Under the pieces are notes generated by a model. That model ran no database searches and had not been told where the DNA came from. It worked only from the letters and a program-made list of their open reading frames with translations. This document shows positions 1 to 64,000 of a stretch of DNA of 64,000 nt, in pieces. The stretch is from positions 248,001 through 312,000 of IMG/VR virus record IMGVR_UViG_3300020477_000990. One strand, given 5' to 3'. Each line of letters opens with the position of its first letter. Position 1 is the first letter of the stretch. The translations under genes were made by a program, and so were the position numbers.

Positions 1-1926
1 CTTTTTAATGGTAAAAAAGGTGCGGTGCAGGCACTTGGTTTTTTAACAGGATTATCTAATATTGTAAAAGGGAATTCATCAAAAAAATTTAATATTACTA
101 CAAAATGGGATGGGTCTCCAGCAATTGTTTGTGGAACAGATCCTAAAGATGGTAAATTTTTTATTGGCACAAAAGGTGTTTTTAACAAAAACCCAAAATT
201 AAATAAGTCAATGAAAGATGTATCAGTAAATCATGCTGATACAGTTGCTAAAGGTGAAACTACAGATAAAAGTGAGTTAAGAGGCAAATTAAGACAAGCA
301 TTAAAATATTTAGAAAAATTAAATATTAAAGGTGTATTACAAGGTGATTTAATGTTTACACAAGGTGACCTTCAAGAAAAGAATTGCCAAGGTGAAGCTT
401 GTATAACGTTTCAACCAAATGAAATAGTTTATGCTGTCCCATCAAATAGTGAATTAGCACAAAGAATTAAAAGAGCTAAAGTTGGAATAGTATTTCATAC
501 ATCATATGAAGGTGATAGTTTAGATAATATGACAGCGTCATTTAGAGTTGATTTATCTAATTTAACACCTACACCAGATGTTTGGTTTGATGATGCATAT
601 ATTAAAGACTATTCTGGTATGGCAACAATGACAGCACAAGAGTCAGCGGCAGTAGATTCTGGAATAGCTCAAATAAAAAGTAGTTTGCAATCAGTAGGAA
701 ATGCATTTGAATTTTTAGATGGTTCTGAAGCTGGTAATGATTTAAAGATTAATATTGCGGCTAATATTAATTCTAATATTAAGCAAAATGTAATACAACA
801 AAATCCTGAAACATTTTTTAATCAATTTGTTGAGGATTATAAGAAAAGAGCAGAAGCTAAAATAGAGCAATTAAAGACGGGTAGAGAGGGTGTTGCAGGA
901 CAACGTCGCTTAAATGCCCTACAAATTGGCTTAAATTACTTAAATACTAATAAGAATAATATGTTGAGTTTTTACTCTATATGGCTTAAATTAGGTGCTA
1001 TGAAGAACATATTATATAAAAAATTATCAAGTATTAAAGCAATTGATAGTTTTGAACAAAATGGAGATGAATTAAAAGTAAGAGATCCAGAAGGTTTTGT
1101 TGCTGTTGACCATATAGGAAATGCAATAAAAGTTGTGGATAGATTAGATTTTAGTAGGAAAAATTTTATGAAAAAAGAAGGTATAGAATTAGATTTAGTT
1201 ACACAATTGCTTACTGAAGCAAGAATGTTTAAATCAAGACAAGGTGTATCAAAGTTTTCAGCACGTGAAATAGCTGATATGGCTTTTGCACATTGTATCG
1301 CTTTGCAAGTAATGAATCGTGAATTCAAGTACACATCAGTTGCAAAAAGTTATGCATCAAGAACTTCAAGTTATGGTAACTATGATTATTTTAGATCAAA
1401 TGGTACTGATTTATATGTAATGTTACACGCCTTATTTGGTAAAGGTTCTATTATTAAATTTGATGATGAAAAAAATAGTAAAATTTTATTAAGCAGAATG
1501 AAAAGTGATATAATGCCGTTTAGAGAATTTTTAAGTCATATTGGATCTTCAGGATCAAATACTGATACTGAACAACGTATGTTAATGAGATTGCAAGGAG
1601 CATTGTATATTTCAAACAGTAAGTTACGTTCTATGAAACGTTTAGCAGGTGATTGGGAAAATTTAAAAACACGAGAAAAAAGAACATTAGTATCTAGCTT
1701 ATTAACTTATTTTAGATCAAATTCACCTATGTCATCGCTTACAACTTATATTCAAAGATTAGCACGTGAACGTGATTTTGGTGATGATAAGCAAAAAGTT
1801 AAAACATCAAAAGCAATGGCAGTTGGTGCGGCATTGGCAGGTGCATATTTAGGTTATAAACTTGGTCGTGGTAAAACACCAAGCTATGCAGATAAAAAAT
1901 TTAATTTTAAAAAGGATAAAAAATAA
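1..1926 (+). CDS. DUF6267-like T4-type phage protein fused to a second conserved phage domain (5' partial; frame open from base 1)
   Basis: Frame 1 open from position 1. KWDGSPAIVCG, LQGDLMFT, FQPNEIVY, PEGFVA and DRLDFSRKNF motifs are recalled from DUF6267-type proteins; about 250 further residues follow. Confidence 0.55.
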   Translation, partial: LFNGKKGAVQALGFLTGLSNIVKGNSSKKFNITTKWDGSPAIVCGTDPKDGKFFIGTKGVFNKNPKLNKSMKDVSVNHADTVAKGETTDKSELRGKLRQALKYLEKLNIKGVLQGDLMFTQGDLQEKNCQGEACITFQPNEIVYAVPSNSELAQRIKRAKVGIVFHTSYEGDSLDNMTASFRVDLSNLTPTPDVWFDDAYIKDYSGMATMTAQESAAVDSGIAQIKSSLQSVGNAFEFLDGSEAGNDLKINIAANINSNIKQNVIQQNPETFFNQFVEDYKKRAEAKIEQLKTGREGVAGQRRLNALQIGLNYLNTNKNNMLSFYSIWLKLGAMKNILYKKLSSIKAIDSFEQNGDELKVRDPEGFVAVDHIGNAIKVVDRLDFSRKNFMKKEGIELDLVTQLLTEARMFKSRQGVSKFSAREIADMAFAHCIALQVMNREFKYTSVAKSYASRTSSYGNYDYFRSNGTDLYVMLHALFGKGSIIKFDDEKNSKILLSRMKSDIMPFREFLSHIGSSGSNTDTEQRMLMRLQGALYISNSKLRSMKRLAGDWENLKTREKRTLVSSLLTYFRSNSPMSSLTTYIQRLARERDFGDDKQKVKTSKAMAVGAALAGAYLGYKLGRGKTPSYADKKFNFKKDKK

Positions 1927-2333
1927 TGGCAGTAAGAATTAATGGTGCGGCAAGAGGCGGCGAGTTTATTAGTAATAACTTACAGTTTTATACAATGTAT
2001 ACTTCTATTGATATAACTGTTACTGGAAGTTATTCTGATGCAACGCAAAAAGATTTTGATGCTGTCGTGCAATTAATTGCAGGGTATTCTCAGGTTATTA
2101 TTTCAAATGATCCAGTTGGTGTAGCAGATTTAAATGCTAATGGAGCCCCAAGTATTACAGGTGCCGGTTGGATATTTAAATTTGCGGTAGAACACCCAGA
2201 CGTATTTAAATTAAATGGAAATAGTGTACAGGCATTAATTAATGAATTTGATGGAATAGTACTAAATGGTGGCACATTTGCAACAACAGGTGGCTCAAAA
2301 AATATAGAGTTTGTACAATCGGAGACATTATAA
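1926..2333 (+). CDS. hypothetical protein, probably virion structural
   Basis: 135 aa, Gly/Ala/Thr-rich, start overlaps upstream stop. Confidence 0.5.
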   Translation: MAVRINGAARGGEFISNNLQFYTMYTSIDITVTGSYSDATQKDFDAVVQLIAGYSQVIISNDPVGVADLNANGAPSITGAGWIFKFAVEHPDVFKLNGNSVQALINEFDGIVLNGGTFATTGGSKNIEFVQSETL

Positions 2334-2334
2334 G

Positions 2335-2601
2335 ATGGAAAAGAATCAACCAAAAGTAATTAGTGAAGGTACTAAACATTTAGAAGCAAGTAATTTAGAA
2401 ACTCATGTTGTTGTATCACATGAACGTCATACAGAAATTCAAAAACGTTTTGATAAAGTAGATGTACGTATGGATAGAATGGAAGAAAAAACAGATCAAC
2501 AATTTAGTAAAATTGAAAAAATTATTATTTGGTCTATGGGTACATTGTTTATTACTTTACTTACAACATTGTTTACAATTGTATATGGGAGCTTTAAATA
2601 A
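2335..2601 (+). CDS. coiled-coil protein with C-terminal TM helix (XhlA/holin-like architecture)
   Basis: ATG at 2335 preferred over the track start 2311; heptad region followed by IIIWSMGTLFITLLTTLFTIVYG. Confidence 0.5.
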   Translation: MEKNQPKVISEGTKHLEASNLETHVVVSHERHTEIQKRFDKVDVRMDRMEEKTDQQFSKIEKIIIWSMGTLFITLLTTLFTIVYGSFK

Positions 2602-2891
2602 TGCAAATAGCAGAAGTATACAGTCAAGATTTAGATGAAGCACGTTTGATATTTGGACGTAAAGGTACAAAGGTAGTTAAAAAATACAGATGTACTTTTG
2701 GTAGAAAAAAAGGACGTATTGTTTCTAATCCTAGTGTATGCGGAGCCCCTTTAGATATTAAAAAAAGATTTACCCTTAAAAAAACAAGAGCACGAATGGG
2801 ACAAAGAATTATTAGAAAAGCATTAAGAACTAAAAGGTTTAATCCAGCGTCTAGACGTGTTGCAAAAATGAATAGAGCACTTAGACGTTAA
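2601..2891 (+). CDS. small highly basic hypothetical protein
   Basis: 96 aa, K/R-rich, translationally coupled. Confidence 0.6.
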   Translation: MQIAEVYSQDLDEARLIFGRKGTKVVKKYRCTFGRKKGRIVSNPSVCGAPLDIKKRFTLKKTRARMGQRIIRKALRTKRFNPASRRVAKMNRALRR

Positions 2892-2894
2892 ATA
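2889..2894 (+). promoter_or_regulatory. T4-type late promoter core TAAATA
   Basis: TAAATA 8 nt before the ATG at 2903; no SD. Confidence 0.45.
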
Positions 2895-2902
2895 CATACG
2901 TC

Positions 2903-3988
2903 ATGAACTATTATAATACTTACAATAGAATCGAAATAGAAATCACTTCAAAATGTAATGCGAGGTGTCCTGGTTGTTCTAGAAATGTAAATGGAATAAC
3001 AAATCCTCAATTACAAGTACAAGATTTATCATCTGAAAATTTTATAAAGTACGTCCCTAAAGAAGCATTAAAAGGAAAAAAGATTGAGTTTTGTGGGGTG
3101 TTTGGTGATCCAGTAATGCACAAAGATTTTATTACTATTGTAGAACATTGCCGATTATCAGAACCTTATTCTATTTCTATAGATACAAATGGTGGATCAC
3201 AGCCAACTAGTTGGTGGGAAAAACTTGCAACACTAGGAGTTGAAGTACAATGGAGTGTTGATGGTCATAGAAAAACAAATCATTTGTATAGAGTAAATGT
3301 AAAGTTTGATAAAATTTTAGAAAATATGAAAGCATTTTCTAAAGCAGGTGGTAAAGGTACATGGGAGTATATTGTATTTGATCATAATGAAAGTGAAATT
3401 AGTATAGCTAAAAAAGAAGCTCATGCTTTAGGTTTTGATTTTAATATTAGAAGAAATAGCAGAAATAATGAAGAAGGTTATATATCATACATTAAAGAAA
3501 AAGTAGCTGGAAAAGTTGTAACTACAAAATTTAAGGTAACACAATCAAATCCAGTACATAAGCATAGTGAAACAGAAACAGCTAAAAAAGAAGTCCAAAA
3601 AGATAATTTGCAAATTAGTTGTTTACTATATAATGATAAAAAAATGTTTTTAGGATTTGATGGACGTATTTGGCCTTGTTGTTGGTTCCATGATATCTAT
3701 AATGGTGCAGGTAATCCACAAGTAGAAGAAACATCACATGAATTAGCAACGCATCATAAACTTAAAAAATTAGATAGTAGGTATGGAGCCGGCTGGAATA
3801 GTATTATACACAATAGTTGGAATGATATATTAGGGCATGAATATTACCAAAAAATATTGCCAAATACATTTGATAGTACTAGCCCTAATTTTTTAAAAGA
3901 AGAAGCATTACCAAAATGTGCAAAAAAATGTAGGAAATCTGGAGCACTACGAGATGTAGAGCGAGTTAAATATATTGGTGATAAATAA
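2903..3988 (+). CDS. radical SAM enzyme with C-terminal SPASM/twitch domain (subfamily A)
   Basis: EITSKCNARCPGC (CxxxCxxC), FCGVFGDP, SVDG..TNHLYR; C-terminal SC...WPCC...C..KC. Confidence 0.85.
   Translation: MNYYNTYNRIEIEITSKCNARCPGCSRNVNGITNPQLQVQDLSSENFIKYVPKEALKGKKIEFCGVFGDPVMHKDFITIVEHCRLSEPYSISIDTNGGSQPTSWWEKLATLGVEVQWSVDGHRKTNHLYRVNVKFDKILENMKAFSKAGGKGTWEYIVFDHNESEISIAKKEAHALGFDFNIRRNSRNNEEGYISYIKEKVAGKVVTTKFKVTQSNPVHKHSETETAKKEVQKDNLQISCLLYNDKKMFLGFDGRIWPCCWFHDIYNGAGNPQVEETSHELATHHKLKKLDSRYGAGWNSIIHNSWNDILGHEYYQKILPNTFDSTSPNFLKEEALPKCAKKCRKSGALRDVERVKYIGDK
3980..3987 (+). promoter_or_regulatory. late promoter GATAAATA, leaderless geometry
   Basis: 5 nt before the ATG at 3993. Confidence 0.5.
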
Positions 3989-3992
3989 TTAT

Positions 3993-4433
3993 ATGAGCTT
4001 AAAAGACGATATTATTAATGGATTAGATAAATCAACAGAGTTTACTGACAGACTCAGTAAATTGGTTCATTTACCAAGATCAGTAGTTAAATCATTAACT
4101 GAACCATTGGGGCTTAAAGATTATATGAGTTTATCTAAAGCAGTTGATGAAGAAGATCCAGAAAGTGCTAAAAAAATATTATTAGATGTTGGATTTAGCA
4201 AATTAGATAATACAACCCAAAAGTTGTTATCTGAATATTCTAGTAAAGGTTCAACTAAAGCAGGAGCTTCGCAATCAGCTGGTAATAGAGATGGAAGAAA
4301 CGATACTGATCCAGAAGAAAAACCAGAACCAGCAGTTGATGATGATACAAAAGATGCAATTAATAAAATAGCTGATAAATCAGCTGAAATTGTACAATTT
4401 GCAGATATAGTTGCAAAAAATAATAAAAAGTAG
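3993..4433 (+). CDS. hypothetical protein
   Basis: ATG at 3993, in frame with the track ORF. Confidence 0.6.
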   Translation: MSLKDDIINGLDKSTEFTDRLSKLVHLPRSVVKSLTEPLGLKDYMSLSKAVDEEDPESAKKILLDVGFSKLDNTTQKLLSEYSSKGSTKAGASQSAGNRDGRNDTDPEEKPEPAVDDDTKDAINKIADKSAEIVQFADIVAKNNKK

Positions 4434-4439
4434 TATAAT
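4411..4439 (+). promoter_or_regulatory. sigma70-type promoter TTGCAA-N17-TATAAT
   Basis: direct motif match. Confidence 0.6.
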
Positions 4440-4447
4440 AAACTATA

Positions 4448-5173
4448 ATGTTTAGACAAAGAAGAAAGCAAAGACATGAAGAGCTAGAACGTGTACGTGG
4501 ACAAGCTCAAAATATGACTATTATAGAAATGATAGAACATCAACGTTTTTATAAAATTCTTAATGGTTGGAGTACTCCTAAAATTAGTAATGATTTTTTT
4601 AATGCGTGGGATAAAGTAATAGCTGAAGCTAGGCAAAAATTGCCAAGATATAAAAAACCAAATGTTGATAATGTTAAAAAATTATTGAATAAGTTAAATA
4701 AATTGGATAAATCAGTATTAAAAGAAGTAGTTGAATTAGGTATTGATACTAGATTAAATTTTAAAACAGCATTGCAAACATCAAAAACAGCTAAAGGTAT
4801 TAAAATAGGTGGTTATTTAATTAAACTTAATTACACGGGAAAGCGACAAAGCTATGATGTTATTAGAACATCAGATGAAAAAGATATAGCATTAGATATA
4901 AAATTATATGAAATGGCGTTTTGTATGGTTAACTATTTAAATGAAGGAGTATTAAGTACAGATCCAAGAATGGTTGAATTGCATGAAATATATTCAGACT
5001 ATTTAACGTATTCTGAACGAGCAACTCAATATAAAAGACGTTATTACGATGCTATAAAAGAGAGTAATAGTGCTAAACAGGAGAAAAATCTGGATGATTT
5101 TGAAAAAAATCGTGATATAGCCCTAGATTATAAGGCTAATATTATTGATTTATTCAAAAAAAATACAGCATAA
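4448..5173 (+). CDS. hypothetical protein
   Basis: 241 aa ORF with typical codon bias. Confidence 0.65.
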   Translation: MFRQRRKQRHEELERVRGQAQNMTIIEMIEHQRFYKILNGWSTPKISNDFFNAWDKVIAEARQKLPRYKKPNVDNVKKLLNKLNKLDKSVLKEVVELGIDTRLNFKTALQTSKTAKGIKIGGYLIKLNYTGKRQSYDVIRTSDEKDIALDIKLYEMAFCMVNYLNEGVLSTDPRMVELHEIYSDYLTYSERATQYKRRYYDAIKESNSAKQEKNLDDFEKNRDIALDYKANIIDLFKKNTA

Positions 5174-5187
5174 AAAATAAAGAAAAG

Positions 5188-5195
5188 TATAAATA
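5188..5195 (+). promoter_or_regulatory. late promoter TATAAATA
   Basis: exact T4 gp55 consensus. Confidence 0.6.
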
Positions 5196-5218
5196 TAGTT
5201 ATATAAGGTAGAGTACAT

Positions 5219-6088
5219 ATGAATATTTCAGAATTTAACAAACCAGCGAAAGACAAAGTAGCTAAAATTAGTGAAGCTTTAGAAACCATGTATGGTTTTA
5301 AAGTTTATGATACGCAAGACATCAAAAAATTGTATGATGTTAAAAAGTCTCTTAAACAAAAAATTAAAGAATTAGAAGCTACGTTGCCGTTTAATACGTA
5401 CTCAGCTAATCCAAAATATATGCAGGCTTTATTATTAAAAGAAGCTGTTGATAATATGATTCAAACACATGAAGCAAAAGCTAAACCAGATTTTTTAGAC
5501 ATGGATAAAGATGGTGATAAAAAAGAGCCAATGAAGAAAGCAGTTAAAGATAAAAAAGTTAAAGAAGAAGTAGCTGAAACAGAAGAATCAAAAGATGAAG
5601 AAGCTAAAGAAGAGAAAGCAACAAATATAGTGGAAGAGAAAATGATAGAAATTAAAAAACTTTTAGAACAAGAAGTTGAAAAAGCTGAAATAGTTATTGC
5701 GGCAAAAAGTATAGTTGATGAATTGCAAAATATGATCGAAGACTTAGGCAAGTTACAAAATGATGAACTTGGTGCTATTGTTGATCAAATGTCATACCAA
5801 TATGGTGGTGATGCGGCGGCAAACTTTAATACAGCAGTTGCTTCACAATTAGAAACTTTGTTAGGATCAATTAAATCGGCTAAAGAAGCTGTTAATAACG
5901 AAGTACTTGTATTGACAGGCGAAGCTCCAGCACAATCAGATATGTCAGCAACAGATTCAGATTTAGGTGATATGGGATCAGACATTGAAGATCCTGTAGA
6001 TGATTTGCCAGCAGATGATTTAACTGGTGGTGATGATGCGGCAAGCGGTCCTGTAGATGAGCCACTAGGTAGAGCCAAAAAGGCTTAA
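5219..6088 (+). CDS. acidic, probably head-internal or scaffold-like virion protein
   Basis: late promoter; charged linker with PDFLDMDKDGDKKEPMKK; acidic tail. Confidence 0.5.
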   Translation: MNISEFNKPAKDKVAKISEALETMYGFKVYDTQDIKKLYDVKKSLKQKIKELEATLPFNTYSANPKYMQALLLKEAVDNMIQTHEAKAKPDFLDMDKDGDKKEPMKKAVKDKKVKEEVAETEESKDEEAKEEKATNIVEEKMIEIKKLLEQEVEKAEIVIAAKSIVDELQNMIEDLGKLQNDELGAIVDQMSYQYGGDAAANFNTAVASQLETLLGSIKSAKEAVNNEVLVLTGEAPAQSDMSATDSDLGDMGSDIEDPVDDLPADDLTGGDDAASGPVDEPLGRAKKA

Positions 6089-6093
6089 CCAAA

Positions 6094-6420
6094 ATGAAAA
6101 TCACAGAAGTCATAGGTAAGGCAAAATATGTCAGTAAATTAGATTCTGACATTAATGAACTTATTGTTACTATGATGGCTAATGATATTGATACAATTGA
6201 TACAAAAGGCTTTGCAAGTGAATTAAAAACTTTAGGCCACGGTGTTAGTATTGATGCATTATTAAAACACTTAATGAGTAATGGAAAAATAAAATCAGTT
6301 AATTCATCAGAAATTAAATTAGATGTTCCATCAAATGATGCAACATTTAGTAAACAAGATAATACTGCCAATAAAGTTTCTAAAATGGCATCTAAAGCGG
6401 CCAAATCCGGCATTAAATAA
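6094..6420 (+). CDS. hypothetical protein
   Basis: 108 aa ORF. Confidence 0.6.
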   Translation: MKITEVIGKAKYVSKLDSDINELIVTMMANDIDTIDTKGFASELKTLGHGVSIDALLKHLMSNGKIKSVNSSEIKLDVPSNDATFSKQDNTANKVSKMASKAAKSGIK

Positions 6421-6449
6421 TTGACATATTTTATATTAACTGCTATAAT
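6421..6449 (+). promoter_or_regulatory. consensus sigma70 promoter TTGACA-N17-TATAAT with TGn extension
   Basis: exact match, followed by AGGAG. Confidence 0.85.
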
Positions 6450-6469
6450 GTTTTAAATAGGAGAACATT

Positions 6470-6625
6470 ATGCCAGGAATGTGGATACCGAAGTTTTTTG
6501 AAAAGTTATTTGAGCTTACAACACCTATTAAAAAGAAAAAAAGAATTTATAAGGTAAGAGGAAAGAAATACGTTATTAAGGATTATGTTGGACGAAAGCC
6601 TAAAAACAGAAAACTCTACAACTAA
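6470..6625 (+). CDS. 51-aa Lys-rich small protein, absent from the ORF track
   Basis: hand translation MPGMWIPKFFEKLFELTTPIKKKKRIYKVRGKKYVIKDYVGRKPKNRKLYN; AGGAG SD and perfect promoter directly upstream. Confidence 0.55.
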   Translation: MPGMWIPKFFEKLFELTTPIKKKKRIYKVRGKKYVIKDYVGRKPKNRKLYN

Positions 6626-7301
6626 CACATTATTAGTTAATAAATTTGATTACATACAATATAAAAGAAAAAGTATTGATGGAACAAGATATTATGTTAA
6701 TGATAATGGAGATCCTGTCCCATCGGTAACTACAATATTATCTAAAACTAAAGATATGACAGCAATTAATGCCTGGAAAAAACGGGTAGGAAAAGTTGAA
6801 GCACAGAGAATAGTTACAGAGTCAGCGAATCTAGGAACAGTTATGCATAAACATCTTGAATGTTTTATTGAAGGTGTAGAACGTCCTAAAGGTACAAATC
6901 AAGTCCATGTACAAGCAAAGCAATTAAGTGATACAGTTATTGAGCAAGGTTTATGTAATGTAAATGAAGTATGGGGTATAGAAACAGCACTTGCTTTTCC
7001 AGGATTATATGCAGGTACGGCTGATATGATATGTGTACACGAAGATGAACCAGCAATTGGAGACTTTAAAACAGCTCGCAAATTTAAGAAAAAAGAATGG
7101 ATTAGTGATTATTTTATGCAGGCATCAGCTTATGCACTAGCTCATAACGAAGTATATGGCACAAATATTAAAAAAGGAGTTATTTTTATGGTAACTCATG
7201 ACAATACTTACCAGCAATTTGTAGTTGAAGGAGCTGAATTTCAAACATTTACAGATAAGTGGCTTGATAAGGTTGAAACTTATTATAAAATGAATAAATA
7301 G
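6585..7301 (+). CDS. PD-(D/E)XK exonuclease (Cas4/YqaJ-like fold)
   Basis: PSVTTIL, GTVMH, AGTAD, GDFKT, QASAY motifs. Confidence 0.85.
   Translation: MLDESLKTENSTTNTLLVNKFDYIQYKRKSIDGTRYYVNDNGDPVPSVTTILSKTKDMTAINAWKKRVGKVEAQRIVTESANLGTVMHKHLECFIEGVERPKGTNQVHVQAKQLSDTVIEQGLCNVNEVWGIETALAFPGLYAGTADMICVHEDEPAIGDFKTARKFKKKEWISDYFMQASAYALAHNEVYGTNIKKGVIFMVTHDNTYQQFVVEGAEFQTFTDKWLDKVETYYKMNK
7293..7300 (+). promoter_or_regulatory. late promoter AATAAATA
   Basis: precedes GGAG and the GTG start of a structural gene. Confidence 0.5.
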
Positions 7302-7321
7302 TATTATATTGGAGTACTAAC

Positions 7322-8590
7322 GTGGCAACTACATATACTAGAATTAAAAACAGACGTGGTTTAAGAGCAGATTTACCTCAGCCTTTAGCTGATGGTGAAA
7401 TTGGTTTAGCAACAGATACGAGAGAAGTTTACATAGGTGCTGGTACACAGGACTTATTAAACAGCGATGTACAAGTTACACCATTTTTAGATGCACAGAC
7501 AGTTGTATCAGGGGACCTAACAAATATAGATTCAGCTACTACAAATAATGGTTTATTGTTTTTTAATGTAACTGGAACTCAAACATTTACAGGTGACGGA
7601 ACTAATAAAAATTCATATACTATTAGTTCTGCTAATGTATCTATTCCATCTGGTAAATCACCAATTGGTTCAAGTTATGAATCACAAGACTTTGTTGTAA
7701 CAAAATATATAAATGGTAATCCTACGTTATTAGAAACATCAAAATATTCTATTGTTAATAGTGGTGGTAATTATCAAATTAACTTTATTACGGCTCCTGA
7801 AGCAGGTTCTAAAGTTTGTGTAGTTAAATGGACAGAAGCACAAACACGTGAACACGCAAGAGCAAGAGCAAGTTGGGAAGCAAGTAATTCAGCAGTATCA
7901 AGCTATAATAAATGGCAGGCAAATGATTTAGCAAACAACCAAGTATGGGTTGATATTACAACAGGAACTGGTATGGTACAGTTTGTAACAGCAGGTGAAA
8001 AGACAGCATTGGAAACTGCTAATGCAAATGATTCGATTAGTACAATTAACGAACCAGCAACTTATAGTTTCTTAGGAGAAAATACAACATTAGGTCATGT
8101 AGCAAGAAATGTTGCAATTGATTCTGATTTAAAAATTGATTTAGATACACCACAACAAGCATATAACGTTTCAAGATTTATTAATAAAAAACGTGGCCAA
8201 GTATCAAGAGTTGCAAACAATATTCAAATTTATACTGAAGCAAGTTATCCACAGTTTCAAACAAATCAATATGTATCTTTCATGAGAAAAGCAACATTGG
8301 CCGCTAATAGTAATGGAACAGTTTTAAGTTATGTAACAACAGAGGCTAACATATACAAAGTTGATTATAGTGTAAAATATAATAATGAATTTAGAGCAGG
8401 TACAATTTTAATTGCTACAGATGGAACTAATGCTACAATTAATGATAATTTCGTAGAAACCGGCGACACTTCTGCGGTGTCCTTTGCGGCGGCAATTAGT
8501 AGCGGAAAATTGCAATGGAACTGGGCAAACAGTCATGCAACAAACGTCGCGAACTTATCATACAAGATAGAACGTTGGTTACAGTCGTAA
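7322..8590 (+). CDS. virion fibre/baseplate protein with Mtd_N-like N-terminus
   Basis: RIKNRRGLRADLPQPLADGEIGLATDTREVYIG; beta-rich body; GTG start. Confidence 0.7.
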   Translation: MATTYTRIKNRRGLRADLPQPLADGEIGLATDTREVYIGAGTQDLLNSDVQVTPFLDAQTVVSGDLTNIDSATTNNGLLFFNVTGTQTFTGDGTNKNSYTISSANVSIPSGKSPIGSSYESQDFVVTKYINGNPTLLETSKYSIVNSGGNYQINFITAPEAGSKVCVVKWTEAQTREHARARASWEASNSAVSSYNKWQANDLANNQVWVDITTGTGMVQFVTAGEKTALETANANDSISTINEPATYSFLGENTTLGHVARNVAIDSDLKIDLDTPQQAYNVSRFINKKRGQVSRVANNIQIYTEASYPQFQTNQYVSFMRKATLAANSNGTVLSYVTTEANIYKVDYSVKYNNEFRAGTILIATDGTNATINDNFVETGDTSAVSFAAAISSGKLQWNWANSHATNVANLSYKIERWLQS

Positions 8591-8706
8591 CTAGTAGTTG
8601 TATTTTTTTAACAGATTTTTTCTGTTAAATCCAATTTAACTATTGCTTTTATGAATAAAGTGATAGTATAATTATTATTGTTATAAATGATAGGTTAAAA
8701 AGAATA

Positions 8707-11031
8707 ATGAACGCACAGGGCAAAAAAGAAATCTATATAGTAAAACGAAACGGTCAACGTGAACCGTTAGATATTAACAAAGTACATAAAATGACAGAAG
8801 CCGCTTGTGGGGATCTCCCAGGAGTGTCAAGTTCACTAGTTGAAATGAATTCAGGATTACAGTTTTCAGATGGTATGACAACTGCTCAAATTCAAGAGAT
8901 TTTAATTCGTTCTGCTAATGATCTTATATCATTAGAATCACCAAATTATCAATATGTAGCGGCAAGATTATTATTGTTTACTATTAGAAAAGAAGTATTT
9001 GGAAAACATATTGATGGTAACTATCAAGTTCCATTACAGTTTTTAGTTGGAAGAAATATTGAAAAAGGATTATATGATTCTAATATAATGAAATGGTATA
9101 CTGATGAAGATTTTAAAAGATTAGATTCATATATTAAACATGATAGAGATTACAATTTTACATACGCAGGATTAAGGCAAGTTTCTGACAAATATCTAGT
9201 ACAAGATAGAAGTTCCGGAAATGTATTTGAAACACCTCAGTATATGTATATGTTAATTGCGGCAACATTGTTTTGCAACTATCCAAAAGAAACACGTCTA
9301 TCATATGTAAAAAGATATTATGATGCTGTTTCTACTTTTAAAATTAATATTCCTACGCCAGTGATGGCAGGAGTACGTACACCATTAAGACAATATGCTT
9401 CTTGTGTATTAGTTGATGTAGACGATACATTAAATTCAATTTTTTCTAGTGATATGGCAATTGGTAGATACATTGCACAAAGAGCCGGCATTGGAATTAA
9501 TGCAGGTAGAATACGTGGAATTAATTCACGTATTAGGGGTGGAGAAGTAGCACACACAGGTGTTATCCCATTTCTTAAAAAGTTTGAATCAACGGTAAGA
9601 TGCTGTACGCAAAACGGAGTACGTGGTGGTAGTGCTACGGTCCATTTCCCTATCTGGCACCAAGAAATAGAAGACATACTTGTATTAAAAAATAATAAAG
9701 GTACAGAAGATAATAGAGTACGAAAACTTGATTATTCAATACAATTGTCAAAAATATTTTATGAAAGATTTATTAAAGGAGGAAATATTACTTTGTTTTC
9801 TCCACATCAAGTACCAGGTTTATATGAAGCATTTGGTACACCAAAATTTGATAAGTTATATAAAAAATATGAACAAGATGAAACAATACCTAAAAAAATT
9901 GTACAAGCAAGAACATTAATTAGTGATGTTTTAAAAGAACGTGCTGAAACAGGAAGAATTTATATTATGAATATAGATCATGCAAACGAACATAGTTCAT
10001 TTGTAGATAAAGTTAATATGAGTAATTTATGCCAAGAAATAACTTTACCTACTGATCCTTTACAGCATATTGATGGAAAAGGTGAAATTGCTTTATGTAT
10101 TCTTTCAGCAATTAATGTTGGATTAATAAAAGATTTAACTGAACTTGCTCATTTATGTGATTTGGCAGTAAGAGCTTTAGATGAAATTATTGAGCACCAA
10201 GGTTATCCTGTTAAGGCGGCAGAACATTCTACAAAAGCAAGACGTTCACTTGGTATTGGATATATTGGTTTAGCACACTATTTGGCTAAAAATAAAGTTA
10301 AGTTTAATGATAAAAGAGCTTGGAAAATTGTAAATGAATTAACAGAAGCATTTCAATATTCTTTGATTAAAGCAAGTGTAGAGTTAGCAAAAGAAAAAGG
10401 CCCTTGTGATTATTTTAAAAAAACAAAATATTCAAAAGGAATTATGCCAGTTGATACTTATAAAAAAGATGTAGATGAAGTTGTTGGAGATAAGTTAAAA
10501 CAAAATTGGGAAAAATTACGTACTGAAGTTAAGCAATATGGAATGAGGCATTCAACATTATCAGCACAAATGCCTAGCGAAAGTTCTTCTGTAGTAGGCA
10601 ATGCTACTAATGGAATTGAACCACCTAGAGATTATTTGTCAGTTAAGAAAAGTAAAAAAGGTCCACTAAAGCAAATAGTTCCACAGTATAAAACATTAAA
10701 AGATTATTATACGTTGTTATGGGATATGCCAAGCAATGAAGGATATATTAATATTGTTGCTGTTATGCAAAAATATTTTGATCAAGCAATATCAGGAAAC
10801 TGGAGTTATAATCCAACGCATTTTGATAATAATGAAGTTCCAATGAGTGTATTAACAAAAGATTTTTTAACAACATATAAGTTAGGTTGGAAAACGTCAT
10901 ATTATCAAAATACATATGATTTTAAAGGTGAAGAACCAAATATTACAGATCAAGAAAATACATTAACAGTTGATGAAGCTTTAAGTACTGCTGAAGATAA
11001 TGATGAGGAATGCGATTCATGTACAATATAA
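8707..11031 (+). CDS. nrdA: ribonucleotide reductase class Ia alpha subunit with ATP cone
   Basis: VKRNG ATP cone, PTPVMAG, ASCVL, SNLCQEI, ALCILS, C-terminal CDSC. Confidence 0.97.
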   Translation: MNAQGKKEIYIVKRNGQREPLDINKVHKMTEAACGDLPGVSSSLVEMNSGLQFSDGMTTAQIQEILIRSANDLISLESPNYQYVAARLLLFTIRKEVFGKHIDGNYQVPLQFLVGRNIEKGLYDSNIMKWYTDEDFKRLDSYIKHDRDYNFTYAGLRQVSDKYLVQDRSSGNVFETPQYMYMLIAATLFCNYPKETRLSYVKRYYDAVSTFKINIPTPVMAGVRTPLRQYASCVLVDVDDTLNSIFSSDMAIGRYIAQRAGIGINAGRIRGINSRIRGGEVAHTGVIPFLKKFESTVRCCTQNGVRGGSATVHFPIWHQEIEDILVLKNNKGTEDNRVRKLDYSIQLSKIFYERFIKGGNITLFSPHQVPGLYEAFGTPKFDKLYKKYEQDETIPKKIVQARTLISDVLKERAETGRIYIMNIDHANEHSSFVDKVNMSNLCQEITLPTDPLQHIDGKGEIALCILSAINVGLIKDLTELAHLCDLAVRALDEIIEHQGYPVKAAEHSTKARRSLGIGYIGLAHYLAKNKVKFNDKRAWKIVNELTEAFQYSLIKASVELAKEKGPCDYFKKTKYSKGIMPVDTYKKDVDEVVGDKLKQNWEKLRTEVKQYGMRHSTLSAQMPSESSSVVGNATNGIEPPRDYLSVKKSKKGPLKQIVPQYKTLKDYYTLLWDMPSNEGYINIVAVMQKYFDQAISGNWSYNPTHFDNNEVPMSVLTKDFLTTYKLGWKTSYYQNTYDFKGEEPNITDQENTLTVDEALSTAEDNDEECDSCTI

Positions 11032-11033
11032 AC

Positions 11034-11061
11034 TTGACAATACAACGAGAGAGTGTATAAT
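11034..11061 (+). promoter_or_regulatory. sigma70-type promoter TTGACA-N16-TATAAT, leaderless geometry
   Basis: -10 ends 6 nt before the ATG at 11068. Confidence 0.7.
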
Positions 11062-11067
11062 AGAATT

Positions 11068-12168
11068 ATGAAAACAGTATTCAATAAAAACAGTAATATA
11101 GATTTTACAAAGCAACCAATGTTTTTTGGAGAAGATCAGAATGTGCAAAGGTATGATGTTTTTAAATATCCACAGTTTGATAAATTAAATCAAACTATGC
11201 TAGGATACTTTTGGAGACCTGAAGAAGTAAGTTTACAAAAAGATAGAGCAGATTATCAAACATTTAGACCAGAACAAAAACATATTTTTACAGCAAACTT
11301 AAAATACCAAACGTTATTAGATTCAGTACAAGGTAGAGGACCAAGTTTAATGTTTTTACCTTATGTTTCTAATCCTGAGTTAGAAGGCTGTATTGTTACT
11401 TGGGATTTCTTTGAAGCATTACACTCTAGAAGTTATACTCATATTATGAAAAATGTATATTCTGATCCAAGTGAAGTATTTGATACAATATTAGATGATA
11501 AAGAAATTTTAAAACGTGCTGTTAGTGTTACAAAAAATTATGATTCATTTGGAGAAGCGGCACAAAATTATGTAGTTAAAGGTAAAGGAGATATTCTTGA
11601 TGTTAAGAAAAAACTTTACCTAGCAATGGTAAATGTAAATATTTTAGAAGGATTAAGATTTTATGTTTCTTTTGCTTGTACATTTGCTTTTGGCGAATTG
11701 AAACTTATGGAAGGGTCAGCAAAAATTATTTCATTAATTGCAAGAGATGAAGCAACACATTTAAATTTAACTACTCATGTAATTAAAGCATGGCAAAAAG
11801 GTGATGATTCTCAAATGTTAAAAATTATTAAAGATACTAAAAAAGATGTTGAAGAAATGTTTAGAAATGCTGTTGATGAAGAAAAAGCATGGGCAAATTA
11901 TTTAATGAAAGATGGTTCAATTATAGGACTTAATTCAAAATTATTAGGTGATTACGTTGAATGGATTGCAAATAAAAGATTGCGAGCTATTGGCTTTGAT
12001 CCAATATATGATATTCCTGCTACACAGAACCCGTTACCATGGACGCAACATTGGCTATCAAGTGCAGGAATGCAAGTTGCCCCACAAGAAACAGAAGTTG
12101 AAAGTTATATTATCGGTGGGTTAAAACAAGACGTAGATGATAAAACTTTCGAGGACTTTAAACTATAA
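11068..12168 (+). CDS. nrdB: ribonucleotide reductase class Ia beta subunit
   Basis: FWRPEEV, LLDSVQGR, EALHSRSY, EGLRFY, RDEATH, VAPQETE. Confidence 0.97.
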   Translation: MKTVFNKNSNIDFTKQPMFFGEDQNVQRYDVFKYPQFDKLNQTMLGYFWRPEEVSLQKDRADYQTFRPEQKHIFTANLKYQTLLDSVQGRGPSLMFLPYVSNPELEGCIVTWDFFEALHSRSYTHIMKNVYSDPSEVFDTILDDKEILKRAVSVTKNYDSFGEAAQNYVVKGKGDILDVKKKLYLAMVNVNILEGLRFYVSFACTFAFGELKLMEGSAKIISLIARDEATHLNLTTHVIKAWQKGDDSQMLKIIKDTKKDVEEMFRNAVDEEKAWANYLMKDGSIIGLNSKLLGDYVEWIANKRLRAIGFDPIYDIPATQNPLPWTQHWLSSAGMQVAPQETEVESYIIGGLKQDVDDKTFEDFKL

Positions 12169-12182
12169 TAAGAAAGAAAACA

Positions 12183-12491
12183 ATGTTAAAACAAAAACTA
12201 AACAAAGATGATGTTGTAGTATTTAGAACAGTAGGTAGTGATGAAGTTATTGCTACTTTAATTGAAGAAACTGATACTGCTTATCGTGTTAGCAAACCTC
12301 TAGCTTTAGCAATGACGGCAAAAGGTGTTGGCATGACACAATATATGATAATGGCTGATAAAGAAAGCGAATTTGAATTTCTAAAAACCACACTAATTAC
12401 GGTAGGAAAAGCAAATTCACAAGCCAAAGAAGCATACGCACAAAGCATATCTAATATCGTACAACCACCAAAACAATCGATAATCACCTAA
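12183..12491 (+). CDS. hypothetical protein (small beta-barrel, possibly Sm-like)
   Basis: 102 aa, alternating beta pattern. Confidence 0.55.
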   Translation: MLKQKLNKDDVVVFRTVGSDEVIATLIEETDTAYRVSKPLALAMTAKGVGMTQYMIMADKESEFEFLKTTLITVGKANSQAKEAYAQSISNIVQPPKQSIIT

Positions 12492-12500
12492 TCTAAAAGA

Positions 12501-12508
12501 AATAAATA
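12501..12508 (+). promoter_or_regulatory. late promoter AATAAATA
   Basis: upstream of the PAAR gene. Confidence 0.55.
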
Positions 12509-12529
12509 CTACTATAAAGGATTGTAAAA

Positions 12530-12814
12530 ATGCCATTAGTAGCTAGATTAGGAGATACTTGTACAGGTCATGGATGCTGGCCATCTAGACCCAATGTGAG
12601 TGCTTCTCCAAATGTATTTGCTGATGGAATACCAGTTCATAGAGTTGGTGATGCTTGGGGAACGCATTGCTGTTTAGCACTTTGTCACTCAAGTGTATTA
12701 GCAACCGGATCACCAAATGTATTTGCAAATAATATACAAGTTGGCAGAATAGGTGATGCTGTAGCTTGTGGTAGTACAGTAGCTACTGGGTCAGCAACAG
12801 TATGGGCAAATTAA
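12530..12814 (+). CDS. PAAR-domain spike-tip protein (T4 gp5.4-like)
   Basis: ARLGD..TGH, SPNVFADGIPVHRVGD, GRIGDAVACG repeats. Confidence 0.92.
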   Translation: MPLVARLGDTCTGHGCWPSRPNVSASPNVFADGIPVHRVGDAWGTHCCLALCHSSVLATGSPNVFANNIQVGRIGDAVACGSTVATGSATVWAN

Positions 12815-12825
12815 GGAGTTAAATT

Positions 12826-13713
12826 ATGGCAACAATTTTACCAGGTGACGGGAGTAGTTTGTGGAATAACTTTGATGGAACAGCGATTTCTCAATCAATG
12901 GGAAGTATTGCAAAAGAAAGTTTGCAAAATGGATATTTTGATATTAAAGATACTACAGACTTATACGGAAATTCAATAAAAACACAAACGGCTTGGAAAA
13001 ATCCAAATTACGAAAAAGAATCACAAATTAAAAATATATTATATAATGGAAATGGTAATTGGATTGGTATGTCTAATTTGCCAGAAGGATGGAACAATCC
13101 AAATATTAGTAATAGAGCAACTATTGTTGAACTTGGAAGACCATTAAACGATACAGAATTAGATCAGATGACACAAATAGATGGATTGTTAAATGACTTT
13201 CATAGGCACGGAAATATACAAAGTGGTGTTGAACAAAATGATTGGGGTGGCAACAATTTATTTAAAATGATTGGTAAACATAAATCATTTCATTTACCAG
13301 GTGGACAATTACCTAAACCAATTGGACAGATGCTATCAATAGGACAAGGTATTAATTCCTTAAATACAGCATTAGGTAATGCGGCATCAGTAAATTCAGG
13401 TCCTTGTAAATTTATAGAAGACTTATTTGGAGCAATATCTAAAGGTGGTGCTATATTAAGTAAAATTTTAGGATTTATTAGTAGTGCATTGGGAATTTTA
13501 AATATGATAAATGGTATCATTGGATTCGTTCAACAGTTAGCCGCACAGATATTAGCAGACTTGGCGGCGTTAGCAGGTGCAATTACAAGAATAACAAATG
13601 CCGCAATTGCTGGATTGTTAGATGGATTAATGAGTGATCCTTGTTTAAAGCATTTAATTTATGCAGGTATCGCCGGAGTAGGGTTAATTAAGACAATTAA
13701 AAAGTTCACCTAA
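12826..13713 (+). CDS. hypothetical virion protein with amphipathic C-terminal helices
   Basis: follows PAAR; hydrophobic Ala/Gly/Ile/Leu C-terminal third. Confidence 0.55.
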   Translation: MATILPGDGSSLWNNFDGTAISQSMGSIAKESLQNGYFDIKDTTDLYGNSIKTQTAWKNPNYEKESQIKNILYNGNGNWIGMSNLPEGWNNPNISNRATIVELGRPLNDTELDQMTQIDGLLNDFHRHGNIQSGVEQNDWGGNNLFKMIGKHKSFHLPGGQLPKPIGQMLSIGQGINSLNTALGNAASVNSGPCKFIEDLFGAISKGGAILSKILGFISSALGILNMINGIIGFVQQLAAQILADLAALAGAITRITNAAIAGLLDGLMSDPCLKHLIYAGIAGVGLIKTIKKFT

Positions 13714-13720
13714 TTAATAT

Positions 13721-13810
13721 GGAAGGGTGGCTGAGTGGTTGAAAGCACCGGTCTTGAAAACCGGCAAAGGCGCAAGTCTTTCCAGAGTTCGAATCTCTGC
13801 CCTTCCGCCA
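13721..13810 (+). tRNA. tRNA-Ser(TGA)
   Basis: GGAAGGG/CCCTTCC acceptor, CCGGT-cttgaaa-ACCGG anticodon arm, long variable arm, GTTCGAATC, CCA. Confidence 0.96.
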
Positions 13811-13830
13811 GTAATAAATATATGTAAGTT

Positions 13831-14454
13831 ATGGATCATTTAGAACAATTATTAAGCACACGTCATACTTACAAGACGTTTCTCCCCAAAGCATTGGAAG
13901 ATGAAAAAATTGAAAGAATACTTAAATCCATAACTGACGTCCCGTCATGTAATAATAGATACAATTACAAAGTTAAAGTGTTAAAAAATAGTTTAGAAGA
14001 AAGAAAACAAAAAATAGGTTTATTTGATTACGTTTGTACAATGTCAAAAAATCCAGTAAAATATGATGATACTTCTGAAAATTTAGTAACAAGATCTCCT
14101 AAATCATATGATGAAGCAATGAGATGGTTGGAATTAAAAAATTTAGATCAGCATATAAATGGTCAAGTTTTAGCACCTTTAGTATTAGTGTATTATGTTG
14201 CTGACGATGATCCAGTTCAACTTGATATACTTGATATGGGGTTATCATGTTGGAATAATATTATTACAGCACAAATGCTTGGAATACAAAGTGGATTTTG
14301 TGGTTGTTTTGATAAAGCATTTATGAAAGATTTTTTAGAATTAGAAGGTTCTCCAGTTGTAGCAATAGGATTTGGATATGCTAATGATATTATTGATAAC
14401 GATCAAAAACATCCTGATAATCCTAGACCAAAATATACAGATTTAATAGTTTAA
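13831..14454 (+). CDS. nitroreductase-family flavoprotein
   Basis: STRHTYKTF, DVPSCNNRY, DMGL...AQMLGIQSGFCGC, VAIGFGY. Confidence 0.75.
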   Translation: MDHLEQLLSTRHTYKTFLPKALEDEKIERILKSITDVPSCNNRYNYKVKVLKNSLEERKQKIGLFDYVCTMSKNPVKYDDTSENLVTRSPKSYDEAMRWLELKNLDQHINGQVLAPLVLVYYVADDDPVQLDILDMGLSCWNNIITAQMLGIQSGFCGCFDKAFMKDFLELEGSPVVAIGFGYANDIIDNDQKHPDNPRPKYTDLIV

Positions 14455-15242
14455 TATTTTTTAATTTTAGTGTGTATACTTGGACCAAGACTTTTTTCTC
14501 GTTTGTATTTGACTCTTTTTAAGATCAAATCATTATCATCTTTATAATATGAATATCCATGACACGTCATTAATCCAAGTACATGGTCGTTTGATATTCC
14601 TAGCAATCTATTCAATTCATCAGATGCTGTATGATCACTAGCATGATTTATACATCCACAAAACGTATTGTGTAACCCCATAGTCATACCACACCAAATT
14701 GCGGAAGTAGCCATTACTCCTATATTAACACCTTTAGAACAGTCTGGTCCATCATTCCATTGGACTTTACCTTCTTTCCAGCCAGGAGCCTTGTGAAAAT
14801 ATAACACAACCAATGGAGCAAACAATTGAGTGTTTGGTCGTAATCGAATGTCCTTCCTATGATTAAAAATCCATTTGTATTTTTCATCAACAAAGTTTTT
14901 ATATCTAGCAATGTCATTAATTGAATAAGTCGTTACTGTGTTATCAGGAACTGCCGAAATATTTGCCCAGATGTATTGTTTGATTAATTTTCCTTGTTCA
15001 GAATTGGTTAGTGCTATTTTTAAATAATCACTATGATTAATTGGATATTTAATTTTGGCATCTGGTTGGTCATAAAAAGGATAAGGCTTAAATGGTGCCT
15101 TTTCAATACTTCGTAAAATGCAATCGGTTTGTTCTTCAGAAACATCACGGTCTAAATCAAACCATTTCCAGTTTCCTCGATCATCAATCATGTTTTCAAT
15201 GTCTTGTATGTTTGACAGAGATTTTTCGTTAATTATGCCCAT
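14451..15242 (-). CDS. nitroreductase-family flavoprotein (divergent paralog)
   Basis: RGNWKWF, APLVVLYF, NIGVMA...MGLHNTFCGC, MTCHGY; AAGGA SD. Confidence 0.65.
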   Translation of the reverse strand: MGIINEKSLSNIQDIENMIDDRGNWKWFDLDRDVSEEQTDCILRSIEKAPFKPYPFYDQPDAKIKYPINHSDYLKIALTNSEQGKLIKQYIWANISAVPDNTVTTYSINDIARYKNFVDEKYKWIFNHRKDIRLRPNTQLFAPLVVLYFHKAPGWKEGKVQWNDGPDCSKGVNIGVMATSAIWCGMTMGLHNTFCGCINHASDHTASDELNRLLGISNDHVLGLMTCHGYSYYKDDNDLILKRVKYKREKSLGPSIHTKIKKY

Positions 15243-15285
15243 GTTTATCCTTGACTAAATACCATAAAATATAGTATTATTTAGT

Positions 15286-15648
15286 ATGACGTATTATGTA
15301 AATGAAAATTGTATAAAATGTAAGCACACAGATTGCGTAGAAGTTTGTCCAGTTGATTGTTTTTATGAAGGTGAAAACTTTCTTGCTATTAAACCTGATG
15401 AATGTATTGATTGTGGAGTCTGTGAACCAGAGTGTCCAGTTGATGCAATAAAAGCCGATACTGATCCAGAGCAACCTAAAGCTGAAATAGATAAATGGGT
15501 TGAGCTAAATACAATGTATGCTAACCAATGGCCCAATATAACAAAAAAGAAAGATGCATTACCTGAAGCAAAAGAATATGATCCAGAAACTTATAAAGAA
15601 GATAAAACATCTTTACTATCTGAAAAGCCAGGTACAGGAGATGAATAA
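15286..15648 (+). CDS. fdxA: 7Fe/8Fe ferredoxin, FdxA type
   Basis: [18 protein letters not shown] and [12 protein letters not shown]. Confidence 0.93.
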
Positions 15649-16583
15649 TGACAGATAAAAAACAAACACCACAAGAAAAGGCTTTTGAAAAAAAGAAAGC
15701 TGAAAAATTAGCTGAATTAGAAAAAAATAATACTAAACAAACTAAACTTACAGGCACACCATTACGTCCTGAAATGCAACAAGAAATAAAAGTTGATCTA
15801 GAAGGTTTAAGAAAAAATCATATTTTTATAGCAACACCATGTTATGGTGGTATGGTTGGTGAACCATATTTAAAAGCGATGACACAATTATCAATTTTGT
15901 TTAAGCATCATGATTTAAATTTTACATTGGCGACAATAGCAAATGAAAGTTTAGTAACACGAGGAAGAAATACTTTGGTAGCAATGTTTTTAGAAAATCC
16001 AATGTACACTCATTTAATGTTTATTGATGCTGACATAGGATTTAATCCAAACGATTTAGTTAAAATGATGCATCGTGATAAAGAAGTTGTTACTGGAGCA
16101 TATCCTAAGAAGTCAATTAATTGGCCAGCTGTTCATCAAGTAGCAAGAACAACTGAAGATGATAAGGCATGGGATTTAGCAAAGCATCAAGCCCAATATG
16201 TTATTAATGTTAAGAGAGAACATAAAGAGCAAGAAGAGATTCCAATAGTTCAAGGGCTAATTCCAGTTTTAGATTCAGGAACAGGGTTTATGATGATTAA
16301 AAGGTCATGTATAGATAAAATGATAGAAAAATTTCCTGAAACAAAATATAATAATGATCTTAATACTAATCCTAAATACAATCCTTACTTTTATGCGTTA
16401 TTCGATACAATGATAGAAGATGGAACAAAGAGATATTTGTCAGAAGATTACACATTTTGTAGACGTTGGCAGTCAATTGGTGGGGAAATTTGGATGGATC
16501 CTTCTATTGATTTAGATCATTATGGAAATTATTCATTTCAGGGTAATATCAGCGAACAATTTACATTAATCAGAAAAGACTAG
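15648..16583 (+). CDS. GT-A/GT2-like glycosyltransferase
   Basis: IFIATPCY, ESLVTRGRN, FIDADIGF (DxD), LSEDYTFC...GGEIW. Confidence 0.7.
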   Translation: MTDKKQTPQEKAFEKKKAEKLAELEKNNTKQTKLTGTPLRPEMQQEIKVDLEGLRKNHIFIATPCYGGMVGEPYLKAMTQLSILFKHHDLNFTLATIANESLVTRGRNTLVAMFLENPMYTHLMFIDADIGFNPNDLVKMMHRDKEVVTGAYPKKSINWPAVHQVARTTEDDKAWDLAKHQAQYVINVKREHKEQEEIPIVQGLIPVLDSGTGFMMIKRSCIDKMIEKFPETKYNNDLNTNPKYNPYFYALFDTMIEDGTKRYLSEDYTFCRRWQSIGGEIWMDPSIDLDHYGNYSFQGNISEQFTLIRKD

Positions 16584-16586
16584 TAA

Positions 16587-16615
16587 TTGACTTTTGATAC
16601 AAAATATAGTATTAT
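16587..16615 (+). promoter_or_regulatory. sigma70-type promoter TTGACT-N17-TATTAT, leaderless geometry
   Basis: -10 ends 6 nt before the ATG at 16622. Confidence 0.65.
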
Positions 16616-16621
16616 TAAGTA

Positions 16622-17113
16622 ATGAGTCTACTTGAAAAAATAAAACAATTATTTCCAACAGCTTCAAAGCCTAATGATGTAAAAACAATTGGAGATGACC
16701 TTCTTCATAATAGTTTTTTACAACTTACGGAATATGTTGAGCTTGTAGTTGCACAAATATATAAATTAACTAAAGATACTACATATAGAAGTCGTGAAGA
16801 TGGGCTTAAAGGTATAGAATGGCTAAAGAAACAAAAAGAAAAAGATATCAAATACCAGTCAGCATTGGATGAAATTAGAATTCTATATACATGGTGGAAT
16901 GATTTAAGACCAAAAAGAAATGATCCGTGGAAAGGAATTGATCGATCATTTGGTGATTTTAGAGACGAATGGCTAAATACAACGGAAGATAAAAATCCAG
17001 AGTATAAAAGTTTTATGGATCAATGTCGTCATGCAGAGAAAATTCAAAAAGTATATGGCATTGAGGATACCAAGATGCTAATAAGGTTGGTTAACATTAG
17101 AGAATATTTGTAA
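16622..17113 (+). CDS. hypothetical protein
   Basis: 163 aa ORF. Confidence 0.6.
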   Translation: MSLLEKIKQLFPTASKPNDVKTIGDDLLHNSFLQLTEYVELVVAQIYKLTKDTTYRSREDGLKGIEWLKKQKEKDIKYQSALDEIRILYTWWNDLRPKRNDPWKGIDRSFGDFRDEWLNTTEDKNPEYKSFMDQCRHAEKIQKVYGIEDTKMLIRLVNIREYL

Positions 17114-17114
17114 T

Positions 17115-17366
17115 ATGTCAGATAATAATAAAAAAGATGGTTCTAAAACTTTTCATTTAACATATCAAGAAATAGTAGATGCATTTGCACAATATCTTTA
17201 CGATAGACAGTTGCTTGATAATGAAGAATCTGAAGGTTCTTTAGTATTTGAGCTCAGTGAAGATAACGGTGCTAAAGTAATTGTTACTCCTAAAGTAACA
17301 GAAGATGATGAAAGTTCATCAGATTATACAGTTGAGCATATAGATTTAGAAAAGGAAGAAGAATAA
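17115..17366 (+). CDS. small acidic hypothetical protein
   Basis: 83 aa, D/E-rich. Confidence 0.6.
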   Translation: MSDNNKKDGSKTFHLTYQEIVDAFAQYLYDRQLLDNEESEGSLVFELSEDNGAKVIVTPKVTEDDESSSDYTVEHIDLEKEEE

Positions 17367-17367
17367 T

Positions 17368-17553
17368 ATGGCATACGATGTAGAATTAGAACAATTAAAA
17401 GATGAACACGCGAGATTACACATAGCATTAGAAAAATTAGTAGCAGAAGGTGATGATGACGTTAGAATCGCTGTTATGAAAAAAAGAAAGCTATGGATTA
17501 AAGATAAAATTTCACATATTGAAACTAAAAATCAATTAGCACAAGCAAATTAA
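17368..17553 (+). CDS. DUF465/YdcH-like small coiled-coil protein
   Basis: LKDEHARLH...MKKRKLWIKDKI. Confidence 0.7.
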   Translation: MAYDVELEQLKDEHARLHIALEKLVAEGDDDVRIAVMKKRKLWIKDKISHIETKNQLAQAN

Positions 17554-17569
17554 TATAATAAAAATAATC

Positions 17570-17980
17570 ATGTACGAATATAGATGTAAAATACTAAGAA
17601 TAGTGGACGGTGATACAGTAGACGTTGACGTAGATTTAGGATTTGGTACATGGATGCACAAAGAACGTGTTAGATTATTAGGAATAGACACTCCAGAATC
17701 AAGAACACGTGATAAAGAAGAAAAGAAATTTGGAATATTATCAAAGAATTATTTAAAAACCCACTATCCTGTGGGATCATCAGCAGTATTAAGAACCCAT
17801 AAAGACAAAACAGGAAAGTTTGGTCGTATATTGGGAGAGTTTATATATGATAAAACAACAATTAACCAGAAAATGGTTGACGAAGGCTATGCAGTAGTGT
17901 ACAATGGACAAAGTAAAGATGATATACAAAAAATGCATTTAAATAACCGTATACGGCTAATTAACGAAGGTAAACTATAA
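17570..17980 (+). CDS. thermonuclease (SNase family)
   Basis: [30 protein letters not shown]. Confidence 0.9.
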
Positions 17981-17983
17981 ATA
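17976..17983 (+). promoter_or_regulatory. late promoter TATAAATA upstream of EF-G
   Basis: exact consensus. Confidence 0.5.
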
Positions 17984-18006
17984 TAGGAAACTATAGACTT
18001 AATACA

Positions 18007-20076
18007 ATGAATACTAAAGACTTAACGCGATACAGAAATATAGGTATTATTGCCCACGTTGATGCTGGTAAAACAACTACAACAGAAAGAATATTATACT
18101 ATACCGGAAAATCCCATAAAATTGGTGAAGTTCACGATGGAGCCGCGACAACGGACTACATGGAACAAGAACAAGAACGTGGTATAACAATTACATCAGC
18201 GGCAACTACAGTTTTTTGGAACGATCACAGAATTAACATTATTGATACACCAGGACACATTGACTTTAACATTGAAGTAAACAGATCATTAAGAGTACTT
18301 GATGGTGCTGTAGTAGTATTTGATGGAGTTGCAGGTGTAGAACCACAATCAGAAACAAACTGGCGTTTAGCAGATCAATACAGAGTTCCAAGACTTTGTT
18401 TTGTAAACAAATTAGATAGAACAGGTGCAGATTTTTTAAGATGTGTTGAAATGATTAAAGAAAGACTAGGTGCAAAACCAGTTATAATGACAATACCAAT
18501 TGGTGCAGAATCTAATTTGCAAGGTATTGTAGATTTAGTTACAATGAAAGCAATAGTTTGGGATGGAGAGCAATTAGGTGCTTCATTTAATGAGCAAGAA
18601 ATTCCAGAAGATATGAAAGCTGATGCTGAAAAATATAGAACAGAATTAATTGATACTGTAGTTGAACAAGATGAAGCTGTAATGGAATCATATTTAGAAG
18701 GTGAAGAACCAACAGTAGAACAAATTAAGTCTTGTGTTAGAAAAGGTACAGTTGCATTTGATTTTGTTCCTGTATTATGTGGTAGTGCATTTAAAAATAA
18801 AGGTGTACAACCTTTACTAGATGCAGTAGTTGATTACTTACCTGCACCAACAGAAGTTGATGCAATATATTCTATAGATGAAAATGGTGAACAAAAAGAT
18901 CCTATTAAATCTGACCCGTCATTACCATTTAGTGCGTTAGCATTTAAAATTATTAATGACAAGTATGGTGCATTAACATTTGCTAGAGTATATAGTGGTA
19001 AGGCAAGTTCAGGACATACACTTTACAATTCAACAAGAGATGAAAAAGAACGTATTGGTAGAATATATGAAATGCACGCCAATTCAAAAGAAGAAGTAAA
19101 AAATATACAAGCTGGTGATATTATTGCATTTGTAGGATTAAAAAATGTTACTACAGGTGATACTTTAGTTGCAGAAGATAGTGAAGTAGTATTAGAAAGA
19201 ATGGTGTTTCCAGAACCAGTTATTGATATTGCAGTAGAACCAAAAACAAAAGATGACCAAGAAAAAATGGGAGAAGCACTTGGTAAGTTTGTACAAGAAG
19301 ATCCAAGTTTACGAGTTAAAACAGATCAAGAAACAGGTCAAACAATTTTAAGTGGAATGGGTGAATTGCATTTAGAAATTATTGTTGATAGAATGAAAAG
19401 AGAATTTAAAGTTGGCGCCAATATTGGTAAGCCACAAGTTGCTTATAGAGAAACAATAACAAAACCATATGAAGTAACATATACACATAAAAAACAATCA
19501 GGTGGTTCAGGACAATTTGCACATATTGTTTGTAATATTGAACCAGGACAACGTGGTGATGGGTATACATTTGAAGATGAAATTAAAGGTGGTAATGTTC
19601 CTAAAGAATTTATACCATCAGTTGAAGATGGGTTTAAAACACAAGGCTATTCAGGAGTATTAGCAGGATGGCCAACAGTAGATTATAAAGTTACATTGTT
19701 AGATGGAAAATATCACGAAGTAGATTCATCAGCAATAGCATTTGAAATTGCGGCAAAGGCCGCTTTTAGAGAAGGTATGAAACAAGCAGGACCAGTATTA
19801 TTAGAACCTATGATGAAAGTTGAAGTTATTACACCTGAAGAATATTTAGGAGATGTAATAGGTGATTTAAGTTCACGTAGAGGACAAATTAGAGGGCAAG
19901 AACCAAGAGGTAATGGATTAGTGTTAGATGCATTAGTTCCTTTAGCCCAAATGTTTGGATATGTTGGTAATTTACGTTCTTTAACAAGCGGTAGAGCGTC
20001 ATACAGCATGGAATTTAATAGTTATGAAATTGTACCAAGCAATGTACAAGAAGAAATAGTAGCAGGAAACCAATAA
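18007..20076 (+). CDS. fusA: elongation factor G
   Basis: [57 protein letters not shown]; 689 aa. Confidence 0.98.
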
Positions 20077-20079
20077 TGT

Positions 20080-20319
20080 ATGGGGATACTAGATTTACAT
20101 GGATATTATATACATGAAGCTTGGGAAGAGTTTAAAAAGTTTATTGATGATAGTCAAGATATGAAATATGTAACAGTTATTACAGGCAAAGGTAAAATGC
20201 AAGAAGAATTCCAACATTGGGTTGATACAAATCCAAAGTTGAAATCCTGTGAGTTACTACCAACTGGTGGTGCTTACAAGGTATATTACAAGAAAGATAA
20301 GAGGAGTCAAAGTGAATAA
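20080..20319 (+). CDS. stand-alone Smr-domain endonuclease
   Basis: LDLHG and VITGKG motifs in 79 aa. Confidence 0.8.
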
Positions 20320-20515
20320 AGGTAAAATTAAATGGTTTAATCCGACTAAAGGTTACGGATTTATTGAAGACAGCGAAGGTGGTAAAGATGTATTTTTACA
20401 TATTTCTGCACTACACGAAGCTGGAATTGAGTCTATTACAGAAGGCGAAGAAGTTACTTTTGAAATAGGTGAAAATAGAGGCAAGCCTACCGCTATAAAT
20501 ATTAAAAAGGCATAA
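20312..20515 (+). CDS. cold-shock protein (CSD)
   Basis: GTG at 20312 after GAGGAG; KWFN..KGYGFI (RNP1), DVFLHIS (RNP2). Confidence 0.93.
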
Positions 20516-20525
20516 AGGAGACCAA

Positions 20526-20825
20526 ATGAGTACAGGTAAACTAAAATGGTATAATGGAGCAAAAGGATTTGGCTTTATAGTACCCTCAGATGGTAGCAAA
20601 GATGTTTTTGTTCATGTTACTGCATTTAAAGAAGCAGGCATAACAAAAATTGACCAAGGTCAAGCTCTTGAATTTGAGATTAAAGAGCATAACGGGAAAC
20701 CGGTTGCTACTGCTTTGAAATTATTAGAATCACCTGGTGATGAGTCTGCAGAAGTTAGTACTGAAGCAAAAGTTGAAGATAAAGCTGAAGAAACACCTGC
20801 AGAATCTGAAACACCAGCACAGTAA
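20526..20825 (+). CDS. cold-shock protein with acidic C-terminal tail
   Basis: KWYN..KGFGFI, DVFVHVT, then about 30 aa rich in E/A/S/T/P. Confidence 0.92.
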   Translation: MSTGKLKWYNGAKGFGFIVPSDGSKDVFVHVTAFKEAGITKIDQGQALEFEIKEHNGKPVATALKLLESPGDESAEVSTEAKVEDKAEETPAESETPAQ

Positions 20826-20838
20826 TAAGGAGTAGCAA

Positions 20839-21261
20839 ATGGCTAAAGAAGTAGTCGGGCTGATTAAATTACAAATTCCAGCCGGACAAGCCAAACCAGC
20901 CCCGCCAGTAGGGCCAGCTCTTGGACAGAGAGGTGTGAATATCATGGACTTCTGTAAGAAGTTTAATGATAAAACTAAAGCCATGGAAGGTCCAATACCT
21001 GTTACTATAACGGTCTATAAAGATAAGAGTTTCATTTTTGAGCTAAAACAACCACCAGTATCGTTTTTTATATTAAAAGCGGTTGGTTTAAAAAAAGGTG
21101 GCAGAACGCCTGGTCGTTCAGTTATTAAAAGAATAACTAAAGCACAGGTAAGAGAGATAGCTGAGAAAAAAATGGTTGATATGAATGCCTTCACAGTTGA
21201 GCAGGCGATGAAGCAAGTTGAAGGCTCATGTCGTTCGATGAGTATCGAAGTTGTCAAATAA
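20839..21261 (+). CDS. rplK: 50S ribosomal protein uL11
   Basis: [35 protein letters not shown]...GSCRSM. Confidence 0.97.
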
Positions 21262-21309
21262 TTTTTGATTCATTTTTGATATATTATAGGTTTCTTTTAA
21301 ATCATTTTT

Positions 21310-21317
21310 TATAAATA
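21310..21317 (+). promoter_or_regulatory. late promoter TATAAATA
   Basis: exact consensus, followed by a GC-richer structured leader. Confidence 0.55.
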
Positions 21318-21390
21318 TTTTTTGGTAGTAAGCCCAACGCCGGTAACGACGGTAAGCTGATCCCCACAATAATTTAATCGGAGACAGTCT

Positions 21391-21579
21391 ATGGAAAAAA
21401 TATTCAGATCCATGGGCGACGGACTCTTAATGGTTGGTGCCCTATTTTCTAAGAAGCATAGATCATTGGATGTTCCTGCCGACCAGTCGGATCAGGTTAA
21501 AAGGTTCAAAAGATGGTTATCCTACGAGCCATCTAAGCATTATTTAGGTGCTGGCCAAAAAAAGGACACGCATAAGTAA
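21391..21579 (+). CDS. small hypothetical protein (or part of an ncRNA)
   Basis: 62 aa; GGAG 7 nt upstream; atypical composition. Confidence 0.4.
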   Translation: MEKIFRSMGDGLLMVGALFSKKHRSLDVPADQSDQVKRFKRWLSYEPSKHYLGAGQKKDTHK

Positions 21580-21584
21580 TCTTC

Positions 21585-21613
21585 TTGACAAGATGCGTTG
21601 TTTCGTGTATTAT
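21585..21613 (+). promoter_or_regulatory. sigma70-type promoter TTGACA-N17-TATTAT overlapped by an 11-bp inverted repeat
   Basis: arms ATGCGTTGTTT 21593-21603 and AAACAACGCAT 21627-21637. Confidence 0.7.
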
Positions 21614-21646
21614 TATTAATATGCTAAAACAACGCATTTTGCATAT

Positions 21647-21696
21647 TGAGGTCTTAACGTCATCCCTCTTTAAAAATTCTGCCGTTTTATAGGAGG
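21647..21696 (+). ncRNA. candidate preQ1-I-like pseudoknot riboswitch in the queD leader
   Basis: GAGG/CCTC stem, loop running U...C, A-rich tail, AACG/CGTT second pairing next to AGGAGG. Confidence 0.4.
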
Positions 21697-21700
21697 AAAT

Positions 21701-22153
21701 ATGGGTAAACATTTAAGTACAAAAACATACGGACATAACATTGGTTTAAGTTCAGTATTTAGACAGCCTAATGCAGACCATTCACATTGTCATTTATTAC
21801 ATGGTTATAGTTTAGCATTTAAGTTCACATTTGGTTGTAATGAGCTAGATAATAAAAATTGGGCAGTAGATTTTGGTGGGCTAAAACCATTAAAAGCATG
21901 GTTAGAAGATAATTTTGATCATAAAGTTGCATTAGATAAAAACGATCCACATCTAGAAAAATTTAAAGAACTTGAGCAATTAGATTTAGCAGAGTTAAGA
22001 ATATTTGATGGAGTTGGTGCTGAAAAATTTGCGGAACACGCCTTTAACTTTGCAGATAAATTAATTAGAGAAAAAACAAATAATAGATGCTATTGTATAG
22101 AAGTTGAATGTGCGGAGCATGGAGCCAATTCAGCAATATATCGTAATGAATGA
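21701..22153 (+). CDS. queD: 6-carboxy-tetrahydropterin synthase / PTPS family
   Basis: HCHLLHGYS, VDFGGLK, FDHK, GAEKFA, VECAE. Confidence 0.85.
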   Translation: MGKHLSTKTYGHNIGLSSVFRQPNADHSHCHLLHGYSLAFKFTFGCNELDNKNWAVDFGGLKPLKAWLEDNFDHKVALDKNDPHLEKFKELEQLDLAELRIFDGVGAEKFAEHAFNFADKLIREKTNNRCYCIEVECAEHGANSAIYRNE

Positions 22154-22799
22154 TGATTATCAAAATTCAGGGTATCCTAATTGGGGTATGCTTGGAGAAT
22201 TAATTAAAGAAACAAAACCTAAAATAGTTGTAGAAATAGGAACATACTACGGAGGGTGGACAAAGTTTCTTTCTGAGAATACTAGTCCAGATACAAGAAT
22301 TTTTACATTTCAAACACCTGAACGTAGAAGATTAAATCATTTAGCAGATACTACACAAGGAGAAAATAATATTCTTCCTGATTTTGTGGTAGAAGCTTTA
22401 ACTCAAGATTATCCAGAAACTTGGGGAAATTTTACTGCACAAAATTGGAAGGATTTAGCAAAGCAAAGTCTAGACAAAAAATATCATGGAATGTATGATT
22501 TTAATTTACTTGCTGATGCAATTAGTAATGATAAAAAAATTACTTGTATTTTAGCAACTTCTCCACTATCATATCCATGGCCAGTTAAGTATGATTTATG
22601 CACAATAAATCTTTCATATCATTTAGATGACAATTTAAAGCAAATAGATTATTGGATAAAATATGCCAAAAAGAATGGAATTTTATGTATTAGTTCATAT
22701 GGGTCTATAGATAAAATTCAAGAAATTTACGGAAAAGATCATAAAGTAAAACGATGGAGTAATGGTTACTTATGGATTTACGGCAAGTCAAAAATATAA
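22146..22799 (+). CDS. class I SAM-dependent methyltransferase (Methyltransf_24-like)
   Basis: ATG at 22146; PKIVVEIGTYYGGWT motif I. Confidence 0.7.
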   Translation: MNDDYQNSGYPNWGMLGELIKETKPKIVVEIGTYYGGWTKFLSENTSPDTRIFTFQTPERRRLNHLADTTQGENNILPDFVVEALTQDYPETWGNFTAQNWKDLAKQSLDKKYHGMYDFNLLADAISNDKKITCILATSPLSYPWPVKYDLCTINLSYHLDDNLKQIDYWIKYAKKNGILCISSYGSIDKIQEIYGKDHKVKRWSNGYLWIYGKSKI

Positions 22800-22817
22800 A
22801 ATTTGTTCATGATTTTA

Positions 22818-22825
22818 TATAAATA
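22818..22825 (+). promoter_or_regulatory. late promoter TATAAATA, leaderless geometry
   Basis: 5 nt before the ATG at 22831. Confidence 0.6.
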
Positions 22826-22830
22826 ATATT

Positions 22831-24213
22831 ATGTTTATGGCAATACTTACATTGCTGACTGCATTAAGCATTTCAGCGGTAGCGATTTACTATTCAATTG
22901 CAGGTTTGGCGGCTATATTTGCCGCGGCGGCAATCCCTATTATGATTATGGGTACTGTTCTTGAGGTTGGTAAGTTAGTAGCGGCCTCTTGGTTGTATCA
23001 AAACTGGAAGGCGGCTCCAGGGGCAATTAAAACATATCTATCAATTGCAGTTGTTGTATTAATGCTAATTACGTCAATGGGTATATTTGGATTTTTATCT
23101 AAAGCACACGTAGAGCAAACGTCATTAGGATCTACACAACAAGTTAAATTAAACAACATAGAAGAAAAAATTATTAGATCAGAAAATAAAATTGAACGTT
23201 GGTCAGATGAAATTGCAAGACTTAATAGTGGGCAAAATGTTCGTGTTGATATTTTAATTGATAAGCAAAATGAAGAACTAGCAGTATTGTATGAAAGAAT
23301 TAAAGAAGAAAAGAACGAATTAAGAGCCCAAGCAGATAAAGATATTGAATTACAAAATAATAGATTATTACAAGCAAAAGAACGTAAAGAATCAGATATT
23401 GCCGCGGCACAAGAAAGATTTAAAGGTTCTTTTAGTAAAAGAAAATTAGATGAAGCTATAGCAGAAGCTAAAGCAAATGAACTTGCAGTTGCTTCGGCGG
23501 CACAAAGAATTATTGTAGAAATACAAAATAAGTTACAAGAAAATCTTGCTAAAATTGATGAAAAATATGCTCCACAAATAGAAAATATTAATGCAACAAT
23601 TAACGGTTTAAGATCAGAAGCAAACGTTAAGACAGATAATATTGATACAAGAATTGATGAGTTAGAAATATTCATTGAAGAAGAACAAGATTCGTTAAAC
23701 CAAGTAAATGAAGATAAAATTATTATTGTAATGGAACAGCAAAAACTTGAAGTAGAAGTTGGTCCATTAAAATATATTGCAGAATTTATATATGGGCAAG
23801 AAGCAGATAGAAATTTATTAGAACAAGCAGTACGTTGGGTTATTATTACAATTATATTTGTATTTGATCCACTAGCAGTATGTTTATTAGTAGCGGCTAA
23901 TATGTCACTTATTAGAAGATTTGGAAGAGGATTTGAAAAACAATATGAGTACGATCCTAATTTAATAAAAGAATATACTGGTAAGAAGCCAACAAGTGTA
24001 ACACCAGAGCAAAAAAAAGACGAAAAAGAATTAGCACAGATAAAAGATAGTAATGCTGAATTAGAAAAAAAATTAAGTGAAGCTGAATCAAAATTAGCTG
24101 AACAATTAGATTATCAAAAATCTTTAGAAGATAAACCAGAAAAGTTGGTCATCAATATTGATGAAACAGCTACAATTGATGCAGAAGATGACACCGAGAA
24201 AAAAAAAGGATAA
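22831..24213 (+). CDS. multi-TM membrane protein with a long coiled coil
   Basis: three to four N-terminal hydrophobic helices, heptad core, TM IIFVFDPLAVCLLVAA. Confidence 0.7.
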   Translation: MFMAILTLLTALSISAVAIYYSIAGLAAIFAAAAIPIMIMGTVLEVGKLVAASWLYQNWKAAPGAIKTYLSIAVVVLMLITSMGIFGFLSKAHVEQTSLGSTQQVKLNNIEEKIIRSENKIERWSDEIARLNSGQNVRVDILIDKQNEELAVLYERIKEEKNELRAQADKDIELQNNRLLQAKERKESDIAAAQERFKGSFSKRKLDEAIAEAKANELAVASAAQRIIVEIQNKLQENLAKIDEKYAPQIENINATINGLRSEANVKTDNIDTRIDELEIFIEEEQDSLNQVNEDKIIIVMEQQKLEVEVGPLKYIAEFIYGQEADRNLLEQAVRWVIITIIFVFDPLAVCLLVAANMSLIRRFGRGFEKQYEYDPNLIKEYTGKKPTSVTPEQKKDEKELAQIKDSNAELEKKLSEAESKLAEQLDYQKSLEDKPEKLVINIDETATIDAEDDTEKKKG

Positions 24214-24569
24214 CCAAGTCCGAGGTAGTTAATCTTGTTATTGATGATATTAATGAAATTAAAACACAAGAAATACTAAATGAACAGGCCAATGTTTCAA
24301 CGGTCGAAGAGTATAAGGTTGAAAAGCCAGATGAAATTTTGGTTGAAAATATTAAAATTGAACCAAAACCAGAAGTTGAAATGAAATTTAAAGAAGAAGT
24401 AAATGTTAGGATGAAGGAAATAGAAAAAAAGATTGACACAGAGCAAAATCGTGTTATTATTAATAAAACTATGAAAAATGAAAGTTTAAAGAAAACAACA
24501 AATACTTCACAAGAAATTGGATGGCTAAAAGGCTATGTTGGCAAGATTGCTGGAGATAAAGAAGAATAA
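24192..24569 (+). CDS. frame-3 continuation of the preceding gene, reached via the A9 run
   Basis: frame open from 24192 to TAA at 24569; no ATG in the first ~60 codons. Confidence 0.55.
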   Translation, partial: HREKKRITKSEVVNLVIDDINEIKTQEILNEQANVSTVEEYKVEKPDEILVENIKIEPKPEVEMKFKEEVNVRMKEIEKKIDTEQNRVIINKTMKNESLKKTTNTSQEIGWLKGYVGKIAGDKEE

Positions 24570-25258
24570 TGGATTGGACAAATTTAGACAAAGTTGAGTT
24601 TGCTATTACAACACATTGTCAAGCTAAATGTCCGTTGTGTGCTAGAACCAATAAAGAAACTTTAGAAAAAGTAAATTGGTTGCCATTGCATCATTTATCT
24701 TTAGATGAATACAAAAATGCTGTTGATCAATTGTTACCTAATAGAGATATAGATTTTTGTGGTGATTACGGTGATCCAATAATGCATCCACAAATTGAAG
24801 ATTTTATTGATTATGCTATACAAAAAAATCACAATGTAAGTGTACACACAAATGGTGGCTTACGTACAAAAGATTGGTATATTAAAGTTGCAAAGAAATA
24901 TAATAAACTTTTAATGGTGTTTGCTATTGATGGAATAGACGAAGAAACAAATTCAAAATATAGAGTAGGAGTTAACTTTAATCGTGCTTGGGAAAATATG
25001 ATAGCTCATGCAGAAAATAGTAATGGGCATACAGTTTGGAACTTTTTAGTATTTGATTTTAATTATGATCAATTAGATAGAGCAAAAGAATTGTGTCAGA
25101 AACATAATATTATATTTGTTCCACATATGAATACTAGAGTAACAGAATACTATGATCATTTAATTAAAGATTTAACTTTAAAAGTGCAATTAGAACAAAA
25201 GTGTGATAATATGTATGATCCAAAATTAACAGAAAGAGTAGCTTTATATGTCGATTAA
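24569..25258 (+). CDS. radical SAM core (subfamily A) without its SPASM domain
   Basis: CQAKCPLC, FCGDYGDP, HTNGG, AIDG..TNSKYR, WNFLVF. Confidence 0.85.
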   Translation: MDWTNLDKVEFAITTHCQAKCPLCARTNKETLEKVNWLPLHHLSLDEYKNAVDQLLPNRDIDFCGDYGDPIMHPQIEDFIDYAIQKNHNVSVHTNGGLRTKDWYIKVAKKYNKLLMVFAIDGIDEETNSKYRVGVNFNRAWENMIAHAENSNGHTVWNFLVFDFNYDQLDRAKELCQKHNIIFVPHMNTRVTEYYDHLIKDLTLKVQLEQKCDNMYDPKLTERVALYVD

Positions 25259-25532
25259 TTGCAAATCAAAAGGTATCATTGTTGATTATAATAATAAAGT
25301 TTACCCTTGTTGCTATGTATTAACTAGAGAAATGTTTCCTGAAGAAAAAAGTAAATATTTAAGTAAGTTAGATAATGATTGGAATGATTTATCAAAGTAT
25401 ACATTAGAAAAAATATTAAGTAATAAAGCATTTACTGAACATTTCAATGAAAAACATTGGAATGATAAAAACAACTGCGATGAGATATGTACGTCTCAAT
25501 GCTCAATAAAGAAAGAAAAAAATAATGCCTAA
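25248..25532 (+). CDS. stand-alone SPASM/twitch domain
   Basis: INC...VYPCC...CDEICTSQC. Confidence 0.75.
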
Positions 25533-26796
25533 GAAAAAAGACGAACAATTTAGTTGTTCATTTTGTGGAAAAAATAGAGAGAAAGTAAAAAAACTTATTG
25601 CAGGACCAAAGGTTTATATTTGTAATGAGTGTATTGAACTTTGTCATTCAATTTTAGAAGAAAGTGATTTACGTCAAGTAGAAGAACGTAAGCAAGAATT
25701 AAAACAAATTATACCAGATGAATTAAAAGCACATTTAGATGAACACGTAATTGGTCAAGAACAAGCTAAAAAAGTTTTAAGTGTAGCAGTATATAACCAT
25801 TATAAAAGATTAGCTAATCCTATAGTAGATGGTGTTGAACTTGAAAAATCAAATGTTTTATTAGTAGGACCAAGTGGCTGTGGTAAAACATTATTAGCAA
25901 AACGTATAGCAGATTATTTAGATGTTCCATTTGCTCAAGCAGATGCAACTACATTAACTGAAAGTGGATATGTTGGCGATGATGTAGAAAATATTATATT
26001 AAGATTATTACAAAATTGTGATTTTGATGTAGCAAAAGCAGAAAAAGGTATTGTTTATATTGATGAAATAGATAAAAAATCACGTAAGTCTGAGTCAACT
26101 TCTATTACTAGAGATGTATCAGGAGAAGGTGTGCAACAAGCATTATTAAAATTGCTTGAAGGTACTATAGTGAGAGTTCCACCAGCTGGTGGAAGAAAAC
26201 ACCCACAGCAAGAAATGATTACTGTTGACACTACAAATATTTTATTTGTTGTAGGTGGAGCATTTGTTGGGTTAGAGGAAATTATTCGTAAAAGACTTAA
26301 TTTGAATACAACAATAGGATTTAATTCTTCATCACCATCAAAAGAAGAAATTGAAAGAGTATTAGAAAGAGCTGAACCAGATGATATAGTTAAATTTGGA
26401 TTAATTCCTGAAATGGTAGGTAGGTTGCCAGTTGTTGTTGCTTGTCATAAACTTGATAAACAACATTTAAATGATATTCTTGTTAAACCTAAAAGTGCCA
26501 TATTAAAGCAATTCCAAAAAATGTTTAAGTTAGATGGAATTGAATTAGAGTTTAGTGATGAAGCAATTGAAGTTGTATGCACTTTAGCATTAAAAAAAGA
26601 TATAGGTGCTAGAGGACTAAGATCTGTTTTAGAAAAGCATTTATTACAATTACAATACGAGTTACCAATGCTTAAAGAACAAGGTGTTGAACGTATTGCA
26701 ATTAATGAAACTTTTATAACAGAAGGAAAGCCACCAATGTTAATATATAAAGAAGTAAATAAAGATAAAGACGGAACGGATAACGGAGCGAAGTGA
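25525..26796 (+). CDS. clpX: ClpX ATPase
   Basis: CSFCG/CNEC zinc domain, [36 protein letters not shown] loop, GARGLR. Confidence 0.97.
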
Positions 26797-27350
26797 AAAA
26801 GCATTTCATTAGAAGAAACAACAAACCAACGGTATTATTAAACTCTGCAATTACCTTTCCAGAAATTAGGTTAATTGATCCAGATGGACAATTTATTGGA
26901 ATAGTTCGAAATCAAGAAGCACATCAAAAAGCCAGAGATGCAGGATTAGATTTAATTTGTATTGCCGATAAGGCAAGTCCTCCTGTTTGCCGTATTATGG
27001 ACTTTGGTAAATGGAATTATGAAAAACAAAAAGCCGATAAGGAAAAGAAAAAGAAAGAACGAGCTAATCGAATTGAATTGCATGAAGTACAATTAAGACC
27101 AGGAACAGATGTTCATGATCTTAAAGTTAAATTAAAAAAAGTACAAGAATTTATAGATGATGGAGATAAAGTAAAAATGGTAATGAAGTTACGAGGTAGA
27201 GAAATTGGGCAAGGAACTATGTTTGTAGATCAATTAAAAGTTATGGTTGCTGGCCAATTAGAATTAGGTAAATTTGATTCTCCACCAAAGCAGTTTGGTA
27301 ATAAAATTATTGCAACAGTTTCTAAACAAAATGAGAAAAAAAATGCTTGA
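26793..27350 (+). CDS. infC: translation initiation factor IF-3
   Basis: [39 protein letters not shown]; GTG start after GGAG. Confidence 0.93.
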
Positions 27351-27374
27351 CAATAATCTAAATTATGTTATTAT
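27347..27374 (+). promoter_or_regulatory. sigma70-type promoter TTGACA-N16-TATTAT (TGn), leaderless geometry
   Basis: -10 ends 6 nt before the ATG at 27381. Confidence 0.7.
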
Positions 27375-27380
27375 ATTATT

Positions 27381-27713
27381 ATGAAACACAGTTCTAAACC
27401 AAGAAAGACATTCGAAATAGGAAAGTTTCAAGGTGATCGTCCTAATTGGAAAGATCGTAAAGATAGAAAACCAAGATATGAAAAACTTCCTGGAATGGCA
27501 GTTGCAGTTCAAGATAATAATGTTGAAAAAGCAATAAGACGACTTAAAAAAATGTTACAAAAAGAAGGTATGTTTCAAGAATTACGTGATAGACGATATT
27601 ATGTTAAACCTTCTGAAAAGAAAAGAGTTGCAAAAAAAGCCGCAATAAGAAGAGCCAAAAGAGATAGAAAATTAGAAGAACTTGGTTTACCCCCAAAAAG
27701 ATCAAGATACTAG
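27381..27713 (+). CDS. rpsU: 30S ribosomal protein bS21 with a basic N-terminal extension
   Basis: VQDNNVEKAIRRLKK...EG...ELRDRRYYVKPSEKKR. Confidence 0.92.
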   Translation: MKHSSKPRKTFEIGKFQGDRPNWKDRKDRKPRYEKLPGMAVAVQDNNVEKAIRRLKKMLQKEGMFQELRDRRYYVKPSEKKRVAKKAAIRRAKRDRKLEELGLPPKRSRY

Positions 27714-27717
27714 CATT

Positions 27718-28476
27718 ATGAAAGATAAGATTTCAAAATGGATCAAGGATTATGCCTTGGACCATAATCGCAAAGCATTGGTTGTAGGAATATCAGGTGG
27801 AATAGATTCATCTGTAGTTAGTACTTTGTGTGCTATGACCGGACTACAAACTTATGCAGTATCAATTCCAATTAATCAAATTGAATCACAACATGATTTA
27901 AGTATGGATCATGGATCATGGTTAGAAGAAAATTTTAAAAATGTTACACATCATAATATTGATTTAGATAGATTATATGAAAGATTTTATTTAGATATGA
28001 TGTTTGATTTTAATAATGATATGGCTTTTGCAAATTCAAAATCAAGATTACGAATGGTTACATTACATCAAATATCAGGAGCAACACAAGGTATAGTTGT
28101 AGGCACAGGTAATAAAGTTGAAGATTTTGGTGTAGGATTTTTTACAAAATATGGTGATGGTGGAGTAGATATATCACCAATAGCAGATTTTTATAAAACT
28201 GAAATTTGGCAAATGGGCAAAGAATTAGGCATACTACAAGAAATTATTGATGCTGAACCTACAGATGGATTATGGGAAGATGGAAGAACTGATGCAGATC
28301 AGTTACATGGATTATCATATGAGCAAATGGAACACGCGATGAAAAATGGATCTGATAGTGAGTATTACGATAAATATTTAGAGATACGAAAACCAAACTT
28401 ACATAAAATGAAAGAGATACCGGTATTTAAAAATGATAGAGCACAAACATCTGATAGTAAGGGCAGAAGTAAATAA
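27718..28476 (+). CDS. nadE: NH3-dependent NAD synthetase
   Basis: SGGIDSS, NSKSRLRM, GTGNKVE, FFTKYGDG, PTDGLW. Confidence 0.93.
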   Translation: MKDKISKWIKDYALDHNRKALVVGISGGIDSSVVSTLCAMTGLQTYAVSIPINQIESQHDLSMDHGSWLEENFKNVTHHNIDLDRLYERFYLDMMFDFNNDMAFANSKSRLRMVTLHQISGATQGIVVGTGNKVEDFGVGFFTKYGDGGVDISPIADFYKTEIWQMGKELGILQEIIDAEPTDGLWEDGRTDADQLHGLSYEQMEHAMKNGSDSEYYDKYLEIRKPNLHKMKEIPVFKNDRAQTSDSKGRSK

Positions 28477-28801
28477 CCCACCAACAGATCAAAAATGGGC
28501 CCATACTTGGCTAACAGAGTTAGTGTCTAAAATTGGCATGGAAATATGCCAAGGTCCTATTACAACGTATGTAAATGTACCAGGTAATAGAGGCTTAACC
28601 GGTCTAGTAATTATAGAAACATCACATATAGCATTGCATTGTTGGGATGAAACTGATCCTGGCTTATTACAATTAGATGTTTATACCTGTGGAAGTTTGC
28701 CAACTGATGTTATATTTGAAGAAATTAAACAATTTGATCCTGTTAAAGTTGAATACAAATACTTAAATAGAGAACGAGGTTTAACAGAGATTAATATATA
28801 G
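28433..28801 (+). CDS. speD: S-adenosylmethionine decarboxylase (pyruvoyl type)
   Basis: HKHLI, GLTGLVIIETSHIALHCW, LDVYTC. Confidence 0.85.
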   Translation: MIEHKHLIVRAEVNNPPTDQKWAHTWLTELVSKIGMEICQGPITTYVNVPGNRGLTGLVIIETSHIALHCWDETDPGLLQLDVYTCGSLPTDVIFEEIKQFDPVKVEYKYLNRERGLTEINI

Positions 28802-28876
28802 GCGATTAGCTCAGTTGGTTAGAGCATTCCCTTGATAAGGGAAAGGTCGTAAGTTCGAGTCTTACATCGCCTACCA
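28800..28876 (+). tRNA. tRNA-Ile(GAT)
   Basis: AGGCGAT/ATCGCCT acceptor, TTCCC-ttgataa-GGGAA, CCA. Confidence 0.95.
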
Positions 28877-28877
28877 C

Positions 28878-28953
28878 GGGTGATTAGCTCAGTTGGTAGA
28901 GCACCTCGTTTACACCGAGGGGGTCGTTGGTTCGAGTCCAGCATTACCCACCA
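28878..28953 (+). tRNA. tRNA-Val(TAC)
   Basis: CCTCG-tttacac-CGAGG anticodon arm, TTCGA, CCA. Confidence 0.95.
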
Positions 28954-28954
28954 T

Positions 28955-29031
28955 GGAGTGTTAGCTCAACTGGTTAGAGCACCCGCCTGTCACGCGGGAG
29001 GTTGAGGGTTCGAGTCCCTTACACTCCGCCA
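28955..29031 (+). tRNA. tRNA-Asp(GTC)
   Basis: GGAGTGT/ACACTCC acceptor, CCCGC-ctgtcac-GCGGG, CCA. Confidence 0.96.
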
Positions 29032-29049
29032 TATAAATATTATAAAGCT

Positions 29050-29295
29050 ATGAAAAAAAATATTAATAATATAGAAGATTTAGATTTACGAACTTTACAA
29101 AAAGAAGCCGCAAGAGCTTTAGCATCACATATTGATGGTACTAATAATGGATTAGCAGAAATTAATAAAAAATGCCATCATAATTCTACTATATTTTATA
29201 AAGAAGTTATTAAACTGTATATTGATAAATTTGGCGATTTACCAAGCAAAACAGGACCAGGAAAAGAAGTATCATTAGTGTCCGATAAATACTGA
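29050..29295 (+). CDS. hypothetical protein
   Basis: ATG at 29050 (the track start lies inside tRNA-Asp); TATAAATA at 29032. Confidence 0.55.
   Translation: MKKNINNIEDLDLRTLQKEAARALASHIDGTNNGLAEINKKCHHNSTIFYKEVIKLYIDKFGDLPSKTGPGKEVSLVSDKY
29284..29291 (+). promoter_or_regulatory. late promoter GATAAATA
   Basis: 8 nt before the radical SAM ATG; no SD. Confidence 0.5.
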
Positions 29296-29299
29296 TACT

Positions 29300-30352
29300 A
29301 TGCCATTAAGTCTTAATAATATAAAAAAGTTTGATATTGAAATTACAAATAAATGTAATGCTAGATGTCCAGGATGTATTCGTACGGTAAATGGAGATAC
29401 ACACCCTTTGCTAAAACAAAATATTACTGAATGGTCAATGGAAGATTTTTCTAATTTAATTCCTAAAGATATTATTAATGGTAAAGAGTTTATATTTGGT
29501 GGCACAGTTGATGATCCTTTTATGAATAAAAATATCATACCAATTACAAAATATATTTTAGATAATGGTGGATCAATTGAAATACATACTAATACAGGAG
29601 CAAATACTGAAAAAACATTTAAAGAAATGGGAAGATTAAGTAAAGAGTCTGGAAGGCTATTAGTAATATTTTCTGTAGATGGATTTGAAAAAACAAATCA
29701 TTTATATAGAGTAAATGTTAATTGGAATAAAGTTGTTGAAAATATGAAGGCATATACAATAGCAGAAGGCAACTGTGAATGGGAATATTTAGTTTTTGAT
29801 CATAATTATGATGATATAGAGAAAGCAAGACGATTTGCAAATGATTTAGGAATAAAATTTATATTAAGACAAAATGTAAGAAACAATCATAGTTGGGTTA
29901 GTAAAAGCAAAGTAAAAGAAAAAGGTGAAATAGTAACTAAAGAGTTTGAAGTAAAAACAACCGATAAATTTAAACACCCTGAAACAGAAGAAGTAGTCAA
30001 ATATAATGATAAATTAAAGGTTTCTAAAGAAGAAGGCCAAAGTATATATTGTAAAATGTATCATGATAAAAGTGTATTTGTTGATTGGAACTATAAAGTA
30101 TGGCCATGTTGTTGGTTTGCAACAGAAAATTTTGAACAGCATGAATATTTTCATATGTTGATTGATCAATTTGGAGAAACTTGGAATAGTTTAAGGTATC
30201 ATACTTGGAATGAAATACTAGGCCATGATTATTATTCTAAATTATTATATCAAAGTTGGAATGGTCAACAATCAGATTATTATAATCCTACTTGTTTTAA
30301 GCAATGTGGTGATAATGCATCTAGACAGAGTTATAAAAAAGAACAATTATAG
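29300..30352 (+). CDS. radical SAM enzyme with C-terminal SPASM/twitch domain (subfamily A)
   Basis: EITNKCNARCPGC, SVDG..TNHLYRVNV, WEYLVFDHN, YC...WPCC, CFKQC. Confidence 0.87.
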   Translation: MPLSLNNIKKFDIEITNKCNARCPGCIRTVNGDTHPLLKQNITEWSMEDFSNLIPKDIINGKEFIFGGTVDDPFMNKNIIPITKYILDNGGSIEIHTNTGANTEKTFKEMGRLSKESGRLLVIFSVDGFEKTNHLYRVNVNWNKVVENMKAYTIAEGNCEWEYLVFDHNYDDIEKARRFANDLGIKFILRQNVRNNHSWVSKSKVKEKGEIVTKEFEVKTTDKFKHPETEEVVKYNDKLKVSKEEGQSIYCKMYHDKSVFVDWNYKVWPCCWFATENFEQHEYFHMLIDQFGETWNSLRYHTWNEILGHDYYSKLLYQSWNGQQSDYYNPTCFKQCGDNASRQSYKKEQL

Positions 30353-30354
30353 AC

Positions 30355-30382
30355 TTGACAAAAATATAATTGATGCTATTAT
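30355..30382 (+). promoter_or_regulatory. sigma70-type promoter TTGACA-N16-TATTAT (TGn), leaderless geometry
   Basis: -10 ends 6 nt before the ATG at 30389. Confidence 0.7.
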
Positions 30383-30388
30383 TATATT

Positions 30389-30634
30389 ATGAACAATTTA
30401 GAAATACAAAATAAACAATTAGCTTATGCTTGTATAGATCGTTTAGGTGGAGAAGCAGAAGGATACGAAGTACGTAAACTTTCTGGAATAGAAGAAGATC
30501 CACGAATTAACTATAATGGCCTAAATACACAAATAGCCCTAAGAGGACTAGAAAAAGAAGGCATTATACATAGAACAAAACGAAATACAAGACAAGTTAC
30601 TTGGCATATTACAAAGAAAAAAAGAATTATTTAA
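30389..30634 (+). CDS. small hypothetical protein, possible winged-helix DNA binder
   Basis: ALRGLEKEGIIHR...VTWHI pattern. Confidence 0.5.
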   Translation: MNNLEIQNKQLAYACIDRLGGEAEGYEVRKLSGIEEDPRINYNGLNTQIALRGLEKEGIIHRTKRNTRQVTWHITKKKRII

Positions 30635-30648
30635 GTAATTTTAAAAAA

Positions 30649-30666
30649 AAGAGCTTTTTGGCTCTT
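30649..30666 (+). terminator. hairpin AAGAGC-tttttg-GCTCTT flanked by A and T tracts
   Basis: 6-bp stem seen directly. Confidence 0.4.
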
Positions 30667-30720
30667 GACTTTTTAAAAATAGTGCTTATATAATAATATA
30701 CAACATTAGTTGTATAAATA
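30664..30720 (+). promoter_or_regulatory. stacked promoters for hsp20-dnaK: RpoH-like CTTG-N17-CTTATAT, sigma70-like TTGACT-N18-TATAAT and late TATAAATA
   Basis: motifs at 30664-30691, 30665-30694 and 30713-30720. Confidence 0.55.
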
Positions 30721-30721
30721 T

Positions 30722-30775
30722 ATGTGTAGATTGCTATGATAGGATCTACATATTAAAACTTGCTTAAAGGAGGAG
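30722..30775 (+). ncRNA. tandem ROSE-like RNA thermometer hairpins
   Basis: TTGCT..AGGA occurs twice; the second copy pairs with the SD. Confidence 0.5.
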
Positions 30776-30780
30776 TTAAA

Positions 30781-31224
30781 ATGACTAGAAATCTATCTAT
30801 TTTTAATCAGTTACGTCCAGTAACTGTAGGGTTCGATAATATATTTGATCACTTTGAAAGAATGTTTGACGGAGACGTTATGAACATTCCACAGGTTAAT
30901 TATCCACCATATAATATCGTAAAGACAGGTGAAAACACCTACGATATTGAATTAGCATTAGCAGGATTCAGCAAAAATGATATTGATGTTGAATACGAGA
31001 ATAATGTATTAACTGTAAAATCAATCAAAAAAGCAGAAACCGTACAAGAAGGAAACAATGGAATGTTACATCAAGGTATTTCCAAAAGAATGTTTTCTAA
31101 ATCTTTTACTGTTTCAGATGATGTTGAAGTTAAAGGTGCAGAACTTAAAGATGGTTTGCTTAAAGTTTCTTTGGAAAGAATTATTCCAGAATCTAAAAAG
31201 CCAAGAACTATCAAAATTAAGTAA
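30781..31224 (+). CDS. small heat-shock protein Hsp20 (IbpA-like)
   Basis: YPPYNI, IELALAGF, LHQGISKRMF, AELKDGLLKV; AGGAGGAG SD. Confidence 0.95.
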   Translation: MTRNLSIFNQLRPVTVGFDNIFDHFERMFDGDVMNIPQVNYPPYNIVKTGENTYDIELALAGFSKNDIDVEYENNVLTVKSIKKAETVQEGNNGMLHQGISKRMFSKSFTVSDDVEVKGAELKDGLLKVSLERIIPESKKPRTIKIK

Positions 31225-31252
31225 TTAACAGGAAAGGAGATATATTAGAACC

Positions 31253-33145
31253 ATGAGTAAAATAATTGGTATTGACTTAGGTACAACAAACTCTTGCGTA
31301 TCCATTATGGAAGGTAAGGGAGCCAAAGTTATAGAAAATGCAGAAGGTACTAGAACAACACCATCTGTAGTATCGTTTGGAGATGAACGATTAGTAGGTA
31401 CACCAGCAAAAAGACAGGCTGTTACAAATCCTACTAATACGGTTTTTGCTTCTAAACGTTTAATAGGAAGAAAATTTGATGGAGATTCTGTACAAAAAGA
31501 CATACAGACATCACCATTTAAAATTGTAAAGGCGGAAAATGGAGATGCTTGGGTAGAAGCTAACAACGAAAAATACTCACCATCACAAATTTCGGCTTTC
31601 GTTCTTCAAAAAATGAAAGAAACAGCAGAAAAGTATTTAGGACAAGAAGTAACTAAAGCGGTTATTACTGTTCCTGCGTACTTTAACGATTCACAAAGAC
31701 AAGCAACTAAAGATGCAGGTAAAATTGCAGGACTTGAAGTTGAAAGAATTGTGAATGAACCAACTGCGGCGGCACTTGCCTACGGTTTAGATAAGAAAAA
31801 AACTGGTACGGTTGCTGTATATGACTTAGGTGGAGGTACTTTTGATATTTCTATTTTAGAAATAGGTGACGGAGTATTTGAAGTTAAGTCAACAAATGGT
31901 GATACATCATTGGGTGGTGAAGATTTTGACAATGCATTAGTAGATTATATACTTGCAGAGTTCAAAAAAGACTCAGGTGTAGACTTAAGAAATGATAATC
32001 TTGCACTTCAACGTGTAAGAGAGGCGGCAGAAAAGGCAAAATGTGAATTATCATCTGCAACACAAACAGATATTAGTTTACCATTTATTACTGCTGACAA
32101 ATCTGGACCAAAACATTTAAATCTTAAATTAACAAGAGCTAAATTTGAATCATTGGTTGATGATCTAGTTGATAGAACATTGCAACCATGTAAACAAGCT
32201 CTAAAAGATTCAGGATTTAGTGCTGGAGACATTAGTGAAGTTATTCTTGTAGGTGGTATGACAAGAATGCCTAAAGTTCAAAAAGCAGTTCAAGACTTTT
32301 TTGGTAAAGAACCAAATAAAAGTGTAAATCCAGATGAAGTAGTAGCAATTGGAGCCGCAATTCAAGGTGGTGTATTACAAGGTGATGTTAAAGATGTGTT
32401 ACTTTTAGATGTAACACCATTATCACTTGGTATTGAAACACTTGGAGGTGTATGCACGAAGCTAATTGAAAAGAATACAACTATTCCTACAAAGAAAAGT
32501 CAAGTATTCTCAACTGCTGATGATGGTCAAACGGCAGTTACTATTAGAGTAATGCAAGGTGAACGTGAAATGGCCGCTGATAATAAGTTACTAGGTAACT
32601 TTGACTTGGTAGGTATTGCATCTGCACCAAGAGGTGTACCTCAAATTGAAGTAACATTTGATATTGATGCTAATGGTATCGTAAATGTTAGTGCAAAAGA
32701 CAAAGGTACTGGCAAAGAACAAAAGATACAAATACAAGCATCAGGTGGATTAAGTGAAACTGAAATCGATAAGATGGTAAAAGACGCTGAAGCCAATAAA
32801 GAAGCAGATAAAAAGAAAAGAGAAGAAGTAGATGTTAAGAATCAAGCAGATACAATGATTCATTCTACTGAAAAAACTCTTAAAGAACATGGCGATAAGT
32901 TATCAACAGAAGATAAAAAGAAAGTTGAAGACGACTTGACTGCATTAAAAGATGTAATATCTTCTGGAAATAGCGAAACAATTAAGGATAAAATTAAATC
33001 TTTAACTGAATCAGCTATGAAGTTAGGTGAAGCTGTATATAAAGATCAGCAACAACAAACATCTAATAATAATGAAAATGCTTCTAACGATGCAAAAAAC
33101 AACGATAATGTTGTTGATGCAGACTTTGAAGAAGTTAAGAAATAA
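31253..33145 (+). CDS. dnaK: Hsp70 chaperone DnaK
   Basis: [39 protein letters not shown]-type linker region, C-terminal DADFEEV. Confidence 0.98.
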
Positions 33146-33157
33146 TTAGCTATACAA

Positions 33158-33187
33158 AATCCCCGGTAATTTTTTTTGCTGGGGATT
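33158..33187 (+). terminator. GC-rich hairpin after dnaK
   Basis: AATCCCC/GGGGATT inverted repeat. Confidence 0.5.
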
Positions 33188-33252
33188 CTCTTGAATAACG
33201 ATAAATACTTTAGAATATAAGAATTAGTTTCCGAAAAGGGCTTTTAAGTAAA

Positions 33253-33816
33253 ATGGATTTTTTAAAAATAAAAAAACACGGGATATTTTTGAAATGGTGG
33301 TGGTTTTTCTGCTTATTATTTGCGGCAACCGTACTATTAATTAATTTTGAAGTACATGAATTACTATGGGATCAAGATAGAACCAAATTATCATTCTTTA
33401 TTTTATCTATTTTCTATGCAATGACAGTACATTGTGGATATGAAAGTTGGAAATTAAGTAAATTAGCAAATGGAGATATAAAAAATCTTCCAAATTTAGA
33501 TACAAGGCACGAACCAGGTTGGTTTGCATCTGACATTTTATTAACATTAGGTCTAATTGGAACAGTATCAGGATTTATTTTAATGTTAGCTGGGGCTTTT
33601 AGTGGAATTAATATTTCTGATGTATCATCAGTACAAACTGCATTAGCAAGAATGGCAGTAGGAATGTCAACAGCATTATATACAACGTTGACAGGTTTGA
33701 TAACTAGTACAATTTTAAAATTTCAATATTTTAGATTAGATCAAGACTTAGAGAGGTATAGACAGAGACAGGCATCAAGCCTAATAGAACAGGTTGTTGA
33801 AAACCAAAAGGAATAG
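33253..33816 (+). CDS. MotA/TolQ/ExbB-family proton-channel subunit
   Basis: four TM segments; LGLIGTVSGF and GMSTALYTTLTGL motifs; GATAAATA at 33200. Confidence 0.8.
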   Translation: MDFLKIKKHGIFLKWWWFFCLLFAATVLLINFEVHELLWDQDRTKLSFFILSIFYAMTVHCGYESWKLSKLANGDIKNLPNLDTRHEPGWFASDILLTLGLIGTVSGFILMLAGAFSGINISDVSSVQTALARMAVGMSTALYTTLTGLITSTILKFQYFRLDQDLERYRQRQASSLIEQVVENQKE

Positions 33817-33819
33817 TCA

Positions 33820-34527
33820 ATGTCAAATTTACGTCGCCATCGTAGTTACGGATCACAAGTTGCTTTTATAGATTTATTATTCAACACTCTTGTTGGATTT
33901 GTATTTTTATTTGTAATGGCGTTCATATTAATTAATCCAGTTGCTAAAAAATCTAATGTTGAATTAAATGCAGAATTTATTATTACAATGAAATGGCCGA
34001 AAAAAGCAGAAGATGATGTAGACCTTTGGGTAAGAGATCCTTTAGGAAATACAGCTGGATTTAAATCTAAAGATGTTGGACTTATGAGTTTAGATAGAGA
34101 TGATTTAGGTGGTGCCAATGATACAGTTATTGGTGCAGATGGTAAAGCAATTAAAGTATATAATAATGAAGAGCATATGACAATTAGAGGAATTATACCA
34201 GGAGAGTATATTGTTAACGTTCACTTGTATGCCAAAAAAGCAGAAAAACAAGTTAAAAGTAAAAGTAAATACTATCCTAGTATACCGGTAACTGTTACAG
34301 TAGAAAAATTAAATCCATACGGAATTGTAACAGTTAGAGAAATTATATTAACGAAAAAAGGACAAGAAATTACGGCAGTTAGATTTACAGTAGATGATCA
34401 AGGTAAGATTACGAACATAAATCAATTGCCATATCAAATGATTATTAATCCATATTCTGGCACAGATGATGGAATTGGAAGTAGTCATGGAGCCGCGGCA
34501 AACACAGAATATTTTGGAGCACCATAA
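33820..34527 (+). CDS. ExbD/TolR/MotB-like single-TM subunit with a YfaP/DUF2135-like periplasmic domain
   Basis: AFIDLLFNTLVGFVFLF (Asp in the TM), W...DDVDLWVRDP.G, PGEYIVNVHLY. Confidence 0.65.
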   Translation: MSNLRRHRSYGSQVAFIDLLFNTLVGFVFLFVMAFILINPVAKKSNVELNAEFIITMKWPKKAEDDVDLWVRDPLGNTAGFKSKDVGLMSLDRDDLGGANDTVIGADGKAIKVYNNEEHMTIRGIIPGEYIVNVHLYAKKAEKQVKSKSKYYPSIPVTVTVEKLNPYGIVTVREIILTKKGQEITAVRFTVDDQGKITNINQLPYQMIINPYSGTDDGIGSSHGAAANTEYFGAP

Positions 34528-34529
34528 TT

Positions 34530-35096
34530 ATGATACAAGGGCATATATTTTTAGTACTACTTTTAATGATCATAGGAGCAACAGTTCTATGGACATTTAT
34601 ATCTTCATCTGGAAGTAAATGGAGTATAAAAGCAGTAATGACATTATTGGTTATATTAGCAATTTTAAGTTCTTGGGTTGGATTAAAAACAATGTATGGA
34701 TATCCATACGATTCATATCCAAATCATGGAAAGTATTTTTTAATAGGCCAACACGTTAAAGAGCCAAATATTAAAACTGGTGATCCTGGAGCAATTTATG
34801 TATGGTTAATTATTAGAGAGGCCAATGAAGAAAATTTAACTTGGGTAGATAAGTTAAGTGATCTATTTAATGGTAGACAACCGCGTGTTTATGCTATACA
34901 ATATAATAGACAAATGCATGAAGAATTACAAAAGATTGATGAGGAAAGAAGAGGGCAACCTTTTCCGATAACTATTGCATCTGAAGAAGCAAAAGAAAGA
35001 GGCGAAGCACATCAAGGTAATGATCGTGAAGAAAGGCAAAAATTTGTACCGTATGTTTTACCAGATACGGTTCTAATTGAAAAAAATGTAAATTAA
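34530..35096 (+). CDS. two-TM membrane protein, third gene of the motor module
   Basis: two N-terminal hydrophobic helices, soluble C-terminus. Confidence 0.6.
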   Translation: MIQGHIFLVLLLMIIGATVLWTFISSSGSKWSIKAVMTLLVILAILSSWVGLKTMYGYPYDSYPNHGKYFLIGQHVKEPNIKTGDPGAIYVWLIIREANEENLTWVDKLSDLFNGRQPRVYAIQYNRQMHEELQKIDEERRGQPFPITIASEEAKERGEAHQGNDREERQKFVPYVLPDTVLIEKNVN

Positions 35097-35107
35097 AAGG
35101 ATAAAAT

Positions 35108-35431
35108 ATGACAGAATCAGGTAACGCAAACGCATCAGCAAATATACAAACAACAACTAGTGTTCAAACAGATTTAAATGAACCTAGCAAGTATAATGTT
35201 ATTTTATTAAATGATGATTATACGCCTATGGACTTTGTTACTGATATTTTAACTACAATCTTTAGAAAAACAAAAGAACAGGCTGAAGCAGTTATGTTAA
35301 AAATTCATGAGAATGGTAAAGGCGTTGCCGGCAGTTATGTATTTGAAATAGCAGAACAAAAAGCAATTGAAACTACAGCAAAAGCGAGGTCGCAAGGACA
35401 TCCGCTTAATTGTACAGTTGAAAAAGAATAA
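35108..35431 (+). CDS. clpS: N-degron adaptor ClpS
   Basis: YNVILLNDDYTPMDFV, MLKIHENGKGVAG, IAEQK, PLNCTVE. Confidence 0.95.
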   Translation: MTESGNANASANIQTTTSVQTDLNEPSKYNVILLNDDYTPMDFVTDILTTIFRKTKEQAEAVMLKIHENGKGVAGSYVFEIAEQKAIETTAKARSQGHPLNCTVEKE

Positions 35432-35446
35432 TAATAAGGAATAAAA

Positions 35447-36442
35447 ATGTTTAGATTTTTTACCACCAGAAAATGGTTACTATGGGCCTGGCTAGGTTCA
35501 GCAATTATTTTAGGATCACTTTGGGTTCAAGTAAAAATTGATGTTAAAATAAATGAATGGTTTGGTGTGTTTTATGATATGATTCAAAAAGCACTTGCAA
35601 CACCAAATGCAATTACACTACAAGAATATTTTGCAAGTTTATTATCATTTATAACACTTGCAGGTATGTATGTTGGATTATATGTTTTAATAAGTTATTT
35701 TACAGCTCACTTTTTATTTAGGTGGCGTACTGCTATGGTTGAATGGTACCATAGTGTTTATGATAAAGCACGTTCTATAGAAGGTGCATCACAAAGGGTT
35801 CAAGAAGATACAATTAAGTTTTCACGTATTATGGAAGGACTTGGTACAAGTTTAATTGAATCAGTTATGATTTTAATTCAATTTATTCCTATACTATTTG
35901 GGTTATCACTTGGTATTCCAATATTCTTTTTTGGTGATTGGCAATATGGTTTAATTACTGGTGCATTGATTTGGACATTAGGTGGTACTGTATTTTTAAT
36001 TGGGCTAGGTTGGATATTGAGACTAGTTGGTGTTGAATATGATTTACAAAAACAAGAAGCGGCTTATAGAAAAATTCTTGTAATTGCTGAAGATGATGGA
36101 AATGTAAGACCGAAAAAAATTGAAGAATTCTTTGATGATGTTCGTAAAATACATTTTAAAAGTTATCTGCGTTATCTATATTTTAATATTGGACGTATGG
36201 CGTACTTACAAGCGAATGTATTATCAGCTTATGTATTTTTAGCACCAGCCATTGTAGCAGGTGTTGTTACACTTGGTGTAATGCAACAAATTATAAGGGC
36301 ATTTGGAAGAGTTGAAGGTTCAATGCAGTATCTTTTAAAAGCATGGCCAACAATCATTGAGTTAGCAAGTGTTTATAAACGTTTAAGAGAATTTGAAGCT
36401 AAATTACCTAAAGAAAAAGATGATACACAACGAGTACATTAA
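35447..36442 (+). CDS. sbmA: SbmA/BacA-family peptide transporter
   Basis: INEWFG.FYD.IQKAL, FRWRTAM, EGASQRVQEDT, TLGVMQQIIRAFGRVEGS, WPTIIELASVYKRL. Confidence 0.9.
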   Translation: MFRFFTTRKWLLWAWLGSAIILGSLWVQVKIDVKINEWFGVFYDMIQKALATPNAITLQEYFASLLSFITLAGMYVGLYVLISYFTAHFLFRWRTAMVEWYHSVYDKARSIEGASQRVQEDTIKFSRIMEGLGTSLIESVMILIQFIPILFGLSLGIPIFFFGDWQYGLITGALIWTLGGTVFLIGLGWILRLVGVEYDLQKQEAAYRKILVIAEDDGNVRPKKIEEFFDDVRKIHFKSYLRYLYFNIGRMAYLQANVLSAYVFLAPAIVAGVVTLGVMQQIIRAFGRVEGSMQYLLKAWPTIIELASVYKRLREFEAKLPKEKDDTQRVH

Positions 36443-36971
36443 AGAAATTAGTACAAGTATTGATGATAGTTATAGATTAAAGTTAGTTAACTATGCTACC
36501 GAATTAGTATATCATGAAGGTATATCGTCGACATATACGGCAATACATTTTAGTCAAGAATTAGATATTAATAATGAATTATTAAAACCAATAGTTGAAG
36601 ATTTTAAAAAAGCAGTTCCTGATGCATATAACTTAAATATTAGGTTTTTTAAATTTCCACCTTTTGGGTCACAGTTCCCTCATTCAGATTTTAGTATTGC
36701 TACATCAGAAAATGGAAGATCATTTTTAGTACCACTATATCCTGATCCATCTTCAGATTTATATGCTCCATTATTATTTTGGGGTGATGATATTAAAAAA
36801 GTACCATATGATTGGTATAATGAAAGTAAAGCAAAATATGTAGTTCCTAAAATTAAAAATGGATATATAGTTAATATTCATAAAATTCATAGTGTAATGA
36901 ATCATATACCACTACATAGATATAATTTACAAATAAGATTTAATACTAACAATAAGGATATTTTAATATAA
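36420..36971 (+). CDS. 2OG-Fe(II) oxygenase-like protein
   Basis: ATG at 36420; PHSD (HxD)...IHSV...RYNLQIR. Confidence 0.6.
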   Translation: MIHNEYIKEISTSIDDSYRLKLVNYATELVYHEGISSTYTAIHFSQELDINNELLKPIVEDFKKAVPDAYNLNIRFFKFPPFGSQFPHSDFSIATSENGRSFLVPLYPDPSSDLYAPLLFWGDDIKKVPYDWYNESKAKYVVPKIKNGYIVNIHKIHSVMNHIPLHRYNLQIRFNTNNKDILI

Positions 36972-37300
36972 TGGAAAATGAAATAGATAAACCAAAATTA
37001 ACAATATATGCTAAAATTGTTGAAAACTTAAAACAGGTTTATGATCCTGAAATTTCAGTCAATATATATGATTTAGGATTAATATATAATATTGATTTAG
37101 AAAGTTTGCCAAAAGCGACAATAACACATACTCTTACAAGTGCATTTTGTCCAGCGGCAGACCAAATTGTGGCCGATATAAAAGGTGCGGCTGAAACTGT
37201 AGAAGGAGTAGATGCAGTTGAAGTCATTACAACATTTGATCCACCTTTTGGTCCAGATAAAATGTCAGAAGAGGTAAAATTAGCTCTTGGCATTTTCTAA
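36971..37300 (+). CDS. DUF59/SufT/PaaD-like Fe-S assembly protein
   Basis: LKQVYDPEISVNIYDLGLIY, LTSAFCP, FDPP. Confidence 0.9.
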   Translation: MENEIDKPKLTIYAKIVENLKQVYDPEISVNIYDLGLIYNIDLESLPKATITHTLTSAFCPAADQIVADIKGAAETVEGVDAVEVITTFDPPFGPDKMSEEVKLALGIF

Positions 37301-37335
37301 TAAGTATAGTATAATATAGAGAAGGATTTAAAAAA

Positions 37336-37554
37336 ATGGATATTTCAAAAGGTTTATATAAAGCATTAGAAATAAAATATATGGCTGAAATTGAAGATGC
37401 AAAAGTGCGTTTAGTAATATATTTTGAAAAATCAGTTGCTATTGGAGAACATCCACAGCATACTGAAGAAATGGATAAGTTATTATCACAAATATCTGGT
37501 GCTGAAGATAATTTAGAATCGTTAAAAAAATATTTCAATACTTATGACAATTAA
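37336..37554 (+). CDS. conserved T4-like phage hypothetical protein
   Basis: AIGEHP motif; AAGGA SD. Confidence 0.65.
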   Translation: MDISKGLYKALEIKYMAEIEDAKVRLVIYFEKSVAIGEHPQHTEEMDKLLSQISGAEDNLESLKKYFNTYDN

Positions 37555-39034
37555 AGAATTATTAGACGAAATAGGTGTAGATCAAAATTTATATACAGTA
37601 CCAAATGGAGTACCTGTAATATCTCCAATTGATGCTAAAGAAATAGCTAAAGTAAAGCATACAACTCGACAAGAGTACGAAGCAAAATTATTAAATGTTA
37701 AACAAGCACAAATTGATTGGCGAACAGTACCAGCACCACAACGTGGTGAATTAATAAGATTATTTGGCGAAGAGCTTCGCAAATATAAAAACGAACTTGG
37801 TAGATTAGTTACTATTGAAAATGGTAAAATATTTCAAGAAGGTTTAGGTGAAGTTCAAGAAATGATAGACATCTGCGATTTTGCAGTTGGGTTATCAAGA
37901 CAATTATACGGGTTGACAATGCCAAGTGAAAGACCAGGTCACCGTATGCAAGAGATGTGGAATCCTTTAGGGGTGGTAGGAGTTGTTACAGCATTTAACT
38001 TTCCTGTAGCAGTATGGAGTTGGAACTTTGCACTTGCAACAGTATGTGGTAATGCAACACTTTGGAAACCATCACCTAAAACACCTCTAGTATCTTTTGC
38101 CTGTGAAGCAATATTTAAAAAAGCAGTTGAACGTTCAGGAATACCCCAAGCAAAAAGTATTTTAGAACTTGTAATTGGGGCTAATGAATCATCTGAATGG
38201 ATTGCTAATGATAAACTTATTAATTTAGTTTCATTAACAGGATCAACAGCAATGGGACAAGCATTAGGTAAAAATGTTACAGAAAGATTTGGTAGAGTAT
38301 TAATGGAACTTGGTGGTAATAATGCAATGATAGTTACACCAAATGCAGATATGAAATTAGCAATAAGAGCCATATTGTTTAGTGCTGTAGGTACAGCAGG
38401 ACAAAGATGTACAACTTTACGTAGAGTTATTGCACATAGATCAATTTATGAACAATTAGCAAAATACTTAAAAAAATATTATGCAAAAATTACAATTGGT
38501 AATCCATTAGATGAAGGTGTACTAGTTGGTCCTTTAGTAAGTGAACAAGCATATGATAGTATGAAAGCTACAATAGATGAGTGTGAAAAATTAGGCGAAG
38601 TAACAGGTGGAACAAGATTAGATATGCCTGGAGTATATGTAAAACCAGCAATAGTAGAATTACAAAAAGCAGAAGAAATTACAAAAACAGAAACGTTTGC
38701 ACCTTTATTATATATTATACCATATGATGAATTAGCAGAAGCAATAGCAATTAATAATAATGTACCACAAGGTTTAAGTAGTTGTATCTTTACAAAAGAT
38801 TTACAAGAAGCTGAATTGTTTATTGGAGCAAATGGATCTGATTGTGGTCTTGTAAATGTTAATATTGGCCCTAGTGGGGCTGAAATTGGCGGCGCCTTTG
38901 GTGGAGAAAAACATACAGGTGGCGGAAGAGAAAGTGGTTCAGATGCATGGAAACAATATATGCGTAGAAGCACGGTAACGGTAAACTACTCAACAGACTT
39001 GCCATTGGCACAAGGAGTTGAATTTAATGTCTAA
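37544..39034 (+). CDS. aldehyde dehydrogenase, ALDH7 (aminoadipate-semialdehyde / piperideine-6-carboxylate) type
   Basis: [52 protein letters not shown]. Confidence 0.9.
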
Positions 39035-39044
39035 GGAGATGAAT

Positions 39045-39629
39045 ATGAATTTAGTACCAATGGTTGTTGAACAATCATCAAGAGGTGAAAGAAGTTATGA
39101 TATTTTTTCACGTTTATTAAAAGAGAGAATTATTTTTATAACAGGACCAATTAACGATACTGTAGCAAGTTTAGTTTGTGCCCAGTTATTATTTTTAGAA
39201 TCCGAGTCATCAGAAAAAGATATCTATATGTATATTAATTCACCAGGTGGATCAGTTACATCAGGTTTGGCTATGTATGACACTATGCAATATGTTAAAC
39301 CAGATATTTCAACAGTAAGTATTGGATTATCAGCAAGTGCTGGTTCTTTATTATTAATGGCAGGAACAAAAGGAAAAAGAATTTCGTTACCTCATAGTAA
39401 AATAATGATACACCAACCATCTGCAGGTTTTTCAGGACAAGCTACAGATATAGAAATTCATGCTAAAGATATATTAGACACTAAAAAACGTTTAAATGAA
39501 TTATACGTAAAACATTGTGGTAAAGATCTTAAAACTGTAACTGATGCTATGGAACGTGATAATTTTATGACACCAGAACAAGCATTAGAATTTGGGTTAA
39601 TAGATAAAATCACTGATAAACGTGTTTAG
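39045..39629 (+). CDS. clpP: ClpP protease
   Basis: ATG at 39045 after AAGGAG; [22 protein letters not shown] (catalytic Ser), MIHQP, ERDNF. Confidence 0.97.
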
Positions 39630-39822
39630 GCTAATTGGTTACGAAGATCCAGAAAAGCACGAAATAATATCTCAAGATGAAACATTAGACAGAACATGGC
39701 TTCCTAGTCATGCAGAAGATATTATTACAGTTACAGATAAGCAATTTGTTTTGGCCAAGTTAAAATATCCAGACGTAGAAATATTAGGTTTTTATTCATA
39801 TCCACTTGATCTTTTGAAATAA
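39622..39822 (+). CDS. small hypothetical protein
   Basis: 66 aa, overlaps the clpP stop. Confidence 0.5.
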
Positions 39823-39834
39823 AACAAGTATAAT
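39806..39834 (+). promoter_or_regulatory. sigma70-type promoter TTGATC-N17-TATAAT, near-leaderless
   Basis: -10 ends 7 nt before the ATG at 39842. Confidence 0.55.
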
Positions 39835-39841
39835 AAACATT

Positions 39842-40561
39842 ATGGCGTTAGATATATTTCATTTAAGTTACCAAGAGCCTTATGCGGATAAAACTTGGAA
39901 ATCACTTGTAAAAAGGTTTCCTTATGCTAGGCGTGTAAAAGGAATAAAAGGAATTTTTAATGCACACAAACGATGTGCAGAATTGGCTTATACAAAATCT
40001 TTTTATGTGGTTGATGCAGATGCTATATTAGAACCTGATTTTGATTTTAGCTTTAAGCCAAGTAAATGGGATGAACATTGCACTCATGTTTGGCGTTGTA
40101 AAAATCCAATAAATGATTTAGTATATGGTTATGGTGGTGTTAAATTATTTCCTACACAAACTTGTAGATCTGCAAATGAATGGCGAATAGATTTTACAAC
40201 ATCGGTATCAAATAAACCTGGAGAAAAAGGTGCATTTAAGGCAATGCCAACTATTAGTAATGTTACGGCATTTAATACAGATCCTTTTAATACATTTAAA
40301 TCAGCATTTAGAGAATGTACAAAACTAGCGGCAAAGGTAATTGACAAACAAAAAGATCATGAAACCGAGCAAAGATTAAATGTTTGGTGTAGTGTAGGTT
40401 CAGATAAAGGGTTTGGTGAATATGCAATTGCCGGTGCTATTGCCGGTAGAGAATATGGTGAAGCAAATAAAAATAATATGGAGGCATTAAGTAAAATAAA
40501 TGACTTTGGCTGGCTTGAGCAACAGTTCAACAAAATCCAAATCTCATCTAGAAGTACATGA
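39842..40561 (+). CDS. glycosyltransferase-like (GT-A) protein
   Basis: DIFHLSY.EP, NAHKRCA, YVVDADA (DxD), GYGGVKLF. Confidence 0.6.
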   Translation: MALDIFHLSYQEPYADKTWKSLVKRFPYARRVKGIKGIFNAHKRCAELAYTKSFYVVDADAILEPDFDFSFKPSKWDEHCTHVWRCKNPINDLVYGYGGVKLFPTQTCRSANEWRIDFTTSVSNKPGEKGAFKAMPTISNVTAFNTDPFNTFKSAFRECTKLAAKVIDKQKDHETEQRLNVWCSVGSDKGFGEYAIAGAIAGREYGEANKNNMEALSKINDFGWLEQQFNKIQISSRST

Positions 40562-41399
40562 GTTATTAGATAGATTTGAATTATTGTATGATGATGTAAG
40601 TGAATTAAAAGATCTTAGACGTGCTATTCTTGACAAAGATTTATCTAGCATATTTCGTTTAAGTAAGAATTATGACGGATATTTAATTGATGAACTCCGT
40701 AAATCAGTTTTAGAAGAAAATCAATATTCTATACTTAGGTTATTAAAAATTTATGTAAAGAACAAATCGTTAACAACACTAACAAAAACGATTAAAAATT
40801 TTCCTAAAAGTAATATTAAAGATGCATATTCTAGAGGGCAGTTACACAGTAAAAAATGGTTAGTATCTGAAGTTGAAAAAATAGGAATGCATTTAGGTAC
40901 AGTATTTTTGTGTGCTGGCTGGTATGGAACGTTAGCAACAATGCTTTTTGAATCTGAAAAAATACATTTAGATAAAATAAGAAGTTTTGATATTGATCCT
41001 ACGTGTTGGCAAATTGCAGAGTCAATTAATAAACCTTGGGTTATGACTGAATGGAAATTTAAAGCAACTACACAAGACATACATAGTATTAATTTTAACG
41101 AGTATACGTACAAAACATTAAGATCAGATAAAACAGAAAGAGAATTATTTGATAAGCCAAATACAGTTATTAATACAAGTTGTGAACATATTGAAAATTG
41201 GCAAGAATGGTGGAATAAAATTCCTAATGGAAAATTATGTATTTTACAATCAAATGATTATTTTGAATTACCTGAACATATTAATTGTGTTAAAGATGTT
41301 AGCAATTTTAAATCTATAGCACCAATGGCAACTTACCTTTACACTGGCGAATTAATGTTAGGCAAATATACGAGGTATATGCTTATAGGTATTAAGTAA
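40500..41399 (+). CDS. class I SAM-dependent methyltransferase-like protein
   Basis: FLCAGWYG, SFDIDP, VINTSCEH, LQSNDY. Confidence 0.7.
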   Translation: MTLAGLSNSSTKSKSHLEVHELLDRFELLYDDVSELKDLRRAILDKDLSSIFRLSKNYDGYLIDELRKSVLEENQYSILRLLKIYVKNKSLTTLTKTIKNFPKSNIKDAYSRGQLHSKKWLVSEVEKIGMHLGTVFLCAGWYGTLATMLFESEKIHLDKIRSFDIDPTCWQIAESINKPWVMTEWKFKATTQDIHSINFNEYTYKTLRSDKTERELFDKPNTVINTSCEHIENWQEWWNKIPNGKLCILQSNDYFELPEHINCVKDVSNFKSIAPMATYLYTGELMLGKYTRYMLIGIK

Positions 41400-41656
41400 T
41401 GCCAAAGTATGTATATAGATTAAAGTCTAAAGATCAACCAGTTCTTTTTCGTGAAACAGGAAAGTTCATGGAGATTCCAATGGTAGAAGACGAATTAGAA
41501 GTAGTACATCAAATTGAAGAATGGATAAAAGAAAATTGTTCTCAGTCTGCAAGTATAGAATCCTTTGATAATTATGATTATACAGGTAAGGACAAAATTA
41601 CCATTTACTTTAAAAGTAAAGAAGATTTGCTACTTTTTAAGCTCAAGTTTGAGTAG
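41399..41656 (+). CDS. small hypothetical protein
   Basis: 85 aa, coupled. Confidence 0.55.
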   Translation: MPKYVYRLKSKDQPVLFRETGKFMEIPMVEDELEVVHQIEEWIKENCSQSASIESFDNYDYTGKDKITIYFKSKEDLLLFKLKFE

Positions 41657-41662
41657 TAAATA
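41657..41662 (+). promoter_or_regulatory. late promoter core TAAATA, leaderless geometry
   Basis: 5 nt before the ATG at 41668. Confidence 0.5.
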
Positions 41663-41667
41663 CATAT

Positions 41668-42777
41668 ATGTACAGATATGAAGATATACGAACAGTACAT
41701 TTAGAAATCACAGCGAAATGTCAGGCCGCTTGTTTGCAATGTGATAGAAATGTTAATGGTGGTGAAATAAATCCAAATATTTCACTTGATGAGTTATCTC
41801 TTGAAGATTGCAAAAAAATATTTCCACCTGAATTTGTAAAACAATTAGATAGTTTGTTTATGTGTGGTAATTTAGGTGACCCAGTTATTGCACAAGATTC
41901 ACTTGAAGTAATGGAATATTTACGTAGTCAAAATTCTAATATTTGGTTAAGCATGAATACAAATGCCGGCGCCAAAAAATCAGAGTGGTGGAAAGATTTA
42001 GCAAAAATACTTGGTAAGCAAGGCCATGTAATTTTTAGTTTTGATGGATTAAAAGATACTAATCATTTATATAGGCAAAATGTTAATTGGGATATATGTA
42101 TGGATTCGGCACAGGCGTTTATTGATGCAGGTGGTAGAGCAAGATGGGATTATTTAATATTTGGACATAATCAGCATCAAGTTGAAGATGCAAAAGCATT
42201 ATCAGAACGTATGGGATTTGAAAAATTTATGAGTAAAAAAACTGGTAGATTTTTTAGTAATGTAAAAGCAAAAGGAAAAGAAGAACATCAAGGTGTAAAT
42301 CGTAAAGGTAAACAAACACAAAAACTTACAAAGCCAGATGAAAAATATGTAAACAAAGCTCTTAAGAAAGAAGATTTACTTATAGAAAAATATGGATCTA
42401 TGAATAATTATTATGATAAAGCACATATTAATTGTAAAGTATTAAAAGATATGAATGTATATGTAAGTGCATCAGGACATTTGATGCCTTGTTGTTGGGT
42501 AGCAGGACAAATGTACAAGTGGTGGGAGAAGCCAGGAGAAAATCAAATTTATAGATTTATAGAGCAAGTAGGTGGACTTGATGAGCTATCAGTTTTACAA
42601 CATGGTTTTAAAAAAGTTTTAGAAGGAGACTTTTTTAATAATATAAAAGCAAGTTGGAAAAAAACTTCTTGTAATGGCGGCGATGGAAAATTAAAAGTAT
42701 GTTCTGTTAAATGTGGTACAGAGTTTGATCCATTTGGTGCACAATTTGAAGATAACTTCGTTACAACAGCAAGGTAA
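41668..42777 (+). CDS. radical SAM enzyme with C-terminal SPASM/twitch domain (subfamily A)
   Basis: CQAACLQC, MCGNLGDP, SFDG..TNHLYR, INC...MPCC, CSVKC. Confidence 0.88.
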   Translation: MYRYEDIRTVHLEITAKCQAACLQCDRNVNGGEINPNISLDELSLEDCKKIFPPEFVKQLDSLFMCGNLGDPVIAQDSLEVMEYLRSQNSNIWLSMNTNAGAKKSEWWKDLAKILGKQGHVIFSFDGLKDTNHLYRQNVNWDICMDSAQAFIDAGGRARWDYLIFGHNQHQVEDAKALSERMGFEKFMSKKTGRFFSNVKAKGKEEHQGVNRKGKQTQKLTKPDEKYVNKALKKEDLLIEKYGSMNNYYDKAHINCKVLKDMNVYVSASGHLMPCCWVAGQMYKWWEKPGENQIYRFIEQVGGLDELSVLQHGFKKVLEGDFFNNIKASWKKTSCNGGDGKLKVCSVKCGTEFDPFGAQFEDNFVTTAR

Positions 42778-42786
42778 ATATATAAA

Positions 42787-44256
42787 ATGAGCAATAATAA
42801 ACTACCATCAAAAACGTTTTGTGCGTTACCGTGGATGCATTTATCAACTAGACCAGATGGAAATATGCGAGTATGTTGTACAGCTAACGCAAGTTCAGTA
42901 GGTGCAACTAATGATAAAAAGCATGGTGGACAAGTTGGTATTCTAAAAAAAGATAATGGTGTTCCTGCAAACTTAAATAATTCAGATTTAATGTCATCGT
43001 GGAATAATGATTATATGAAGAACGTTCGTTTACAAATGTTAAACGGAGAAAAACCACCAGCTTGTTTAAAATGTTTTAAAGAAGAAGATGCAGGTCATAA
43101 TTCAAAACGTATGTGGGAAACTGAATATTGGATGAATAGATATTCTTTAGAAGATATGATTGGTGAAACAAAAGAAGACGGTTCTATTCCACCTAAAATT
43201 AGATATATTGATTTGCGTATGGGATCTAAATGTAATTTAAAATGTATTATGTGTAGTCCACATGATTCTTCATTATGGGTCAAAGATTGGTTAGACGTAT
43301 ATCCTACAATTAAAAATCCACAGCTAAAGCAAACAATGGGTTGGGATAATAAAGGTAAAGTACATGGCGCTGGTTATAACTGGCATAAAAATAACGAAGT
43401 ATTTTGGAAGCAGTTATATGAGCAAATACCTCATATGTATCAATTATATTTTGCAGGCGGTGAGTCTACAATTATAGAAGAACATTATACATTATTAGAA
43501 GAAGTTATTAGAAGAGGATATGCTCCTAAAATAGAATTACGTTATAATTCAAATGGTGTTGAAATGCCAGATAGATTATTTGAATTATGGAGTCATTTTA
43601 AAAGAGTGCGTTTTCATTATAGTGTAGATTCAATTGAAGAAATGAATCGTTATATACGTTTTCCTGCAGATTGGGATAATACAGTTAAACAATTTCATTT
43701 GTTAGATAATACAGAAGATAAAGTAGAAGTAACAATTGCCTGTGCAGTACAGGCTTTGAATATACATTATATTCCAGATTTTATTAAATGGAAATGGAAA
43801 CAAAATTTTAAAAAAATAAATGTATGGCCATTTGGAGCAGGTATGTTAAATTATCACTTTGTATATTGGCCTGGGCAATTAAATGTAAAAGCATTGCCAC
43901 AATGGATGAAAAATAAAACAAAAGAAAAATATGAAGCATTTTATCCTTGGTTATTAGAAAATTGGAAACTATCCGGTGCACCAAGTAAAGAAGCATTTAT
44001 GGAAGCAAGTTACGGTATTAAAAGATTAAAAGGAATGATTCAATTTATGATGTCAGAAGATTGGTCAAGACGTATGCCAGAATTTAGAGAATATATTACA
44101 AAATTTGATAAGCAACGTGGCACAGATTTTGCTAAAACTTTTCCGGATATGGCTGATATGTTAGATGAGTCATTAGATTATAGTGTTAAACCAATAACCG
44201 GTGAAAGTATTGATGAAAAAACAGAGAAGGAATTAGAAGATGGCGGAACAATCTGA
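42787..44256 (+). CDS. radical SAM enzyme with N-terminal SPASM/twitch domain (subfamily B)
   Basis: FCALPW...RVCC, CLKC, CNLKCIMC, FAGGE, YNSN. Confidence 0.88.
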   Translation: MSNNKLPSKTFCALPWMHLSTRPDGNMRVCCTANASSVGATNDKKHGGQVGILKKDNGVPANLNNSDLMSSWNNDYMKNVRLQMLNGEKPPACLKCFKEEDAGHNSKRMWETEYWMNRYSLEDMIGETKEDGSIPPKIRYIDLRMGSKCNLKCIMCSPHDSSLWVKDWLDVYPTIKNPQLKQTMGWDNKGKVHGAGYNWHKNNEVFWKQLYEQIPHMYQLYFAGGESTIIEEHYTLLEEVIRRGYAPKIELRYNSNGVEMPDRLFELWSHFKRVRFHYSVDSIEEMNRYIRFPADWDNTVKQFHLLDNTEDKVEVTIACAVQALNIHYIPDFIKWKWKQNFKKINVWPFGAGMLNYHFVYWPGQLNVKALPQWMKNKTKEKYEAFYPWLLENWKLSGAPSKEAFMEASYGIKRLKGMIQFMMSEDWSRRMPEFREYITKFDKQRGTDFAKTFPDMADMLDESLDYSVKPITGESIDEKTEKELEDGGTI

Positions 44257-44806
44257 TTTACATAAAAAGTGGGAAGAAATGAAAGACCACGTTACAAAGC
44301 CACGTAAAGAGTTAGATGGTATGGCTATTTGTCCATTTGCTAAAATGGGATTCAAACGTAATGAAGTTGAAGTTAAATGGGTTAAAAAAGATATGTTTAA
44401 AATTGCCAATGAAGCAATTGAAAATTATCCTGAAGAAAAACAGTTAGTATTATGTATTGGAGATCCAAAAGATTATTCATTAGAAGAATTAGAAAAATGG
44501 GAAAATGAAAACCAAGCAAAAGCAGTTGCAAATGATTTATACATTTATACATCTTATAAGTCAGAAGAAAAACAAGGATCAGTAGGAGTTGAAAAAAATA
44601 CAGATAAACTTATTCCTGGATTAGGTTCTGGTAATAAAGGTTTAGCAATCATACAAATACAAGGGTTAAGTGATTTAAATGAAAAATCTGAATGGGTACA
44701 TAGAAATACAAAGTATTATGATAAATGGAATAAAAAATATTATGATGCTATTGTAAAAAGAAGATATAAAGATAGTAACTATGATAGTGAGGAGTTTGAA
44801 AAATAA
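44240..44806 (+). CDS. hypothetical protein with a CPFAK motif
   Basis: 188 aa inside the radical SAM cluster. Confidence 0.55.
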   Translation: MAEQSDLHKKWEEMKDHVTKPRKELDGMAICPFAKMGFKRNEVEVKWVKKDMFKIANEAIENYPEEKQLVLCIGDPKDYSLEELEKWENENQAKAVANDLYIYTSYKSEEKQGSVGVEKNTDKLIPGLGSGNKGLAIIQIQGLSDLNEKSEWVHRNTKYYDKWNKKYYDAIVKRRYKDSNYDSEEFEK

Positions 44807-45888
44807 TGGTTAATAATTACAATAAATTTTTTAGTGATACGTCTCTAGTAAAGTGCTATTCAGAATTTCAACGATTAGAAGAAGTAATTGTTGGTAGTGC
44901 ATATAAACCAGATTGCTTTGATAGTAGTGAGCAATTTAGCCAAGAAGCCAAAGACTTATTAAAAAGAGTGTTTACAGAAACAGCAGAAGATTTAGAAGTA
45001 CTTGTTAGTATATTAAAAGCTGAAGGCATAATAGTACAACGTCCTAAAGTAATGCAAGATCCACTTGCAAAATATAATATGGGAGAATTTGATATTGAAT
45101 ATGCAAACCAACCTTTGCAACCAAGAGATATATTAGGATTTTATGGTAATAAAATTATTGAAGCATACACAAAAGACAGAACAAGATATTTTGAAAATTG
45201 GTGTTCAAGAGATATATTAAAGCAATATTATTTGCGTGGTGCAGAGTGGATAGCAATGCCACCACCACAATTAAATAAAAAAACATACCAAGATTATTAT
45301 CAAAATAGTGAAGTACTTTTTCATAATGCTAACTTAATTAAATGTGGTAAAGATATATTCCATTCACAATCACATCAAAAAGATCCTGTAAAAGGTAAAG
45401 GTACAGAACAAGGTTTAGAATGGTATAAAAAGCAATTGCCAGAATTTACATTTAATGAAATACCTGTTGGAGGTCATGCTGATGGTAAAATTGCATTAAT
45501 TAAACCAGGTTTATTAGTAACTTGGAAAAAAGAATGGATACCAGAAAAGTTAAAATCATGGGATTGTATTATAACAGAATCAGGAACAAAGTTTCCAGAA
45601 GATTTTAAAAAAACACGTAAAGAACATTTTTATAAAGATTATATTGAAAAATGGTTATCGCATTGGATTGGTTATGTTGATGAAACAGTATTTGATGTTA
45701 ATATGTTGAGTATATCAGAAGATAAAGTTATTTGTACAGGAACAGATAAAGAAGTATTTGCAAAATTAGAACAACACGGAGTAACACCTATATATTGGAA
45801 ATTTAGACATCAATATTTTTGGGATGGCGGAGTACATTGTTTAACAGCAGATGTAAGACGTAAAGGAGAACAGGAAAATTATTTCTAA
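44806..45888 (+). CDS. amidinotransferase (pentein fold; Gly/inosamine-phosphate amidinotransferase-like)
   Basis: LEEVIVG, QPRD, GHADG, DVNML, GGVHCLT catalytic Cys. Confidence 0.85.
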   Translation: MVNNYNKFFSDTSLVKCYSEFQRLEEVIVGSAYKPDCFDSSEQFSQEAKDLLKRVFTETAEDLEVLVSILKAEGIIVQRPKVMQDPLAKYNMGEFDIEYANQPLQPRDILGFYGNKIIEAYTKDRTRYFENWCSRDILKQYYLRGAEWIAMPPPQLNKKTYQDYYQNSEVLFHNANLIKCGKDIFHSQSHQKDPVKGKGTEQGLEWYKKQLPEFTFNEIPVGGHADGKIALIKPGLLVTWKKEWIPEKLKSWDCIITESGTKFPEDFKKTRKEHFYKDYIEKWLSHWIGYVDETVFDVNMLSISEDKVICTGTDKEVFAKLEQHGVTPIYWKFRHQYFWDGGVHCLTADVRRKGEQENYF

Positions 45889-47171
45889 TGGACAATCAAG
45901 CATGGAAGAAACGTGATTGGGATTGGCACAAAACAATCACTAAAAAATGTGTAGCACCTTGGCATAGTTTAACTATCGAATGGGATGGTGAAGTATATGC
46001 TGATGCTGTGGCGTTTAAACCATATGGAAGTATATATGAAAATACTTTAACTGAATTATGGAATTCTCCAAAAGCAGTTAATCTTCGTAAATCATGGAGC
46101 AAAGGATTGCCAGATAATATAATATGTGCTAGTTGTATAAAGAAAGAAGAAACAGTAGGTAGTTCTAGACGACAATACTTTTATAGAAATTTGCCATCTG
46201 AATTATTAAAAACAGCAACATATGATCCAGAGCAAAAACCTAATATATGGTATTTAGAAATTAACTCATCAAATAAATGTAATTTAAAATGTAGAATGTG
46301 TAATGGGCAAGTTTCAAGTACTTGGATTAAAGAAGAAACACAATTAGCAAAAATATCTCCTAGTTGGATGCCAAAAAGAAAAAATGGAAAATACTCTAGA
46401 GTTGATTTTGATGTTATTAAAAATGTTTTAGAAAAAAGAGAATATTTTAAAGATTTGCAATTTTTAAAGTTAACAGGCGGTGAGCCATTAATGGAAGAAC
46501 AAAATTATCAATTAATGGAACAATTTATTGAATGGGATATTGCAAAAAATGTTATGCTTGATATTAACACTAACGGAACATTTATGAATGAAAGATTAAT
46601 AAACATTGCTAAACATTTTAAATTAGTTAAGTTACATATAAGTTTAGAAGGAACAGGAGAGTTATATCAATATATACGTGGTGGAGAAAACTTTACTTTA
46701 GATCAATTAGAAACAAATATAATTGAATTCAACAAGTTACCAAATACAGTAATAATTTATACTGTTACAGTACAAATATATAATATTTTTAATTTATCAG
46801 ATATATGGAATTGGTATTTAAAAATAAGAAAACCAACTAATGAAATTTATTTTAAAAATGTTGTAGTTAATCCTCCACATTTAAATTTTCAAATATTACC
46901 TAATAGTTTAAAGTTAGAAGCATATGAAATAATGAAACAAGCAGATTTACCACAAGGTGAGTATTGGGAATTAGATGATTTTAGTCAAGGTGATATAGGA
47001 TTTAGCAATATTATGAAGAATTTACAGAATCTAAATACATATAACGAGCAACGTTTAAAAGAGTTTGTCCAGTTTACACGTGATATTGATACTATAAGAA
47101 AAACGGATATTAAAAAAATTGTCCCGCAATTAGCAGGATTATTTGAGGAAGTATATGAAGCAAGAGCCTAA
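45888..47171 (+). CDS. radical SAM enzyme, subfamily B
   Basis: CVAPW, CASC, CNLKCRMC, TGGEPL, INTNGT, SLEG...YIRG. Confidence 0.87.
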   Translation: MDNQAWKKRDWDWHKTITKKCVAPWHSLTIEWDGEVYADAVAFKPYGSIYENTLTELWNSPKAVNLRKSWSKGLPDNIICASCIKKEETVGSSRRQYFYRNLPSELLKTATYDPEQKPNIWYLEINSSNKCNLKCRMCNGQVSSTWIKEETQLAKISPSWMPKRKNGKYSRVDFDVIKNVLEKREYFKDLQFLKLTGGEPLMEEQNYQLMEQFIEWDIAKNVMLDINTNGTFMNERLINIAKHFKLVKLHISLEGTGELYQYIRGGENFTLDQLETNIIEFNKLPNTVIIYTVTVQIYNIFNLSDIWNWYLKIRKPTNEIYFKNVVVNPPHLNFQILPNSLKLEAYEIMKQADLPQGEYWELDDFSQGDIGFSNIMKNLQNLNTYNEQRLKEFVQFTRDIDTIRKTDIKKIVPQLAGLFEEVYEARA

Positions 47172-48372
47172 AACATTTTGTATTTTGCCATGGATGCATT
47201 TAGCAACAAATTCTAGTGGAAATTATAGAGTATGTTGTAATTCAACTCCAGGTAAAAATTTTATTTTAGATAAAAATGGTGAGCCTTATAAAATTTATAA
47301 AGCTGATATTAAAGAAATGTGGAACTCTGAAACATATAGAAATTTACGTTTGCAACTACTTAAAGAAGAATATCCAGATATGTGTCAACGTTGCTGGAGA
47401 GAAGAAGCAAGTGATATTAAATCTGCTCGTCAAAGTTTTAACGAAGCATATTCACATTTTATTGATGGAGCATTATCAAATACAGATATAGAAGGTAAAG
47501 CACCATTAAAAGTAGGGTATGTTGATTTACGTTTAGGAAACTTATGTAATTTAAAATGTCGTATGTGTAATCCATGGGCAAGTAACCAATGGACTAAAGA
47601 ATGGAATAAAACAACATCATATGATGGTAAAGATATACCAGAAGATGAACGTACGAGATTAGAGCATATGGATTGGCCCACAAATGAAAAAACGTGGGAA
47701 AACTTAATGCCAATTATAGATTCAGTAGAAGAAATTTACTTAACAGGTGGAGAACCTACATTAGCATTAGAACAATATAAGTTATTTGATAAATGTATTG
47801 AATTAGACAAAGCAAAAGATATTGTATTAAAGTATAATACTAATTTAACTAATATACCACCTAAAATGATTGAGTATTGGAAAAACTTTAAAAAGATTAA
47901 GATTAATGCTTCAATAGATGGGTTTGATGAGCTTAATAGATATATTAGGTATCCAACAAATTGGAAGTCAGTTGATAAAAATCTTAAAATATTTCATGAA
48001 ATAGAAAAAGAAGGTAAAATGAGAGTGCAGATTCATACTACTGTACAATTATATAATATACTTGATATAACAGATTTATTTGAATATGTTGATCAGTTTG
48101 GTTATTTTCCGTATTTAAATATATTAGATCATCCAGATTACTTAAATGTAAGAGTGTTGCCATTGCACCTTAAAGAATGTGTAGCAGAAGAATTACAAAA
48201 GTATATTGATAAGCCAAAAGTAAAAGGGTTAATAACTTATATGATGGACGAAGATTGGTCACAGCATACAGATAAATTTATTGAATATACTAATTGGCTA
48301 GATAAATCACGTAAGCAAAATGTTCTTGATATTGTTCCTGGATTAGAAGACATAATAAATTTAAAAAAATAA
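47155..48372 (+). CDS. radical SAM enzyme, subfamily B
   Basis: ATG at 47155 after GAGGA; FCILPW...RVCC, CQRC, CNLKCRMC, TGGEP, YNTN, SIDG. Confidence 0.88.
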   Translation: MKQEPKTFCILPWMHLATNSSGNYRVCCNSTPGKNFILDKNGEPYKIYKADIKEMWNSETYRNLRLQLLKEEYPDMCQRCWREEASDIKSARQSFNEAYSHFIDGALSNTDIEGKAPLKVGYVDLRLGNLCNLKCRMCNPWASNQWTKEWNKTTSYDGKDIPEDERTRLEHMDWPTNEKTWENLMPIIDSVEEIYLTGGEPTLALEQYKLFDKCIELDKAKDIVLKYNTNLTNIPPKMIEYWKNFKKIKINASIDGFDELNRYIRYPTNWKSVDKNLKIFHEIEKEGKMRVQIHTTVQLYNILDITDLFEYVDQFGYFPYLNILDHPDYLNVRVLPLHLKECVAEELQKYIDKPKVKGLITYMMDEDWSQHTDKFIEYTNWLDKSRKQNVLDIVPGLEDIINLKK

Positions 48373-48373
48373 C

Positions 48374-48401
48374 TTGACAATATATAGTATCATGCTATTA
48401 T
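48374..48401 (+). promoter_or_regulatory. sigma70-type promoter TTGACA-N16-TATTAT (TGn)
   Basis: direct motif match. Confidence 0.7.
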
Positions 48402-48435
48402 AAAAACACATTAACAATTTAACAAGAGAGGTTAT

Positions 48436-48657
48436 ATGTTCAAATACTTTGTAAAACATTTTAGCCAAGCATTATTGTTTTTATTAGCAATAGTTGGCTT
48501 TGCATGGCTTGGAGTTGAAATTGGCAAATTTGTAGGTGGCCAATTACAAAACGAATCATATACACATATTGTTTCTATTGGATTTATATTTTTAGTAGGA
48601 ATAGTATATTATGCATATGGTCAAGCAAAGATTGATATAAAATATCAATCCAAATAA
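48436..48657 (+). CDS. small two-TM membrane protein
   Basis: two hydrophobic helices; GAGG SD. Confidence 0.65.
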   Translation: MFKYFVKHFSQALLFLLAIVGFAWLGVEIGKFVGGQLQNESYTHIVSIGFIFLVGIVYYAYGQAKIDIKYQSK

Positions 48658-48663
48658 GGCTTT

Positions 48664-48738
48664 GACCCCTTCGTCTATCGGTTAGGACATCAGGTTTTCA
48701 TCCTGAAAAGAGGAGTTCGATTCTCCTAGGGGTCGCCA
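48664..48738 (+). tRNA. tRNA-Glu(TTC)
   Basis: GACCCCT/AGGGGTC acceptor, TCAGG-ttttcat-CCTGA, CCA. Confidence 0.95.
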
Positions 48739-48762
48739 GATAAATAAAATAAAAGGAAAAAA

Positions 48763-51357
48763 ATGTTTGATTATTTAATTGAAAAAATTAATAATAGTAA
48801 GAAATCTAAAGAACTAGATAGTGTAGTTGACGCATTTACATTTGATAATTTTTTTACAAATCAACATTATAGTAAGTTATCAAAAGATGCTGATAGTTTT
48901 AAAGAATTTGTTCAGGAAGATTCTCCTATTGAAGGTAAAGACCCATCAGTAATATCACTAAATGATTTAACTAACTTAAACAAAGATGATACTTGGTTTT
49001 ACGATCAATTAATTAAAACAGTTAAAAGTCAAAGTTTTAAACGTGCAATTTTAACAAAAGCTGGATTTGATAATAGTGAAGCTGTAAAGTTATCACAATT
49101 AATTGAGTCTACAGCAACTTTTCATACTGATTATACACACCAATCTGATAATAGGCATACTGATCAAAAAAATAATTTTATTAGTATAACATTACAAATA
49201 TATTTGCCAGATAATAATAGTAATAAAAATTATGGAACAGAATTTTATAATAGAAATAATGAAAAAATTTATCAGACTGACTTTTCCCCAAATACTGGAT
49301 ATCTTTTGGTATCAAATAATAATTCGTGGCATAAATCAATAAATGGAGTTTATAGGAAATCAATATTATTTAGATACTATGTTCCTTTTGATTTATATTT
49401 TTCTAGAGAGCATAGTTATCTAGAAAATGAAATGCCGTTGCCAGCTATTTTTAATAGAAATAAACAAAACAATACTTGTTGTATAGTTTGGAATAAAGAT
49501 ATGGGAGTGCCTACTAAAATTACTGATTGGTTTGCAAATATGACGTTTCGTAATTGTATAGATCTTAGGCTTCAAAATTTAATAGTATTAAATAATCCGT
49601 TTAAATATGATATAGAGGCGTTGTCTATATTAAAAGAAATACATAATTTTAAGAAAGCATTTATATTTTTTGGTGGCTTTGTATGGAAAAATAAAGACAT
49701 ATATGAATATGCTGTAAATTTAGATATGAAAGATAATGTTATAGCAGGATTATTAGATGAAGATCAATTTTTGAGGCAATGTGTTATTATTAATTTAGAT
49801 AAGTTAGATGAAATAAATGAAGATGATGCACATGGTGATGGTGGATTTTTTGAAAGGTTTATTGGAAAGCATATTAGTTTAGAAGATATGTGGTTGCCGA
49901 GAACATACTATCACCCAGAAGTTGAAGAAAATCAGATAGTTATAAAATGCTTGTATAATTCAAATGAAATTTCTAATTTTCCTAAATTAGAATATATTAA
50001 AAAATATCAAACTAAAACAACAATACAAGAATATAAAAATGCATTGCAAAAGATAAGTTATGAGGGATACCCCGACGATTTTTCTTATATTGATAATCAA
50101 ATAGATAATGCTAAACCAATAAATGAGTTACAAGGAACAACTAAAGCATTCACATTAGATAATTTTTTTAATGATATTGATTATAAGAAAATATCACAAG
50201 ATGTTATTGATTATATACATTATACTAAAGAAGATGCTCCTATTGAAGGTGAAGAACCGTCAATTATTACTTTTGACAGGTTAGAAAAACAAGATTCATT
50301 TTATAAAAATCTTTGGGCATATTTTAATACACGAAAAATGAAAAGAAAAATTTTAGAAAAATTTGGTTATGGATCTGATATAGAAGAGCTTTTACAATGT
50401 ATGCACCATTCAATATGTTTTCATACAGAATATCCACATCAAATTGATAATGTGCATTCTGATCAGAAATTTACATTATCAACTTTTACATTACAAGTAT
50501 ATTTGCCACAAGATGATAGTATTAAAGAATATGGAACACAATTTGTAAACAATAATGATGATATTATTTTTCATAAACAATTTGTGCCAAATCAAGGGTA
50601 CATGATGGAGTCGAATAATAATTCTTGGCATAAACCAAAAATGGGGGCTGAACGAAAGTCTTTAATAGTTAGGTATCTTATTGAAATTGATTATGAAAAG
50701 GTAAAAAGAGTCTTTAATTATAATAAAGATAATGATACTTGTTATATTATATGGAATAAATCATATAATAAAGTTCATACTAAAATTACTGATTGGTTTA
50801 CAATAGCATCATTGCAGAATGCACAAGAACAAAATATTGAAAATATAGTAGCTACATCAAACATTACTAACACATTGAAGTATTTGCAAAAGCAAGGGTA
50901 TAAAAATGTTGTAGTATGTTATGGTGGGCATATTTTTAGTGATAATAAGATACAACAATATGCTATTTCAATAGAAAATGTTATTGTACAAGATTTAGGA
51001 AAAATTATTGGTAGTAACGTAAGTTATTATGAACCAAAAGCAAGTGCTTCTGCAGAATTGCTTGGGTATATACAACGTAATAAAAGTGTAGAGTATGTGC
51101 AGAGTGAATACCCTGAATTAGCTAAACAGCTACAATACATTAAATCTTATAGAAATAATTACAGTTCTTTTAACAAAATATCAAAATCTATTATTCCTAA
51201 AACTTTTCTTTATTGCAATGATTGTCAAAAACAAACAATTCATCTTGATACATATCCTAGTGGATTTTATTGTAATAGTTGTAAATGTTATAAACAAGAA
51301 GATCCAGGGGCATATCTTAGTCCAACTGATTATGTAGAGTCTGATTTTAAAGATTAA
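48763..51357 (+). CDS. tandemly duplicated [2OG-Fe(II) oxygenase + unknown/GT-like] protein with a C-terminal Zn ribbon
   Basis: two copies of F..DNFF...H(T/S)DQK...TLQ.YLP...SWHK...RKS and TC.I.WNK...KITDWF; CNDC/CNSC at the end. Confidence 0.7.
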   Translation: MFDYLIEKINNSKKSKELDSVVDAFTFDNFFTNQHYSKLSKDADSFKEFVQEDSPIEGKDPSVISLNDLTNLNKDDTWFYDQLIKTVKSQSFKRAILTKAGFDNSEAVKLSQLIESTATFHTDYTHQSDNRHTDQKNNFISITLQIYLPDNNSNKNYGTEFYNRNNEKIYQTDFSPNTGYLLVSNNNSWHKSINGVYRKSILFRYYVPFDLYFSREHSYLENEMPLPAIFNRNKQNNTCCIVWNKDMGVPTKITDWFANMTFRNCIDLRLQNLIVLNNPFKYDIEALSILKEIHNFKKAFIFFGGFVWKNKDIYEYAVNLDMKDNVIAGLLDEDQFLRQCVIINLDKLDEINEDDAHGDGGFFERFIGKHISLEDMWLPRTYYHPEVEENQIVIKCLYNSNEISNFPKLEYIKKYQTKTTIQEYKNALQKISYEGYPDDFSYIDNQIDNAKPINELQGTTKAFTLDNFFNDIDYKKISQDVIDYIHYTKEDAPIEGEEPSIITFDRLEKQDSFYKNLWAYFNTRKMKRKILEKFGYGSDIEELLQCMHHSICFHTEYPHQIDNVHSDQKFTLSTFTLQVYLPQDDSIKEYGTQFVNNNDDIIFHKQFVPNQGYMMESNNNSWHKPKMGAERKSLIVRYLIEIDYEKVKRVFNYNKDNDTCYIIWNKSYNKVHTKITDWFTIASLQNAQEQNIENIVATSNITNTLKYLQKQGYKNVVVCYGGHIFSDNKIQQYAISIENVIVQDLGKIIGSNVSYYEPKASASAELLGYIQRNKSVEYVQSEYPELAKQLQYIKSYRNNYSSFNKISKSIIPKTFLYCNDCQKQTIHLDTYPSGFYCNSCKCYKQEDPGAYLSPTDYVESDFKD

Positions 51358-51444
51358 TCTAGTTTTACTACTATAAAATACATACTTAATTTTTTACAAA
51401 AAAATTGTAAATAATAGTAGCAGAGAATAAGGTAGAACTAGTTC

Positions 51445-52395
51445 ATGAAATTTCTAAAAATTATTATATTAATGGTACTCTTAGGTGTGGCTCCAATAGC
51501 ACTTGCAGACACAACTAATTCAGGTTCTACTACAAACTCTCAAACAAATGCATCAGGGTCCAACACTACAATTTCAGGCGGATATTCTGCTGAAACTACC
51601 AATACATATCAGTCTGGATCGTCAAATAACACTACTACCAACAATGATACCACTAATACAACTAATAATAAAAATACAATTCCGGTTCCATCAGCTGGTG
51701 CACCGTCAATGAGTGCATATTCACAAGATGTTTGTGCTGTTGGAAAATCAGGTGGTATCCAACTACCGGGTGTTGGAGTCTCTGGTGGTGCTACATCACG
51801 TGATATGAATTGTGAACGTATGAAACTTTCTAAATTATTAAATGATTATGGTATGAAGGTTGCCGCGGTAGCAATACTATGTCAAGATCCAAGAGTATTT
51901 GAAGCAATGGAACAAGCTGGTACTCCATGTCCATTTGAAGGTAAAATTGGTAAAGAAGCAATGGATCAATGGAACAAATATGATATTGAAAGACCAGATT
52001 ATAAAAAATATGTAGATAAAATGGATGATCGTTTAGAAATTGATGAACGTATTATGAAAGAAGAAGGTATTTTAGAAGAAAACGAATCATTAAAAACTGA
52101 TATCAAACAAATTGCAAAAGATAATAAGAAGTTGCAAAAAGAAATTTTAAAGTTACAAAAAATGCAGGTTGAGTTACTTAAAGCGGCAGAAGAAGAAGCT
52201 AAAGCGGCAGAAGAAGCTCTAAAAGAACAAATGGTTAAAGAAAGAGATCCAGTAGAAGTACATACTGGTGATAATGTAACTGACCCAGCAGAACTTCCTA
52301 ATATAGAAGTAGTAGATGAAGAAGAAATAATTATTATTCCTTTACCAAAACCAGAACAAACAAATAGCGAAGAATTTAACGCCGCTGGGAAATAA
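51445..52395 (+). CDS. exported Cys-containing protein
   Basis: signal peptide, Thr/Asn linker, C...CERMKL...LCQDPRVF..M..AGTPCP core, coiled coil. Confidence 0.7.
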   Translation: MKFLKIIILMVLLGVAPIALADTTNSGSTTNSQTNASGSNTTISGGYSAETTNTYQSGSSNNTTTNNDTTNTTNNKNTIPVPSAGAPSMSAYSQDVCAVGKSGGIQLPGVGVSGGATSRDMNCERMKLSKLLNDYGMKVAAVAILCQDPRVFEAMEQAGTPCPFEGKIGKEAMDQWNKYDIERPDYKKYVDKMDDRLEIDERIMKEEGILEENESLKTDIKQIAKDNKKLQKEILKLQKMQVELLKAAEEEAKAAEEALKEQMVKERDPVEVHTGDNVTDPAELPNIEVVDEEEIIIIPLPKPEQTNSEEFNAAGK

Positions 52396-52398
52396 TAT

Positions 52399-54225
52399 AT
52401 GAGAGTGTTTATTTCAACACTCCTGCTAACATTGGCATTGGTGTTATTTTCTACAAACGTAGGTGGCGAAACTGCTACATCAGGAAACTTGCTACCAAAC
52501 AGCACAGGTTGTAATCAAGTTTATGATGATAATAGTGCAGGTGTGCCAGGAGTAGGTTGTTCAGGTACCGCCAATAGTGGTTTAGAATCAGGTGACACAA
52601 CCGGTCAAGGTTTTGATGTAAGATCAGGTACAGGTCATGATTGGGGTACAGCAGGAACTCAAGACATAGAAGCAGATGGTAATATCACAATAGGTGATTC
52701 AGGATCTCTAGAAAATATCACAGTAACAAAACAAAACGGTGGAACTACTACAACAGATACAGATATGCTAGATGGTGGTGTTACACTAAAGTCAACCACA
52801 GAAACGCAAAACTGTGAATGGACAGGATCAAGTTATCAATGTGGACAAGCACGTTCAGGCAGAGACACATTCACAGTCAGAGTACAGATCAAAGATGCTA
52901 GTGGTAACGTGTTGGCCACAGTAGAACAACAAAGGAACACAGATGCTGGTTATTATGGTAATACAGCCGTACACGAAGACACAGTAATTTATACAGGAGA
53001 AGGCTCAAGAAGTTTTGACTGGCAATGGACAGGTACAGACGGTAACAGTCCGAATGCTACTAGTAATCTTAGAGGACCAAACTTGATAGGTGCGGCATTA
53101 GAAATGACACTAGCAGATATAGATTATTCTCCACAACCACCCATATCAGAAGAAACACAAGAAGAAATTGAAGAAGCAGAAGAAACTGTAGAAGAAGTAG
53201 AGCAAATAATTGAAACGTTACCAATTGAGGAAGTAATAAATGAAGTAGAAGAAGTTAATGTGGAAGAACCAACAGTAGAAATTACAGAACCTACAATTGA
53301 AGAACCAACAGTAGAAATTACAGAAGAAGTATTTCAAGAATCGTTTGAAGAAAACTTTACGGCAGTACTTGAAGAAGAAGGTTTAACAGAAGAATTTGAA
53401 CAAGCATTAGAAGAAGAAGGTATTACTGAAGAACAGTTTTTTGAATCTGTAACAGAAATGATAACAGAAGAATTTGCAACACCTACAGAAGAAGAGCCAA
53501 CAGTAGAAGAGCCAACAGTAGAAGAAGAGCCAACAGTAGAAGAAGAAACAGTAAATACTACTGAAGAAACAGTAGAAACAGAAACTACTACAGAAACAGA
53601 AACTACTACAGAAACAGAAACTACTGAAAATGAAACTAATACTGAGACATCAACAGAATCAGAGCAAACTGAAACGGAAACAGAAAGCACAGAGAGTGAG
53701 ACCGAGTCTAGCGAAACTGAAGAAACTGAAAATACTGAACAAGAAGAGTCCACTAGTAATGAAGAAGAGTCGGTGGACGAAAGTAATGAAGAAGCATCCA
53801 CTGATGAACAAGATGGTGCAGATGCAAGTGTTGATGGAACTGACGTAGATTCTGGTGTTAGTGAATTAAGCAAAAAAGTTGCAAACATAATTAAAAAATT
53901 AGAATCAAAATTAAAAACTCTTGATCAAAAATTAAAAGTTATATCAATGGTAACAGCACAGGCAATGGTTGAAGATCAGCCAGATATGTCTGAGTATACT
54001 GAACAACAATTTTATGATACAAGAAAATTAGCTGATAATCCTGATTGGTATGCAGAAGATACAATTTTAGCGGCATATGGTAGATCAATATATCAAGATA
54101 AAACATTATCAGCTTATCAAATTAATGATCCGGTGTTTCAACACCAGGAAGAGGTAAATAGAGTAAATGAGAATATTAGTAGGCTGGAAGCCGAACTAGA
54201 GGTATTAAGAAATGAACGTAATTAA
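52399..54225 (+). CDS. exported protein with a beta-rich N-domain, long acidic Glu/Thr repeat linker and C-terminal coiled coil
   Basis: signal peptide; EPTVEE and TETETT repeats. Confidence 0.7.
   Translation: MRVFISTLLLTLALVLFSTNVGGETATSGNLLPNSTGCNQVYDDNSAGVPGVGCSGTANSGLESGDTTGQGFDVRSGTGHDWGTAGTQDIEADGNITIGDSGSLENITVTKQNGGTTTTDTDMLDGGVTLKSTTETQNCEWTGSSYQCGQARSGRDTFTVRVQIKDASGNVLATVEQQRNTDAGYYGNTAVHEDTVIYTGEGSRSFDWQWTGTDGNSPNATSNLRGPNLIGAALEMTLADIDYSPQPPISEETQEEIEEAEETVEEVEQIIETLPIEEVINEVEEVNVEEPTVEITEPTIEEPTVEITEEVFQESFEENFTAVLEEEGLTEEFEQALEEEGITEEQFFESVTEMITEEFATPTEEEPTVEEPTVEEEPTVEEETVNTTEETVETETTTETETTTETETTENETNTETSTESEQTETETESTESETESSETEETENTEQEESTSNEEESVDESNEEASTDEQDGADASVDGTDVDSGVSELSKKVANIIKKLESKLKTLDQKLKVISMVTAQAMVEDQPDMSEYTEQQFYDTRKLADNPDWYAEDTILAAYGRSIYQDKTLSAYQINDPVFQHQEEVNRVNENISRLEAELEVLRNERN
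53263..53625 (+). repeat. in-frame coding repeats
   Basis: 27-bp GAAGAACCAACAGTAGAAATTACAGAA x2 (53263, 53299); 15-bp GAAGAGCCAACAGTA x3 (53491-53538); 18-bp GAAACAGAAACTACTACA x~3 (53575-53625). Confidence 0.85.
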
Positions 54226-54592
54226 TAAACTTACACAATGGGGATCTTTAATCGGTGTTATTTGTGCTATCGGTGGTGGATTTTATGCTTGGGGTGAATT
54301 TAATACAAGATTAGCAAATATTGAAAGTAGACCAGTTGCTGACATGACATCTATAACTGAAGATGTAGCAAATTTAAAAGTAGATATGGTTGATAGAATT
54401 ACTGCTATTGAAGATAAACTTGAAGCACAATCAGATACAGAATTAGGTACAATCCAAGCCGACATTAGTGAAATAAAAGACTCACTAGTTAAAGCATTAA
54501 AAGATATCGAGATTCAAAGTAAAGTAAATGAATTGCAAGATCAAAAAATTGAACAAGTAAGATTAAAAGCAACAAATCCATTAGCAAATTAA
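54212..54592 (+). CDS. single-TM coiled-coil protein
   Basis: N-terminal TM WGSLIGVICAIGGGFYAWG, then heptads. Confidence 0.65.
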   Translation: MNVINKLTQWGSLIGVICAIGGGFYAWGEFNTRLANIESRPVADMTSITEDVANLKVDMVDRITAIEDKLEAQSDTELGTIQADISEIKDSLVKALKDIEIQSKVNELQDQKIEQVRLKATNPLAN

Positions 54593-55584
54593 ATTTCAGC
54601 GAATGTATGTTGTTTTTTTCCAAAGTGAGAACAACTCTTTTGACATCTTGACAAGAACATAGGATGGTTTTCATTCCAACTATCTTTTAGTATTTGTGAG
54701 AACCATTCATGATCTAATATATCTTGAATATCATGTTCAAGTGAATTATTCCAATTAGAACTATATTTAGAAAATTTTTCAGACATATCATCACGTTTGT
54801 ACCAATTATTATCATACAAATAACAACAAGGCCAAATTTGATAATTAGCACCAAAGTAAATTTCACCTTCATGTATTAGTTTACATTTTATATTTAAATT
54901 TTTAGTTTCGTTTTTAATTTCAGGATGTTGATATTTTTTATTTGTTAAAGATACTTTGTTTATAACTTCTTTAGTTTTTTTATTAACTACAGTATGCGTA
55001 CTTTCTTGTTTCATAGAATAACGTAGTGAAAATTTAAATCCAAGTTTAGTAGATAGTTGTTGTGCTTTTTCTATATCATCGATATTATGATCAAATGGAT
55101 TATAAACCCATTGTCCTTTGCCACCAGCATCAGAATATGCAGTCATATTTTCTACAAGTTTATTCCAATTAACACCAACTCTATAAATGTGATTTGTATT
55201 TTCAAAGCCATCTACACAAAAACGCATATCTAATTTTGGATTGTCTTTGCTAATTGCTCCTAGTTCTGCCCAATATTCTTTTGAACGCAATCCACCGTTA
55301 GTAGAAACAATTATAACCTTTGGATTCATAGATAATGTGTATTCACATATTTCTATAAATTCTTGATTTACTAATGGATCGCCTAAAACACCACAATAAA
55401 AAATTTCTTTGTTTTCTATATATTCTTTTGAGTGTAATACTTTTTTATAGTTTTCTAGAGTAATATCAGCTAATTCTACATCTGGGTTAGTTTCCCCTTT
55501 TAATGTTCTAGCACACCCAGGACATCTAGCATTACATCTAGTGGTTAATTCTACTTCTATTTTCTTAAGATTTTGTACGAGCAT
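54589..55584 (-). CDS. radical SAM enzyme with C-terminal SPASM/twitch domain (subfamily A)
   Basis: ELTTRCNARCPGC, YCGVLGDP, CVDG..TNHIYR, IKC...WPCC, CQKSC. Confidence 0.87.
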   Translation of the reverse strand: MLVQNLKKIEVELTTRCNARCPGCARTLKGETNPDVELADITLENYKKVLHSKEYIENKEIFYCGVLGDPLVNQEFIEICEYTLSMNPKVIIVSTNGGLRSKEYWAELGAISKDNPKLDMRFCVDGFENTNHIYRVGVNWNKLVENMTAYSDAGGKGQWVYNPFDHNIDDIEKAQQLSTKLGFKFSLRYSMKQESTHTVVNKKTKEVINKVSLTNKKYQHPEIKNETKNLNIKCKLIHEGEIYFGANYQIWPCCYLYDNNWYKRDDMSEKFSKYSSNWNNSLEHDIQDILDHEWFSQILKDSWNENHPMFLSRCQKSCSHFGKKQHTFAEI

Positions 55585-55589
55585 AGTAA

Positions 55590-55597
55590 TATTTATA
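55590..55597 (-). promoter_or_regulatory. late promoter TATAAATA on the minus strand, leaderless geometry
   Basis: 5 nt before the minus-strand ATG at 55584. Confidence 0.6.
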
Positions 55598-55655
55598 GTG
55601 CTTATTTTACTAGGAAATACTATATATAGTGGCCTATTTTTTTGGCATTTTTTGG

Positions 55656-55683
55656 TTGACAGATCTCTAATATATGCTATATT
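55656..55683 (+). promoter_or_regulatory. sigma70-type promoter TTGACA-N16-TATATT (TGn)
   Basis: divergent from the late promoter; AAGGAG downstream. Confidence 0.65.
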
Positions 55684-55710
55684 AAATTATAAACTATTTT
55701 AAAGGAGAAG

Positions 55711-55908
55711 ATGCAAATGTCATCAAAAGTAATATTTAAAAATGTAAGCCTATCAAAAAAACCAGAAGAGGCTTTATACAAAGTAGTAAAAACGGCTAAT
55801 GTAACAGATACAACTATTAATGGCCAACTTTACAATACACAAGAATTAAACGGCTTTTTAAAGTCATTATCAACTAGACATATTAACTGGGAGATTATAA
55901 GTGAGTAA
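55711..55908 (+). CDS. small hypothetical protein
   Basis: promoter and SD upstream. Confidence 0.65.
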   Translation: MQMSSKVIFKNVSLSKKPEEALYKVVKTANVTDTTINGQLYNTQELNGFLKSLSTRHINWEIISE

Positions 55909-56587
55909 TCAAATGAAAAAAATTGTTCCTACTTACGATACTAAAATTGCTCTAGCAGTTGCTAATAATGTTTATGTTAAGCACGGTTACGTTAGAACTA
56001 CTGAAGCAACATTTGGTGAACGTCAATCTAATAAGCAAAGAGTTACTGAAGCTCTTGCTAAAGAGAATCCAAAATATACTAAAAAAGATATGGCAATGGC
56101 TGAAGAAATTATTGATCATTATCAAGGATTGTTATTATTTAAATTAGGTGATAAGCAAAGCGATTTTCAAGAATCTGTATTATCTTGTATTGCACAAGAT
56201 ACAGTTCAATATAAAATGTTAGGTGTGTTGGCTTCTTTACCACACACTTATAAATGTACTATTGAAAGAGAAAAAAGGCAAGAACACGAAAAGAAAATGG
56301 CAAAAGAAAGTTCATTTGTAGGCGAAGCAAAGAAAAGAAATATATTTGATATTGTAGTTGAAATGGTTAAACCATTACCACATAAAGGTTTGAACATTAT
56401 TACATTTTTAGATTCTAACAAAAACATTATTAAGTATTTTACACCTAATGATCCTGCTGTAGATGGAATTGTAATAGGTGCTAATTTACAAATTAGTGGA
56501 TATGTTAAAGATCATCAAATTAACAAATATAATAATGGTAAAGAAACTATTGTTAATAGAATTAAAGTATTAAGGATTGAAAAATAA
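55901..56587 (+). CDS. hypothetical protein with a probable C-terminal OB fold
   Basis: beta-rich C-terminus ...ISGYVKDH...ETIVNRIKV. Confidence 0.55.
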   Translation: MSNQMKKIVPTYDTKIALAVANNVYVKHGYVRTTEATFGERQSNKQRVTEALAKENPKYTKKDMAMAEEIIDHYQGLLLFKLGDKQSDFQESVLSCIAQDTVQYKMLGVLASLPHTYKCTIEREKRQEHEKKMAKESSFVGEAKKRNIFDIVVEMVKPLPHKGLNIITFLDSNKNIIKYFTPNDPAVDGIVIGANLQISGYVKDHQINKYNNGKETIVNRIKVLRIEK

Positions 56588-56874
56588 TGTCAGGATGGAT
56601 ATTAGCTATATGGATTACCTTTGTTCCTTTGGAAGCAGGTAAAGAACCACAAGAATTACAATTAAGTATTCCACATGATTCATACAAATCATGTCAAGAA
56701 GAAGTTAGTAAGATAGATAAATTTATGTTTACTATGCCAGGATTAACTTTAAAAGTTGATGCAGAATGCCAACCAAATGAAAATTATTGCACAGATGATG
56801 GTTGCCCAGATTTTTATAAAGAAGATATAATAGAGGAAAATAATGTACAAAGTCATACAAGAACTAGAATCTAA
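56587..56874 (+). CDS. small exported or membrane hypothetical protein with Cys residues
   Basis: hydrophobic N-terminus, four Cys. Confidence 0.5.
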   Translation: MSGWILAIWITFVPLEAGKEPQELQLSIPHDSYKSCQEEVSKIDKFMFTMPGLTLKVDAECQPNENYCTDDGCPDFYKEDIIEENNVQSHTRTRI

Positions 56875-58153
56875 TAATTCTAGATTATTTAAAGAAGATG
56901 TTATTAAGAGAGAAGCAGAATCTAATAACATTGAATTTTTTAGTGGTGCCAAATTAGCATTAGATCCGTTGGCTACATTTGGAGTTAAACAAGTTCCAAC
57001 AACAGATACAAATGGAGCAGGATTATCATTTGACGAGTTTACTGAAGTTGTAGATAAATTAATGGCACGTGAATTAACAGGACACGCCGCAAGAGATGCC
57101 ATACAAGATTTAGCCAACCAAGCAACAAAAGAGCAATGGAATGATTGGTATAGAAGAATACTAATTAAAGATTTAAGATGTGGTGTTAGTGAAAAGACTG
57201 TAAACAATGTTGTTAAGAAAGCAAATAAAGATTATACTATACCGGTTTTTAAATGTATGTTAGCACACGATTCAGCTAATCATGAAAAGAAATTAGTAGG
57301 TGAAAAACTTTTAGATTATAAATTAGATGGTGTTAGAGTATTGGCTATCTATGATGCTAAAGCAGATTCAGTTACAATGTATTCAAGAAATGGTAAGCAG
57401 TTTATTAACTTTGGGCATATAGAAGAAGAAATACTTAATACAATTGCAAGTAAGTTTTCAGAGTCTATGGTATTAGATGGTGAAATGGTTAGTAGTTCGT
57501 TTCAAGCATTAATGAAACAAGTGCATAGAAAAGATAATGTTCAAGCCAAAGATGCTCAATATGCCTTATTTGATGTATTAACATTAAAAGAGTTTATGTC
57601 GGGTGGAACTAAAAAAGGTTGTTGGGACAGGCATTTACAATTACAAGATTTACTTAAAGATGCTAAAGAAGATAGCAATATGTTTGTAGTAGATAAAGTA
57701 GAATGTAATTTTGATACAAAAGAAGGTCAAAAAATATTTAAAGATTATAATGCAATGGCAATTGAAAAAGGTTTTGAAGGTATAATGATTAAAGATAGAG
57801 ATGCTCCATATGAGTGTAAAAGAAGTCATTATATGTTAAAAGCAAAACCATTTATTGAAGTAAGTTTAGAAGTTAAATCAACAGAAGAAGGTACAGGTAG
57901 AAACAAAGGTAAACTTGGTGCATTAATTTGTGAAGGCACAGATGATGGAAAGTTTATTAGAGTTAATGTTGGTAGCGGATTAAGTGATGCTAATAGAGAT
58001 GAATTTTGGGCTAGTAAGGATAAACTTATTGGACAAATTGTAGAAGTAAGGGCAGATGCTATAACTAAAAACCAAGAAGCTGATAATGAATGGAGTTTAA
58101 GATTTCCTAGATTCCTAAGATTTAGAGGCTTTGAAATAGGAGAAAAAATATAA
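56843..58153 (+). CDS. lig: ATP-dependent DNA ligase
   Basis: YKLDGVR (KxDG), LDGEM, FDVL, EGIMIK, AKPF, SLRFPRF. Confidence 0.95.
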   Translation: MYKVIQELESNNSRLFKEDVIKREAESNNIEFFSGAKLALDPLATFGVKQVPTTDTNGAGLSFDEFTEVVDKLMARELTGHAARDAIQDLANQATKEQWNDWYRRILIKDLRCGVSEKTVNNVVKKANKDYTIPVFKCMLAHDSANHEKKLVGEKLLDYKLDGVRVLAIYDAKADSVTMYSRNGKQFINFGHIEEEILNTIASKFSESMVLDGEMVSSSFQALMKQVHRKDNVQAKDAQYALFDVLTLKEFMSGGTKKGCWDRHLQLQDLLKDAKEDSNMFVVDKVECNFDTKEGQKIFKDYNAMAIEKGFEGIMIKDRDAPYECKRSHYMLKAKPFIEVSLEVKSTEEGTGRNKGKLGALICEGTDDGKFIRVNVGSGLSDANRDEFWASKDKLIGQIVEVRADAITKNQEADNEWSLRFPRFLRFRGFEIGEKI

Positions 58154-58398
58154 TGGACATTTGGGTTAATCCTGTACAGGAAAATAAAATAAGAAAGTTA
58201 GGATTTACTATTCCTGAAAGACCAGGAAGAGGTAAAGTTTTTTATGAAAATGAAGAAGTAGGTTTTATTGATGACTTTATTGGAATAAGAATAGAAGATA
58301 ATAAAACAGACGCAATTATAAAGTTATTGGACAATGAAGAAGCATTGAAATTATGTATATGGAATCCACCGTCAATAGAAAGAACTAACCATGGATAA
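58153..58398 (+). CDS. hypothetical protein
   Basis: 81 aa, coupled. Confidence 0.55.
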   Translation: MDIWVNPVQENKIRKLGFTIPERPGRGKVFYENEEVGFIDDFIGIRIEDNKTDAIIKLLDNEEALKLCIWNPPSIERTNHG

Positions 58399-58654
58399 TA
58401 TTATAAACATAAAAGAATTAAGAACTAAAAAGAATAAACAAGCAAGTAATAGTGCTGAAGAAATATGTCAGCATGGATTTAAAGGATTGCTATCTCATAT
58501 GTATGCAAGTGGCTTTCCTATCATGGAGCCAGAATTCCAAAAAGATTTATCAATAGCATTTAAATTTATTCATGCCGCAGTTTCTAGGCAATATGGTTTA
58601 GAAAGTCCTTTTATAGAAGCAATAGACGAGTTTAAGAAGAACCAAAAGTTCTAA
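58391..58654 (+). CDS. hypothetical protein
   Basis: 87 aa, coupled. Confidence 0.55.
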   Translation: MDNIINIKELRTKKNKQASNSAEEICQHGFKGLLSHMYASGFPIMEPEFQKDLSIAFKFIHAAVSRQYGLESPFIEAIDEFKKNQKF

Positions 58655-58908
58655 TGATAACTAAAGAGCAGTATAAAAACTTAAAGGCCTATTACGATTA
58701 TCAAAGATTAAAAGAATATAATAAAGAAAAGTTAAGAGAAAAGATATTTCATTTAGTAAAGCAATTTGACGATGAAGATGGAGATGATTTCAATATTGAT
58801 ACAATATTTGAAAGAATGTGGGCAGATATGAAAGAAGAAGATTATGATAGGCCTATTCCATGGAGTTGGGTTCCTAAAGATCCTAAATGGAGATTGTGGA
58901 ATGAATAA
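58654..58908 (+). CDS. hypothetical protein
   Basis: 84 aa, coupled. Confidence 0.55.
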   Translation: MITKEQYKNLKAYYDYQRLKEYNKEKLREKIFHLVKQFDDEDGDDFNIDTIFERMWADMKEEDYDRPIPWSWVPKDPKWRLWNE

Positions 58909-58918
58909 TAAAAAAGTA

Positions 58919-58947
58919 TTGATTTTTTAATTAAACTATTGTATTAT
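58919..58947 (+). promoter_or_regulatory. sigma70-type promoter TTGATT-N17-TATTAT, leaderless geometry
   Basis: -10 ends 6 nt before the ATG at 58954. Confidence 0.55.
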
Positions 58948-58953
58948 AAACAT

Positions 58954-59202
58954 ATGGTCGACAGCAAAATAGTAAATTTAGATAAAATCCGGAAAACAAG
59001 AAAAAGAAAAAGTCCAAGTAAAACTTCAAAAGCATTTGATCTTGGTGATTTATTAAAATGTGATCTCGAGAAAGCTAGAAAAATGCTAGAAAGTGTTTTT
59101 CCAGGACACAATATATTAGAAGTTATAGATGATGGTAAGAAGAGATTATTAATTAGAGGTCCAAAGTTAAATTGTGTGTTGACAGCGAGGGAAGATTTAT
59201 GA
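58954..59202 (+). CDS. small basic hypothetical protein
   Basis: ATG at 58954, in frame with the track ORF. Confidence 0.55.
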   Translation: MVDSKIVNLDKIRKTRKRKSPSKTSKAFDLGDLLKCDLEKARKMLESVFPGHNILEVIDDGKKRLLIRGPKLNCVLTAREDL

Positions 59203-60209
59203 AAAAAATAGTATGTTTAGGGACTAGTCATACTTATGGTGGAGCAAATGAACGAAACTATACATTTGATGAAGCATGGCCAGGACAGTTAAGTAAGTAT
59301 CTTAAAGACAATGGTGTTGATAATTATGTTTATAACGGAGGTGAAAGTTCTTTTTCATCTTTCTTCTATCCAACTAAAATTATAAATTTTTATAATGAAT
59401 ATAAACCAGATATGTTTGTTATTGAAGTACCTGATACAGATAAAGTTGATATTGAAATATCAAGTGCTATTACAGGGCATTATATTAAAAAGCATGGCGG
59501 AAGAGATAGTAAGCCGTATCATCCAATTTATGCAAGGCAAAGAGTACTAACACAAGATTGGGAACGTGGAGAACAATATAATTGGCCCAATAGAAAAAGT
59601 ATATCTAAAGGTGAAGCAGTAGATTTTTATCATGGAGCAGACACTACAGTAAAAATTAAAGAATTTTTTAAAGGTGAAACAGGAAGAGCAGTAAAAGAAT
59701 TTTATGAAAGTGCTAGTTTAGGTGATCATGAAAGAGATAATGTTAAAAGAAAATTTAATGAGTTATACACAGCCTTAGGAAGAAATGATGAAAATTTTAA
59801 AGCAATGCTGGCTTATTGTTATTTTCATTCAGTATTCATAGATATGAGTGACTTTGAAGTATCTTGTTATCTTGCAAATTTAATGAATATAATTAATACT
59901 TTAAAAATGTTGAATGTTAAATTTTCGTTGCATTCACACGTAAACAGACAGCATTGGTTAGATCATTTTATATATAAAGAAACATATGAGCCAATTATTA
60001 ATAAACCAGACTATTGGATGACAGGTGATATGGATTGGTCTGTAAAAAAATGGGCAATAGATAAATGCACGTCAAATAATCGTAGTGATAAAGAAGCACA
60101 AGAAGAATGGGAGAAAATGAAATCAGATAAAGTTCATTTTCATCCATGGGTTTATACAATGCTTATTGATGAAGTGTTTGGACCAGAAATATTAAGAAAG
60201 TTAAAATAA
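59199..60209 (+). CDS. SGNH/GDSL hydrolase-like protein
   Basis: IVCLGTSHTYG block I; DKVH (DxxH) block V. Confidence 0.6.
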   Translation: MKKIVCLGTSHTYGGANERNYTFDEAWPGQLSKYLKDNGVDNYVYNGGESSFSSFFYPTKIINFYNEYKPDMFVIEVPDTDKVDIEISSAITGHYIKKHGGRDSKPYHPIYARQRVLTQDWERGEQYNWPNRKSISKGEAVDFYHGADTTVKIKEFFKGETGRAVKEFYESASLGDHERDNVKRKFNELYTALGRNDENFKAMLAYCYFHSVFIDMSDFEVSCYLANLMNIINTLKMLNVKFSLHSHVNRQHWLDHFIYKETYEPIINKPDYWMTGDMDWSVKKWAIDKCTSNNRSDKEAQEEWEKMKSDKVHFHPWVYTMLIDEVFGPEILRKLK

Positions 60210-61261
60210 TGAGAATTAATAACGAACCAAAATTAAATTTTGAAGACGTTTTATTACAGCCAAAACGTTCTACACTACAATCACGTAAAGATGTTGATAT
60301 GATGCGTAAATTTACTTTTCGAAATTCAAAAAAAGTATTAAGTTTTTTACCTATTTTTGCAAGTAATATGGATGGTGTTGGTACATTTAGTATGGCAAAA
60401 GTATTACAAGAATATAAAATGATGACAGTAATAACAAAAACTACTACTCCAGATCAATGGAAAGAAGCAGTAGGGTCAGGATTAAGATTACAATCAGTTG
60501 CAGTATGTACTGGTACAAATAAAATGTTTGATGATGAAGCAGAAGATTATACTAGTATGCAACGAGTATTAGATAGTTTTCCTGATATTAAATTTATTTG
60601 TATTGATGTTGCCAATGCTTATCATCAAAATATGGTTGGGTTTGTAAAAAAAGTAAGAGAAGAATATCCAGATAAAGTTATTATAGCAGGTAACGTAGTT
60701 ACACCTGAAATGACAGAAGAATTAATTATTAGTGGTGCTGATGTAGTTAAAATTGGAATAGGACCAGGTAGTGTTTGTACAACAAGAACAATGGCTGGTG
60801 TAGGAGTTCCACAATTTTCAGCAATACTAGAATGTGCAGATGCGGCCAATGGTGTTGATGGACACATAATGGCAGATGGCGGATGTACAACACCTGGTGA
60901 TATTGCAAAAGCATTAGGTGGAGGTGCCCATATGGTAATGATCGGCGGTATGTTAGCAGGGCATGATGAATCAGAAATCCCATCTACTGATGGGAAACGA
61001 GAATTCTACGGTATGAGTTCAGATCGTGCAAGAGAAGTACACGGTAAAAGAAAAGATGGCTATAGAGGTAATGAAGGAAGATTAATTCATTTACCTGATA
61101 GAGGTCCAGTTAAAGATACAGTAGAAGATATACTTGGGGGTGTAAGAAGTGCTTGTACATATATTGGAGCAAGAAGATTAAAAGATATGCCTAAATGTGC
61201 TACCTTTGTTACAACTCAAAATATAATTAACAGGGTATACGAAAACTATACTCAAAAATAA
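60209..61261 (+). CDS. guaC: GMP reductase
   Basis: LNFEDVLLQPKRSTL.SR, ASNMDGVG, DVANAY, KIGIGPGSVCTTR, FYGMSS, GVRSACTY. Confidence 0.95.
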   Translation: MRINNEPKLNFEDVLLQPKRSTLQSRKDVDMMRKFTFRNSKKVLSFLPIFASNMDGVGTFSMAKVLQEYKMMTVITKTTTPDQWKEAVGSGLRLQSVAVCTGTNKMFDDEAEDYTSMQRVLDSFPDIKFICIDVANAYHQNMVGFVKKVREEYPDKVIIAGNVVTPEMTEELIISGADVVKIGIGPGSVCTTRTMAGVGVPQFSAILECADAANGVDGHIMADGGCTTPGDIAKALGGGAHMVMIGGMLAGHDESEIPSTDGKREFYGMSSDRAREVHGKRKDGYRGNEGRLIHLPDRGPVKDTVEDILGGVRSACTYIGARRLKDMPKCATFVTTQNIINRVYENYTQK

Positions 61262-61273
61262 TTAGGGGGGTGT

Positions 61274-62209
61274 ATGAAAATAATCGCCGGGCAAAGTAAT
61301 AGAAATTTAGCAGAATCTATTGCAGAGCATTGTTTTACTAGTTTAGTTCCTGCTAACATTGGAACATTTGCAGACGGCGAATGTTCAGTTGAATTATTAG
61401 AGAATGTTCGAGGAGAAGATTGTTTTATAATTCAATCAACAAGTTCACCAGTTAATGATAATTTAATGGAATTGTTAATTATGATTGACACACTTAAAAG
61501 AGCATCAGCGAAACGTATTACAGCAGTTATGCCATATTTTGGTTATGCAAGGCAAGATAGAAAGAGTGCATCACGTACTCCTATTACGGCAAGATTAGTT
61601 GCTAACTTATTAACTGAAGCAGGTGCAAATAGAATTTTAACAATGGATCTTCATGCTGGGCAGATACAAGGATTTTTTAATATACCTGTTGATGATTTAA
61701 CATCTAGATTATTGTTTGTAAAAGATATTAAAAGGAAATTGCAAGATGAAGCAACTAAAACAGTTTTTGTATCACCAGATGCAGGAGGAGTTGTAAGGGC
61801 AAGAAAATTTGCAGATGCATTTAGTGGCATGATTGCAATTGTTGATAAAAGAAGATCAAGACCAGGTGTTAGTGAAGCTATGCACGTTATTGGTAATGTA
61901 AGAGATAAACACGCAATATTAGTTGATGATATGGTAGACTCAGGCGGCACACTTTGTAATGCGGCAAAAATATTATTGGCCAAAGGTGCGTTAAGTGTAA
62001 GAGCATATATTACTCATGGAGTATTAACAAATGATTCTTGTAAAAAAATTCAGGATAGTGATTTAAAAGAATTGGTTATAACAGATTCTATAAAATATAA
62101 TTGTCCTCCAGAAATTACAAAAATTAAAATAGTATCAATTGATAAATTGTTTGGAGAAGCTCTTAGAAGAGTAACAAATGAGGAATCAGTAAGTACCTTA
62201 TTTTCTTAA
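61274..62209 (+). CDS. prs: ribose-phosphate pyrophosphokinase
   Basis: [39 protein letters not shown]. Confidence 0.96.
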
Positions 62210-62218
62210 ATTATAGAC

Positions 62219-62251
62219 TAAATAGTTGTATACTTTCAAAGGTACAACTAT
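62219..62251 (+). promoter_or_regulatory. late promoter TAAATA embedded in a hairpin that covers the RBS and ATG
   Basis: ATAGTTGTA (62222-30) / TACAACTAT (62243-51). Confidence 0.55.
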
Positions 62252-62516
62252 GTCTATTAAAAACAAAGCAAAAGAGGATCTTGAAATAATTGATATTACC
62301 TTATTGTTAAGGCAAAGGCGATGTCGAGATTCGATAGATGAAGAATTACAAAAAATGCAGATGTATGATTCCTATTATGGAGATGCGGACATTATATTAG
62401 AAGGTAAGATATATCGTTTACAGCCATTTGTAATTCATAGAAGAACAGGTAAAAGAATAGATGTATTGTATAATGAAGATACACACAAAGTCGAAGCTCA
62501 TATTATTCCGCAGTAG
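62250..62516 (+). CDS. hypothetical protein
   Basis: ATG at 62250; stop codon lies inside tRNA-Asn. Confidence 0.5.
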   Translation: MSIKNKAKEDLEIIDITLLLRQRRCRDSIDEELQKMQMYDSYYGDADIILEGKIYRLQPFVIHRRTGKRIDVLYNEDTHKVEAHIIPQ

Positions 62517-62582
62517 CTCAGTTGGTAGAGCAGTTGACTGTTAATCAATTGGTCGCAGGTTCGAGTCCTGCCTGCGGAGCCA
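62507..62582 (+). tRNA. tRNA-Asn(GTT)
   Basis: TCCGCAG/CTGCGGA acceptor, GTTGA-ctgttaa-TCAAT, CCA. Confidence 0.96.
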
Positions 62583-62599
62583 GTTAAGATATTATTAAA

Positions 62600-62866
62600 A
62601 TGTATAGAAGAAAGCAGTTTAAAAAACATAAGAAACATCCTAGTGAATTTAAAAAAACTAGTTACAATCGTACTGGCGATTTTAAGCATAATAATAATGG
62701 TTATAATAAAGTACGTAGTTTATCAAAAAATTCAAAATATCAAAGACTATCACAGATAGATAAAGAGTTAGCAGATATTGTATTTGAACCAGAATATAGA
62801 GCTGGTGACAGATATGATAAATTATTGCTAGAACGTTGGCGATTACGTTACGAATTAGGCCTCTAA
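62600..62866 (+). CDS. small basic hypothetical protein
   Basis: 88 aa, K/R-rich. Confidence 0.55.
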   Translation: MYRRKQFKKHKKHPSEFKKTSYNRTGDFKHNNNGYNKVRSLSKNSKYQRLSQIDKELADIVFEPEYRAGDRYDKLLLERWRLRYELGL

Positions 62867-62920
62867 AAACTATATATATAATAGAAAAAGCATAAATATT
62901 AAAAAGTACATATATTTCTA

Positions 62921-62980
62921 TGACTTGGGCGTAAGCCCGGACAGTCCAATTAGTTGGATACGAAGGGCTGACATGGAGAC
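62921..62980 (+). ncRNA. structured GC-rich leader of the tail-fibre gene
   Basis: GGGC-gtaa-GCCC and TCCAA-ttag-TTGGA hairpins; alternative AGCCC/GGGCT pairing. Confidence 0.4.
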
Positions 62981-62983
62981 AAA

Positions 62984-64000
62984 ATGGCAGTAGTTTATAA
63001 TTTAAAAGGGACATCAAATCCTTATTTTAAAATCGGTAAAAGTGGGTCTACCCTATTTCAGGGTACGTCAGATCCTTCAGGTTCATATACTGTAGCAAAT
63101 GGTGACGTTTGGTTTGATACATCAAATGGTACATTAAAATTTAGATCTTCAGGTTCATGGTCAGGTATTACAACAGCATCAGATTTAAATGTAACTGGTA
63201 ATTTAACAGTTAGTGGTACTACAACTACAGTAAATTCTACAACAATTGATGTACAAAATTCTATAAGATTTGAAGGTGCTTCAGCAGATGAATACGAAAC
63301 TATATTAACAGTTGAAGATCCAACAGCAGACAGAACAGTTACGATACCAAATGCTACAACAACACTAGTAGGTACGGATACTACACAAACACTTACAAAT
63401 AAAACATTTACAAATCCAACGATCAACAGCAGAAGTCTTACTGGTACTGTAGTTGGAACAACAACAGCAGACACATTAACAAATAAAACTTTATCAGCTG
63501 GAATATTAACAGGAAATACAGTTTTAAGTGGTACAAATGATTTAATTGGTCTTAGTGGATATACTGGAAACTATTTCTTGCAATTCCAATCAGGAATAAC
63601 AGTATTATCTGGAGGAGTTGGTACAAGTCAAGGTGTAGATCTTAGAGGATCAGGAGTAGTAAGATTGCTAACTGGTGGATCAGTTAGAGTTCATATTGAT
63701 GATAGTGGTAATGTTGGTATTGGTACTGTTTCTCCAGATCATCCATTAGATGTAGCTGGTAATATAGGAACAACAGGTAGTATAGTATTTGAAGGTGCTA
63801 CAGCAGATGCACATGAAACAACTTTATCAGTAACTGACCCAACACAAGATAATACAATTACATTACCAGATGAAACTGGTACAGTTGTAACTAAATCTTC
63901 TACTACAGGTGCTATTACAATGCCAGTTGGAACTACAGCACAAAGACCTGGAACTCCAGCAACAGGCATGATTAGGTTTAATACTGATATAGATTATTTT
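62984..64000 (+). CDS. tail fibre / long virion fibre protein (3' partial; absent from the ORF track)
   Basis: hand translation MAVVYNLKG...GNLTVSGTTTTVNST...FEGASAD.YET.LTVEDPTADRTVTIP...QTLTNKT...PVGTTAQRPG; GGAG SD; CATAAATA at 62891. Confidence 0.85.
   Translation, partial: MAVVYNLKGTSNPYFKIGKSGSTLFQGTSDPSGSYTVANGDVWFDTSNGTLKFRSSGSWSGITTASDLNVTGNLTVSGTTTTVNSTTIDVQNSIRFEGASADEYETILTVEDPTADRTVTIPNATTTLVGTDTTQTLTNKTFTNPTINSRSLTGTVVGTTTADTLTNKTLSAGILTGNTVLSGTNDLIGLSGYTGNYFLQFQSGITVLSGGVGTSQGVDLRGSGVVRLLTGGSVRVHIDDSGNVGIGTVSPDHPLDVAGNIGTTGSIVFEGATADAHETTLSVTDPTQDNTITLPDETGTVVTKSSTTGAITMPVGTTAQRPGTPATGMIRFNTDIDYF

What the first reader, a model, noticed from the sequence alone, without database searches (positions are those of the whole stretch)
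39842..48372. Biosynthetic-type cluster: GT, methyltransferase, four radical SAM enzymes and an amidinotransferase
Seen: nine tightly coupled genes, in order GT-A-like, class I MTase, small ORF, rSAM-A, rSAM-B, CPFAK protein, pentein amidinotransferase, rSAM-B, rSAM-B. Established: this enzyme mix recalls aminocyclitol/aminoglycoside tailoring (BtrN-type twitch dehydrogenases, StrB1 amidinotransferase, GTs, MTases). No precursor peptide, NRPS or exporter is evident. Inference: an undescribed pathway building a guanidinylated, methylated sugar or cyclitol on virion proteins or DNA, or a small molecule. This is the best candidate for a new system in the window.
Basis: partly seen in the sequence, partly recalled or inferred. 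Interest (0 to 1): 0.88.

Follow-up and report, generated by a model that had tools for sequence, protein, structure and literature searches.

The report
Phage radical-SAM and amidinotransferase tailoring operon
A giant marine phage carries a tightly packed operon of four iron-sulfur radical enzymes, an arginine-type amidino-group transferase, a sugar transferase and a probable methyltransferase. The same gene blocks recur in hundreds of ocean phages, in Campylobacter phages and in predatory Bdellovibrio-type bacteria, and nobody yet knows what they make.

Summary
Nine same-strand ORFs at 39842-48372 are tightly coupled (gaps -62 to +11 nt). Four carry the CX3CX2C radical SAM motif. Three of these belong to NCBIfam NF033640, the N-terminal-twitch family. 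One ORF is a full-length amidinotransferase-family protein. One folds as a GT-A glycosyltransferase.

The order g1-g2-g4-g5-g6-g7-g8-g9 is kept in three related viral contigs. The 85-aa ORF g3 is an orphan.

The operon is a mosaic of three sub-blocks that also occur separately: g1-g2 (fused into one protein elsewhere), g4-g5, and g6-AT-g8 with g9. Bdellovibrionota genomes hold one-to-one counterparts of g4-g9 but not of g1 or g2.

In a sister clade of the transferase, the adjacent radical SAM gene is replaced by a 2-oxoglutarate oxygenase.

The aminoglycoside reading is only partly supported. The radical enzymes are not BtrN-like. The transferase is no closer to StrB1 than to SxtG, HsvA or AGAT, and it has His in place of the triad Asp. 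No cyclitol synthase or sugar aminotransferase is present.

My best guess is stepwise radical tailoring of a guanidino-bearing small unit that is then glycosylated and methylated. The product and its destination are unknown. Such cassettes have been noticed in phages since 2010 but never characterised.

The parts
39622..39822 (+). 66-aa ORF between clpP and g1. Possible first gene of the unit; function unknown.
   Evidence: A 66-aa ORF sits at the same place in L005-L008. No family search was run on it.
39842..40561 (+). g1: GT-A-fold nucleotide-sugar transferase-like protein, 239 aa.
   Evidence: No Pfam, NCBIfam or PHROG hit. AlphaFold pLDDT 88.7. Best PDB matches are GT-A glycosyltransferases (SunS, WrtF, ppGalNAc-T, K4CP, TarS) at E 2e-4 to 1e-3, TM 0.3-0.47. 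D58-x-D60 is invariant in 33 homologues. More than 2150 homologues at about 55-65% identity. Fused to g2 in P0362 and P0454.
40500..41399 (+). g2: probable Rossmann-type (class I methyltransferase-like) enzyme, 299 aa. It has two N-terminal copies of a roughly 20-aa repeat. The true start is uncertain because the ORF overlaps g1 by 62 nt.
   Evidence: No Pfam hit. 1587 representative homologues share a roughly 200-aa C-terminal domain behind N-terminal extensions of 0 to more than 1000 aa. The profile search of PDB gives only thermospermine synthase at E 0.23, over the Gly-rich loop and the DID strand. Repeat DLRKAVxExNLHSxFRL.
41399..41656 (+). g3: orphan 85-aa ORF, not a conserved member of the unit.
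   Evidence: Absent from L006-L008, where g2 abuts g4. tblastn finds it only in the window's own contig.
41668..42777 (+). g4: radical SAM enzyme with Cys-rich C-terminal part, 369 aa ('rSAM-A').
   Evidence: CQAACLQC at residue 18. Pfam Radical_SAM 18 bits. phrog_21308 E 1e-19. Counterpart in Bdellovibrionota L085, 335 bits. Paralogues in the window at 2903, 29300 and 54589(-).
42787..44256 (+). g5: N-terminal-twitch radical SAM enzyme, 489 aa.
   Evidence: NF033640 425 bits, cut-off 170. CNLKCIMC at residue 149. N-terminal Cys 12, 30, 31, 93, 96. 81% identical counterpart in L104 and a 695-bit counterpart in L085.
44240..44806 (+). g6: 'CPFA' protein of unknown fold family, 188 aa. It usually sits just upstream of, or within a few genes of, the amidinotransferase.
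   Evidence: Invariant C31-P32-x-A34, Q141, Y159, Y160, W163. 230 homologues, none with a Pfam domain or a name. AlphaFold pLDDT 85.4. No PDB match better than E 0.14; only uncharacterised viral proteins in BFVD. Directly upstream of the AT in Bdellovibrionota L089, L090, L092 and L093.
44806..45888 (+). g7: amidinotransferase-family (pentein) enzyme, 360 aa, of a divergent subfamily.
   Evidence: PDB phmmer: SxtG 1e-32, HsvA 1e-29, AGAT 1e-24, StrB1 3e-23. C345, H224, D226 and D108 are invariant and align with AGAT C407, H303, D305 and D170. AGAT D254 aligns with His172. No Pfam hit at E <= 0.01.
45888..47171 (+). g8: N-terminal-twitch radical SAM enzyme, 427 aa. It is the cognate neighbour of the amidinotransferase, and its start overlaps the g7 stop.
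   Evidence: NF033640 266 bits. CNLKCRMC at residue 131. Only three N-terminal Cys: 21, 80, 83. Its best counterpart in Bdellovibrionota is the gene directly after the AT, 256-310 bits.
47143..48372 (+). g9: N-terminal-twitch radical SAM enzyme, 409 aa from the TTG start. An ATG at 47155 is the more likely start.
   Evidence: NF033640 403 bits. CNLKCRMC at residue 135. N-terminal Cys 13, 31, 32, 81, 84. One-to-one counterparts in Bdellovibrionota at 342-427 bits.
36971..37300 (+). Fe-S assembly protein-like gene upstream. Probable support function for the radical enzymes.
   Evidence: 70% identical to the L104 gene that carries PF01883 FeS_assembly_P. The same upstream order (ClpS ... ALDH-ClpP-g1) is kept.
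54589..55584 (-). Fifth nearby radical SAM gene, a paralogue of g4, on the opposite strand. It lies outside the operon.
   Evidence: Pfam Radical_SAM E 2e-5. Clusters with g4.

Best explanation
The nine ORFs form one operon for multi-step tailoring chemistry. The operon is assembled from three gene blocks that also travel separately.

Block g6-g7-g8 (+g9):
- The amidinotransferase-family enzyme g7 uses Cys345 to take the amidino group from a guanidino donor, by family analogy L-arginine. It passes the group to an amine on an unknown small acceptor.
- The translationally coupled radical SAM enzyme g8 then performs a C-H oxidation or rearrangement on that product. In the sister clade the same slot is filled by a 2-oxoglutarate oxygenase.
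- g9 performs a further, distinct radical step.

Block g4-g5: two more distinct radical steps. Each of g4, g5, g8 and g9 has its own one-to-one counterpart in Bdellovibrionota.

Block g1-g2: a GT-A transferase with a DxD motif and a Rossmann-type, probably SAM-dependent, enzyme. They add and modify a sugar.

The net product would be a guanidino-bearing, oxidised, glycosylated and methylated low-molecular-weight unit. It could be free, or it could be installed on a macromolecule at the phage-host interface.

Shown: gene content, catalytic motifs, folds, synteny, block structure, taxonomic spread and partner replacement.

Inferred: donor, acceptor, order of steps, the chemistry of each radical enzyme, the role of g6, and where the product ends up.
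For: - Tight coupling and motifs.
- Family assignments.
- Gene order is kept in L006-L008 at 77-80% AT identity.
- g1-g2 fusions P0362 and P0454.
- g1-g2-g4-g5 occurs without the AT in L101-L104, in L101-L103 behind a Carbam_trans gene.
- g4, g5, g7, g8 and g9 have one-to-one counterparts in Bdellovibrionota L085, L003 and L004. g6 sits next to the AT in L089-L093.
- The AT tree has a clade of 38 with radical SAM neighbours (support 99/92) and a sister clade of 25 with a 2OG-oxygenase neighbour (100/100).
- All solved relatives of g7 act on small molecules.
- The commonest further partner in related loci is a roughly 300-aa PLP enzyme. It carries the aminotransferase D / SxxK / R signature.
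- Relatives also carry a PNP_UDP_1 nucleosidase-like gene, which would fit removal of 5'-deoxyadenosine.
- Fe-S assembly genes lie upstream.
- GC content matches the flanks.
Against: - No product, donor or acceptor is shown.
- g7 has His in place of the triad Asp254 and fails the Pfam model, so it may not be a transferase at all.
- The window lacks the PLP enzyme found in most related loci, so the acceptor amine must come from elsewhere.
- g1 and g2 are absent from Bdellovibrionota and from most AT loci, so they may serve a separate function that merely neighbours the rest.
- The GT-A fold matches are modest (TM < 0.5).
- The g2 fold is unproven and g6 is unexplained.
- Most characterised SPASM/twitch radical SAM enzymes act on peptides, which favours a protein substrate.
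Confidence: 0.4

Rival explanations
1. Post-translational modification of a phage protein, for example a tail fibre or another virion-surface protein, or of a host protein. The twitch radical SAM enzymes would install cross-links, epimerisations or oxidations. The pentein would alter Arg, Lys or Orn side chains. GT-A and g2 would glycosylate and methylate the protein.
For: - Most characterised SPASM/twitch enzymes in the NCBIfam hit lists are peptide maturases.
- The best fold matches of g1 include the peptide and protein glycosyltransferases SunS and ppGalNAc-T.
- Related loci carry Asp_Arg_Hydrox and prolyl-hydroxylase-type 2OG oxygenases.
- In T4-like marine phages the AT-oxygenase pair lies between the tail sheath and tube genes and the large terminase.
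- In cyanophage S-SCSM2R the AT homologue and a prolyl dihydroxylase were detected in purified virions (PMC12801897).
- Radical SAM cassettes sit in the hypervariable host-recognition cluster of pelagimyophages (PMC7029224).
Against: - There is no conserved small ORF or candidate substrate next to the enzymes; g3 is an orphan.
- No solved relative of g7, and to my knowledge no characterised amidinotransferase, acts on a protein.
- The frequent PLP aminotransferase-like partner does not fit a protein substrate.
- No RRE-type peptide-binding domain was detected by Pfam.
Confidence: 0.25
2. Hypermodification of phage DNA or of a nucleotide or tRNA base. A positively charged guanidino-containing side chain would be built on a base, then glycosylated and methylated. 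This would protect against restriction or help packaging.
For: - From established knowledge, phage base hypermodification pathways combine radical SAM, PLP, glycosyltransferase and methyltransferase enzymes.
- The AT lies next to the terminase in one phage group.
- The genome encodes many tRNAs and nucleotide-metabolism genes.
Against: - No hydroxymethylase, DNA kinase, transglycosylase or DNA-binding domain was found in the operon or among the window ORFs scanned.
- CP220 DNA is fully modified with 7-amido-7-deazaguanine by a different, identified gene set (10.1101/2023.04.13.536721).
- CP220 and CPt10 carry unrelated versions of the radical SAM/AT module (PMC2853527).
Confidence: 0.12
3. Modification of the host cell envelope during infection, for example the Kdo, lipid A or O-antigen part of LPS, or peptidoglycan. 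The purpose would be to block superinfection or to help entry and exit. Predatory Bdellovibrionota would share the system because they also remodel prey envelopes.
For: - In S-SCSM2R the AT lies beside kdsA, kdsB and a glycosyltransferase.
- Partners give weak hits to Kdo_hydroxy and to the Asp_Arg_Hydrox family, which to my knowledge includes the lipid A hydroxylase LpxO.
- Cellular homologues occur almost only in Bdellovibrionota.
- Pelagimyophage authors place glycosyltransferase and LPS genes together with radical SAM cassettes.
Against: - The Kdo_hydroxy hit is far below threshold (E 0.0025, 17.5 bits against a cut-off of 25).
- No lipid-linked or membrane-bound enzyme and no flippase lies in the operon.
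- All nine products look cytoplasmic.
Confidence: 0.13
4. The genes are not one functional unit. They are several independent accessory genes (g1-g2; g4-g5; g6-g9) that merely lie side by side in a plastic region of a genome rich in radical SAM genes.
For: - The three blocks occur separately in other genomes.
- The window holds eight radical SAM genes scattered over 64 kb.
- g3 is an insertion.
Against: - Overlapping or near-abutting reading frames run through the whole stretch.
- The full order is kept in three relatives at about 77-80% identity.
- g4-g5 occurs with g1-g2 in some genomes and with the AT block in others, which links all three blocks.
Confidence: 0.1

Closest known systems
Radical SAM / putative glycine amidinotransferase module of Campylobacter phages CP220 and CPt10 (Timms et al. 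2010, PMC2853527)
   Same: A same-strand run of about five radical SAM genes, one amidinotransferase-family gene with a small unknown gene just upstream, and GT-A-superfamily genes. It lies in a replaceable region of a T4-like genome, and its function is unknown.
   Different: - The AT is only 27% identical, and CP220 keeps Asp at the triad position.
- CP220 has no N-terminal-twitch (NF033640-type) paralogues detectable with g5, g8 or g9, and no g1, g2 or g6 homologues at E 1e-4.
- Host and habitat differ.
Radical SAM cassettes of marine T4-like phages (Nishimura 2017, PMC5332604; Zaragoza-Solas 2020, PMC7029224)
   Same: Marine myovirus genomes with up to 12 radical SAM genes, Fe-S assembly genes and ClpP. 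The cassettes are variable and lie next to glycosyltransferases in the host-recognition region.
   Different: In the passages I read, those papers only list the genes. They describe no amidinotransferase, no block structure, no Bdellovibrionota link and no oxygenase replacement. The present genome is a 328-kb phage contig.
Aminoglycoside / aminocyclitol pathways (StrB1 amidinotransferase, BtrN radical SAM dehydrogenase, glycosyltransferases, methyltransferases)
   Same: The general enzyme mix is an amidinotransferase family member, twitch-type radical SAM enzymes, a glycosyltransferase and a methyltransferase-like enzyme.
   Different: - There is no cyclitol synthase and no DegT-type sugar aminotransferase.
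- The twitch domain is N-terminal, and the solved-structure searches run with g4 and g9 found no radical SAM enzyme, BtrN included.
- The AT is not specifically StrB1-like.
- No resistance or export gene is present.
Arginine-derived non-proteinogenic amino acid pathways (capreomycidine VioC/VioD, enduracididine MppP/Q/R). Named from established knowledge, not tested by sequence here.
   Same: In related loci the cassette 'AT - 2OG oxygenase - class I/II PLP enzyme' has the same logic: oxidise a guanidino amino acid, then process it with a PLP enzyme.
   Different: Those pathways have no amidinotransferase and no radical SAM enzymes, and they feed NRPS assembly lines. The window itself lacks the PLP enzyme and any peptide synthetase.
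Chlorovirus PBCV-1 A064R-type viral glycan tailoring proteins (glycosyltransferase domains fused to a methyltransferase). From established knowledge.
   Same: Relatives of g1 and g2 are fused in the order GT-A, GT-A, methyltransferase-like domain (P0454, P0362). This is the same architecture idea: add a sugar, then methylate it.
   Different: No sequence or fold comparison with A064R was made. The hosts are bacterial, and the association with radical SAM genes has no counterpart in chloroviruses.

Membership tests
Amidinotransferase family (AGAT / StrB1 / SxtG / HsvA; pentein fold) | Full-length sequence homology to solved members | tested here: met
   phmmer E 1e-32 to 3e-23 over residues ~10-360. 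The family profile gives E 6e-50 to 1e-40.
Amidinotransferase family (AGAT / StrB1 / SxtG / HsvA; pentein fold) | Catalytic Cys (AGAT C407), His (H303) and the guanidino-binding Asp pair (D170, D305) | tested here: met
   C345, H224, D108 and D226 are invariant in 23 family members and align with these residues.
Amidinotransferase family (AGAT / StrB1 / SxtG / HsvA; pentein fold) | Third triad residue Asp (AGAT D254, in the FDAADF motif) | tested here: not met
   It aligns with His172 (FHNAN), and His is the rule in this subfamily. CP220 keeps Asp.
Amidinotransferase family (AGAT / StrB1 / SxtG / HsvA; pentein fold) | Reaches the curated Pfam model PF02274 | tested here: not met
   No Pfam family at E <= 0.01. 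Only 1 of 120 listed homologues carries PF02274.
Amidinotransferase family (AGAT / StrB1 / SxtG / HsvA; pentein fold) | Arginine-dependent amidino transfer activity | not testable with these tools
   This needs an enzyme assay.
NF033640 N-terminal twitch radical SAM proteins | Score above the curated cut-off (170 bits) | tested here: met
   g5 425, g8 266 and g9 403 bits. g4 reaches only 39 bits and is not a member.
NF033640 N-terminal twitch radical SAM proteins | CX3CX2C radical SAM motif, plus an N-terminal Cys set for an auxiliary cluster | tested here: met
   The motif is at residues 149, 131 and 135. There are five N-terminal Cys in g5 and g9 but only three in g8.
BtrN-type twitch radical SAM dehydrogenases | Twitch domain C-terminal to the radical SAM core, and detectable similarity to BtrN | tested here: not met
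   The SPASM/twitch match lies at residues 12-96, before the core. g4 and g9 find no solved radical SAM structure at E <= 0.1. g5 and g8 were not searched against solved structures.
GT-A glycosyltransferases | GT-A (nucleotide-diphospho-sugar transferase) fold | tested here: met
   AlphaFold pLDDT 88.7. 17 PDB matches at E <= 1e-3, 15 of them GT-A glycosyltransferase chains and two sugar nucleotidyltransferases of the same fold class. TM is only 0.3-0.47.
GT-A glycosyltransferases | DxD metal/nucleotide-sugar motif | tested here: met
   D58-A-D60 is invariant in 33 homologues, at the end of strand 53-58.
GT-A glycosyltransferases | Membership of a curated GT sequence family | tested here: not met
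   No Pfam, NCBIfam or PHROG hit, and no PDB profile hit at E <= 10.
Class I SAM-dependent methyltransferases (g2) | Rossmann fold with a Gly-rich SAM loop and an acidic residue after strand 2 | tested here: inconclusive
   The motifs VFLCAGWYG and SFDID are present. The only profile hit is thermospermine synthase at E 0.23 over these motifs. No Pfam hit.
Aminoglycoside / aminocyclitol gene clusters | Cyclitol-forming enzyme (2-deoxy-scyllo-inosose or inositol-phosphate synthase) and a sugar aminotransferase | tested here: not met
   None of the nine products matches such families in Pfam or NCBIfam. None was seen among the neighbours that were scanned.
RiPP radical SAM/SPASM maturase systems | Conserved precursor peptide gene next to the maturases | tested here: not met
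   The only small ORF, g3, is absent from the closest relatives. No small ORF family tracks the AT or radical SAM genes across 100 loci.
CP220/CPt10-type phage radical SAM-amidinotransferase module | Several radical SAM genes plus one amidinotransferase-family gene plus GT-A-like genes in one same-strand run in a phage | tested here: met
   CP220 gp080-gp089 has this composition. At the sequence level only g7 (74 bits) and g4 (50 bits) find counterparts there.

The most novel reading that the evidence does not exclude
The cassette is the visible part of an undescribed radical-SAM pathway shared by virulent phages and predatory Bdellovibrionota. It would install a new guanidino-containing modification on receptor-binding fibres, or on the prey/host envelope. 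Interchangeable radical SAM or 2-oxoglutarate oxygenase versions and hypervariable paralogue sets would tune host range. That would be a chemical layer of the host-recognition arms race that has not been seen before.
Probability: 0.15. Interest if true: 0.9.

Novelty: new variant of a known kind. Interest (0 to 1): 0.62.

Why it matters
Radical SAM genes are rare in most phages, yet this phage has eight in 64 kb. Related cassettes occur in more than 550 viral contigs, and g1 alone has more than 2000 homologues, so the unknown chemistry is abundant in the ocean.

This work gives three concrete handles for experiments:
- A minimal conserved core, g4-g9, with one-to-one counterparts in Bdellovibrionota.
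- A natural swap between a radical SAM enzyme and an oxygenase next to the amidinotransferase, which points to the step that follows amidino transfer.
- Gene fusions that tie the glycosyltransferase to the methyltransferase-like enzyme.

Finding the product would assign functions to several large protein families that have none: g1, g2, g6 and NF033640. It could also explain a hypervariable region that others have linked to host recognition.

Tried and rejected
- Nucleotide search of the operon against 50,697 phage records found nothing.
- g9 and g4 against solved structures gave nothing useful.
- Profiles of g1 and g2 against solved structures gave nothing for g1 and only E 0.23 for g2.
- Fold search of g6 against PDB gave no match. 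Against viral models it found only its own uncharacterised family.
- The Rfam scan found tRNAs only, with no guanidine or SAM riboswitch.
- The promoter and terminator scan gave counts equal to shuffled sequence. The good -35/-10 matches just before g1 and just after g9 cannot be given weight.
- I rejected g3 as a precursor peptide because it is an orphan.
- My guess that g6 has a thioredoxin-like fold, from its CP[FY]A motif, found no support in the fold search.
- I considered a link to the 7-deazaguanine pathway, because relatives carry PP-loop and QueE-like weak hits. I dropped it because CP220's DNA modification is explained by other genes.
- Literature searches found no functional study of these cassettes.
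It was rerun without that row.

Full report
**What is there**

The window matches viral contig IMGVR_UViG_3300020477_000990 (328 kb) at 100% over the amidinotransferase gene. It has about 30% GC, and nearly all genes lie on one strand.

At 39842-48372 there are nine + strand ORFs. Their junctions are -62, -1, +11, +9, -17, -1, -1 and -29 nt. GC content in the cluster (0.28-0.31) is the same as in the flanks.

**Gene identities**

- g4 (41668), g5 (42787), g8 (45888) and g9 (47143) each carry one CX3CX2C motif.
- g5, g8 and g9 score 425, 266 and 403 bits against NCBIfam NF033640, 'twitch domain-containing radical SAM protein', cut-off 170. Their SPASM/twitch match lies N-terminal to the radical SAM core.
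- g4 is a different, weaker radical SAM type. Its matches are Pfam 18 bits and phrog_21308 E 1e-19. It has a Cys-rich C-terminal part.
- g7 has no Pfam hit. It aligns over its full length with solved amidinotransferases: SxtG 1e-32, HsvA 1e-29, AGAT 1e-24 and StrB1 3e-23.
- In a 23-member alignment of g7 relatives, C345, H224, D226 and D108 are invariant. They align with AGAT C407, H303, D305 and D170. The third triad residue, AGAT D254, aligns with His172 (motif FHNAN) in the window protein, and His is the rule across the subfamily.
- g1 has no family hit. Its AlphaFold model (pLDDT 88.7) matches GT-A glycosyltransferases at E 2e-4 to 1e-3, with modest TM of 0.3-0.47. D58-x-D60 is invariant.
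- g2 has no family hit. A profile of 60 homologues reaches only thermospermine synthase, at E 0.23, over a Gly-rich loop and a 'DID' strand. The methyltransferase-like fold is therefore plausible but unproven.
- g6 belongs to a family of about 230 unnamed proteins with an invariant Cys-Pro-x-Ala. Its model is confident (pLDDT 85.4), but it has no relative in the PDB.
- g3 is an orphan. In the three closest relatives g2 abuts g4.

**Conservation and block structure**

Three viral contigs (L006-L008, AT identity 77-80%) keep the order ClpP, 66-aa ORF, g1, g2, g4, g5, g6, g7, g8, g9. Beyond these, the operon breaks into blocks.

- g1 and g2 are fused into single proteins elsewhere. P0454 is GT-A, GT-A, g2 domain. 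P0362 has the same parts plus repeats.
- g1-g2-g4-g5 occurs without any AT in L101-L104. In L101-L103 it lies behind a NodU/CmcH-type carbamoyltransferase (Pfam Carbam_trans_N/C).
- In L104 this block follows the same upstream run as in the window: DnaK, HSP20, MotA/ExbB, ClpS, Fe-S assembly, ALDH, ClpP.
- The g1 family has more than 2150 members at 55-65% identity. The g2 domain has 1587 representative clusters.
- The AT family is found in more than 552 viral loci.

Among 185,579 species genomes, the AT family occurs almost only in Bdellovibrionota (9 of 16 loci, 42-51% identity). There it lies on contigs of up to 3 Mb, amid 5-10 radical SAM genes and Asp_Arg_Hydrox oxygenases.

- In those genomes g4, g5, g8 and g9 each have a distinct best counterpart. 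Examples from L085 are g5 695 bits, g4 335, g9 342 and g8 286.
- The g8 counterpart is in most loci (for example L003, L004, L088, L089) the gene right after the AT. In L085 it lies about 8 kb downstream.
- g6 is often the gene right before the AT.
- g1 and g2 are absent.

The four radical enzymes are therefore old, non-redundant paralogues. g4-g9 is the conserved core.

**Partner replacement**

In a maximum-likelihood tree of 88 AT sequences, the window falls in a clade of 38 (support 99/92). Every locus in that clade has radical SAM genes, and 33 have one adjacent.

The sister clade of 25 (100/100) has a 2-oxoglutarate oxygenase adjacent in 18. The neighbour labels need 14 changes on the tree, against 43 when shuffled (0 of 200 shuffles as low).

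In that sister clade the AT-oxygenase pair lies between the tail sheath/tube genes and the large terminase of T4-like marine phages.

I read this as a non-homologous replacement of the enzyme that acts after the AT. That would mean the step is a C-H oxidation. This is an inference.

**Other partners in related loci (not in the window)**

- A roughly 300-aa protein occurs in 41 of 100 loci, within three genes of the AT in 35. Its invariant D, S-x-x-K and R align with the PLP-binding residues of class I/II aminotransferases (E 0.01).
- Further radical SAM types occur.
- There are weak Kdo-hydroxylase-like and Asp_Arg_Hydrox oxygenase matches.
- There is a PNP_UDP_1 nucleosidase-like protein, which could plausibly remove 5'-deoxyadenosine.
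- There is a stand-alone SPASM domain.

**What it most likely does**

All solved relatives of g7 act on small molecules. The commonest extra partner looks like an amino-acid-type PLP enzyme. The GT-A/g2 pair and the carbamoyltransferase neighbour point to sugar tailoring.

I therefore favour stepwise synthesis of a guanidino-bearing, oxidised small unit that is glycosylated and methylated in this phage (confidence 0.4). Its destination is unknown.

A protein target is the main rival (0.25). Its support is as follows:
- Characterised SPASM/twitch enzymes have peptide maturase precedents.
- Protein-type hydroxylases occur in related loci.
- The AT sits inside a structural module in T4-like phages.
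- The S-SCSM2R homologue was detected in virions (PMC12801897).
- Radical SAM cassettes lie in the pelagimyophage host-recognition cluster (PMC7029224).

Against it, there is no conserved substrate ORF, and no amidinotransferase is known to act on a protein.

Envelope modification (0.13) and DNA or RNA base modification (0.12) remain possible. The DNA reading is weakened because CP220's complete 7-amido-7-deazaguanine substitution is explained by other genes. In addition, CP220 and CPt10 carry unrelated versions of the module.

The gene list is right. The aminoglycoside analogy is loose:
- The radical enzymes are not BtrN-like.
- The AT is not specifically StrB1-like and has an altered triad.
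- There is no cyclitol synthase or sugar aminotransferase.

The statement that no exporter is evident holds. An SbmA/BacA-like membrane protein does lie 3.4 kb upstream.

**Novelty**

Radical SAM plus amidinotransferase modules were reported in CP220/CPt10 in 2010 as an interchangeable module of unknown role (PMC2853527). Radical-SAM-rich marine T4-like phages were noted in 2017 and 2020 (PMC5332604, PMC7029224). No function has been assigned in any paper I could find.

This locus is a new variant of that uncharacterised kind. It uses N-terminal-twitch paralogues and adds a GT-A/g2 head and a g6 partner.

New from this analysis:
- The block structure.
- The Bdellovibrionota counterparts.
- The radical SAM versus oxygenase clade split.
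- The g1-g2 fusions.
- The Asp-to-His change in the AT subfamily.

Noticed in passing
window 2903-3988, 24569-25258, 29300-30352, 54589-55584(-), plus the four in the operon: There are eight radical SAM genes in 64 kb. Three of the extra ones are paralogues of g4.
   Followed up: partly
window 25525-26796, 30760-31224, 31253-33145, 35108-35431, 39018-39629: The phage encodes its own chaperone and protease set: ClpX, an HSP20-like protein, DnaK (about 66% identical to bacterial DnaK), a ClpS-like protein and ClpP. The same run is kept in relative L104.
   Followed up: partly
window 35447-36442: An SbmA/BacA-family inner-membrane transporter-like protein (452 bits), unusual for a phage. It lies between the ClpS-like gene (35108-35431) and the Fe-S assembly gene (36971-37300), the interval in which relative L104 has a NifU gene.
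   Followed up: no
window 37544-39034: A full-length aldehyde dehydrogenase (402 bits) lies directly upstream of ClpP and the operon. This position is conserved in L104. It could belong to the pathway.
   Followed up: no
window 40500-40811 (N-terminal part of g2) and relatives P0366, P0362, L019: A well-conserved repeat of about 20 aa, DLRKAVxExNLHSxFRL. There are two copies here and up to nine or more in relatives. It occurs in 18 of 150 representative homologues. Other homologues have different N-terminal extensions of up to 1000 aa. Its role is unknown; docking, spacing or substrate are possibilities.
   Followed up: partly
window 48763-51357: An 864-aa protein made of two copies of a roughly 430-aa unit. 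It has a weak 2OG-oxygenase match and a Cys-rich C-terminal end. It lies just after the operon, a 73-aa membrane ORF and tRNA-Glu. It is not conserved at this place in L006-L008.
   Followed up: no
window 51445-52395 and 52399-54225: Two proteins have signal-peptide-like N-termini and long Thr/Ser/Asn-rich or Glu/Thr-rich tracts followed by coiled-coil-like ends. The region has unusual base skew: AT skew 0.33 and GC 0.36.
   Followed up: no
window 18007-20076; tRNAs at 13721, 28800-29031, 48664, 62507: An EF-G-like translation factor (phrog_6880) and six tRNA genes. One of them, tRNA-Glu, lies right after the operon.
   Followed up: no
window 8707-12168, 13831-14454, 27682-28476, 56843-58153, 60209-62209: Metabolic genes: ribonucleotide reductase large and small subunits, a nitroreductase, NAD synthase, an ATP-dependent DNA ligase, a GMP reductase/IMPDH-family protein and PRPP synthetase.
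   Followed up: no
loci L085-L093, L003, L004 (Bdellovibrionota): Predatory-bacterium genomes carry chromosomal arrays of up to about ten N-terminal-twitch radical SAM paralogues around the AT. In the AT tree their sequences interleave with those of phages. The direction of transfer is unresolved.
   Followed up: partly
locus L106 (Ralstonia phage RsoM2USA, 344 kb), 7574-10373: A cultured jumbo phage has a radical SAM gene, a g1 homologue (42% identity) and a weak g2 homologue side by side. All are annotated as hypothetical. It could serve as an isolate for study.
   Followed up: no
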